32,000 nt of DNA, taken from the NCBI GenBank assembly GCA_963675915.1, contig OY780959.1, forward strand, positions 1,440,001-1,472,000, written 5' to 3'. This DNA comes from Coprobacillaceae bacterium. GTDB lineage: Bacteria > Bacillota_I > Bacilli_A > Erysipelotrichales > Coprobacillaceae. The notes beneath the pieces were generated by a model, which saw nothing but the letters and a program-made list of their open reading frames with translations, was not told where the DNA came from and made no database searches. Both the position numbers and the translations under genes were made by a program. Shown one piece after another: positions 1-32,000 of this stretch (position 1 is its first letter; every line of letters starts with the position of its first letter).

Positions 1-1655
1 GTAATTTTTCCGTCGTCATCAATATCCATATTTATTGCTGCCGGTCTTTTTGGCAGACCAGGCATTCTCATGATCGAACCAGAGATTGCTACCAGGAATC
101 CTGCTCCGACTGATGGAATTATATCTGAAATAGTGATTTCGAAATCACTAGGTCGACCCAATTTGGTTTGGTCATCAGACAGTGAATATTGGGTTTTGGC
201 CATACAGATTGCCAGGTCGCTTAACCCTTGTTGATTGAATTGTCTGATTTTTGTTTTGGCTTTCTTGCTTAAAATCACGCCAGAAGCACCATATACTTCT
301 TTGGCAATGGTATTCAATTTATCTTCAATCGAGCTATCCAGTTCATAGATAGGATGATAGTTGCTTGGTGTTTCCAATGTTTCCATTACTTTATTGGCCA
401 GATCGATTGCGCCATCGCCACCGTTGGCAAATACTGTCGACATTGATACTTTGACTCCGATATTTTCGCACAGCTCTTTTAGAGTCGCGATTTCAGCTTC
501 AGTATCTGTCGGGAAGACGTTGATTGCCACTACACTAGGCAATCCGAATTTATTCATATTTTCCAGATGTTTTTCCAAGTTTTCAAATCCGGCTTTCAAA
601 GCTTCCAGGTTTTCCCCGGCCAGATCAGTCTTATTGACCCCACCATGCATCTTAAGGGCACGGATAGTTGCCACCACGACTGCCATATCCGGTTTCAAAT
701 CACCTTGACGGCATTTGATATCCAGGAATTTTTCAGCTCCCAGATCGGCACCGAATCCCGCTTCAGTGATTGCGATATCCCCAAGTTTCAACGCCAGTTT
801 GGTTGCAATCATCGAATTGCAGCCATGAGCAATATTCGCAAACGGACCACCGTGGATCAAGACCGGATAATGATCAAGAGTCTGAACGATGTTTGGTTTG
901 AAGGCATCTTTAAGCAACAAAGTAACTGCTCCGGTTGCTTCAAGCTCATCAACAGTAACCGGTTCACGGTTGAAGTTGTAAGCCACGATCATTTTACCTA
1001 AACGTTCTTTTAGATCGCTCATTGAAGTAGCCAGGCATAAAACTGCCATTACTTCGCTGGCAACCGCGATATCGAAACCATCTTCACGAGGGACACCTTG
1101 AAGCGGTCCGCCCATTCCAATCACGATATTTCTTAGAGCGCGGTCATTAAGATCGACAACCCGTTTCCAAACGATTCTTCTAACATCGATATTTAAAGGA
1201 TTTCCTTGATGAATCGAATTATCAAGCATTGCCGCAATCAGGTTGTTTGCCGTCGAAATCGCATGAATATCACCCGTGAAATGCAGGTTGATATCTTCCA
1301 TCGGTACTACTTGGGCATATCCGCCCCCAGCAGCTCCACCCTTGATTCCAAAACATGGACCAAGAGAAGGTTCTCTCATTGCAACGATTGTGTTGGTTCC
1401 GATTTGATTCAATCCTTGGGCCAATCCGATCATTGTAGTTGTTTTCCCTTCACCAGCCGGTGTCGGATTAATTGCGGTAACCAATACCAGTTTACCGTCT
1501 TTTTTGTCTTTCAGTTTTTCAATAGCTTCCAAAGAGATTTTGGCTTTGTATTTACCATATAATTCCAAATCATCTTCTTCCAGACCAATTTTTGCAGCGA
1601 CATCCTTAATAGGATCCATCTCAGTGCTTTGAGCAATCTCTACATCACTTAACAT
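1..1655 (-). CDS. fhs: Formate--tetrahydrofolate ligase (partial; the last few C-terminal residues lie beyond the window start)
   Basis: Missing from the ORF track because the frame is open to the window edge. Minus-strand translation from the ATG at 1655-1653 reads [24 protein letters not shown]... It contains the FTHFS signature ...[21 protein letters not shown]... and runs to ...[19 protein letters not shown] at the edge. An SD (GGAAAGGA) lies upstream. The three plus-strand track ORFs here are antisense shadows. Confidence 0.9.
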
Positions 1656-1747
1656 TTAATTCATCCTTTCCATTAAATTCACCTATAACTAGAATAACAT
1701 TTTTCAAGTCAACACTCAATCTTTTGTCACACTTTGGGTAAGAAAAC

Positions 1748-1797
1748 AAAAAAAGAGCTCAACAGTCCTAGGCTTGTGCCCAGACGGTCGGCTCTTA
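1748..1797 (-). terminator. Intrinsic terminator acting as the riboswitch expression platform
   Basis: The minus strand reads AAGAGC-CGAC-C-GUCUGGGC-acaa-GCCUAGGAC-u-GUUG-a-GCUCUU followed by U7. The 5' arm contains the aptamer 3' subdomain (CCGACCGUCUGGGC), so aptamer folding and terminator formation are mutually exclusive. Confidence 0.6.
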
Positions 1798-1845
1798 CGA
1801 TTATACTTCATGTGGTCAATTCCACTTCCGTCAGTCGTATAACTA
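1777..1845 (-). promoter_or_regulatory. ZTP (pfl-motif) riboswitch aptamer in the fhs leader
   Basis: The minus-strand RNA reads ACGACUGACGGAAGUGGAAUUGACCACAUGAAG..(linker)..GAGCCGACCGUCUGGGCA. This resembles the two-subdomain ZTP consensus (..GACUGGCG..GGUGG..CCACC.. plus CCGACCGCCUGGGCA). The pseudoknot pair covaries (GACGG/CCGUC instead of GGCG/CGCC). The genomic context, upstream of fhs, is classic for ZTP. Confidence 0.7.
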
Positions 1846-1850
1846 AGCAC

Positions 1851-1879
1851 ATATTACCATGATTGACTACATTTTCCAA
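1851..1879 (-). promoter_or_regulatory. Candidate sigma-A promoter of the fhs leader
   Basis: The minus strand reads TTGGAA (1879-1874), a 17-nt spacer, then TAATAT (1856-1851). TGg precedes the -10 hexamer, giving an extended -10. Confidence 0.5.
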
Positions 1880-1902
1880 CTAATTTTTTCACTTATTTTC
1901 CC

Positions 1903-2994
1903 TTAAAATGAATGGGACTCGATTTTAGTCAGGATCGCATCTTTTCGGGCTCCTTCGACGATTACCGGGTGGAAATCATTGCGCCAGTCAACTGATGAAA
2001 TCGAGCATGGAATGATGTTTTCTTCCAGCGAAACCAGCTTACGATCTTCGAAATTGAGAGTCGTCTGATATATCATCGTATCCTTGTCGCTTGGGTTGCG
2101 GTTACCCCCAAAACAGAAATTCCCCAATGAATAGACAATTCTTTTTCCCTTGTAGGTTTCCAGGCCCTGAAGCACATGGGGATGGGATCCAATCACCAGA
2201 TCGCCCCCGCAGTCAATGGTGTAATGAGCCAGTTCGCGCTGATCGCTATTGGCATCATTGGTGCTCTCGATTCCCCAGTGATAGTAGACCACCACGAAAT
2301 CGCAATCCTGATTGTCTTTGAGATTGGAAATTGCTTCCTTAATAATATCCTTATTATTACCACTAAGCATCGAGTACGATAATGAGCGGTAACCCAGAAA
2401 ACCGATGCGGACTCCGCGGACTTCCTGAATAGCTGCCTCATCGTAACCAAAATGGCCGATTGCCGCTCCATCAAGAGCCGCCTTGGTGTCGCTTAGTCCC
2501 TGAGTGTAATAATCCTCGGAATGATTGTTGGCATAGCTGACCAGATCGACATCACCGAGTTTAAGAATATTCGCATAAGCAGGATCACCTTTGAAGGCAA
2601 ACTTCTTGTCAAGGTGACTGGTGGCCGTGGTTAGTGGACCTTCAAGATTGACAATGGTCAAATCATCATTTTCAAAGACCGACTTGACTCCCTCGAAAAA
2701 ATAATCATCACTTTGTTGCGTGGCCATTTCATCGAAACTTCCCGAATAATAGCTGGTCGCATAGTTTCCCATGGTTACATCACCCGCAAATGAAAGAGTG
2801 ATCGATTCCTTCTGGATTTCTACTACCGGTTCCTCTTCGACCTCTTCAACCGGTTGTTCCGGTTCGGGCTCCTGATTAGCCGTGGTTGTCCCCTCGTCAT
2901 ACGGTCCCTTTGCTGTGGTCGCCAGATGGTAAGCCGGGACTGACAAAGCGGTAATCAACAGCCCCAAAATCACTATGAGTTTCTTTTTAGACAT
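1903..2994 (-). CDS. CapA/PGA_cap-family metallophosphatase-like protein with an N-terminal signal anchor
   Basis: 363-aa ORF. The N-terminus is hydrophobic (MSKKKLIVILGLLITALSVPA). The body shows CapA-like motifs (SFAGDVTMG, NLEGPLT, ANNHSEDY, GSHPHVLQG). The SD GGAGGAAAA lies upstream. Confidence 0.75.
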   Translation of the reverse strand: MSKKKLIVILGLLITALSVPAYHLATTAKGPYDEGTTTANQEPEPEQPVEEVEEEPVVEIQKESITLSFAGDVTMGNYATSYYSGSFDEMATQQSDDYFFEGVKSVFENDDLTIVNLEGPLTTATSHLDKKFAFKGDPAYANILKLGDVDLVSYANNHSEDYYTQGLSDTKAALDGAAIGHFGYDEAAIQEVRGVRIGFLGYRSLSYSMLSGNNKDIIKEAISNLKDNQDCDFVVVYYHWGIESTNDANSDQRELAHYTIDCGGDLVIGSHPHVLQGLETYKGKRIVYSLGNFCFGGNRNPSDKDTMIYQTTLNFEDRKLVSLEENIIPCSISSVDWRNDFHPVIVEGARKDAILTKIESHSF

Positions 2995-3075
2995 GGCATT
3001 TTCCTCCTATATATAAATATACCACAGCCAAAATCATTAATAAAGACGCCAAATTATCGTAAAATCCAATATTGT

Positions 3076-3093
3076 TTGTGATATTCTTAACAA
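3076..3093. promoter_or_regulatory. Rex-like operator candidate
   Basis: TTGTGATATTCTTAACAA has half-sites TTGTGA and TTGTTA (reverse complement) with Rex-type spacing (TTGTGAAnnnnTTCACAA). It lies in the divergent capA-like / NifU-like intergenic region. Confidence 0.35.
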
Positions 3094-3117
3094 ATTTAAT
3101 TAATTTGGTTTGGAACA

Positions 3118-3146
3118 TTGACTAACCCCCTCATTTTTATTATAAT
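3118..3146 (+). promoter_or_regulatory. Near-consensus sigma-A promoter of the NifU-like/GGGtGRT operon
   Basis: TTGACT (3118-3123), an exact 17-nt spacer, then TATAAT (3141-3146). Confidence 0.6.
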
Positions 3147-3217
3147 CCTCCTAGTGGACAAAAAGCCGCTACAATATCAAGTTGCAATCATTACAATATG
3201 AAAGGAGTATTTCAAAG

Positions 3218-3910
3218 ATGAATTACACACACGAAATCGAACAAATGCAATGTGTCAAAATTGGTGCATCGCATGGTTGCGCTCCAATTCCTCAAGAAGG
3301 AAAATGGGTATACTCAAGACAAATCACTGATATTTCAGGATTAACTCACGGTGTTGGTTGGTGTGCTCCTCAACAAGGTGCTTGTAAATTAACATTAAAC
3401 GTTAAAGAAGGTATCATTGAAGAAGCATTAATCGAAACTATCGGATGTTCAGGAATGACTCACTCTGCTGCAATGGCTTCAGAAGCTATCGTAGGGAAAA
3501 CAGTATTAGAAGCATTAAACACAGACTTAGTTTGTGATGCTATCAACACTGCAATGAGAGAATTATTCTTACAAATCGTTTACGGACGTTCTCAAACTGC
3601 ATTCTCAGAAGGTGGATTACCAGTTGGTGCCGGACTTGAAGATTTAGGTAAAGGTTTAAGATCTCAAGTTGGTACAACTTATGCTACTAAAGCAAAAGGA
3701 CCACGTTACTTAGAGTTAGCTGAGGGATATATTACTCGTTTAGGTTTAGATGCTGATGGTGAAACTTGCGGGTACGAATTCATTTCTCTTGGAATTATGA
3801 TGGATTTAATCAAAAAAGGTAAAGATGCTAATGAAGCTATGGCCGAAGCTACAAAAACTTACGGTAGATTCGCTGATGCAGCTACATACATCGATCCAAG
3901 ATGCGAGTAG
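3218..3910 (+). CDS. NifU/IscU-like iron-sulfur scaffold-domain protein with a C-terminal extension
   Basis: The track ORF starts at 3182, but the ATG at 3218 (MNYTHEIEQ...) has an AAAGGAG SD 10 nt upstream. The IscU-like Cys pattern is present (GWCAPQQGACKL..., ETIGCSGMTHSAAMASEAIVGKT..., LVCDAI). Codon usage looks like that of a highly expressed gene (tta, ggt, gct, cgt). Confidence 0.75.
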   Translation: MNYTHEIEQMQCVKIGASHGCAPIPQEGKWVYSRQITDISGLTHGVGWCAPQQGACKLTLNVKEGIIEEALIETIGCSGMTHSAAMASEAIVGKTVLEALNTDLVCDAINTAMRELFLQIVYGRSQTAFSEGGLPVGAGLEDLGKGLRSQVGTTYATKAKGPRYLELAEGYITRLGLDADGETCGYEFISLGIMMDLIKKGKDANEAMAEATKTYGRFADAATYIDPRCE

Positions 3911-3922
3911 GAGGAAGAGATA

Positions 3923-4921
3923 ATGCCATTATTTGAAAGTTATGACCGTAGAATTAATCAAATCAACGCTACATTAGCTCAATACGGGATCAAAGATCTT
4001 GATGAAGCAAAAGCTATCTGTGATGCTAAAGGTGTAGACGTTTACGAAATCGTTAAATCAACACAACCAATTTGTTTTGAAAATGCTTGTTGGGCATACA
4101 TTACTGGTGCTGCAATCGCAATCAAAGAAGGAGCTACTACTGCTGTAGACGCTGCTAAATTGATCGGGGTTGGATTACAATCATTCTGTATCCCTGGTTC
4201 AGTTGCTGACCAACGTAAAGTAGGTCTTGGACATGGTAACTTAGGTTCAATGTTATTGACTGAAGAAACTAAATGTTTCGCTTTCTTGGCTGGACATGAA
4301 TCATTCGCTGCTGCTGAAGGTGCAATCAAAATCGCTGAAGCTGCAAATCGTGTGCGTAAAGATCCTTTACGTGTTATCTTAGATGGACTTGGAAAAGACG
4401 CGGCTAAAATCATTTCAAGAATCAACGGATTCACTCACGTTGAAACTGAATTCGATTATGCTACTGGAGACTTAAAAGAAGTTTCACGTAAATCATACTC
4501 TGACGGACCTCGTGGAAAAGTAAACTGCTATGGTGCTGATGACGTACGTGAAGGTGTTGCAATCATGCACCGTGAAGGTGTTGACGTATCAATCACTGGT
4601 AACTCAACTAACCCTACACGTTTCCAACATCCAGTTGCTGGAACATACAAAAAAGAATGTTTAGAACAAGGTAAAAAATACTTCTCAGTAGCATCTGGTG
4701 GTGGTACTGGACGTACATTACACCCTGATAACATGGCTGCTGGTCCTGCTTCTTACGGTATGACAGATACAATGGGAAGAATGCATAGTGATGCTCAATT
4801 CGCTGGTTCTTCTTCAGTACCTGCTCACGTTGAGATGATGGGATTAATCGGTATGGGTAACAACCCAATGGTTGGTGCTACTGTTGCCGTTGCTGTTGCT
4901 CTTGAAGAAGCTTCTAAATAA
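3923..4921 (+). CDS. GGGtGRT-motif protein (conserved family of unknown function)
   Basis: 332-aa ORF containing the eponymous SVASGGGTGRTLHPDN motif. The start lies 12 nt after the upstream stop, with a GGAGGAAGAG SD. Codon bias matches the upstream gene. Confidence 0.85.
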   Translation: MPLFESYDRRINQINATLAQYGIKDLDEAKAICDAKGVDVYEIVKSTQPICFENACWAYITGAAIAIKEGATTAVDAAKLIGVGLQSFCIPGSVADQRKVGLGHGNLGSMLLTEETKCFAFLAGHESFAAAEGAIKIAEAANRVRKDPLRVILDGLGKDAAKIISRINGFTHVETEFDYATGDLKEVSRKSYSDGPRGKVNCYGADDVREGVAIMHREGVDVSITGNSTNPTRFQHPVAGTYKKECLEQGKKYFSVASGGGTGRTLHPDNMAAGPASYGMTDTMGRMHSDAQFAGSSSVPAHVEMMGLIGMGNNPMVGATVAVAVALEEASK

Positions 4922-4950
4922 TTAGAAACTCTTTATAATATTAGATAATT

Positions 4951-4980
4951 AAGACCTCCTGATTTTCAGGAGGTCTTTTC
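4951..4980 (+). terminator. Intrinsic terminator
   Basis: AAGACCTCCTGA-ttt-TCAGGAGGTCTT forms a 12-bp perfect stem followed by TTTT. Confidence 0.85.
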
Positions 4981-5135
4981 ATATTCCAAATCAGAACCCC
5001 CCCCGCTCTGACTTTATTATCAAAATAATTTATAGAGCATATAAATATCTTTGATAATAATTTATTGTAATGATAATAATAATTGTGCTATTATGTTGTC
5101 ATGTCATATAATTATTGATACGAGGGAGGAAATTT

Positions 5136-6107
5136 ATGAAAGTATTATTTTTAACACAACTAAGCGATGACCGAAGACAATACATTGCTTCAAAGTTTCC
5201 ACAATTGGACTTCATCTTCAGCTCCAGGGAAGGCGTAACCCAGGATGAAGTCAACGATTGTGATGTCTTGGTGGGAAATCCCCGCAACAATGTCAAACTC
5301 AACAGCGCGAAGATGAAAGCAATGTTTCTAAACAGTGCCGGAAGCGACCGCTATATCGGACCGGGCGTCCTCAATGAAAACACGAAACTGGCCAATGCCA
5401 CCGGAGCTCACAGCCGGGCGATGGCTGAACACACAATCGGAATGATTCTGGCGATGAACAAAAACTTCCAAAAATATTTTGCCAATATGCAGGAACATGG
5501 ATGGCATAATTATGGCGGTGGCAAAGAAATCATCAACTCAACCGTGATGATTGTCGGACTAGGCGATATCGGATACAATCTGGCGCGCCGTTTGAAAGCC
5601 TTCGACTGCAAGATTGTCGGAGTCAAAAGATCGATTTCACCGGTACCGGATTATATCGACGAACTTTATACCGTCGACCAGCTTGATGAAGTCCTGCCCC
5701 AAGCTGATTATGTCATTTCCTGTTTGCCTCATACTCCAGCGACAATTCACATCTTCAATTATGAGAGAATGAGCCTGATGAAGGATGATGCCACCCTGGT
5801 AAATATCGGCCGGGGCAGCGCCGTTGCCAGTGAAGATCTCAAGAAAGTGCTCGATGAGGGGAAATTCCATTCAGTCTGTCTTGATGTTACCGAGCCGGAA
5901 CCACTGGACCCTGAAAGCAGCCTGTGGGATTATGAAAGAGTCTTTATCACTCCTCACGTATCGGGTAACTACTACTGGATGTCAGCCCAGGATTACTTTA
6001 CCGACTTGGTAATCAAGAACCTGACCAATTTCATCGAAGAAAAGCCCTTCATCAATGAAGTTGATTTCAAGACCGGTTATGCCAAAGGGAAAACCCGGCT
6101 GTTATAA
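5136..6107 (+). CDS. D-isomer-specific 2-hydroxyacid dehydrogenase family protein (NAD-binding)
   Basis: The ATG at 5136 (MKVLFLTQ...) follows a GAGGGAGG SD, whereas the track start at 5115 has none. There is a GxGxxG motif (VGLGDIGYNLARRL). Family motifs NIGRGS and TPHVSG are present. Confidence 0.85.
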   Translation: MKVLFLTQLSDDRRQYIASKFPQLDFIFSSREGVTQDEVNDCDVLVGNPRNNVKLNSAKMKAMFLNSAGSDRYIGPGVLNENTKLANATGAHSRAMAEHTIGMILAMNKNFQKYFANMQEHGWHNYGGGKEIINSTVMIVGLGDIGYNLARRLKAFDCKIVGVKRSISPVPDYIDELYTVDQLDEVLPQADYVISCLPHTPATIHIFNYERMSLMKDDATLVNIGRGSAVASEDLKKVLDEGKFHSVCLDVTEPEPLDPESSLWDYERVFITPHVSGNYYWMSAQDYFTDLVIKNLTNFIEEKPFINEVDFKTGYAKGKTRLL

Positions 6108-6122
6108 CCCTTCAAAAACACC

Positions 6123-6178
6123 AAAAAGCCCGGACATATCGCATTCGAGTCAAGCACTCGCGATAATCCGGACTTTTT
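6123..6178. terminator. Bidirectional terminator between convergent genes
   Basis: AAAAAG-CCGGA-ca-TATCGC...GCGATA-a-TCCGG-ac-TTTTT. The A-run on one side and the T-run on the other would serve both strands. Confidence 0.7.
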
Positions 6179-6225
6179 AATTTACTTATTTATCAATTCA
6201 ACATTTCTTTGTGCTTCGAAGTTGA

Positions 6226-6702
6226 TTACATGATGCTTCCGACAACTTGGAATGATTCATCAGTATATTGCATGATTTCAAATTTATTTCCATCCGGATC
6301 ACTGACCCACATTTGGTAGGTATTTGATGGTCCTTTGGAAATTTCCGTATCCGGAGTAATTCCCCGTTCCAGCAATTCAGCGCGGGTTTTTTCGATATCA
6401 TCAACCAACAGGGCAAAATGAGAATAACCCAGCCGCTGATTCCAGCTGTCATGAGCTTCTTGGGTTTCACCTTTCGGGAACAGTTCTATGAACTGACCAG
6501 GGGCAATTTCAATATAGACAATGATAACTTTTTCCGGATCGGTTTCTGCCGTTTCGCTGTAATGACCCCGGTTCAGCCCTTTGTAAAGTTTGGCCTTGGT
6601 AACGATTTTAAGGTTCAATCCCAATTTGTTTTCATAGAAGTCGCGCATCACATCCATCTGATCGGTGAAAAATGACACGTGCATAATGCTTTTAAATTCC
6701 AT
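6226..6702 (-). CDS. VOC (glyoxalase/bleomycin-resistance/dioxygenase fold) family protein
   Basis: 158-aa ORF with tandem beta-alpha-beta-beta-beta style modules (HVSFFTDQMDVMRDFYENKLGL..., HFALLVDDIEKTRAELLERGI...). The SD is GAGGAAAAAA. Confidence 0.75.
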   Translation of the reverse strand: MEFKSIMHVSFFTDQMDVMRDFYENKLGLNLKIVTKAKLYKGLNRGHYSETAETDPEKVIIVYIEIAPGQFIELFPKGETQEAHDSWNQRLGYSHFALLVDDIEKTRAELLERGITPDTEISKGPSNTYQMWVSDPDGNKFEIMQYTDESFQVVGSIM

Positions 6703-6866
6703 ATTTTTTCCTCGCTTTTGTTTTTGATTTCATAATTGTTCAAAACCATCTGCTAAAACTATAGCACCCCCATATTCATGATTCAACTAATCAGGCGACT
6801 TAGAAAATAAAGTTCAAAATATGGTGGTGAGATTGCCTGGATTTGGAATGTTTTTTTCCAATTTGA

Positions 6867-6888
6867 AAGGGCCAATAGCTTGGCCCTT
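6867..6888 (-). terminator. Probable terminator downstream of the GH1 pseudogene
   Basis: AAGGGCCAA-tagc-TTGGCCCTT forms a 9-bp stem. The U-tract is weak on the minus strand (UUUCAAAUU). Confidence 0.45.
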
Positions 6889-6894
6889 GAAATA

Positions 6895-8325
<1,431 letters not shown>

Positions 8326-8385
8326 TTAATTGTTTTCCATTATAGCATTTCGAGTTATTTTGACTGGTTATTTTCAAATCACGAT

Positions 8386-8421
8386 AAAAAAAGTCAATTA
8401 ACCATTTTCCGGTTAATTGAC
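8386..8421 (-). terminator. Intrinsic terminator of the esterase gene
   Basis: On the minus strand, GTCAATTAACC-loop-GGTTAATTGAC forms an 11-bp stem followed by T7. Confidence 0.8.
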
Positions 8422-8427
8422 TAAGCA

Positions 8428-9321
8428 TTACTTAAGATGTTTTCTCACAAAGTCGATTACAATATCGAAGATTTCATCCTGATAGAATGCCGGTCCGCCA
8501 TGATCAGCGTAGCGCAGGCGGTAGAAATCAACTTCCTTGTCTTTGGCCTTGAGTTCCTGATAAAGTTTGATGCTGTGGTCAAAAGATACCGTGCGGTCCT
8601 TGGTTCCATGAATCATCAGAATCGGTGGGATATCCCGATCGAGATATTCCATTGGCAGCGTCTTGCGGGCCAATTCGTGATTATCAAGAACATTCACTCT
8701 GCCCAAAAATACTCCTTCAGGGCTGTCGGGCTGTTGATGATTAGGGGTATTCGGAAATCCGTCTGTCATGGTGATGTCGACAACCCCGTAAAAATCGATT
8801 ATCCCGTTGACAACACTTGGATAATCAAGATACAGTTCTCCTTGCAAATCCGCAGCGCCGGTCAGTCCCGTCAACAGGGCGGTATGTCCTCCTGACGAGT
8901 CCCCCCAGACAAATATATTATTCGCGTCAACCCGGTACTGATCCGCATTTTTCCGCAAAAATCTGATGGCATTCTTGGTATCCTCGACTTGAGCCGGGAA
9001 TGGTGCAATCGTACTCTCCCGATATTCCACAATTGCCACTACATAACCCCGATGTGCCAGATAGCCAAAATCTGCCACGTGATTATAAACATTCTGTTTG
9101 AACCAAGCCGAACCTTGGACAAATACCAGGGTGGGATATTTATCAGCTCCATTTTCCCTTTTTGAAGGCTGAATTAGCTGCAACTTCCGCGAAACATCCC
9201 CATAACAGGCATATTCCACATCAGGAACGTAGACGCTGTTCAATTTGCTGTCATCCATGACCAAGGTTTTGATCCCTTCAATCATGGTTTCATTTTCCTT
9301 GAATTCATCATAATCGTACAT
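8428..9321 (-). CDS. Alpha/beta-hydrolase esterase (acetyl/feruloyl-esterase-like), cytoplasmic
   Basis: The ATG at 9321 (MYDYDEF...) has an AAGAGGA SD, whereas the track start at 9339 is a TTG without one. The nucleophile elbow is VWGDSSGGH, and HGTKDRTV lies near the C-terminus. There is no signal peptide. Confidence 0.8.
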   Translation of the reverse strand: MYDYDEFKENETMIEGIKTLVMDDSKLNSVYVPDVEYACYGDVSRKLQLIQPSKRENGADKYPTLVFVQGSAWFKQNVYNHVADFGYLAHRGYVVAIVEYRESTIAPFPAQVEDTKNAIRFLRKNADQYRVDANNIFVWGDSSGGHTALLTGLTGAADLQGELYLDYPSVVNGIIDFYGVVDITMTDGFPNTPNHQQPDSPEGVFLGRVNVLDNHELARKTLPMEYLDRDIPPILMIHGTKDRTVSFDHSIKLYQELKAKDKEVDFYRLRYADHGGPAFYQDEIFDIVIDFVRKHLK

Positions 9322-9370
9322 TTTCTGTCCTCTTTTCAATAATTTTAAGCTCAGGATGGGTGACTATTAA

Positions 9371-9392
9371 AACCCGGATTGACCCTGGTTCC
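9371..9392 (-). terminator. Terminator-like hairpin inside the esterase 5' leader (possible attenuator)
   Basis: The minus strand reads AACCAGGG-ucaa-UCCGGGUU followed by UUUUAAU. It lies about 50 nt upstream of the esterase start and downstream of the 9462-9490 promoter. Confidence 0.3.
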
Positions 9393-9461
9393 AACTGATA
9401 TCATTAATATTATTGCAATGATAATCCCCCAGTGAAACTCTCACCACCTGCTCATATCAAA

Positions 9462-9490
9462 ATTATATATTGTATTATAATACCTGTCAA
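9462..9490 (-). promoter_or_regulatory. Consensus sigma-A promoter for the esterase gene
   Basis: The minus strand reads TTGACA (9490-9485), a 17-nt spacer, then TATAAT (9467-9462). This implies a leader of about 130 nt. Confidence 0.6.
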
Positions 9491-9554
9491 TGTTGTCACA
9501 GTTTATTTTGATAACTACCTGTTCCAGCCAGTTTCAATCCGATTCGACAACACC

Positions 9555-9580
9555 AAAAAAGAGTCGCAAGTTGCGACCCC
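9555..9580 (-). terminator. Intrinsic terminator of the oxidoreductase gene
   Basis: The minus strand reads GGGGTCGC-aactt-GCGACTC followed by T6. Confidence 0.7.
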
Positions 9581-9605
9581 GTTTTGGTAATCATCCATCA
9601 GGATA

Positions 9606-10559
9606 TTATCTATTTGAAATTGAAAATTTAATTGCTTCGAGCAGTTCCATGTTTTCGAGATGTTCTTTGAAATCATACATCGGACTTTCAATGTTCCCCT
9701 TGGCCGCATTTTCAATCACGGCTGCAATTTCCATCGTCATATCATCACCGACAATCGGGAATTCTTTCTTGATTGGTTCGATTCCCTCGGCTTCGATTGT
9801 ATATTCGGTGATCCGGTTGAACATCGGAATCATGATAGTTCCTTTGGTTCCGGTCAACAAGGCAAAACGTTCTTTGTTTTGATCGACGGCTCCCTCAAGC
9901 ACGGCCTCGACCCCGTTGGCAAATTTGATATCTGCTTGGAAATAGGTCGGGATATTGCCATCCATCCGGCTGTCAGTGCTGATTTCCTGGATATCACTAT
10001 CTATTAGCGCAGTTGTGAATGCACTCAGATATGGTCCGACATCATACAGTGCGCCTCCCTGGGTCTGATCGAACAGGTATGATCCGCTTTCCTTAAGGAA
10101 TGTGGCATCAAAGCAGAAATTAGCTTCAATTTTCTTAAGTTCTCCAATCATTCCAAGATCATCGATCAGCTGACCGATCCCGTCATTGTATCTTGTTTTC
10201 ATTGCTTCCGAGAAATATGTTTCATTGTCACGGGCCGTCTGAATGACATGTTCCAGCTCGCCAAGAGTCAAAACCGCCGGCTTTTCACTAAGAACCGGAA
10301 TTTTTCGCTCCAACGCTTTGATAATCCACTCATAGTGATACATATGCGGGAGGGCGATGTAGACCGCCTCAACATTGCTGTCTTCAAGCAGACTTTGATA
10401 ATCGCGATGAACTGCAACTTCAGGATGGCCCTGGAGATATTCATCATCTTCCTCTAGAGATTTTGAGGCAATTGCGACTACGTTTCCCCCATCAGTAAAT
10501 TCGATGCTTTTTACAAATTTGCGGGCTATTTTCCCAAACCCGATAATTCCAAAATTCAT
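9606..10559 (-). CDS. Gfo/Idh/MocA-family NAD(P)-dependent oxidoreductase
   Basis: 317-aa ORF. The N-terminal Rossmann motif is MNFGIIGFGKIARKF. EKP is conserved (LSEKPAVL). The SD is GGAAGGAG. Confidence 0.85.
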   Translation of the reverse strand: MNFGIIGFGKIARKFVKSIEFTDGGNVVAIASKSLEEDDEYLQGHPEVAVHRDYQSLLEDSNVEAVYIALPHMYHYEWIIKALERKIPVLSEKPAVLTLGELEHVIQTARDNETYFSEAMKTRYNDGIGQLIDDLGMIGELKKIEANFCFDATFLKESGSYLFDQTQGGALYDVGPYLSAFTTALIDSDIQEISTDSRMDGNIPTYFQADIKFANGVEAVLEGAVDQNKERFALLTGTKGTIMIPMFNRITEYTIEAEGIEPIKKEFPIVGDDMTMEIAAVIENAAKGNIESPMYDFKEHLENMELLEAIKFSISNR

Positions 10560-10684
10560 TAAACCACTCCTTCCATATTATTTATATCATATATCCAAGC
10601 CGATTGGGGCCAGATTCCAAATCAGGAAAATTAGTCCCAAAACAGAGCCGCCCAAACGACGATTTCCGGACTAAAAGTCCAATT

Positions 10685-10712
10685 AAAAAAGCAGGGGAGC
10701 ATACTCCTCTGC
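10685..10712 (-). terminator. Probable terminator after the ROK kinase gene
   Basis: The minus strand reads GCAGAGGAG-uaug-CUCCCCUGC (one mismatch) followed by T6. Confidence 0.55.
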
Positions 10713-10722
10713 CTAAGTCATA

Positions 10723-11619
10723 TTATTTCTTCTCAATTACATTTTGATAATTATACAGCGCCCCGATCAGATTGGCGTCATTGAAGAACTTGCATGTCAG
10801 TATCTCCGGCTTTTTGATTGCACTGAAACGAGGAATGAACTGACGATCCACCGCTGCCTTGATCAGCTCAAGCATCATCGGTTCCTGCGAAATTCCTCCG
10901 CCGATAACGATACATTCAACATCAAGAATTGCCTGCATGTTGAAGAAATGGAAGGCCAATTTGTCACAGAAGTTATTGACTCCGGCAAGGACTTCCAGAT
11001 TTCCTTCCCGGATCATCTTGAACGCCTCAATCCCGGTCACATTTTCAAGACCGGCCGCCTTGAATATTTCTTTTTTCAGCCCACGAATCCCGTTGGTTCC
11101 TGCAAACATTTCGTGATAGTCACCTGGATTATTCACATTTCCCAAAATGAACGAGAATTCCCCGGCCGAAAAATGGTTTCCTTTATGCAGTTTCCCATTG
11201 ATGATTACCGCTCCACCAATACCGGTTCCCAGTACCGTCACGATTGCATTGTCAACTCCCTGAAGATTCCCGTATCCCATTTCAGCCAGAGCTGCGGCTT
11301 TGGCATCATTGCAGATAGCGACATTAATCCCCAGATATTCTTTCAACTGGTCAGCCAAATCCTCATTGACGATATATTCCAAGGCCCCACCGGTATAGGC
11401 AACCCCTTTTTCATTATCGATCACTCCCGGCATGGAAATCGCCAGCCCTTCAACTTTCATGTCGCAATTATCCAAAATCGCTTTAATATCCTGGAAAAGG
11501 TTTTCCTTGGAATCAAGCGGGGTTGGAACACTCCCTTTGGAAATCACGTCCAGATTTTCATCAATCACCCCATATTTGATGGCACTACCACCAATATCAA
11601 TTGTCAGATATTTTTTCAT
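10723..11619 (-). CDS. ROK-family sugar kinase (beta-glucoside/glucose kinase-like)
   Basis: 298-aa ORF. The N-terminal ATP-binding motif is LTIDIGGSAIKYGVID. The ROK-type stretch GTGIGGAVIINGKLHKGNHFSAGEFS is present. The gene sits directly downstream of a GH1 phospho-beta-glucosidase. Confidence 0.85.
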   Translation of the reverse strand: MKKYLTIDIGGSAIKYGVIDENLDVISKGSVPTPLDSKENLFQDIKAILDNCDMKVEGLAISMPGVIDNEKGVAYTGGALEYIVNEDLADQLKEYLGINVAICNDAKAAALAEMGYGNLQGVDNAIVTVLGTGIGGAVIINGKLHKGNHFSAGEFSFILGNVNNPGDYHEMFAGTNGIRGLKKEIFKAAGLENVTGIEAFKMIREGNLEVLAGVNNFCDKLAFHFFNMQAILDVECIVIGGGISQEPMMLELIKAAVDRQFIPRFSAIKKPEILTCKFFNDANLIGALYNYQNVIEKK

Positions 11620-11706
11620 TCATATTCTCCCCTTTTAATGTGATATTAAAATTATAGACCATCACTGCTCCATTTGCAACTATGATAGAAAAAAGGGCTT
11701 TCGCCC

Positions 11707-13122
<1,416 letters not shown>

Positions 13123-13210
13123 CTATTAGAAATGAGCAATCCCGTTTTTTCAATATATAAAAAGCCCTTTCATAATCAGAAAATTGGCGATCAGTCATGA
13201 TTTGAGGCCC

Positions 13211-13246
13211 AAGAAAAGACCACATCAGTGGAGGTTGATGTGGTCT
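13211..13246 (-). terminator. Intrinsic terminator ending the rha-fucO operon
   Basis: The minus strand reads AGACCACATCA-loop-TGATGTGGTCT (11-bp stem) followed by TTTTCTT. Confidence 0.8.
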
Positions 13247-13315
13247 GAAGGTTTATAAAAGATTAATAATGATTAGTAATGGGCAATTGCTAAATAGATA
13301 GATATTGGCAGTATC

Positions 13316-14470
13316 TTATCCGTTGTATGCTTTTTTGTATACTTCAAGAATTTCTTCGCTGACACATGGACGAGGATTCCCGCCAGTGCAGACATCAGCC
13401 ATAGCAGCATCAGTCAAGGCTTCAAGATCTTCTTCTTTAACGCCGATTTCTTTTAAAGTTTGAGGAATTCCACAGTCTTTAGACAGTTGGATTACCGCGT
13501 CAATGGCAGCTTGACGATATTCATCCTGAGTCATCCCGGCAGTATCGACACCCATAACTTCAGCGATGTCTTTGAATTTTTCTCCAGTGAAATCTTTGTT
13601 GTATTCCATAACATATGGCAGCAATACTGCGTTGGCAACTCCATGAGGAGTATCATAGAAAGCACTTAATGGATGCGCCATCCCGTGGACAACACCTAAC
13701 CCGACATTCGAGAATGCCATTCCGGTAACGTATTGACCCAAAGCCATGTCCTCACGACCTTTGGCATCATTGTCACAAGCTTTACGCAAGCTTCTGGCAA
13801 TCAATTCAATTGCTTTAAGATTCAGGGTATCCGCCAATTCCCAAGCAGCTAAAGTAGTATAACCTTCGATTGCATGAGTCAAAGCATCCAAACCAGTTGC
13901 TGCAGTCAGACCTTTTGGCATTGATGCCATCATATCCGGATCGACAACAGCTACAACCGGGATATCATGAGGATCGACACATACGAATTTACGTTTGTTT
14001 TCAACGTCAGTGATAACATAGTTGATTGTAGTTTCAGCAGCAGTACCGGCAGTAGTAGCTACCGCGATGATTGGCACGCATTTGTTTTTAGTTGGCGCAA
14101 CACCTTCAAGTGAACGCACATCAGCGAATTCCGGATTGTTTACGATGATCCCGATTGCTTTTGAGGTATCCTGTGGCGAACCACCACCGATTGCGATCAT
14201 GTAATCAGCACCGCTTTCTTTGAATTTGGCTACCCCGGCTTGAACTACTTCGATTGATGGGTTTGCAACAACTTCATCAAAGATTTCGTAAGCAAGTCCC
14301 GCTTCATCAAGAAGATCGGTAACTTTTTTAACCACATTGAATTTAACCAAGTCTTTGTCAGTAACAATCAATGCTTTTTTGAATTGTCTTGTTTTTGCTT
14401 CAGTGACGATTTCGTTAATCGCTCCGCTTCCATGATAACTTGTTTCGTTTAAGATAAATCTGTTTGCCAT
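13316..14470 (-). CDS. fucO: Lactaldehyde reductase / 1,2-propanediol oxidoreductase (iron-containing ADH family)
   Basis: 384-aa ORF. It reads MANRFILNETSYHGSGAI..., with the Fe-ADH motifs GGGSPQDTSKAI and THAIEGY..., and the His cluster GVVHGMAHPL. It follows rhaD after a 14-nt gap. Confidence 0.85.
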   Translation of the reverse strand: MANRFILNETSYHGSGAINEIVTEAKTRQFKKALIVTDKDLVKFNVVKKVTDLLDEAGLAYEIFDEVVANPSIEVVQAGVAKFKESGADYMIAIGGGSPQDTSKAIGIIVNNPEFADVRSLEGVAPTKNKCVPIIAVATTAGTAAETTINYVITDVENKRKFVCVDPHDIPVVAVVDPDMMASMPKGLTAATGLDALTHAIEGYTTLAAWELADTLNLKAIELIARSLRKACDNDAKGREDMALGQYVTGMAFSNVGLGVVHGMAHPLSAFYDTPHGVANAVLLPYVMEYNKDFTGEKFKDIAEVMGVDTAGMTQDEYRQAAIDAVIQLSKDCGIPQTLKEIGVKEEDLEALTDAAMADVCTGGNPRPCVSEEILEVYKKAYNG

Positions 14471-14484
14471 TTCCTTATTCTCCC

Positions 14485-15312
14485 TTATTTTTCAAATAAA
14501 AATTCTTCTGGTAATGTAACATTGAAATCGTTTGCCAGTTGTTTGAACTCTCCTACTTGGATTGTTTGCAGTTTAGTAGGTTGGATTGATAATACTTTAA
14601 CCAGGATTTCCGCTGATTTTTCAACTGTGTGCATCAAACCGAAAGTAAGATCAAAGTCTTCTCCTGAACAGAACATTCCATGATGAGCCCAGATGGCAAC
14701 ATCATATTTTTCCATCAGTTTTGAAGTCGCAACTGCGATTTCACGTCCACCAGGAACCATCCAAGGAACCATTCCGACCCCAGCTGGGAATACAACCGGA
14801 CATTCAGTTGCCATTTCCCATAATTCACGAGTGAAGATCTCATCTTTAAGTGGTAAGACGAATGTCAATGCGATCACATTGGTAGTATGAGCATGATAAA
14901 TTACGCGGTGAGTTCCATTTGAAGCCGCTTTTTTAACAGCATGGTTCATCAAATGTGATGGAAGTTCACTGGTTGGTTTACCTCCGTCATTAAGTCCCCA
15001 TTGAATTTGGTATTTAGTTCCTGTTTCATCGATTTTGATGATAGCGATATTGTTTTCAGGATCCAAAGCCACATTACGGAAATATTTCCCTGATCCGGTA
15101 ACCAGGAAATATTCATTTGCCAGGCTAGGAACTTCTGTTCCGATTTCCACCCAGGCACCATCTGTTTTCATCATTGATAAAACTGGTGCGATTTCTTCGT
15201 CTTTGACACGGTAAGTAAGGTTCCCCCCGTTTCTTTCATGCCATCCTTGATTGAATCCGTCATCACATAATCTGATGAACCCAGTAATAAATTCTAATTT
15301 TAAAATATCCAT
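14485..15312 (-). CDS. rhaD: Rhamnulose-1-phosphate aldolase
   Basis: I prefer the start at ATG 15312 (MDILKLEFITGFIRLCDDGFNQGWHERNGGNLTYR...). It has an AAGAGGAG SD and sits 1 nt after the rhaA stop, whereas the track start at 15348 would overlap rhaA. The class II aldolase His motifs are present (HAHTTN, HHGMF). Confidence 0.9.
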   Translation of the reverse strand: MDILKLEFITGFIRLCDDGFNQGWHERNGGNLTYRVKDEEIAPVLSMMKTDGAWVEIGTEVPSLANEYFLVTGSGKYFRNVALDPENNIAIIKIDETGTKYQIQWGLNDGGKPTSELPSHLMNHAVKKAASNGTHRVIYHAHTTNVIALTFVLPLKDEIFTRELWEMATECPVVFPAGVGMVPWMVPGGREIAVATSKLMEKYDVAIWAHHGMFCSGEDFDLTFGLMHTVEKSAEILVKVLSIQPTKLQTIQVGEFKQLANDFNVTLPEEFLFEK

Positions 15313-15313
15313 G

Positions 15314-16570
15314 TTAAGCTCCTCTTTTTGATAATACTTCTTCTTCATACGCTTCGATTTCTTTAAACCAATCGAAGTAAGTTGGTAATCCGTTTTTCTC
15401 CATATAGTAGTTCCATACGTCGGCCATCGGATATGTTTTCAATTCTTCCTGGATTGCCATGATTTTGGTGAAGTTTCCTTCATCCTGCAATTTTGACAGC
15501 AATTCATTTGGCATCAATAAGGCATTAAGCATTGCTTTTTGCATATTGTGCATTCCCACTACCCAAGCACTGATTCTGTTGATGCTGGCATCGAAGAAAT
15601 CCAGACCTAACAAGACACGATCCATAGCATCATTGCGGACGATTTCTTTGGCAATTTCCTTTGTTTCATCATCGAAAAGAACCACGTGGTCACTGTCCCA
15701 TCTAACCGGACGAGTAACATGCAAAGCCACCTTGTCATTGAACAGCAGCATCGCCGACAATTTGTCAGAAACAACTTCGGTTGGATGATAGTGTCCGTTG
15801 TCCATCAATGGTACGATATCAGCTTCTTTGGCATAGTTGATTGTGAATTCGCTTGAACCAACTGTATATGATTCCATCCCGATTCCAAATACTTTGGATT
15901 CTAGACAAACCAATACTTTTTCTTTGTCATAATCGATTGCCAGAATTTCATCAAGAGATTCCTTGAATCTTCTTCTTGGCGCCATGCGGTCACCAGGAAT
16001 ATCTTTCATTCCATCAGGAATCCAGATGTTCATCAAACATGGAGTTCCCAATTCATTTGCGAAATATTCACTGATTCGAATACACGCTTGACAGTGTTTG
16101 ATCCAGAAATCACGGATTTTTTGATCAGGTGATGAAAGAGTCAATCCCGCTGCTTTTGGATGAGAGAAGATTGTTGGATTGAAATCCAGTCCCAGTCCTC
16201 TTTCTTTGGCATACTCAACCCATTTGGCGAAATGTTTTGGTTCCAGAGCATCACGGTCAACTGTTTCCCCATCTTCAAAAATCGCATACGATGCATGAAG
16301 ATTGATGCGGTGTTTACCGGCAGTCAGTGAAAGTACTTTGTCGATGTCAGCCATCAACTCAGCTGGAGTAGTTGCTTTTCCCGGGTAATTCCCAGTTGTT
16401 TGAATTCCTCCAGAAAGGGCTCCGGCTCCGTCGAATCCGACTACGTCATCACCTTGCCAGCAGTGCATTGAGATTGGGAAACTGTCAAGTTTTGCCAATG
16501 CTCCATCAACATCGATTCCCATTCCTTCATAAATTTTCTTTGCTTCTAAATATTTGTTTTCTAAGCTCAT
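15314..16570 (-). CDS. rhaA: L-rhamnose isomerase
   Basis: 418-aa ORF of the same length class as characterised RhaA. Typical stretches are present ([33 protein letters not shown]). Confidence 0.9.
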
Positions 16571-16584
16571 ATATATCTCCTCGT

Positions 16585-17961
16585 TTAATAGATCTTAATA
16601 TCGAATGAATCGTGAATCATTTGGCGACCGGCTTCGAGATCTTCGATAACCCCGTCACTGATCAGCTGGCTGAGAATATTACCCAGCGCGGTAGCTTCGA
16701 TCGGACCGGCCACGACTTTCTTGTTGCAAGTAGCACTGATCATTTCATTAAGCAGCACATTCTGGCATCCTCCGCCGATGATGTTGACTGCTTCATAAGT
16801 ACGGTTGGTGATTGCTTCTAGTTGTTCGATTGCTTCTTTGTAGCTGTAAGCGAGCGAATTGTAGACACAATATGCCATTTCTCCGGTTGTCTTTGGATAG
16901 TCTAGATTACGTTCCTTGAAGTAAGCGATGATTTCATCGGCCATGTTCTCAGGTTTCAAGAAACGGTCATCATTGACATCGAACACTCCTTCAAACGGTT
17001 CCTTGCGGGCTAGTTCCACCAACTCGCCAAAAGTGTATTTTCCAGCGTATTCGCGGGCAACTTCCTGGATGATCCACAGTCCCATGATGTTTTTAAGGAA
17101 ACGGTAGCGGTAGCCATACCCACCTTCATTGGTGAAATTGGCTTCCCTTGCTTCATTTGTGACAATCGGATCAAGAGTTTCAATTCCCAGCAAAGACCAG
17201 GTTCCCGATGAAAGGATGACACTGTCTTTTTCAATGCTGGCCATATAGGCGCTTCCGGTATCATGAGTAGCCGGTACCACGACCTCACAGTCGAATCCGA
17301 TTTCCTCTTTGATTGCCTCGCAAAAACCACCGATGTTGGTTCCCGGCATCACCATTTTCTTGAAAATGCTTTTGTCCATCCCGGTCAGGCCGACCAGTTC
17401 ATCATCCAGTTCGTTGGTTTGGATGTTTAACATCTGGGTTGTCGACATGTTCGTGTACTCATTGACCATCGCTCCGGTTAACAGGTAATTGAGATAGTCA
17501 GGTACCATCAGATAGTGACAAGCTGATTTGCGGGTTTCATCACTGTCGCTGGCCAGCTGATAAAGGGTATTGAATTTTTGGAATTGGATTCCGGTCTTTC
17601 CATAAAGCTGTTCCAACGGCATCTGGTCAAAAATAGCTTTGACTCCCACTTCGGTACGGCTGTCGCGATATGCATATACTCCGTTGATCAGGTTTTCATC
17701 CTGGTCAAGCAGGGCATAATCGACGGCCCAGGTATCGATTGCCATTGTTTTGGGGATCTTGGCTAGTTTGGCACATTCTTTAAGACCAGCTTTGATCTGT
17801 TCAAAAAGATACTCGATATCCCAATGATAATGTCCTTCTTTTTTTACTACATTGTTTTTGAAACGATATACTTCTTCGAGTTCCAGTTTGTTGTTGTTGA
17901 CGTGACACAAAATATGGCGTCCGCTGGAAGCTCCGATATCTATTGCTAAGTAATAATTCAT
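16585..17961 (-). CDS. rhaB: Rhamnulokinase (FGGY carbohydrate kinase family)
   Basis: 458-aa ORF. The N-terminus is [19 protein letters not shown] motifs are present ([14 protein letters not shown]). It lies immediately upstream of rhaA. Confidence 0.9.
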
Positions 17962-18003
17962 ATTTCCACCTCAACTACAGTATAAAAAAAAACAGCCCCC
18001 GAT

Positions 18004-18032
18004 ATAATATCGTGAGTTGTTTTATTTATTAA
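18004..18032 (-). promoter_or_regulatory. Candidate activator-dependent promoter of rhaBAD-fucO
   Basis: The minus strand reads TTAATA (18032-18027), a 17-nt spacer, then TATTAT (18009-18004). The weak -35 is compatible with AraC-type activation. Confidence 0.35.
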
Positions 18033-18082
18033 CCTATTTTGCAACGGAACCGTTTACACCGACTTATCGGTCACAGTTGTTA

Positions 18083-19078
18083 TTAATTGTTTCCTAAAGC
18101 CCGGTTTTGGCGGTAATCTTTCGGTTTCAGGCCGTATTTACGGCTGAAAATCTTGTAAAAATAAGTCATATTATCATAACCGACCTCCCTGATTATTGAC
18201 GCAACTGGTAAATTGGTCGTTTTAAGCAGATTGGCCGCCTGGGTCAGTCGCACTTCCTGAACCAGCTGTTTGAAAGTCTTGTTGGTGGCTTTTTTTACCA
18301 GCTTGCAGATTTTATAATCCGGTTGGTTGATTTGTTTTGAAAGTTCCACCAGCGTTGCATCCTGATAATTCTGTTCGATGTATTTATAGATGCTTGAAAC
18401 CACCATTTTATCATAACTGTCTTGCGTATACGTTTCAGTCAGCTCGGGATAGTACATCAAATCGGTAAGCAACAGTCCCACCAGCAGTTTCAAGGTCACC
18501 AGACTGGGATTCTTCCCGGAATAGAGGTTGTTGATGATCTCCTCGACGTCCCGTTGGATCTTATCGATGGCCGCCACCTTGAACATCAAATATTCGCCAT
18601 TATGGTCCGAAGAAAAGAGCGAGTTGAAAATGAATTTGTTGATCTCATTGTCTTCATCGATCATCGTTGAAAGAAAATCGAGGAAATCCGGTTTGATGAT
18701 GAAATTGAAGATGATGTCGTTTTCACCGCAATAGTCGATCGAATGTTCGATATTCTGATTTAACAGCAGCAAATCGCCCTCCTTGATGACAATTTCATTG
18801 CCCTCGATATGGTGGGTCATCTGGCCGGAGTAGACGTACATCAGTTCAAGATAGTTGTGACGATGAAGCGGATACTCCATGAACCGCGAATGTTTCCGGA
18901 TTGCCAGCTGTTCATTGTCACCGAGAATCTTGTTGGCATCGATGATATTGGAATCATCATTCAAGAAGATGCTCAAATCGATCATCTTCTTATTGTTGAG
19001 ATTGTCGATTTCTTCATCATTGAAGCAAATCAGTTTTTCAAGAATATCTTTGGAAATCAATGTCCGGCCCTCCTTCAT
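18083..19078 (-). CDS. AraC-family transcriptional regulator (cupin sensor plus HTH), probable rhamnose regulator
   Basis: There is a C-terminal double HTH (..TLVELSKQINQPDYKICKLVKK..., ..VASIIREVGYDNMTYFYKIFSRKYGLKPKDYR). The N-terminal cupin reads PLHRHNYLELMYVYSG. The start is uncertain: either ATG 19078, or TTG 19060, which lies 8 nt after an AAGGAGG SD. The track start at 19102 lies upstream of the probable TSS. Confidence 0.8.
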   Translation of the reverse strand: MKEGRTLISKDILEKLICFNDEEIDNLNNKKMIDLSIFLNDDSNIIDANKILGDNEQLAIRKHSRFMEYPLHRHNYLELMYVYSGQMTHHIEGNEIVIKEGDLLLLNQNIEHSIDYCGENDIIFNFIIKPDFLDFLSTMIDEDNEINKFIFNSLFSSDHNGEYLMFKVAAIDKIQRDVEEIINNLYSGKNPSLVTLKLLVGLLLTDLMYYPELTETYTQDSYDKMVVSSIYKYIEQNYQDATLVELSKQINQPDYKICKLVKKATNKTFKQLVQEVRLTQAANLLKTTNLPVASIIREVGYDNMTYFYKIFSRKYGLKPKDYRQNRALGNN

Positions 19079-19103
19079 ATGTCGCGCAACTGTAACTATC
19101 AAG

Positions 19104-19112
19104 ATTATATCA
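19104..19112 (-). promoter_or_regulatory. Extended -10 promoter element for the AraC regulator
   Basis: The minus strand reads TGaTATAAT. No good -35 is present. Confidence 0.4.
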
Positions 19113-19145
19113 TATTTGGGCCTCGCAACCCAAAAATTGTAACAA

Positions 19146-19169
19146 GAAAAAGCAGGGATTTCCCCTGCT
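19146..19169 (-). terminator. Intrinsic terminator after the anchored esterase gene
   Basis: The minus strand reads AGCAGGG-gaaat-CCCTGCT followed by TTTTC. Confidence 0.8.
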
Positions 19170-19174
19170 TTGGA

Positions 19175-21016
19175 TTATGCTTTTTTAGTACGTTTAACCA
19201 GAATGTAGGCAACAACTGCTACTACTGCCACTCCACCGACAATCACAATCGGATTGATTGGTGAAGAAGTATCTTCAGTTACGAATTTAACTGCTCCGGT
19301 TTCGGTATCTCTTTGATAGTTATCCATGAAATCATAGATATAAGCCGCTTCCGGTTTGTAGTTCCAGTGAGCCAGATCTTTAACCGCTGCCAATTGAATC
19401 ATGACACCTTCATCGTTAGATAATGTACCAACCATCATAGTCTTGTCACCAAGCATTTCTTCATGCCAGTTATCAAGAGCCATACCATAATATTCGTTGG
19501 CAGTCATATCCATCTCAGTCACTTCAAAGCCATTTATTTTTTGATAAGCCTGTAAAGCTGGATAAATATTGGTAGCCGAATCCATTTGCCAGATATTGGC
19601 TCCACCATCAGTCAATTCAGTCAGACCATGAGTACTTGATCCGTCAACCGGAATCATTTGGAAGAAGTCATGATCACCACAAAGGTACAGATATGGAGTC
19701 GGATTTCCTTGATAGTCTTCAATCAAAGTCTGGATTTCATCATTATAAACGTTAACCCCAGAGTTTACTCCGACTGCCGCGAACACATCGCTGTATTTGA
19801 TTCCCAGTAATGATGATTTAGCCCCACCTTGAGACAACCCGTTAAGGTAAATTCTTGAGGTATCGATTTGTGGATATTTAACTTCCAGATCTTTGATCAG
19901 GTTGATTACCCCTTCATCACCTAGACCATCACCACCGAAGAAGTTGTTTTCAGTTGCATCCTGATATTCTGGTGAAACCAAGATAAAGTTTTTCTCAGCT
20001 GCCAATTCAGCCCATCCTGAGGCATCACCTTGAAGACGAGGATCGTTTTGGTTACCATGTAATGAAATTACCAATGGTACCGTACCATCACTGCTGGCCA
20101 TTGCTGTGTCCGGAATATATTCAAACCAAGTATAAGCTCCTGGCATGTTTGATACCGGTTGATCAAACATTTGATTATAAGTGATTCCCAAATCTTCAAA
20201 TTGAGGGATTTCTACCAATGTGTATGGCTCGAATACACCTTCTAATACACTACCAACGAAGTTAACTCCGACAATCGGCATGTTGTAGAATTCAGTAATT
20301 GAAATGTGATGTCTGTAGTTTTTCGAGAAAACCGCATCCCAGGCATTGGCGAACGCTTCAGCCAAAGTTTCTTCCCCGGCTGCCACACCAACTTGTTGTA
20401 GAGGTGCCGCTGAATTCACTTCCAGGCTATAGTTGTCCATTGATTCAGTCTTGTCAGTTGCATTGGCTTGTTTGTAATAAGCTACTGCTCCTTCGCTTTG
20501 CCCGCTCAAATATGCCGGTACGGAAACATTGTAATCCAAACCTTCATTCATTTCGCCACCGTATACCATGATCCCGGCAACAAAATAACAATTCTGACTT
20601 ACATAGTTGTTGACGAAAGTAGCTCCGTCTTCAATCCCGATAACTTTGACGTTTTTAGCGATTCCCACCGAACCGATAAAAGCATCCAGGTCGTCTTGGG
20701 TATATTCAGTTCCATTAGCCGGTGAAACCACATGAACTTCAGCCGCCCACTCTTGAATGTTGTCAAGCATTCCCAATTCATCAATCAGGCTGTTTGCTTC
20801 TTCAGTTGTTTTGTTTCCAGCGAAAATGTAGTAAGTCGGCGTCATTAAATCACTGTAAATAGAAGTATATCCGTCTTCATAAGCCTTATAGCTTGAAGTT
20901 GAAGCGCTTACATCGCTTGGGCTAAAAATATTGGCAGCTGCATCTACATTGCTTACCGACATAAGTGCACCAGCCATCATTGACATTGCTAAAAAGATAT
21001 TTAATTTTTTTCTCAT
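19175..21016 (-). CDS. Exported, C-terminally membrane-anchored esterase (PHB-depolymerase/feruloyl-esterase-like alpha/beta hydrolase) with an unassigned N-terminal domain
   Basis: 613-aa ORF. The signal peptide is MRKKLNIFLAMSMMAGALMSVSNVDAA. The hydrolase core is LVISLHGNQND...LNGLSQGGAKSS...CGDHDF. The C-terminal TM segment plus basic tail is IVIVGGVAVVAVVAYILVKRTKKA, with no LPXTG. The SD is GAGGAG. Confidence 0.7.
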   Translation of the reverse strand: MRKKLNIFLAMSMMAGALMSVSNVDAAANIFSPSDVSASTSSYKAYEDGYTSIYSDLMTPTYYIFAGNKTTEEANSLIDELGMLDNIQEWAAEVHVVSPANGTEYTQDDLDAFIGSVGIAKNVKVIGIEDGATFVNNYVSQNCYFVAGIMVYGGEMNEGLDYNVSVPAYLSGQSEGAVAYYKQANATDKTESMDNYSLEVNSAAPLQQVGVAAGEETLAEAFANAWDAVFSKNYRHHISITEFYNMPIVGVNFVGSVLEGVFEPYTLVEIPQFEDLGITYNQMFDQPVSNMPGAYTWFEYIPDTAMASSDGTVPLVISLHGNQNDPRLQGDASGWAELAAEKNFILVSPEYQDATENNFFGGDGLGDEGVINLIKDLEVKYPQIDTSRIYLNGLSQGGAKSSLLGIKYSDVFAAVGVNSGVNVYNDEIQTLIEDYQGNPTPYLYLCGDHDFFQMIPVDGSSTHGLTELTDGGANIWQMDSATNIYPALQAYQKINGFEVTEMDMTANEYYGMALDNWHEEMLGDKTMMVGTLSNDEGVMIQLAAVKDLAHWNYKPEAAYIYDFMDNYQRDTETGAVKFVTEDTSSPINPIVIVGGVAVVAVVAYILVKRTKKA

Positions 21017-21046
21017 ACTCTTCTCCTCAATTTCTTAATTAGGGGA

Positions 21047-21077
21047 AATGAAAAGATAACAATGTTATCTTTTCATT
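21047..21077 (-). terminator. Long perfect hairpin between the GH78 and esterase genes (partial terminator or processing/stability element)
   Basis: AATGAAAAGATAACA / TGTTATCTTTTCATT forms a 13-15 bp stem. The minus-strand tail is UUCCCC, so the U-tract is poor. Confidence 0.45.
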
Positions 21078-21082
21078 CAGTT

Positions 21083-23350
21083 TTAGTTTTCTTTTATTTC
21101 GAAAGTGTAGTGATTTTCATTTTGAGACTCACTCAAAACCTCATAATTATCTGCAAAAGAGATTTGATAATCTTTCAAACCTTCAGGCAATTCCAGTTCA
21201 TAAGTGACCTTGTCATTTGCCCGATACCATGAAACTTCGATAGCTCCCTGGTTTGATTGGTAAGAACAGTTGAATTTATTCATATTTTTGGAGAAATAGG
21301 GACTAAAGCTCAACTTGTTTGATCCAATTGCATCATCTTCAACCCGGATTCCCGCCAGTCCCTGGTAATACCATTGGACATAACTTGAGAACATCGCATG
21401 ATTATAAGATGAGTATTTGTTGAAGAACTGTTCTTCCAGAATCTTGCTGCCTTTGGCCAGCATGAATTTGAATGAAGGTTGTTCTTCCTTGTTCAACCAG
21501 GCATCAATGATATCATCATAGTGATACTTGTTCAAGGCATCATAAATGAATGACATTCCAAAGATTCCTGAGTTCAGGACATAATCATCTGCAGCGATGC
21601 GATTAGCCAGTTGTTTTACCAGCAGCTTTGTGTCGCCAAGTCCGGATTCAATTGCGAAAGCATATCCGGTATGGGTCTTGTCGCCAAATGACATGTCATC
21701 ATTTTGGAAATTGGCAGTAATTTCCGCTTTGATTTCATTATATTTGTCCAGGTATTTGTCTTCCTGACAAGCAAGATATCCTTGGATTTTAAGCAGATAT
21801 TCCACAAACAGGAGAATTGTACAATATCCTGTGAACACTTTGTCCGGTGTCGATGTTTTGAAGTTTCCGGCAGTCAGAATACTTCCGTGATCGCCCAGAC
21901 AGTGGTTAGCCAAAGTCGCCAGGTCGAATGTCAGCAGATAATCAACCAGTTTCTTGACATAAGGATATTCGGTTTTCACTGCTTCCAAGTCACCGTAATA
22001 TTGGTAATTCTTGACAACCAGGAATGGGTAGACAAATTGCCATAACAATGGTCCTTCACCGTAGGCAGTTCCATTCGATCCGATTCCCATAAAAGGAGCG
22101 GTTTCCGGAACTCCGCCGTTTTCAGTTTGTTCAATTCTGAAATCGACGATTGTTTTTTGATACATTGTTTTGACATCAAATACAAACAGATTTGATTGGG
22201 CCAAGGCAACGATGTCGCCACCGTATGCCAGTCTCTCTCTGGCGCAATCTTCAAAAACACCGTGAATGTTGTTAAGTTTGGTTCTGATGGCTGCGTCATA
22301 CAATTCGTTGTAGAATTCATTGTCACAGTCCACCCGTCCAGTGAATTCCAAATCGGTATGGACATAGATTGCTTCCACATCAACCAGATCTTCCTTGGTG
22401 ATTCCTTTAATCAAGGCATATCTGAATGAATGGTAAGTGAACTTATTGATAAATTCGTTCACGCCTTCTTGACAGATGATCCGATCGGTCTGGATTGCCT
22501 TTTCCGGAGCTCCAGGACCACCGGTGACATGATGATTTTCAATAACCATTCCCACGCTTCCGGCATAACTAGATTCGAATTCAAGTTTTCCGTCAACTTG
22601 ATACTCACTGTAAGTAATGACCACTTCATCACCTTTTTTGGCTTTGAACTTGATATTGATATAACCGGAAATCATCTCATGAAAATCGATTTGGATTCCC
22701 TCGTCATTTTCCATGAAAGTATATTCACTGACACGGTTGCATTGTTTTGTTTTTGGGATAAAGCTAGGTAAATAATTTCTGCGATCAGCAACAGTCAAGA
22801 CCGGTTTCAATTCTTCATCATGATAGGTCAGGTCTGCTGTTTCTCCAAGATAGAGGTTGTTGAACAGGAGATTCCCGTTGACCCAGTTCCATGATTTGTC
22901 TGAAGAAAGAATGATCTTGTCATCGACAGCGATATCACAGATGACTTTTGGAGTACCGACTTCCGCTAATTTTTCGCGAAGGTTGTACTTGCCAAACAGT
23001 TTCAATGGTGATGGATTATACATTCCATTACCCAGTTCAATTTCAAGATAATTTATTCCGTCATTGAGGTAATTGGAAATGTCATACTCATCATAGTAGA
23101 CAATTTTTTGATAGTTGGTCCAGTCGGAATTGAGTTCATCTTCTCCCACTCTATGGCCGTTTAAAGTTACGATGTAGTAACCAAGTGAAGCGACATAGAT
23201 GCTGGCTTTTTCAAAATTGTCGACAGTAAATTCTTTTTTAAGGATGGTATTATGATCATTCTGGTAGTAATTCGCATCACCTTCACCATAATCATATTCT
23301 TTTGCAAAAATCCATTCTCCTCGAAATAAACTATCTTTACTTAAACTCAT
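21083..23350 (-). CDS. GH78 alpha-L-rhamnosidase, cytoplasmic (no signal peptide)
   Basis: 755-aa ORF. The N-domain pattern is YIVTLNGHRVGEDELNSDWTNY...LGNGMY. The catalytic (alpha/alpha)6 motifs are EDCARERLAYGGD and HAMFSSYVQWYYQGLAGIRV. Confidence 0.85.
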   Translation of the reverse strand: MSLSKDSLFRGEWIFAKEYDYGEGDANYYQNDHNTILKKEFTVDNFEKASIYVASLGYYIVTLNGHRVGEDELNSDWTNYQKIVYYDEYDISNYLNDGINYLEIELGNGMYNPSPLKLFGKYNLREKLAEVGTPKVICDIAVDDKIILSSDKSWNWVNGNLLFNNLYLGETADLTYHDEELKPVLTVADRRNYLPSFIPKTKQCNRVSEYTFMENDEGIQIDFHEMISGYINIKFKAKKGDEVVITYSEYQVDGKLEFESSYAGSVGMVIENHHVTGGPGAPEKAIQTDRIICQEGVNEFINKFTYHSFRYALIKGITKEDLVDVEAIYVHTDLEFTGRVDCDNEFYNELYDAAIRTKLNNIHGVFEDCARERLAYGGDIVALAQSNLFVFDVKTMYQKTIVDFRIEQTENGGVPETAPFMGIGSNGTAYGEGPLLWQFVYPFLVVKNYQYYGDLEAVKTEYPYVKKLVDYLLTFDLATLANHCLGDHGSILTAGNFKTSTPDKVFTGYCTILLFVEYLLKIQGYLACQEDKYLDKYNEIKAEITANFQNDDMSFGDKTHTGYAFAIESGLGDTKLLVKQLANRIAADDYVLNSGIFGMSFIYDALNKYHYDDIIDAWLNKEEQPSFKFMLAKGSKILEEQFFNKYSSYNHAMFSSYVQWYYQGLAGIRVEDDAIGSNKLSFSPYFSKNMNKFNCSYQSNQGAIEVSWYRANDKVTYELELPEGLKDYQISFADNYEVLSESQNENHYTFEIKEN

Positions 23351-23376
23351 GATATCAAATAATCAAAAGAAGAAGA

Positions 23377-24696
23377 CTAAGCTTCTTCAGTTGATAATTC
23401 CCCTTCCACTGGTGCTTCACCAGCTTCTTCTTTAATTAATTTTTTGTCTTCTACTTTGATGAATGGAATCCAGATGATTGTTGCTACTGCAATCAATGCC
23501 AACTGCAATGCTCCACCCATGATGCTTCCAGTTACCAGATAACCACTGATTACTGGTGGTGTTGTCCAAGGCAATTGAACCAAACCAGTAGGGATTGGTA
23601 CGATTCCTGAAAGGAATGCCAAGTAAGCCAAGATTGCTGAAATTGCACAAGTGAATACAAATGGGATGAAGAATGTAACGTTAAGCATTAATGGGATACC
23701 GAATAATGCAGGTTCACCGATGTTGAATAAGTAAGGAACCCCAGCGATTTTACCCATTTCACGGTAACGTTTAGATCTTGAAACAATGATCAATGCAACT
23801 ACCGAACCTACGATACCGATACCGGCAAAGTGAGTGAAGAAAGACATTGAAATGATGTTTGGAATTGGTTGACCAGCGATTGAAGCTGCTTTATTGGCAT
23901 CTTCCAATACTTGGAATACTGGAGTCATAACTCCTGATACGATAGATCCACCATGGATCCCGAAGAACCATAATAATTGTTCAATAAGTTTTGCGATTAC
24001 AACACCGAAGATTGATCCACCTAATGCTTTTAATGGTAAACCAAGTACTGTATTGATCAATACTAATGCTGAGCTGTCGAAGAATCCTTCTAAAACGATT
24101 CTTACTAACCAGAAGAACAACACGATAATGAATGAAGGAATGATTGATTCGAATGGTGCTGATACTGCAGGTGGTACCGCAGCAGGCATTTTGATTTTGA
24201 TATTTTTATCATCAATGAATTTGTAAATTCTTGTAGTAATCATTGCTGTTACCATTGCCAAGAACAATGCTTGAGAACCGATTTTAGCAATTTGAAGTGC
24301 TGAACCTACTTCTGTCCCCATTTGTGGAGTTAATAATAAGAATGAAACTACTGAAGTAAGGATAACTGGCATTTCAGGTACTTCCAATTTGGCAGCTAAG
24401 CTTTTTGAAAGTGAAATTGCAACTAATAAACCGCTGACATCAAGAGTTACTCCTGCAACGTATAATAGTTTACCCATCCATACACCGTACTCAACTCCGA
24501 CGATGTTTGTGATAAGGTCAGTGATTGCCTGAATAGGCGGGAATGCGATGATCAAGAAAATTGATGCGATGAATGTGAAAGGCATGTAAGCTAACATACC
24601 ATCACGGATAGCTAAGATATAAGGGTTGTTACTGATTTTACCAGAGAAAATTGCTAATTTCTCTTGAAGTCCCTCAAGGAATGAATTACTGTTCAT
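23377..24696 (-). CDS. PTS EIIC component, lactose/cellobiose (type 3) family; no EIIA or EIIB gene in the window
   Basis: 439-aa polytopic membrane ORF. The N-terminus is typical of the family (LAIFSGKISNNPYILAIRDGMLAYMPFTFIASIF). The SD is AGGAGAG. The codon bias looks like that of a highly expressed gene. Confidence 0.88.
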   Translation of the reverse strand: MNSNSFLEGLQEKLAIFSGKISNNPYILAIRDGMLAYMPFTFIASIFLIIAFPPIQAITDLITNIVGVEYGVWMGKLLYVAGVTLDVSGLLVAISLSKSLAAKLEVPEMPVILTSVVSFLLLTPQMGTEVGSALQIAKIGSQALFLAMVTAMITTRIYKFIDDKNIKIKMPAAVPPAVSAPFESIIPSFIIVLFFWLVRIVLEGFFDSSALVLINTVLGLPLKALGGSIFGVVIAKLIEQLLWFFGIHGGSIVSGVMTPVFQVLEDANKAASIAGQPIPNIISMSFFTHFAGIGIVGSVVALIIVSRSKRYREMGKIAGVPYLFNIGEPALFGIPLMLNVTFFIPFVFTCAISAILAYLAFLSGIVPIPTGLVQLPWTTPPVISGYLVTGSIMGGALQLALIAVATIIWIPFIKVEDKKLIKEEAGEAPVEGELSTEEA

Positions 24697-24773
24697 ATTT
24701 ACTCTCCTAATAATGTATTTGTTGTTGATTCAATCTAATCGTTGTAATACGGGCCTCGTTTGATTACACATTT

Positions 24774-24803
24774 ATTATAACCGGTTTCATTCCACTATCA
24801 CAA
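24774..24803 (-). promoter_or_regulatory. Candidate promoter of the EIIC-GH78-esterase unit
   Basis: The minus strand reads TTGTGA (24803-24798), an 18-nt spacer, then TATAAT (24779-24774). Confidence 0.4.
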
Positions 24804-24820
24804 TATCATAATAAGTTATC

Positions 24821-24849
24821 TTGACTATCATTTTTTGTCTTGCTATGAT
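24821..24849 (+). promoter_or_regulatory. Sigma-A promoter of the second AraC regulator
   Basis: TTGACT (24821-24826), a 17-nt spacer, then TATGAT (24844-24849). Confidence 0.55.
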
Positions 24850-24869
24850 TAAGGTACATGGAGGCAGTT

Positions 24870-25853
24870 ATGAACAAAGAACAACTCAAACTAACCCTGG
24901 CCAGTGATATCACTTACCAGAACAAGACCTACGAAGAGGTCATCGAACACTTTAACCGCAAATTCGAAATAGTCCCTTATAATGGGGATATATTGTATAT
25001 TTTCAACCACGATAGAGAGTTCAAAGGGCATGAACACATCATTGCATTACACCCTCGAGCAGCCACGGTAACCCCGATGCATATCTTCCATTATATCGTG
25101 ATTACTTACGTATATTCAGGCACACTAACAATAAATGTAGATGGCGATACTATCAAATTGCATCAGGGTGACCTGATAATTTTTGATAAACATGTGCCTC
25201 ATATGGTTGAAGAAACAACCGCCGATGACCTGGGAATCAATATTATCCTGGGAGAAAACTACTTTTCGAAGCGATTCATCAACCATCTCCCGACCGATCA
25301 CCTCAAAACCAAATTCATGTACGAGCTGATGAACAACCAAAACAGTCATATCCATTACCTGGTTTGCCGAACTGACAACGACGAGTTGACTCGGGACTGT
25401 ATCGACAACATTCTGTGCGAGCATTTCGATCCCGGTATCTGTTCTGAGGAGCTAATTGACAACTTCATCATGATTCTGGTTACCCAGCTATTTAGAAAGT
25501 TCGAATATGATACCAATCTTGATGTCAAAGAAATGCAGAACAAAGAATTGATGAGGGATATCGTCAACTACATCAATAACAACTTCCATGAAGGCAGCCT
25601 CAAGGAAATGTGTAACACCTTTGGTTATGACCCTTCATATACCAGCAAGTTGATCAAACAACACTTCGGACAGACTTTCAAACAGCTTGTCAACATCGAG
25701 CGAATGAAGAAAGCTTCAATTCTGCTCCACAACAAAACCATTCCCATCTATGAAGTGGCCGAAACGATTGGAATCAACAACCTGACTTCTTTCTACCGCC
25801 GATTCAAAGAATATGCCGGCTGCACTCCCCAGGAGTACCGGGACAAATTCTAA
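24870..25853 (+). CDS. AraC-family transcriptional regulator (cupin plus HTH), divergent from the PTS EIIC gene
   Basis: The ATG at 24870 (MNKEQLK...) lies 6 nt after a GGAGG SD. The cupin reads MHIFHYIVITYVYSG. The C-terminal HTH reads LKEMCNTFGYDPSYTSKLIKQHFG... and IYEVAETIGINNLTSFYRRFKEYAGCTPQEYR. Confidence 0.85.
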   Translation: MNKEQLKLTLASDITYQNKTYEEVIEHFNRKFEIVPYNGDILYIFNHDREFKGHEHIIALHPRAATVTPMHIFHYIVITYVYSGTLTINVDGDTIKLHQGDLIIFDKHVPHMVEETTADDLGINIILGENYFSKRFINHLPTDHLKTKFMYELMNNQNSHIHYLVCRTDNDELTRDCIDNILCEHFDPGICSEELIDNFIMILVTQLFRKFEYDTNLDVKEMQNKELMRDIVNYINNNFHEGSLKEMCNTFGYDPSYTSKLIKQHFGQTFKQLVNIERMKKASILLHNKTIPIYEVAETIGINNLTSFYRRFKEYAGCTPQEYRDKF

Positions 25854-25861
25854 TCTTAAAA

Positions 25862-25905
25862 CAAAAAGCCAAAAATTACTCTAAGTGAGATTTTTGGCTT
25901 TTTTC
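25862..25905. terminator. Bidirectional terminator (the AraC gene and larC converge)
   Basis: AAAAAGCCAAAAAT-loop-ATTTTTGGCTTTTTT. Confidence 0.8.
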
Positions 25906-25914
25906 ATGCTTCAA

Positions 25915-27297
25915 TTAATCAATAACAATTTTGAAGACTTCTTTGATGGGAATACCAGTTTCTTTGGCAATCCGTTTGACATCCTCGAATTCAGGATACT
26001 GATAAATTTCATCTTGATGATATATTTTCTTGATTTTAACTTTTCCCAACGGCGAATCTTCCTCGACGATTTCCCGTTTCAAGACAAACCGGTCCTCATG
26101 ACGGAATCGAATTCCAATTGTCGTGGTTTCCTTGAAAACTATCTCTTTTAAAAGATCAACCTTATCTGGCGGACAAGTAACACTCAAACGGTAGGCCGGG
26201 CGGTTTTTCTTCATGAAGATCGGTGTAAAGAACACGTCCAAAGCCCCACTTTCAAACAGGCGTTCCATAGTATATGACATGATTTCACCGGTGCAGTCAT
26301 CGATATTGGTCTCCATGACCACTACGCCGCGGTCCTGAGCGGCAATATCGCCGTAGACCGCTTTAAGGACATTGGGAATCTTCAGATTCTTGGTCCCACA
26401 ACCCCATCCGATTTTTTTGATATTCATTGCCGGCTGTACCAGGTATTCAGTAGCCAATTCACTGATTATGGCCGCTCCGGTTGGGGTGACCAGCTCGGTA
26501 TCAATATCTATTTGTCTGGTGATTGCATCACTGGCCGCAAATATTTCAGTTGTTGCCGGTACCGGAACTGAAATCATTCCATGGGCACAGTTGATAAATC
26601 CATGACCGTCATTGACAACACTGCTGTAGATGACATCCGGATTCAAATGAGTGACCAGGATTGCGGTCCCGATAATGTCGACAATCGAATCAATTGCCCC
26701 TACTTCATGAAAGTGAACATTTTCAAGACTTTCATTATGAACCTTGCTTTCAGCCATTGCCACTCTCAGGAAAATTCGTTTGGCAAGCTCCTTGGCTTTT
26801 TCATCAATGCCACTGGCATCGATGATTTGATTGACATCATAAAGATTGCGGTGAACATGGCTGTGAGAATGATCATGATGATGATCCTCGTGGCTGTGTT
26901 CATGATGATGGTCTTCATGGCTATGTTCATGATGATGGTCTTCATGGCTATGTTCATGATGATGGTCTTCATGGCTATGTTCATGATGATGGTCTTCATG
27001 GCTATGTTCATGATGATGGTCCTCGTGGCTGTGTTCATGATGATGGTCCTCGTGGCTGTGTTCATGATGATGGTCCTCGTGGCTGTGTTCATGATGATGG
27101 TCAGTGAGATGAACATCAACATAGGTACCGGTTATCCCGTTTTTGATTTCTTTGGATACATGAATATGATATCCATCGACTTTGATTTTCTTAAGTTCCT
27201 CAATCAGATATTCGGGATCATCACACAATTCCATCAGTGCTCCCAAGGTCATATTGCCACTGATTCCGCTGGCACAATCAAAATATAATACTTTCAC
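25915..27297 (-). CDS. larC: LarC, nickel-pincer cofactor biosynthesis nickel insertase (cyclometallase), single uninterrupted ORF with an expanded His-rich tract
   Basis: I prefer the GTG start at 27297, which gives MKVLYFDCASGISGNM..., the canonical LarC N-terminus, preceded by AGGGGGG. The track start is TTG 27318. Family stretches include HFHEVGAIDSIVDIIG and GIRFRHEDRFVL. Confidence 0.88.
   Translation of the reverse strand: MKVLYFDCASGISGNMTLGALMELCDDPEYLIEELKKIKVDGYHIHVSKEIKNGITGTYVDVHLTDHHHEHSHEDHHHEHSHEDHHHEHSHEDHHHEHSHEDHHHEHSHEDHHHEHSHEDHHHEHSHEDHHHEHSHEDHHHDHSHSHVHRNLYDVNQIIDASGIDEKAKELAKRIFLRVAMAESKVHNESLENVHFHEVGAIDSIVDIIGTAILVTHLNPDVIYSSVVNDGHGFINCAHGMISVPVPATTEIFAASDAITRQIDIDTELVTPTGAAIISELATEYLVQPAMNIKKIGWGCGTKNLKIPNVLKAVYGDIAAQDRGVVVMETNIDDCTGEIMSYTMERLFESGALDVFFTPIFMKKNRPAYRLSVTCPPDKVDLLKEIVFKETTTIGIRFRHEDRFVLKREIVEEDSPLGKVKIKKIYHQDEIYQYPEFEDVKRIAKETGIPIKEVFKIVID
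26874..27103 (-). repeat. 27-nt in-frame tandem repeat (8 full units plus a partial unit) encoding (HHHEHSHED)n inside larC
   Basis: Units start at 26874, 26901, 26928, 26955, 26982, 27009, 27036 and 27063, with a partial unit at 27090. There are two sequence subfamilies, read on the plus strand. One is ..GGTCTTCATGGCTATGTT (4 identical copies). The other is ..GGTCCTCGTGGCTGTGTT (3 identical copies plus 1 variant). They differ only at synonymous sites. Confidence 0.95.
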
Positions 27298-28037
27298 TAC
27301 TTTTTCCCCCCTAGACAATTAATCGAATGAGCCATATATCCGGCCCCAAATCCGTTATCAATATTTACAACACTTACTCCGCTGGCGCAACTGTTAAGCA
27401 TCGACAGCAGTGCCGACAAGCCCTGGAAATTGGCACCGTAGCCTACCGAAGTGGGAACAGCGACAACCGGAGCTTCAACCAATCCACTTACCACTGAAGC
27501 CAAAGCCCCTTCCATTCCGGCAATCACCACGATGACACTGGCAGTTTTCAAGTCTTCCAGCCGATTAAGCAGACGGTGCAATCCGGCCACTCCTACATCA
27601 GCTATCTCCACTACATCATTACCCAGGAATTTTGCAGTAACCGCAGCTTCCCGAGCTACCGGCAAATCACTGGTTCCGGCACAAACAACAGCTATTTTCC
27701 CCTTGTTCATTTCCACTGTCATTTGTTGACAAAGCAGTGTCTTGGAAACTGCATCGTACTCGAATTGAGGGAATCTGTCTTTAAGCTTGCGATATTTGGC
27801 AAAGCTTATCCTGGTGGCCATAATGTTGCTCTGACCTCTAGATAACATGTTCTCGATGATTCCTCCGATTTGACTGGCATCCTTGCCCGCACCGTAAATG
27901 ATTTCCGGTGCTCCGGTTCTTTTTTGACGATCGTAGTCAATCACTGCATAGTCAATCGGACTGTCAATCAAAGATTTAGCCTCATCGATGTCCATTTTCC
28001 CTTCTTTGACACTCTCTAATATTTTTAATATATCCAT
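27297..28037 (-). CDS. larB: LarB, pyridinium-3,5-biscarboxylic acid mononucleotide synthase (PurE/AIR-carboxylase-like)
   Basis: 246-aa ORF. The PurE-like core is KIAVVCAGTSDLPVAREA...VIVVIAGMEGALASVVSGL...VVAVPTSVGYG. The SD is AAGGAG. Its TAG stop overlaps the larC GTG (TAGTG). Confidence 0.88.
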   Translation of the reverse strand: MDILKILESVKEGKMDIDEAKSLIDSPIDYAVIDYDRQKRTGAPEIIYGAGKDASQIGGIIENMLSRGQSNIMATRISFAKYRKLKDRFPQFEYDAVSKTLLCQQMTVEMNKGKIAVVCAGTSDLPVAREAAVTAKFLGNDVVEIADVGVAGLHRLLNRLEDLKTASVIVVIAGMEGALASVVSGLVEAPVVAVPTSVGYGANFQGLSALLSMLNSCASGVSVVNIDNGFGAGYMAHSINCLGGKK

Positions 28038-28060
28038 ATCCTTACCGCTCCTTTTCCGGC

Positions 28061-28089
28061 ATTAAAAAATCGAATCCACGTAGTTTCAA
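28061..28089 (-). promoter_or_regulatory. Possible internal promoter ahead of larB-larC
   Basis: The minus strand reads TTGAAA (28089-28084), a 17-nt spacer, then TTTAAT (28066-28061). It sits in the 105-nt gap after the DUF3842-like gene. Confidence 0.35.
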
Positions 28090-28142
28090 ATCAATTTCGC
28101 TTGATTTTTGTTCGTTACTTCATGTATCCGATTTCCCAATAT

Positions 28143-28550
28143 TTATTTGTGATTTTCACTGATCAACTTTGCTAGTTCATCAACGTATTCCTGAATGCTT
28201 TTTGGTGTAACCCCGACTACCGTAGCGCTGCATTTGCTTACCGGGATCAAATATTTGGCCGCTTCACTGGCACTGATTGCCCCAGCCATGGCTGGTGATA
28301 TCTCGCCATACATTGAATTGGCAAAACATAAACCAATCGGTCCGGCAATTATTTGCGCCTTTGAAACATTATAAATGATCGCATTTTCACCAGTGGCAAT
28401 TGCATCCGCTCCGCCTTTTTTGATATTGTTGGTGGCGATGGAATTGGTTCCCACCCCGATTACAAATACGTCATCAATATTCGCTTTGATAGCCTGAACA
28501 ATGCTGCGGCCTATTCCGCCGCCCTGTCCGTCGATTACAACAATTTCCAT
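28143..28550 (-). CDS. DUF3842-like small protein of unknown function, embedded in the lar cluster
   Basis: 135-aa ORF. The N-terminus is MEIVVIDGQGGGIGRSIV. Further stretches are GTNSIATNNIKKGGADAIATGENAI and GEISPAMAGAI. The assignment is by recollection of the family signature and was not searched. The start lies 9 nt after the larE stop, and the SD (TAGGAGA) overlaps that stop codon. Confidence 0.7.
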   Translation of the reverse strand: MEIVVIDGQGGGIGRSIVQAIKANIDDVFVIGVGTNSIATNNIKKGGADAIATGENAIIYNVSKAQIIAGPIGLCFANSMYGEISPAMAGAISASEAAKYLIPVSKCSATVVGVTPKSIQEYVDELAKLISENHK

Positions 28551-28559
28551 TTCATTCTC

Positions 28560-29333
28560 CTAATCATAACTTCCGCTAGTTATGCCGTTCAAGTCCAATG
28601 TTACGTACTTGAAACCCATTCCTTTGAGATTATCAATCAATTCATCATTCTTATATATTCTGTCAAAATCAGATTTTCCAACTTCGATCCGCGCAAGTTC
28701 ATCTTGCACTCGAACCCGGACATGGAAAATACCTTCTTGATGAAACAGGGCTTCCGCCTGATCCACCAGTTCCAATTTTTCTTTGGTCAGGATCGTTCCA
28801 TAGTTGAAGCGGGAAGCCAGACAGGCATTGGAAGGCTTGTCATGCGTCACCACGTTCATTTCTTTGGAGTATTTCCTGATTTCCTGCTTGTTCATATTCG
28901 CCATTGCCAATGGTGAGACAATCCCCAATTCACGGCATGCCTCAAGACCAGGGCGATATTCGCCTTCATCATCAATATTCTTGCCATCAAGAACAAAATC
29001 GATCCCATGTGCTCTTGCTTCATTGATTACCGCCGACATGACCTGAGTCTTGCAAAAATAGCAACGACGTTTATCATTGTATCTGAACTCATTGATTTTG
29101 AATACATCAAGTTCAACCTCGACATGGTTTACTTCCTGAAGTAAGGTTCTGGCATTGTCGATATCCTCCTTGGACATCATCGCTCCTATGCATACAACAC
29201 ACAAAACATTTTCCTTACCTAAAGTATCCACAGCTACATTCATCAGGAAATTGGAATCACAACCACCACTGTAGGCGATAGCGACCTTTTCGAAGGATCT
29301 TAACGTATCTTTCAATTTATCAAGTTTATTCAT
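28560..29333 (-). CDS. larE: LarE, ATP-dependent sulfur transferase of NPN cofactor biosynthesis (PP-loop ATP pyrophosphatase)
   Basis: 257-aa ORF. The PP-loop is IAYSGGCDSNF. It has CYFC (C91, C94) and SNACLASRF (C171). The SD is AGAGGAGGA. Confidence 0.88.
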   Translation of the reverse strand: MNKLDKLKDTLRSFEKVAIAYSGGCDSNFLMNVAVDTLGKENVLCVVCIGAMMSKEDIDNARTLLQEVNHVEVELDVFKINEFRYNDKRRCYFCKTQVMSAVINEARAHGIDFVLDGKNIDDEGEYRPGLEACRELGIVSPLAMANMNKQEIRKYSKEMNVVTHDKPSNACLASRFNYGTILTKEKLELVDQAEALFHQEGIFHVRVRVQDELARIEVGKSDFDRIYKNDELIDNLKGMGFKYVTLDLNGITSGSYD

Positions 29334-29426
29334 CGTATCCTCCTCTTATCCTTAATTTCAATACCAATATCATATCATTGAAGTTCACTATAATGTCAAG
29401 CATTGTGCTGAATTTATTGCTTCTAT

Positions 29427-29442
29427 TTGGATTTGAATCCAA
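29427..29442. promoter_or_regulatory. 16-bp palindrome upstream of larE (candidate regulator binding site)
   Basis: TTGGATT-tg-AATCCAA has 7 of 8 arm positions complementary. It lies 28 nt upstream of a TTGACA hexamer (29398-29393, minus strand). Confidence 0.3.
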
Positions 29443-29502
29443 TCGTCACCAAGTTCAGCCTCATTTGGCGGTCCTAGAATAATTTTACCAGGACTTTGCC
29501 CA

Positions 29503-30885
29503 TCAGACAATCCGATATTCTTTCCATTTCCCCCCAAGATATCTTTTTACAATCAAAACCGACTTGATCGACCAGTCACCAATCATTGCCCAGGCAATTC
29601 CGACAACTCCCATATTCAGCCATATCCCGAACACGACCGAGAGCACCACCCGCCAGATCACGGTTGAAAATATTGACGCATACATTGTATACTTCACATC
29701 ACCGGCGGCCCTGAGCCCGGTTGACAGCGCGAAGGCTGTCGGGCACAAGAACGCATCGAACGAATTATGAATGATGCAAAGCAGAATAACCAGATTGACG
29801 ATTTCGACTGGCAAACTGTAGAGTTGCAAGACCAGCGGGATTATCAAAAGGAAAAACAGATTCCAGGCAATCCCCCCGATATAGGTAATCCGCAGCAGCT
29901 TTTTCATATAGTAATCAGCCGCATCATAATCGCCCGCTCCAACACAACGGCCGATAACCGTGATGAAAGCCGGACCCATGGCAATTATCGATAAGGCTCC
30001 CATTGCCCATAAACTTTGAGACACCCCATAAGCGGCAATCTGGGAAGTCCCAAACATGGCAACGATACTGCTAAGACCAACTTTGGCTATTTGAAACAGA
30101 CCATTTTCGACACTGTTGGGGATTGCAACTGAAAGAATCCTTGAAATCATTTCCTGGTTCCATTTGATGATTCGGTCCAGTTGGATATAAATAAGATTAT
30201 TCCGATTGAATGATATGACCAACATAATAATCGCAGCTACCGATCGCGCTATCAGCGAAGGATAGGCAACCCCGGCCACTCCGGCATGAAGGACGAAAAT
30301 CCCGATGGCATTACCGGCCACATTGATCATATTCATGACTATCGAGACATACATGATCGTCCTGGTTTTCGCCATGCTGCGATATAATCCGGCACAACTG
30401 TTGTATATCGCCAATGCCGGAAATGAAAAGGCGGAAATAACCATATATTTGACACATGCCTGCATCACGTCGTTTTCGACCTGGCCAAACACGATTCTTA
30501 ACAACTGGCCATTGAAAAAGATTACTCCAATCATCACGACAATTCCTATCATAGTAGTTATCATGACCAACTGGCTGGAAGCTTCGATCCCCCTCTCCTG
30601 TTCTTTTTTTCCGATATACTGACTGGCAACCACAGCCCCACCGGCCGCCATGGCCGAAAATATCATAATGAAAAAAGTATTCAGCTGGTTGACCAGCGAT
30701 ACCCCGGAAATTGCCGCTTCTCCTGCGTAAGAGATCATCAGAGTATCCGCAATCCCAATAAGAAGCATCAGGACCTGCTCAATCAACAAGGGGATGATCA
30801 GATCGACAAGATTTCGGTTGGAGAACATCATCGAACTGCGCTTTATCTTTTGCCTGGGTTCTATCAATCTTGAAATCATAACCAT
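29503..30885 (-). CDS. MATE-family efflux transporter
   Basis: 460-aa ORF predicted as a 12-TM protein. The N-terminus is typical of MATE (NLVDLIIPLLIEQVLMLLIGIADTLMISYAGEAAISGVSL). The start is either ATG 30885 or ATG 30879. Confidence 0.85.
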   Translation of the reverse strand: MVMISRLIEPRQKIKRSSMMFSNRNLVDLIIPLLIEQVLMLLIGIADTLMISYAGEAAISGVSLVNQLNTFFIMIFSAMAAGGAVVASQYIGKKEQERGIEASSQLVMITTMIGIVVMIGVIFFNGQLLRIVFGQVENDVMQACVKYMVISAFSFPALAIYNSCAGLYRSMAKTRTIMYVSIVMNMINVAGNAIGIFVLHAGVAGVAYPSLIARSVAAIIMLVISFNRNNLIYIQLDRIIKWNQEMISRILSVAIPNSVENGLFQIAKVGLSSIVAMFGTSQIAAYGVSQSLWAMGALSIIAMGPAFITVIGRCVGAGDYDAADYYMKKLLRITYIGGIAWNLFFLLIIPLVLQLYSLPVEIVNLVILLCIIHNSFDAFLCPTAFALSTGLRAAGDVKYTMYASIFSTVIWRVVLSVVFGIWLNMGVVGIAWAMIGDWSIKSVLIVKRYLGGKWKEYRIV

Positions 30886-31093
30886 ACCTCGTTTCTTCCT
30901 TTAATCTTACCACATGAAGCTAACTCCATATCAAGACAATAATGACTTTATATGTTTCAATTTTTGAAAAATGCACTCACTGCTGTGGCAAACGGATATT
31001 TCAGCCGGGATTCAAAGAAATTTAGGCCAGGCTACAAAAATCCCGAATTGAGAAACAATTGCAGCGCTAGCCCTATCTAAAGAAAATATTTAT

Positions 31094-31102
31094 TGCTATA
31101 AT
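31094..31102 (+). promoter_or_regulatory. Extended -10 promoter element for the isochorismatase-family gene
   Basis: TGcTATAAT lies 32 nt upstream of the start codon. Confidence 0.4.
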
Positions 31103-31133
31103 AATTGAATACTAATGCAAAAAGGAGAATCCA

Positions 31134-31682
31134 ATGAAACTATTAGTAGTTGACACTCAAAAACTGATTACCAATGAAGAACTGTTCAAATTCGACCTGG
31201 TCAGACATAATATCAAGACCCTGATCGATAAAGCTCGAAAAAACAATATTGAAGTGATCTATATCCGGCATGATGACGGTGAAGGCAGTCGGCTTACCAA
31301 AAACAGATCAGGTTTTGAGATTTTTGACGAATTCGCCCCAAGAAACACCGAATTCATCTTCGACAAGAATGTGAGCAGCCCTTTCAAAGAGAGCGGTTTG
31401 CTTAGATATTTGAAAGATAAAGACGAAAACACCCTGGTGGTGGTCGGACTCCAAACCGACTTTTGCATTGATGCCACTGTTAAATGCGGCTTCGAACACA
31501 ACTTTGACATCATTGTCCCCGCCTATTCGAATTCCACTGTGGACAACAACATGATGTCCGCCCAAAAATCATATGAATACTATAATGATTTCATTTGGCC
31601 CAACCGTTATGCCGCCTGCATCTCGGTTGAAGACACAATCGCCTTGATGAAAAAAAATGGAGCGCACTTCCAATCGAGATAA
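31134..31682 (+). CDS. Isochorismatase/cysteine-hydrolase family protein
   Basis: 182-aa ORF. The catalytic triad context is present: LLVVDTQ (Asp), FDKNVSSPF (Lys), GLQTDFCIDAT (Cys). The SD is AAAGGAGAA. Confidence 0.85.
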   Translation: MKLLVVDTQKLITNEELFKFDLVRHNIKTLIDKARKNNIEVIYIRHDDGEGSRLTKNRSGFEIFDEFAPRNTEFIFDKNVSSPFKESGLLRYLKDKDENTLVVVGLQTDFCIDATVKCGFEHNFDIIVPAYSNSTVDNNMMSAQKSYEYYNDFIWPNRYAACISVEDTIALMKKNGAHFQSR

Positions 31683-31705
31683 TCGATTGCAGGTGCGCTT
31701 TTTTA
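31661..31705. terminator. Bidirectional terminator
   Basis: AGCGCAC..CAATCGA-gataa-TCGATTG..GTGCGCT is followed by T6 on the plus strand. An A7 run precedes it, which reads as a T7 run on the minus strand. Confidence 0.7.
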
Positions 31706-31723
31706 TCAGATTATTGTTATTAT

Positions 31724-32000
31724 CTAGTCGCGGTTGTCGTCAGTATAGAACAGATACAAGCCGCCATGATCCAAAATTGTGGTTTCCTTGATTAAGTAAT
31801 CACGGGTGTCATTGAGGTTGGCCAGACTGTTTTCGACCAGGCTTTGTCCATTGCTTCCTTGCAGCAGCGGAGCTACAACTAGACTCAATGCATCCACAAC
31901 TCCCGTATTGACAACTGATCCGCCCAAAATACCCCCGCCCTCAAGCAACAGTTTTTGGATATTGAAAACTGATTTCAACTTATTAAAAACAATTTCAAAA
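31724..32000 (-). CDS. RibD_C / dihydrofolate-reductase-like family protein (partial; the N-terminus lies beyond the window end)
   Basis: The frame is open to the window edge. The C-terminal sequence ...KLLLEGGGILGGSVVNTGVVDALSLVVAPLLQG...LYLFYTDDNRD is typical of the RibD C-terminal reductase fold. Confidence 0.55.
   Translation of the reverse strand, partial: FEIVFNKLKSVFNIQKLLLEGGGILGGSVVNTGVVDALSLVVAPLLQGSNGQSLVENSLANLNDTRDYLIKETTILDHGGLYLFYTDDNRD

What the first reader, a model, noticed from the sequence alone, without database searches (positions are those of the whole stretch)
3118..4980. Strongly insulated NifU/IscU-like plus GGGtGRT two-gene module of unknown function with hallmarks of high expression
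**Seen in the sequence.**
- The promoter is near-consensus (TTGACT-17-TATAAT).
- Both SDs are strong.
- The intergenic gap is 12 nt.
- A perfect 12-bp stem terminator follows.
- Codon usage differs markedly from the neighbouring genes (Leu mostly TTA, Gly GGT, Ala GCT, Arg CGT), which is the style usually seen in highly expressed Firmicute genes.

**Established knowledge.** GGGtGRT is a conserved family with no assigned function. The partner has the IscU-type Cys ligand pattern plus an extra C-terminal region of about 100 aa.

**Inference.** This is an abundant Fe-S-dependent two-component enzyme or carrier. Nothing else in the window explains it.
Basis: partly seen in the sequence, partly recalled or inferred. 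Interest (0 to 1): 0.62.

Follow-up and report, generated by a model that had tools for sequence, protein, structure and literature searches.

The report
Conserved NifU-like plus GGGtGRT operon
This is a typical copy of a two-gene operon found in almost identical form in anaerobes from many phyla; it probably encodes an abundant two-subunit iron-sulfur protein of unknown job, and a divergent branch that always sits next to phosphoglycerate mutase genes gives a first testable clue.

Summary
The window carries:
- a near-consensus promoter at 3118-3146
- two strong ribosome-binding sites
- a 12-nt gap between a 230-aa IscU-fold gene (3218-3910) and a 332-aa GGGtGRT gene (3923-4921)
- a perfect 12-bp terminator stem at 4951-4977
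- codon usage of the translational-selection type, unlike any neighbour

The pair is adjacent in 77 of 77 informative species loci across at least five phyla, at about 80% amino-acid identity. No other neighbour recurs. One lineage carries the two genes as a natural fusion.

GGGtGRT has no solved structural relative. The model shows a helical domain plus a Rossmann-like domain. Its invariant glycine-rich loops are the least confident parts.

The partner keeps three invariant Cys and one invariant His. It lacks IscU's labilising Asp, its His, and any nearby cysteine desulfurase.

Published work on relatives shows high abundance, iron-dependent expression, and a Bacteroides transposon hit in the same glucose-sensing screen as phosphofructokinase.

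New here:
- a divergent clade (54% identity) keeps the pair and, in 7 of 7 lineages, sits in one module with phosphoglycerate mutases and a histidine phosphatase
- Rex-like boxes are enriched upstream of the operon

Verdict: an ordinary member of a catalogued but uncharacterised family. It is most likely a heteromeric Fe-S enzyme of central anaerobic metabolism. Its function remains unproven.

The parts
3076..3093 (+). Rex-like inverted repeat TTGTGATATTCTTAACAA, 25 nt upstream of the -35. It is a tentative operator.
   Evidence: It has 2 mismatches to TTGTTAA-N4-TTAACAA. That clostridial Rex consensus is recalled from memory. Sites with at most 3 mismatches occur upstream of the operon in 23 of 81 loci. 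The background is 10% in AT-rich 250-nt windows of the same loci and 5.6 of 81 in shuffles.
3118..3146 (+). Sigma-70-type promoter TTGACT-17-TATAAT.
   Evidence: It matches 11 of 12 positions. It is the only + strand site of that quality in the window. Both hexamers are conserved in position in L001-L004 and L008.
3152..3171 (+). 5'-proximal leader hairpin, TAGTGG / loop of 8 nt / CCGCTA, beginning about at the transcription start.
   Evidence: RNAfold predicts it. Relatives have a hairpin at the same place with a different sequence (AGGTGA...TCACCT). Two pairs are changed on both sides in the window, and U-G wobbles occur in L003 and the window. There is no Rfam match. A role as an mRNA stabiliser is inference.
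3202..3207 (+). Shine-Dalgarno sequence AAGGAG of the first gene.
   Evidence: Read; it lies 10 nt before the ATG at 3218.
3218..3910 (+). IscU-fold ('NifU-like') subunit, 230 aa. It has an IscU-like domain at about residues 40-122, a conserved linker at 123-149 and a C-terminal domain at 151-225.
   Evidence: Pfam NifU_N scores 25.1 bits and NCBIfam scaffold equivalogs score far below their cut-offs. The AF2 model has pLDDT 66. Foldseek matches IscU/SufU at probability about 1.0 over 95-114 columns, but no PDB match has E below 0.001. H44, C49, C77 and C106 are invariant in 81 distinct sequences.
3910..3914 (+). Shine-Dalgarno sequence GGAGG of the second gene, overlapping the stop codon of the first.
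   Evidence: Read; it lies 8 nt before the ATG at 3923. The intergenic gap is 12 nt.
3923..4921 (+). GGGtGRT subunit, 332 aa. It has an N-terminal helical domain (1-111) and a Rossmann-like alpha/beta domain (118-293). The GGGTGRT motif is at residues 259-265.
   Evidence: PF14057 scores 645 bits. The AF2 model has pLDDT 86 and pTM 0.88, with low-confidence loops at 228-233 and 261-284. No PDB relative was found. 94 positions are invariant in 87 distinct sequences.
4951..4987 (+). Intrinsic terminator: a 12-bp perfect stem, a 3-nt loop and a weak T tail.

Best explanation
**What it is.** The locus is a self-contained, strongly expressed bicistronic operon. It encodes the two subunits of one heteromeric iron-sulfur protein.

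**Subunit A.** This is an IscU-fold protein rebuilt for a permanent role.
- It has three universally conserved Cys (C49, C77, C106), a fourth Cys (C56) in 99% of sequences, and an invariant His44.
- It has no labilising Asp and no LPPVK chaperone motif.
- It carries an extra, highly conserved linker and a C-terminal domain.

**Subunit B (GGGtGRT).** This supplies a Rossmann-like alpha/beta domain. Its invariant glycine-rich loops (AGHES, GLGK, TGNST, GGGTGRT-x-HPD) follow beta strands. In such folds that is the usual place for binding a phosphate group of a substrate or cofactor.

**Proposed working.** The cluster on A sits at or near the A-B interface. It acts either as a catalytic (Lewis-acid) centre or as a one-electron centre for a reaction on a phosphorylated small molecule held by B.

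**Physiological role.** I place it in central anaerobic carbon and redox metabolism. The most likely position is at the level of the three-carbon phospho-acids (2-/3-phosphoglycerate and their neighbours), not in housekeeping Fe-S cluster assembly.

**What is shown.** Gene anatomy, universal pairing, extreme conservation, the folds, and the conserved residues.

**What is inferred.** Cluster binding, complex formation, the phosphate-binding role of the loops, and the link to phosphoglycerate.

**My own split of the confidence.**
- Heteromeric Fe-S protein that is not an assembly scaffold: about 0.6.
- Phosphoglycerate-level substrate: about 0.25-0.3.
For: **Obligate pair.**
- The partner gene lies directly upstream, on the same strand, in 77 of 77 informative loci from different GTDB species.
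- The gap is below 80 nt in 76 loci, typically 11-21 nt, and 472 nt in one.
- These loci cover Bacillota, Bacteroidota, Desulfobacterota, Fibrobacterota and Spirochaetota.
- The pair is also present in Vibrio and in a Methanobacteriaceae MAG.
- No other neighbour recurs.

**Physical partnership.**
- One lineage has the stop codon changed (TAA-type to TCA), giving a 569-aa fusion.
- The same fusion is seen in two independent assemblies.

**Constraint.**
- Identity is about 80% across phyla.
- At 50% clustering of 1.84 billion proteins, the listed hits collapse to essentially one mainstream cluster and one divergent cluster.
- 94 of 332 positions in GGGtGRT and 57 of 230 in the partner are invariant.

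**Cluster site.**
- The N-terminal domain has the IscU/SufU fold.
- H44, C49, C77 and C106 are invariant.
- IscU Asp39 aligns with Ala55.

**Not a scaffold.**
- No IscS/NifS/SufS-like gene lies within 6 kb in about 100 loci, or anywhere in the window.
- Scores against scaffold equivalogs are 16-29 bits against cut-offs of 92-273.

**Link to iron and central metabolism in relatives.**
- BT0173-74 falls 11- to 13-fold under iron depletion (PMC10434189).
- Both proteins are abundant, iron-responsive spots in C. pasteurianum (PMC5395762).
- It co-varies with GAPDH, PPDK and PEPCK in the rumen (PMC7035244).
- BT0173-4::Tn came out of the same screen as pfkA for loss of glucose silencing of Cur (bioRxiv 10.64898/2026.04.10.717545).

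**Phosphoglycerate lead.**
- The divergent clade is about 54% identical to the mainstream and keeps its own partner.
- In 7 of 7 lineages examined it lies in one module: ApgM, partner, GGGtGRT, an unknown membrane protein, and His_Phos_1.
- Some lineages add iPGM or a phosphoglycolate-phosphatase-like HAD enzyme.
- The ApgM and the iPGM pass NCBIfam cut-offs for phosphoglycerate mutase.

**Redox link.** Rex-like boxes are enriched upstream of the operon.

**High expression here.** The codon pattern is that of translational selection. The promoter is conserved and a 5' hairpin follows it.
Against: - No experiment shows a cluster, a complex or an activity.
- The complex could not be modelled.
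- The partner model is only moderate (pLDDT 66), and its conserved linker is unresolved.
- GGGtGRT has only one nearly invariant Cys (C202), so it cannot hold a cluster by itself.
- In the 80 mainstream loci no phosphoglycerate mutase or other glycolytic gene is nearby. The phosphoglycerate link therefore rests on a small divergent clade. At least two of its loci lie next to mobile-element genes: a transposase in L081 and an integrase in L098. That clade may have a specialised function.
- The B. thetaiotaomicron phenotype is modest (2-fold), with no growth defect on glucose, and could be indirect.
- Reading the loops as phosphate-binding rests on motif position, not on a detected homology. Foldseek hits to Rossmann-like proteins have TM of 0.3 or less when normalised to the query.
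- The Rex consensus is recalled from memory. The window's site lies upstream of the -35, which is unusual for a repressor.
Confidence: 0.5

Rival explanations
1. It is an Fe-S cluster biogenesis, storage or delivery module. The NifU-like protein acts as a scaffold or reservoir for clusters. GGGtGRT is its accessory, for example a sulfur or iron donor, a release factor or a carrier partner. The module supplies the very high Fe-S demand of anaerobes.
For: - The IscU/SufU fold with conserved Cys.
- Expression tracks iron supply in Bacteroides and Clostridium (PMC10434189, PMC5395762).
- High abundance would suit a reservoir (PMC11204068).
- Public annotation calls the partner a scaffold.
Against: - No cysteine desulfurase is nearby in about 100 loci, and no Fe-S assembly gene recurs as a neighbour.
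- IscU Asp39 is replaced by Ala and no LPPVK motif is present (sequence). Val105 stands where IscU His105 would fall if C106 matches IscU C106, which is my reading beyond the aligned stretch. These changes favour a stable cluster, not a transferable one.
- Scaffold equivalog models score far below their cut-offs.
- The divergent clade travels with phosphoglycerate mutases, not with Fe-S machinery.
- The Bacteroides mutant grows normally (bioRxiv 10.64898/2026.04.10.717545).
Confidence: 0.2
2. It is a redox enzyme or electron carrier that has nothing to do with phosphoglycerates. GGGtGRT binds a nucleotide or flavin cofactor through its glycine-rich loops. The IscU-fold subunit passes electrons to or from ferredoxin. 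One example would be an NAD(P)H- or ferredoxin-linked reductase in fermentation balance or in oxygen/nitrosative stress defence.
For: - The weak Foldseek matches are mostly NAD(P)-binding Rossmann proteins, such as transhydrogenase domain III and several dehydrogenases.
- The TGNST and TGRT loops resemble the flavodoxin phosphate loop T/S-x-T-G-x-T. This is from memory and was not tested.
- Rex-like boxes are enriched upstream.
- The protein is co-expressed with rubrerythrins in vivo (PMC11204068).
- A rubredoxin gene lies next to the pair in the archaeal locus.
- It is down-regulated with other iron-rich redox proteins (PMC10434189).
Against: - No significant match to any flavoprotein or dehydrogenase family by sequence or fold.
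- No canonical GxGxxG motif follows the first strand; the sequence there is AGHES.
- It does not explain the constant phosphoglycerate-mutase neighbourhood of the divergent clade, or the hit in the glucose-sensing screen.
Confidence: 0.2
3. The unusual codon usage reflects recent horizontal acquisition of an AT-rich gene pair, not high expression. On this view the cross-phylum similarity is due to gene transfer rather than to functional constraint.
For: - GC3 is 0.22 against 0.32-0.58 in the neighbours.
- About 80% identity between phyla is hard to reconcile with vertical descent alone.
- The divergent clade sits next to a transposase and an integrase.
Against: - The bias is not simple AT enrichment. 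C-ending codons are preferred for Phe (87%), Tyr (74%), Asn (71%) and Ile (ATC 70%, ATA 0). Arg is CGT 64%, with no AGG, CGA or CGG.
- Close relatives keep the same promoter and leader hairpin.
- The pair sits in different, non-mobile contexts in the mainstream loci.
- High protein abundance is measured in several relatives (PMC11204068, PMC5395762).
Confidence: 0.07

Closest known systems
GGGtGRT protein family (Pfam PF14057) with its adjacent 'NifU' gene, e.g. Bacteroides thetaiotaomicron BT0173-BT0174 and Clostridium pasteurianum F502_05012/05017
   Same: - Full-length family match.
- Same gene order and same short gap.
- 78-88% identity to members from other orders and phyla.
   Different: Nothing of substance; this is a typical member. 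The family itself has no assigned function. The literature calls it 'poorly characterised' (PMC11204068, PMC12078515).
IscU / NifU N-terminal domain / SufU Fe-S scaffold and sulfur-transfer proteins
   Same: - The fold of residues about 40-122.
- A conserved Cys in the GC(S/G) loop, aligned with IscU C63.
- A Cys at the start of the following helix.
- Three invariant Cys in all.
   Different: - The first ligand is displaced, with Cys at 49 and 56 where IscU has C37.
- Asp39 is replaced by Ala.
- Val105 stands where His105 would fall if C106 matches IscU C106 (my reading beyond the aligned stretch).
- There is no LPPVK motif.
- 108 extra residues are present, including a conserved linker and a further domain.
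- No cysteine desulfurase is nearby.
- There is an obligate non-scaffold partner.
Fe-S hydro-lyases with a three-Cys cluster and an open iron site (two-subunit L-serine dehydratase SdaAB/SdaAA, class I fumarase, aconitase)
   Same: - Only an analogy of design.
- Three conserved Cys.
- Two subunits of about 220 and 300 aa encoded in one operon.
- Abundant in anaerobes and iron-dependent.
- A hydroxy-acid-type substrate is plausible if the phosphoglycerate lead is right.
   Different: No sequence or fold relationship was detected. No activity is known.
Divergent GGGtGRT module found here (loci L081, L085, L088, L090, L096, L098, L099)
   Same: - The same two proteins with the same invariant residues.
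- The two genes are adjacent or overlapping, with a translationally coupled layout.
   Different: - About 54% identity to the window's GGGtGRT.
- Always embedded with ApgM, a histidine phosphatase and an unknown membrane protein.
- Often with an HTH regulator, sometimes with iPGM or a HAD phosphatase.
- L081 lies next to a transposase and L098 next to an integrase.

Membership tests
GGGtGRT protein (Pfam PF14057) | Full-length match to the family model above the gathering score | tested here: met
   645 bits against a cut-off of 27. Residues 4-330 match profile positions 1-327 of 327.
GGGtGRT protein (Pfam PF14057) | The eponymous GGGtGRT sequence motif | tested here: met
   GGGTGRT lies at residues 259-265. 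G259, G260, G261, G263 and T265 are invariant in 87 distinct sequences.
GGGtGRT / NifU-like operon | IscU-fold partner gene directly upstream on the same strand | tested here: met
   The gap is 12 nt in the window. The arrangement holds in 77 of 77 informative species loci.
IscU / NifU-type Fe-S assembly scaffold | Score above the curated cut-off of a scaffold family model | tested here: not met
   TIGR03419 scores 29.2 against 187.9. TIGR01999 scores 22 against 192.4. TIGR01994 (SufU) scores 25 against 92.5. Only the generic Pfam domain NifU_N passes, narrowly (25.1 against 22), over 59 residues.
IscU / NifU-type Fe-S assembly scaffold | Three Cys ligands at the canonical positions (E. coli IscU C37, C63, C106) | tested here: inconclusive
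   C77 aligns with C63. C37 aligns with Gln53, and the nearby Cys are C49 and C56. C106 precedes the helix 107-122, as IscU C106 does, but the HMM alignment ends before it. Three Cys are invariant.
IscU / NifU-type Fe-S assembly scaffold | Labilising Asp next to the first Cys (Asp39), His105, and the LPPVK co-chaperone motif. These features are listed from established knowledge of IscU. | tested here: not met
   Asp39 aligns with Ala55. Residue 105 is Val, which corresponds to His105 only if C106 matches IscU C106; the HMM alignment ends before it. No LPPVK occurs in the sequence.
IscU / NifU-type Fe-S assembly scaffold | Genomic association with a cysteine desulfurase (IscS, NifS or SufS) | tested here: not met
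   tblastn with E. coli IscS gave no hit at E of 1e-3 or better in any fetched locus or in the window. No recurrent neighbour family was found.
IscU / NifU-type Fe-S assembly scaffold | Transient cluster assembly and transfer to apo-proteins | not testable with these tools
   This needs biochemistry.
FtsZ / tubulin GTPases (signature GGGTG[ST]G, considered because of the motif) | Tubulin/FtsZ nucleotide-binding fold | tested here: not met
   No FtsZ or tubulin chain is among the 50 best Foldseek matches listed. No PDB match has E below 0.001. There is no Pfam hit.
Known anti-phage defence or phage families (considered for the divergent module) | Match to PADLOC or PHROGs models | tested here: not met
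   Neither library has a hit for GGGtGRT, ApgM or the membrane protein. The exceptions are generic hits: NifU-like and histidine-phosphatase in PHROGs, and weak hits (E above 1e-4) for two neighbouring proteins of L085 in PADLOC.

The most novel reading that the evidence does not exclude
The NifU-like/GGGtGRT complex is a previously unrecognised class of Fe-S enzyme. Its cluster is held on an IscU fold, and it acts on a three-carbon phospho-acid of lower glycolysis. Possible reactions are an iron-sulfur-dependent conversion of 2- or 3-phosphoglycerate that parallels or bypasses enolase, phosphoglycerate mutase or the serine branch. It would also be one of the most abundant proteins of gut, rumen and sediment anaerobes. 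That would add a new reaction or isoenzyme to central carbon metabolism, and a new catalytic use of the IscU fold.
Probability: 0.2. Interest if true: 0.85.

Novelty: new member of a known kind. Interest (0 to 1): 0.6.

Why it matters
The pair is among the best-conserved and most abundant proteins of strict anaerobes that still has no function. It recurs in gut and rumen metaproteomes. It is strongly iron-regulated in Bacteroides. It has now appeared in a genetic screen for sugar sensing.

If it is an Fe-S enzyme of central metabolism, models of fermentation, iron economy and host-diet responses of the microbiota lack a major component.

This work narrows the problem.
- **Design.** It is an obligate two-subunit protein with three invariant Cys on an IscU fold and phosphate-type loops on a fold with no solved relative.
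- **Cheap experiments.** The divergent clade's constant company of phosphoglycerate mutases, and the Rex-like boxes, suggest phospho-acid ligand screens, metabolomics of the existing Bacteroides mutants, and Rex binding tests.

Tried and rejected
- **Modelling the complex.**
  - I tried to use the natural fusion P0049 with a block alignment of both families.
  - MAFFT overlaid the two unrelated families in both attempts.
  - I therefore spent the two structure jobs on the separate subunits.
- **Distant fold searches.**
  - Only Foldseek against the PDB could be run.
- **Sequence and profile searches of PDB chains for GGGtGRT.** Nothing was found. The best hit was ferritin at E 0.6, which is chance.
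- **Lenient Pfam scan of both clades and of the unknown neighbours.** It gave no further family.
- **PADLOC and PHROGs on the divergent module.** Neither recognised it as a known defence or phage system.
- **Rfam and folding of the leader.**
  - There is no riboswitch.
  - The whole-leader folding energy is ordinary, z = -0.5.
- **Conserved neighbours of the mainstream pair.**
  - I clustered all ORFs within 5-6 kb in 80 loci.
  - I searched those loci with tblastn for PGM-type genes.
  - I ran Pfam on neighbours in Desulfobacterota, Fibrobacterota, Spirochaetota, Vibrio and an archaeon.
  - Nothing recurred.
- **Plasmid and phage collections.**
  - Only chromid-like replicons and unannotated metagenomic 'phage' contigs were found.
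  - They gave no contextual clue.
- **Fur, PerR and cre boxes upstream.** None was enriched.
- **FtsZ/tubulin idea from the GGGTG motif.** Rejected, because the fold search gave no support.
- **The 50%-identity representative search.** It returned mostly fragments and chimeras, so it revealed no remote relatives.
Full report
**1. The observation**

The window has two co-oriented genes.
- The first runs from ATG 3218 to the stop at 3908-3910 (230 aa).
- The ORF lister starts it at a TTG at 3182. The homologues are 230 aa, and AAGGAG at 3202-3207 lies 10 nt before the ATG at 3218.
- The second runs from ATG 3923 to 4921 (332 aa). It is preceded by GGAGG at 3910-3914.
- The gap between the genes is 12 nt.

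- TTGACT-17-TATAAT lies at 3118-3146 and matches 11 of 12 positions. It is the best promoter-like site of the region.
- It is the only site of that quality on the + strand of the whole window. About 1.3 such sites are expected on both strands together.
- A perfect 12-bp stem with a 3-nt loop follows at 4951-4977. Its T tail is weak.

Codon usage is far from that of the 22 other long ORFs.

| Measure | The pair | Other ORFs |
|---|---|---|
| Nc | 32-33 | 36-57 |
| GC3 | 0.22 | 0.32-0.58 |
| Leu TTA | 76% | 12% |

The bias is not mere AT-richness.
- C-ending codons are preferred for Phe, Tyr, Asn and Ile, and ATA is absent.
- Arg is mostly CGT, with no AGG, CGA or CGG.
- This is the pattern of translational selection in low-GC Firmicutes, as I know it from established work.

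Family searches give GGGtGRT (PF14057) at 645 bits for the second protein. They give a short, marginal NifU_N match (25.1 bits, residues 55-113) for the first.

**2. Regulatory anatomy seen by comparison**

In five Erysipelotrichaceae relatives (L001-L004, L008) the intergenic DNA differs. The -35 (CATTGACT) and the -10 nevertheless stay in register.

A hairpin follows 5-7 nt after the -10 in all of them.
- The relatives have AGGTGA...TCACCT.
- The window has TAGTGG...CCGCTA at 3152-3171.
- Two pairs are changed on both sides, and there are U-G wobbles. This fits an RNA stem better than a DNA operator.
- A 5'-terminal stem of this kind commonly stabilises mRNA. That role is inference here.
- Rfam finds nothing in the region.

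TTGTGATATTCTTAACAA at 3076-3093 resembles the clostridial Rex box TTGTTAA-N4-TTAACAA. That consensus is from memory.
- Boxes with at most 3 mismatches occur upstream of the operon in 23 of 81 loci.
- The background is 10% in AT-rich windows of the same loci and 5.6 of 81 in shuffles.
- Fur, PerR and cre patterns are not enriched.

**3. The pair elsewhere**

Among the 80 best loci, the partner gene lies directly upstream on the same strand in 77.
- The three exceptions are loci that end within 121 nt of the GGGtGRT start.
- The gap is below 80 nt in 76 loci, typically 11-21 nt, and 472 nt in one.

The hosts span many groups.
- Bacillota, Bacteroidota, Desulfobacterota, Fibrobacterota and Spirochaetota.
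- Vibrio, Persicobacter and Collinsella.
- A Methanobacteriaceae MAG.

Identity to the window's proteins stays at 77-88% for GGGtGRT and 70-85% for the partner.

A search of 1.84 billion representatives clustered at 50% identity listed essentially fragments and chimeras of one cluster.
- Only two listed hits covering nearly the whole query were below 60% identity.
- One is P0271, at 54%.
- The other is a visibly frameshifted sequence.

Clustering all ORFs within 5-6 kb of the pair in the 80 loci gave no recurrent neighbour. The only recurrent 'families' were antisense ORFs inside the two genes.

One lineage has the stop codon of the first gene replaced by TCA.
- This gives a 569-aa in-frame fusion with the ribosome-binding site retained.
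- The same sequence occurs in two independent assemblies.
- That supports physical partnership.

**4. The proteins: GGGtGRT**

- The AF2 model is confident (pLDDT 86, pTM 0.88).
- It shows a helical domain (1-111) and a Rossmann-like alpha/beta domain (118-293).
- The two least confident stretches are loops that directly follow strands and carry invariant residues: 228-233 (overlapping TGNST) and 261-284 (from within the GGGTGRT motif onwards).
- Foldseek against the PDB gives no match below E 0.001, and TM is 0.3 or less when normalised to the query. The weak hits are generic Rossmann-like proteins.
- Sequence and profile searches of PDB chains give nothing.
- 94 positions are invariant across 87 distinct sequences that include the divergent clade. 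They include H104, E126, K158, E210, H267, H288 and H302. Only one Cys is nearly invariant (C202, 99%).

**5. The proteins: the partner**

- The model is moderate (pLDDT 66).
- Residues about 40-122 match IscU/SufU structures at probability about 1.0, TM about 0.5 normalised to the target, and about 3 A rmsd for the best matches.
- The linker at 123-149 is highly conserved but unresolved.
- A further domain at 151-225 has no clear relative.
- H44, C49, C77 and C106 are invariant. C56 is Cys in 80 of 81 distinct sequences and Ala in Vibrio.

Relative to IscU:
- C77 aligns with C63.
- The position of C37 is Gln53.
- Asp39 is replaced by Ala55.
- Residue 105 is Val. It corresponds to IscU His105 only if C106 matches IscU C106, which lies beyond the aligned stretch.
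- There is no LPPVK motif.
- NCBIfam scaffold equivalogs score 16-29 bits against cut-offs of 92-273.
- No IscS-like gene lies within 6 kb in any fetched locus, or anywhere in the window.

**6. What the literature adds**

It adds expression and genetics in relatives, not function.
- A monoclonal antibody raised against Segatella copri recognises it (PMC12078515).
- In the rumen metaproteome it changes together with NifU, GAPDH, PPDK and PEPCK (PMC7035244).
- In C. pasteurianum the adjacent F502_05012 and F502_05017 are both iron-responsive gel spots (PMC5395762).
- In B. thetaiotaomicron, BT0173-74 falls 11- to 13-fold under iron depletion (PMC10434189).
- A 2026 preprint isolated BT0173-4 transposon mutants in a screen for loss of glucose-dependent silencing of the regulator Cur. 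The other hits were pfkA and an M16 peptidase. The effect was 2-fold, with no growth defect on glucose, and the locus was not pursued (bioRxiv 10.64898/2026.04.10.717545).

**7. A new contextual clue**

Searching with the 54%-identical P0271 recovered a small divergent clade. I inspected seven lineages of it.
- All keep a 221-225-aa partner with the same Cys pattern.
- All lie in one module: ApgM-type phosphoglycerate mutase, partner, GGGtGRT, a 317-332-aa membrane-anchored protein with no family, and a histidine phosphatase of the dPGM superfamily.
- The lineages differ in what else the module holds:

| Extra element | Loci |
|---|---|
| HTH regulator upstream | several |
| Bacterial iPGM | L088 |
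| Phosphoglycolate-phosphatase-like HAD enzyme | L090 |
| Transposase nearby | L081 |
| Integrase nearby | L098 |

- The ApgM passes the NCBIfam equivalog cut-off (517 against 489). The iPGM passes its own (656 against 330).
- The module's ApgM (72-84% identical between lineages), membrane protein (about 50%) and phosphatase (about 43%) are conserved alongside the pair.
- None of these genes occurs near the mainstream pair.
- PADLOC and PHROGs do not recognise the module.

**8. Interpretation**

Shown:
- a bicistronic operon with strong expression signals
- obligate pairing across phyla
- extreme sequence constraint
- an IscU fold with three invariant Cys but without the features that make IscU clusters labile
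- a partner protein with no solved relative and with conserved post-strand glycine-rich loops

Inferred:
- the two proteins form a complex that holds a stable Fe-S cluster
- the loops bind a phosphate-bearing ligand
- the protein works in central carbon and redox metabolism

The inferences have different support.
- The iron response, the abundance and the Rex-like boxes fit a metabolic Fe-S protein.
- The missing desulfurase and the missing scaffold motifs argue against housekeeping cluster assembly.
- The phosphoglycerate-mutase company of the divergent clade, and the Bacteroides screen hit shared with phosphofructokinase, point to the lower part of glycolysis.
- That last step rests on a minor clade, some of whose loci lie next to mobile-element genes, and on a weak phenotype.

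I put about 0.6 on 'heteromeric Fe-S protein, not a scaffold'. I put 0.25-0.3 on a three-carbon phospho-acid substrate.

The rivals are:
- a cluster reservoir or delivery module (0.2)
- a nucleotide- or flavin-dependent redox protein unrelated to phosphoglycerate (0.2)
- horizontal transfer as the cause of the codon bias (0.07)

**9. Comparison and novelty**

The locus is a full member of the catalogued GGGtGRT family, with its usual partner. It differs in nothing important from BT0173-74 or from the copies in other Erysipelotrichales.
- It is not a member of the IscU/NifU/SufU scaffold families by their own criteria, although it shares their fold.
- The resemblance to three-Cys Fe-S hydro-lyases is one of design only.

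The window's instance is therefore a new member of a known kind. The kind itself remains without function or solved structure.

The interest lies in the family. It is an ultra-conserved, abundant unknown of anaerobes.
- universal synteny
- a natural fusion
- the conserved-residue map
- a leader hairpin
- Rex-like boxes
- the phosphoglycerate-mutase module of the divergent clade

Noticed in passing
L081 5997-10606; L085 2572-8580; L088 391-6859; L090 842-6141; L096 301-5405; L098 122-4718; L099 291-6364: A divergent GGGtGRT clade is about 54% identical to the window's protein. It always lies in a conserved module: ApgM phosphoglycerate mutase, NifU-like partner, GGGtGRT, an unknown 317-332-aa membrane protein, and a histidine phosphatase. 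Some lineages add iPGM or a HAD phosphatase and an HTH regulator. L081 lies next to a transposase and L098 next to an integrase. The module is not described in the searched literature.
   Followed up: partly
L094 3001-4710 and L095 1503-3212 (junction at L094 3688-3711): There is a natural in-frame fusion of the NifU-like and GGGtGRT genes. The stop codon is replaced by TCA and the ribosome-binding site is kept. The sequence is identical in two independent metagenome assemblies.
   Followed up: yes
window 3152-3171: A 5'-terminal leader hairpin is conserved in position, with compensatory changes, among Erysipelotrichaceae relatives. It has no Rfam family. It may be an mRNA stabiliser.
   Followed up: partly
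window 6895-8307, - strand: A glycoside hydrolase family 1 gene is split into two ORFs. ORF 7942-8307 matches the N-terminal 112 profile positions, and ORF 6895-7929 matches positions 118-452. This is a frameshift, a pseudogene or a sequencing error. An intact GH1 paralogue lies at 11707-13092.
   Followed up: no
window 9490-9462, - strand: A perfect 12/12 consensus promoter (TTGACA-17-TATAAT) lies about 120 nt upstream of the esterase-family (BD-FAE) gene at 8428-9339. It is the best promoter match in the window.
   Followed up: no
window 13316-24696, - strand: This is an L-rhamnose utilisation cluster. It holds an Fe-alcohol dehydrogenase, a class II aldolase, RhaA, an FGGY kinase, an AraC regulator, an esterase and an alpha-L-rhamnosidase. 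A PTS EIIC gene follows at 23377-24696. Its codon bias (Nc 36, GC3 0.32) is the closest in the window to that of the pair.
   Followed up: no
window 25915-27318, - strand: This is a LarC-type nickel-insertion protein gene (PF01969, 452 bits). It overlaps the next ORF (27297-28037) by 22 nt. It may be part of a lactate-racemase cofactor cluster.
   Followed up: no
P0006, P0008, P0009, P0023, P0241 (database proteins): Several database GGGtGRT entries of 368-494 aa carry internal tandem duplications of 30-160 residues. Others are chimeras, for example P0251, which is fused to an ABC ATPase. Both kinds are probably assembly artefacts. They inflate the apparent number of 50%-identity clusters of this family.
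   Followed up: partly
L092 8242-9951 (Vibrio sp. THAF191d, 1.85-Mb replicon): A facultative anaerobe from the Gammaproteobacteria carries the pair at about 71% identity, next to phenylalanine hydroxylase genes. Its partner has Ala in place of C56, which shows that only three Cys are universal.
   Followed up: partly

Follow-up and report, generated by a model that had tools for sequence, protein, structure and literature searches.

What does a small protein of the DUF3842 family do amongst the genes for synthesis of the nickel-pincer nucleotide (NPN), and which enzyme uses the cofactor where larA is missing? Both questions arise from four genes in a 32-kb stretch of DNA (the whole of what was analysed, hereafter the window), in which larE, a DUF3842 gene, larB and larC form a single co-oriented block on the minus strand, as determined by ORF calling. 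To the reading that DUF3842 is an accessory not described before, which helps to supply nickel to LarC and probably binds a nucleotide, we give about an even chance, based on the genes with which it keeps company and the residues that it conserves.

The gene block and its cofactor-synthesis proteins

The block begins with larE (28560..29333; 257 aa; Pfam NAD_synthase, 30.1 bits, and PP-loop) and continues through the DUF3842 gene (28143..28550; 135 aa) and larB (27297..28037; 246 aa; Pfam AIRC, 57.4 bits) to larC (25915..27318; Pfam Ni_insertion, 452 bits, E = 1.9e-135), which has 467 aa if its longest ORF is taken, compared with 390–446 aa in relatives. ORF calls and Pfam agree that larB, larC and larE are all present, complete and co-oriented, as originally described, and the small ORF scores 156.5 bits (E = 6.2e-46) against PF12953, for which the cutoff is 28.5 bits, confirming its proposed placement in DUF3842. 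Direct reading of the larE/DUF3842 junction (28551..28562, minus strand; ...GAT TAG GAG AAT GAA ATG G...) also bears out an overlap between the DUF3842 Shine–Dalgarno sequence and the larE stop codon: GGAGA follows directly 3′ of, and overlaps, the TAG, with the ATG of DUF3842 placed 9 nt past the stop. The two genes are translationally coupled in the window. Further along, larB and larC overlap by 22 nt, and the 105 nt spacer between DUF3842 and larB (28038..28142, minus strand) is the position occupied by cbiM-cbiQ-cbiO in some relatives.

A scan for terminator-like sites found none inside the block, this spacer included, and the four genes would constitute one transcription unit. A promoter-like site lies 5′ of larE (29482..29510, minus strand; TTGTCT, 17 nt, TAAAAT, with a TG extension), although this comes from a consensus scan only and is weak evidence. 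The downstream end of the operon is set by an AraC-family regulator gene (24858..25853, plus strand; Pfam HTH_18, HTH_AraC and Cupin_2), which is convergent with larC. In the other flank, directly 5′ of larE, is a MatE-family transporter gene (29503..30885, minus strand; Pfam MatE); MatE genes recur beside DUF3842 or lar genes in loci L001, L002, L087/L088 and L145.

Judged by its motifs (SGGCDS at residues 22–27, C91xxC94 and C171), LarE is an ATP-dependent sulfur insertase of the [4Fe-4S] (CXXC-C) type, with the three cysteines matching Cys92, Cys95 and Cys172, the cluster ligands of Thermotoga maritima LarE (PMC9283937). It shares 31–61 % identity with LarE proteins of other lar clusters; the corresponding figure for LarB, assigned as the carboxylase/hydrolase acting on nicotinic acid adenine dinucleotide (NaAD), is 51–65 %, with many columns invariant. 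LarC is assigned likewise as the CTP-dependent nickel-inserting cyclometallase, and its gene harbours a 27-bp tandem repeat (26869..27102, minus strand; Tandem Repeats Finder: period 27, 8.7 copies, 95 % matches) encoding approximately nine units of HEHSHEDHH. This is an expanded His-rich stretch, with 47 His in 90 residues, and putatively binds nickel. Together, the three enzymes would produce NPN from NaAD in three steps, with LarB carboxylating and hydrolysing NaAD, LarE of the [4Fe-4S] type putting in two sulfurs, and LarC putting in nickel.

Fold of DUF3842 and the probable cofactor user

The AlphaFold2 model of DUF3842 (mean pLDDT 90, pTM 0.87) has alternating beta and alpha elements, and the GGGIG motif noted originally is present within a DGQGGGIG loop at residues 7–14. 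A Foldseek search with this model returned weak matches only, to UbiX and to Rossmann domains that bind NAD(P); HMM searches likewise matched such domains weakly. As modelled, DUF3842 stands alone as a small protein of Rossmann-like fold, and its glycine-rich loop is of the phosphate-binding type. The residues kept family-wide (D7, G8, G10, G11, G14, G34, T35, N36, T53, G54, E55, N56, G82 and E83) sit at or just past the C-terminal ends of predicted strands, or in the loop preceding helix 86–94. The family alignment contains no universally conserved His, Lys or Cys, with Cys107 found in only ~66 % of members. Since DUF3842 lacks a conserved His or Cys with which to bind nickel, any role with this metal would be indirect, or else would proceed via unusual O/N ligands.

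With regard to the user of the cofactor, none of the 28 window ORFs scanned with Pfam (plausible gene calls of ≥110 aa) matches Lar_N/LarA or Aldo_ket_red, and tblastn searches of the 32-kb window with aldo-keto reductase (AKR) and CooT queries found nothing. By 2026, known users included NphT-type AKRs, which bind the nickel-pincer cofactor, and an ornithine cyclodeaminase that uses nickel-pincer adenine dinucleotide (NPAD), as given in PMC13524815, where NPN is termed NPMN. In sister genomes, the larE-DUF3842-larB-larC block adjoins AKR-ferredoxin genes, the products of which have NphT as their top PDB match (9YEB, E = 1e-27) and keep equivalents of its D47, H106, H144 and K200, of which His144 and Lys200 are cofactor-binding. 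Because these AKRs resemble NphT, retain the cofactor-binding His and Lys, and lie beside the operon, they are likely cofactor users; by this comparison, the user in the present lineage is most likely an NphT-like AKR fused to a ferredoxin domain and encoded outside the window. Of the original prediction, the DUF3842 membership, the absence of larA from the window and the enrichment near lar genes (below) hold, whereas its view of the LarA family as sole established user is outdated, and a "LarA slot" is a poor description of a position that, in sister genomes, lies in a block flanked by NphT-like AKR-ferredoxin genes.

Another reading is that DUF3842 is itself a new NPN-dependent enzyme, or a subunit of one, in place of LarA. 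Its location within a LarA-less lar operon would suit such a role, and a nicotinamide-like cofactor might in theory fit its predicted Rossmann-like fold. The protein has, however, only 135 aa and no substrate-binding domain, it conserves none of the residues His, Lys or Cys, and most members of the family are encoded far from lar genes, whilst relatives have credible users in the AKR-ferredoxin genes beside the same operon. DUF3842 is not the cofactor-using enzyme, and its being any replacement for LarA is extremely improbable.

Genomic neighbourhoods of the DUF3842 family

Across 80 species loci surveyed for DUF3842, lar genes occur within 10 kb in nine, six of which have them within 500 bp (binomial P ~1e-6 relative to uniform placement in ±10 kb), and the lar-linked members are polyphyletic, falling on at least seven separate branches of the family tree. 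DUF3842 is additionally found in three further metagenomic lar clusters. An enrichment of this kind, recurring on separate branches and with lar genes so much closer than uniform placement predicts, speaks against DUF3842 being a mere passenger, functionally unrelated to lar and placed there by chance through the gene order of a single clade. It is true that placement inside the operon, between larE and larB, is mainly seen in one clade of Erysipelotrichales-like relatives and might reflect a single insertion, but tight coupling to larE is kept in those relatives, and this explanation, already disfavoured, is very improbable.

Within lar clusters, DUF3842 almost always adjoins larE rather than larC, and in the window's clade is placed between larE and either cbiMQO or larB. 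Four larE-first relatives (L081, L086, L087/L088 and L090) have a tight larE-DUF3842 pair with a gap of −1 to 5 nt (−1 to 9 nt once the window is counted); for L087/L088 and L090 the full order is larE-DUF3842-cbiM-cbiQ-cbiO-larB-larC. In L083 and L091 the order is DUF3842 then larE, ~110–150 nt apart, and these belong to a larger set (with L145, L153, L004, L008 and L026) in which DUF3842 is upstream of, or divergent from, larE. At L023, DUF3842 overlaps a LarC-like gene and has cbiMQO after it.

Such proximity to larE, including the coupling in the window and four relatives, is what one would expect of a carrier or chaperone of a pyridinium nucleotide (NaAD, P2CMN, P2TMN, a CMP-activated intermediate or NPN), acting as a partner of LarE or loading cofactor into the user enzyme. 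The Rossmann-like fold, in which the DGxxxGxG loop resembles the dinucleotide-binding TGxxxGxG, points the same way, as does Tannockella kyphosi, where the gene for an NphT-like AKR-ferredoxin stops 3 nt ahead of DUF3842 and no lar gene lies within 10 kb. Adjacency to larE is nevertheless confounded, as larE is usually first in larE-larB-larC clusters. Furthermore, 71 of the 80 sampled species (~89 %) lack a lar gene within 10 kb of DUF3842, only three of 80 LarB-anchored lar clusters carry DUF3842, and the ~10-kb flanks of CooT fusions and cbiMQO-DUF3842-cooT modules contain no lar genes. There is also no conserved Lys or His akin to the NPN-holding residues of LarA and NphT, and we regard a carrier role as rather unlikely.

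Taken with the ~89 % of loci lacking nearby lar genes, the recurrence of Ni/Co importers and CooT argues for nickel supply rather than the carrying or use of cofactor. CbiM/CbiQ and Opp/Nik-type importers are each found within 5 kb of DUF3842 in seven of the 80 loci, and a CooT gene follows 10–25 nt downstream in 7/80; CooT is the commonest specific family amongst 131 immediate same-strand neighbours. DUF3842-CooT fusions, moreover, account for at least 18 distinct protein clusters (Pfam CooT E = 9e-25 and 2.5e-23 for two). CooT binds nickel with a Kd of 9 nM (PMC6006190). Nickel-themed loci (lar, CbiMQ, Opp/Nik and CooT) amount to 19/80, or 24/80 with cobamide genes. Standing beside nickel importers, CooT and cofactor-synthesis genes, DUF3842 looks like a nickel-supply helper and not a LarA replacement. 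It would act in a cytoplasmic supply line for nickel (perhaps also cobalt), on the route that leads from Ni/Co importers, or from the chaperone CooT, to the nickel insertase LarC, and its ligand would probably be a nucleotide or another phosphorylated compound, not the metal. Besides the glycine-rich loop, the protein has a crest made up of conserved Asp, Glu, Asn and Thr residues.

Several observations count against this nickel-supply role. Nickel-related neighbours are missing within 5 kb at about three-quarters of the loci in the sample, and in well-known genomes, Acetivibrio thermocellus amongst them, DUF3842 has a housekeeping context. The window has neither CooT nor an importer, the family conserves no nickel-binding His or Cys, and adjacency within lar clusters is almost always to larE and not larC. 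Of the 18 CooT fusions, six no longer have the Cys with which the MCEA motif binds nickel, and the AlphaFold2 model of one fusion protein has a pTM of 0.68, thus giving no confident domain interface. Finally, the most frequent specific module, an ECF S-component with a 359-aa P-loop kinase (14/80 loci), is not obviously nickel-related, and nor is a DUF3842-kinase fusion (P0121).

These last features would be accommodated if DUF3842 were a general cytoplasmic adaptor of ECF/ABC importers that passes imported substrates on to an enzyme that traps them (a kinase, CobU or CooT, for example), or else a housekeeping protein that binds nucleotides; lar operons would then be a special case without nickel specificity. 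Amongst immediate neighbours, ABC/ECF ATPases come up most often (8/131; adjacent in 12 loci), in a cobamide clade of five species DUF3842 lies directly upstream of CobU, a salvage kinase, and many members occur in unrelated contexts. Left unexplained is the repeated, independent recruitment beside larE and larC, neither of which is an importer gene; no vitamin substrate is indicated by a riboswitch or any other signal, and the kinase and S-component have no assignable specificity. An alternative of this kind is rather unlikely.

Comparison with known systems

DUF3842 resembles NAD(P)-binding Rossmann proteins, including short-chain dehydrogenases/reductases (SDRs), in its beta1 strand, glycine-rich loop and helix, with DGQGGGIG similar to the SDR TGxxxGIG, and in matching, weakly and in both Foldseek and HMM searches, ADH, SDR-type and further NAD(P)-binding domains. 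It is, however, half the size of an SDR and lacks the YxxxK catalytic motif; Pfam adh_short gives no match to it even at E = 10, and hhalign against an SDR gives none. Several members are named SDRs by JGI. The class II metal chelatases CbiX-small and CfbA, which insert Co or Ni, are alpha/beta proteins of small size and need conserved histidines. DUF3842 is likewise small (~130 aa), alpha/beta and found in Ni/Co cofactor contexts, but has no conserved histidines, and no chelatase of this type was amongst its top Foldseek matches.

The lar system of Lactiplantibacillus plantarum was reportedly described by Desguin et al. in 2014. It consists of larA-larB-larC-larD-larE and the nickel importer larR(MN)QO (introductions of PMC9283937 and PMC13524815). 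The window has the same three biosynthetic genes, and relatives L087 and L090 carry a CbiM(N)QO-type importer inside the operon. In contrast, the window lacks larA and an importer, its LarE belongs to the [4Fe-4S] CXXC-C type and not the sacrificial-cysteine type, its LarC bears the expanded His repeat, and it has the extra DUF3842 gene coupled to larE. Another comparison is with the LarA-less lar clusters that serve NphT-type AKRs, as presented in PMC13524815 (in the accessible part of which DUF3842 is not mentioned): these also have larB, larC and larE without larA, and operons of sister genomes are flanked by AKRs with NphT as top PDB match. Differences are that the window itself has no AKR, and that the relatives' AKRs possess a C-terminal 4Fe-4S ferredoxin domain absent from NphT.

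A final comparison is with CooT, CooJ and CooC, which deliver nickel to carbon monoxide dehydrogenase (CODH; PMC6006190). Listing of ORFs alone revealed no recognisable CODH context in CooT-linked DUF3842 loci, the window has no CooT, and DUF3842 has no metal-binding Cys/His and does not belong with the NTPases of the CooC, HypB or UreG class. Despite these differences, DUF3842 directly precedes, or is fused to, CooT in many genomes, and this linkage resembles the clustering of small accessory proteins in systems for nickel-centre maturation.

The lar operon of the window

The operon comprises four ORFs, all in the same orientation on the minus strand: larE (29333..28560; 257 aa; Pfam NAD_synthase/PP-loop), the DUF3842 gene (28550..28143; 135 aa), larB (28037..27297; 246 aa; Pfam AIRC, 57.4 bits) and larC (27318..25915; 467 aa as the longest ORF; Pfam Ni_insertion, PF01969, 452 bits over profile positions 1–374 of 375). 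Assignment of the 135 aa product to DUF3842 was upheld by a PF12953 match of 156.5 bits (E = 6.2e-46) against a gathering threshold of 28.5, with residues 3–128 aligning to profile positions 2–128 of 130, i.e. the full domain. The larE/DUF3842 junction reads GAT-TAG-GAG-AAT-GAA-ATG, and a GGAGA Shine–Dalgarno sequence therefore overlaps the larE stop codon, with a 9 nt spacer before the ATG. A weak promoter-like site lies 5′ of larE, and no terminator-like sites were found inside the larE–DUF3842–larB–larC block. This is flanked by a MatE transporter gene upstream and by a convergent AraC regulator gene downstream, followed by a PTS EIIC gene and a rhamnose-utilisation cluster. A MatE gene, here at 29503–30885, also adjoins lar/DUF3842 clusters in several unrelated genomes (fetched loci L001, L002, L087/L088 and L145). 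Of the ORFs in the 32 kb window, 28 that are plausible genes by size were compared with Pfam, and none matches LarA (Lar_N/DUF2088, an ORF of ~420 aa) or the aldo-keto reductases (AKRs), and tblastn with AKR or CooT (PF10133) queries likewise finds nothing in the window. The original prediction of this gene block, its order, the overlap of Shine–Dalgarno sequence and stop codon, and the absence of LarA from the 32 kb was thus borne out as written by the ORFs, Pfam matches and junction sequence. The lar operon here is of an ordinary, known kind, LarA-less lar clusters being already known and partly explained.

With regard to the three synthesis proteins, LarE carries the PP-loop ATP-binding motif SGGxDS (as SGGCDS, residues 22–27) together with a CXXC motif and a distal cysteine (C91, C94 and C171). 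This CXXC-C signature is that of Thermotoga maritima LarE, a catalytic enzyme dependent on a [4Fe-4S] cluster (Cys92, Cys95 and Cys172; PMC9283937), and differs from the sacrificial-cysteine type of L. plantarum LarE. By its cysteine motif it is thus placed in the [4Fe-4S]-dependent subtype and is predicted to bind a cluster. LarB has a PurE-like AIRC domain and displays 51–65 % identity to LarB of other lar clusters, with many invariant columns. LarC is 467 aa long, compared with 390–446 aa in relatives, and contains a 27 bp tandem repeat (26869–27102, minus strand; 8.7 copies, 95 % identity) encoding about nine HEHSHEDHH units, within a His-rich stretch of 47 His per 90 residues. With this repeat the His-rich region that binds nickel, which LarC requires for activity (PMC13510736), has recently expanded, and the tract is possibly variable and slippage-prone.

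Elsewhere in the window, a single in-frame TAG (7942–7944, minus strand) splits a gene of glycoside hydrolase family 1 into ORFs at 6895–7929 and 7942–8307, the Pfam profile positions covered being 5–112 and 118–452; the alternatives are a pseudogene, a sequencing error and read-through of the stop, and an intact paralogue is present at 11707–13092. A ZMP/ZTP riboswitch (Rfam RF01750, 53 bits) occurs at 1771–1848 on the minus strand, with an ORF of >551 aa downstream, running from ~1657 off the left end of the window, which, from its sequence alone, we take to be formate-tetrahydrofolate ligase; a gene for this enzyme downstream is the usual arrangement for this riboswitch. On the plus strand, a NifU_N-like gene (3182–3910) is followed by a GGGtGRT-family gene (3923–4921; PF14057, 645 bits), forming an uncharacterised pair. 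The look-alike motifs GGGtGRT and GGGIGRS do not denote a relationship between the latter protein and DUF3842 (hhalign probability 0.35 %).

Linkage of DUF3842 to lar clusters

The closest DUF3842 homologues (57–98 % identity) bear the names Coprobacillus, Thomasclavelia and Tannockella, and display a variety of gene arrangements. Two loci (L081 and L086) read AKR-Fer4, MerR, AKR-Fer4, larE, DUF3842, larB, larC, where AKR-Fer4 is an AKR with a C-terminal 4Fe-4S ferredoxin domain. In L087/L088 the order is larE, DUF3842, cbiM, cbiQ, cbiO, larB, larC, MatE; in L090, AKR-Fer4, AKR, larE, DUF3842, cbiMQO, larB, larC; and in L083, AKR-Fer4, DUF3842, larE, larB, larC, AKR-Fer4. Tannockella kyphosi (L084) possesses an AKR-Fer4 gene followed after 3 nt by DUF3842, with lar genes absent within 10 kb, and L089 consists of NUDIX, DUF3842 and SDR genes. 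For the four relatives with larE–DUF3842 order, the gap between the two genes is −1 to 5 nt.

A survey of 80 DUF3842-anchored loci, one per species, drew chiefly on Bacillota, plus a small number of Spirochaetes, Thermotogae and Actinomycetota; genes were predicted as longest ORFs by a basic script and grouped by blast, which makes the counts approximate, with those shorter than 50–70 aa detected via tblastn only. The expected enrichment of DUF3842 beside lar genes was recovered, as lar genes lie within 10 kb in nine of the 80 loci and within 500 bp in six of these nine (binomial P ~1e-6 against uniform placement in ±10 kb). In a neighbour-joining tree of 96 DUF3842 sequences, the lar-linked members fall into at least seven separate lineages. 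The reverse survey, anchored on LarB, yielded DUF3842 in only three of 80 metagenomic loci (L091, L145 and L153), each time directly upstream of larE; L091 also has AKR-Fer4 and Nik-type permease genes, and L145 a MatE gene. Taken together, the link to lar genes is genuine and repeatedly established, and DUF3842 is an occasional accessory of nickel-pincer nucleotide (NPN) synthesis, not a core part of it. That it is simply a passenger gene is very improbable alongside its recurrence in so many lineages.

Two loci contain partial lar complements. In L023, a 357 aa LarC-like ORF (8890–9963) overlaps the start of DUF3842 (9947–10414), which is followed by cbiM–cbiQ–cbiO; it matches Ni_insertion (E = 6.6e-54) over profile positions 75–374 only and appears to be without the usual N-terminal part. 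L002, from an uncultured species of Thomasclavelia, has a larC broken into ORFs of 292 and 78 aa (10411–11558) after DUF3842, and looks like a decaying lar cluster that retains DUF3842 and MatE. Both larB and larE are absent within 10 kb in each of these loci.

Metal-related neighbours and fusions of the DUF3842 family

Beyond lar genes, the 80 loci harbour CbiM/CbiQ (7/80), Opp/Nik-type ABC importers (7/80), cobamide nucleotide-loop genes such as CobU, CobQ, CbiB and CobS (5/80), Mrp/ApbC (4/80) and MatE (7/80) within 5 kb of DUF3842, these neighbour counts being approximate due to the longest-ORF gene calling and blast clustering. Nickel-themed loci (lar, CbiMQ, Opp/Nik or CooT) number 19 of 80, rising to 24 when cobamide genes are included. 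Another recurring neighbour is CooT, a protein of 7 kDa that binds nickel (Kd 9 nM, Cys2 ligand), has an unclear role and also occurs in some genomes without CO dehydrogenase (PMC6006190). By tblastn, cooT is located 10–25 nt downstream of DUF3842 in seven of the 80 loci, mostly as cbiM–cbiQ–cbiO–DUF3842–cooT, and CooT (six cases) is the most frequent specific Pfam family after ABC ATPases (eight) amongst 131 immediate same-strand neighbours. The two genes are also found fused, in at least 18 distinct 90 %-identity clusters that include proteins of two Desulfuribacillus species; CooT matches in two fusions reach E = 9e-25 and 2.5e-23, and one fusion gene is directly 3′ of a CbiO-like ATPase gene. 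The MCEA cysteine of CooT is kept in 12 of 18 fusions and missing in six. An AlphaFold2 model of a natural fusion has both domains confident, but with a pTM of 0.68 it shows no reliable domain interface. Within the tree, CooT-linked DUF3842 sequences form two neighbouring clades and cobamide-linked sequences one.

The cobamide-linked clade (L027, L041, L043, L044 and L057; Desulfotomaculia-like genomes and an Actinomycetota MAG) has DUF3842 between a 95 aa coiled-coil ORF and cobU, in an operon that also contains cobQ, cbiB, cbiA and cobS. This setting hints that the family is also used in connection with cobalt or cobamides, and cobalt is a possible second metal of DUF3842 contexts.

A different module, consisting of an ECF S-component and a 359 aa P-loop kinase, is present within 5 kb of DUF3842 in 14 of 80 loci (L014, L024, L028, L034, L039, L048, L050, L062, L069, L072, L074, L077, L078 and L042). 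The 359 aa protein has an uncharacterised N-terminal domain and a uridine-kinase-like P-loop domain, the matches for kinase and S-component being only weakly uridine-kinase-like and generically ECF, respectively. One family protein, P0121, joins DUF3842 to a kinase domain resembling that of this neighbour. No riboswitch was found near DUF3842, the S-component or the kinase in the window and nine other loci. The module has no evident nickel connection, and most family members reside in uninformative contexts; both points weigh against a role in nickel supply and could be accommodated by a general importer-coupled or nucleotide-binding housekeeping adaptor, a reading that is doubtful next to the repeated association with lar genes.

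The DUF3842 protein and its proposed role

DUF3842 is a small family (1362 clusters at 50 % identity, E ≤ 1e-3, amongst 1.84 billion representatives), nearly all members being stand-alone proteins of 130–145 aa. AlphaFold2 confidently predicts an alternating β/α, Rossmann-like model for the window protein (pLDDT 90, pTM 0.87). A sequence search against solved structures returned nothing below E = 0.09, and in Foldseek searches of the PDB a UbiX-like flavoprotein and Rossmann domains that bind NAD(P) were matched, only weakly (E ≥ 1.3e-3, TM ≤ 0.55). Across 106 sequences, comprising the window protein and 105 diverse representatives of the 50 %-identity clusters, the conserved residues are D7, G8, G10, G11 and G14 (DGxGGxxG), G34-T35-N36, A52-T53-G54-E55-N56, G70, G73, G82-E83 and P103; the window protein carries all of the DGxGGxxG, GTN, ATGEN and GE motifs. 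These positions lie at or just past the C-terminal ends of predicted strands, or within the loop leading into helix 86–94, and on the model they would mark the usual ligand-binding crest of Rossmann-like folds. No His or Lys is conserved family-wide in this set, and just 66 % of sequences have Cys107. The DGQGGGIG loop is similar to the TGxxxGxG dinucleotide-binding loop of SDRs. Membership of the SDRs themselves was rejected, as adh_short gave no match at E up to 10 and hhalign a probability of 0.4 %, the likeness being confined to the glycine loop and the weak Foldseek matches, with the catalytic YxxxK motif absent; remote homology to LarB/PurE was similarly dismissed (hhalign probability 0.14 %).

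The informative contexts of the family, namely LarC/LarE clusters, CbiM(N)QO and Nik-type importers, and adjacent or fused CooT, have nickel in common, and for this reason an accessory function in supplying LarC with nickel is rated most likely, with about an even chance of being correct. Because the fold is Rossmann-like and His/Cys ligands are absent, the protein would probably act by binding a nucleotide or phosphorylated ligand. The wider proposal, to be held more tentatively, is that DUF3842 is a widespread, hitherto unrecognised component of bacterial nickel (possibly cobalt) trafficking: a small nucleotide-binding adaptor working with CooT and ECF-/Nik-type importers and feeding LarC. 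On this proposal cbiMQO–DUF3842–cooT would form a self-contained ‘import and hand-over’ module, and efficient NPN synthesis at low nickel would depend on DUF3842. Counting against nickel supply are the lack of metal ligands in DUF3842, the loss of the CooT cysteine from some fusions, and the position of DUF3842 beside larE within lar clusters. The last of these, with the translational coupling to larE, the dinucleotide-type loop and the AKR–DUF3842 pair in Tannockella, speaks for DUF3842 as a carrier of a pyridinium nucleotide or of NPN, or as a partner of LarE, the original prediction having named an NPN carrier and a LarE partner; given the shared nickel theme elsewhere in the family, this is considered unlikely.

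The nickel-supply reading bears on the poorly understood passage of imported nickel to the enzymes of nickel-cofactor synthesis; the structural paper on LarC (PMC13510736) does not address how that protein becomes charged with the metal. Found time and again with LarC/LarE clusters, Ni/Co importers and CooT, DUF3842 is a testable candidate for a missing link, its operons being of a size that permits reconstitution, and if the role holds it would represent a new component of nickel homeostasis and a handle on nickel acquisition by LarC. The literature searched contains no paper on DUF3842 in connection with lar genes, nickel or cobalt (the one text match is an unrelated Ralstonia study), nor any that ties the family to CooT, CbiM or lar genes. 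What is new is that DUF3842 recurs as an accessory and that it is linked to CooT and importers. In comparison with nickel metallochaperones of the UreE, HypA, CooJ and CooT type, which have conserved Cys/His metal ligands, DUF3842 is without such residues.

As to which enzymes use the cofactor, the original prediction regarded LarA as the only established user, a view now outdated by reports of NphT and an ornithine cyclodeaminase (PMC13524815). NphT is an AKR found by mining LarA-less lar clusters (PMC13524815, Nat Chem 2026), and binds the cofactor, termed NPMN in that study, covalently via Lys200 with His144 on nickel (PMC13524815); the cyclodeaminase cited therein depends on nickel-pincer adenine dinucleotide (NPAD). 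That DUF3842, with its lack of conserved His and Lys, is itself a new NPN enzyme is scarcely credible, despite its place in LarA-less clusters. The Tannockella AKR-Fer4 beside DUF3842 has NphT as its best PDB match (9YEB, E = 1.1e-27 versus 5e-15 for the next), and D47, H106, H144 and K200 of NphT align with identical residues. AKRs with the His144 equivalent are present in L081, L083, L084, L086 and L090, and those of the relatives are of two types: proteins of ~336 aa keep both His and Lys, whilst those of 362–405 aa keep His only. By these sequence likenesses, NphT-like AKR-Fer4 proteins are probably the users of NPN in the window's lineage. NphT itself is without a ferredoxin domain, whilst the AKRs of L081, L083, L084, L086, L090 and L091 carry a C-terminal 4Fe-4S dicluster ferredoxin domain; the fusion is a variant of a newly described enzyme family, and suggests electron-transfer-coupled NPN chemistry.
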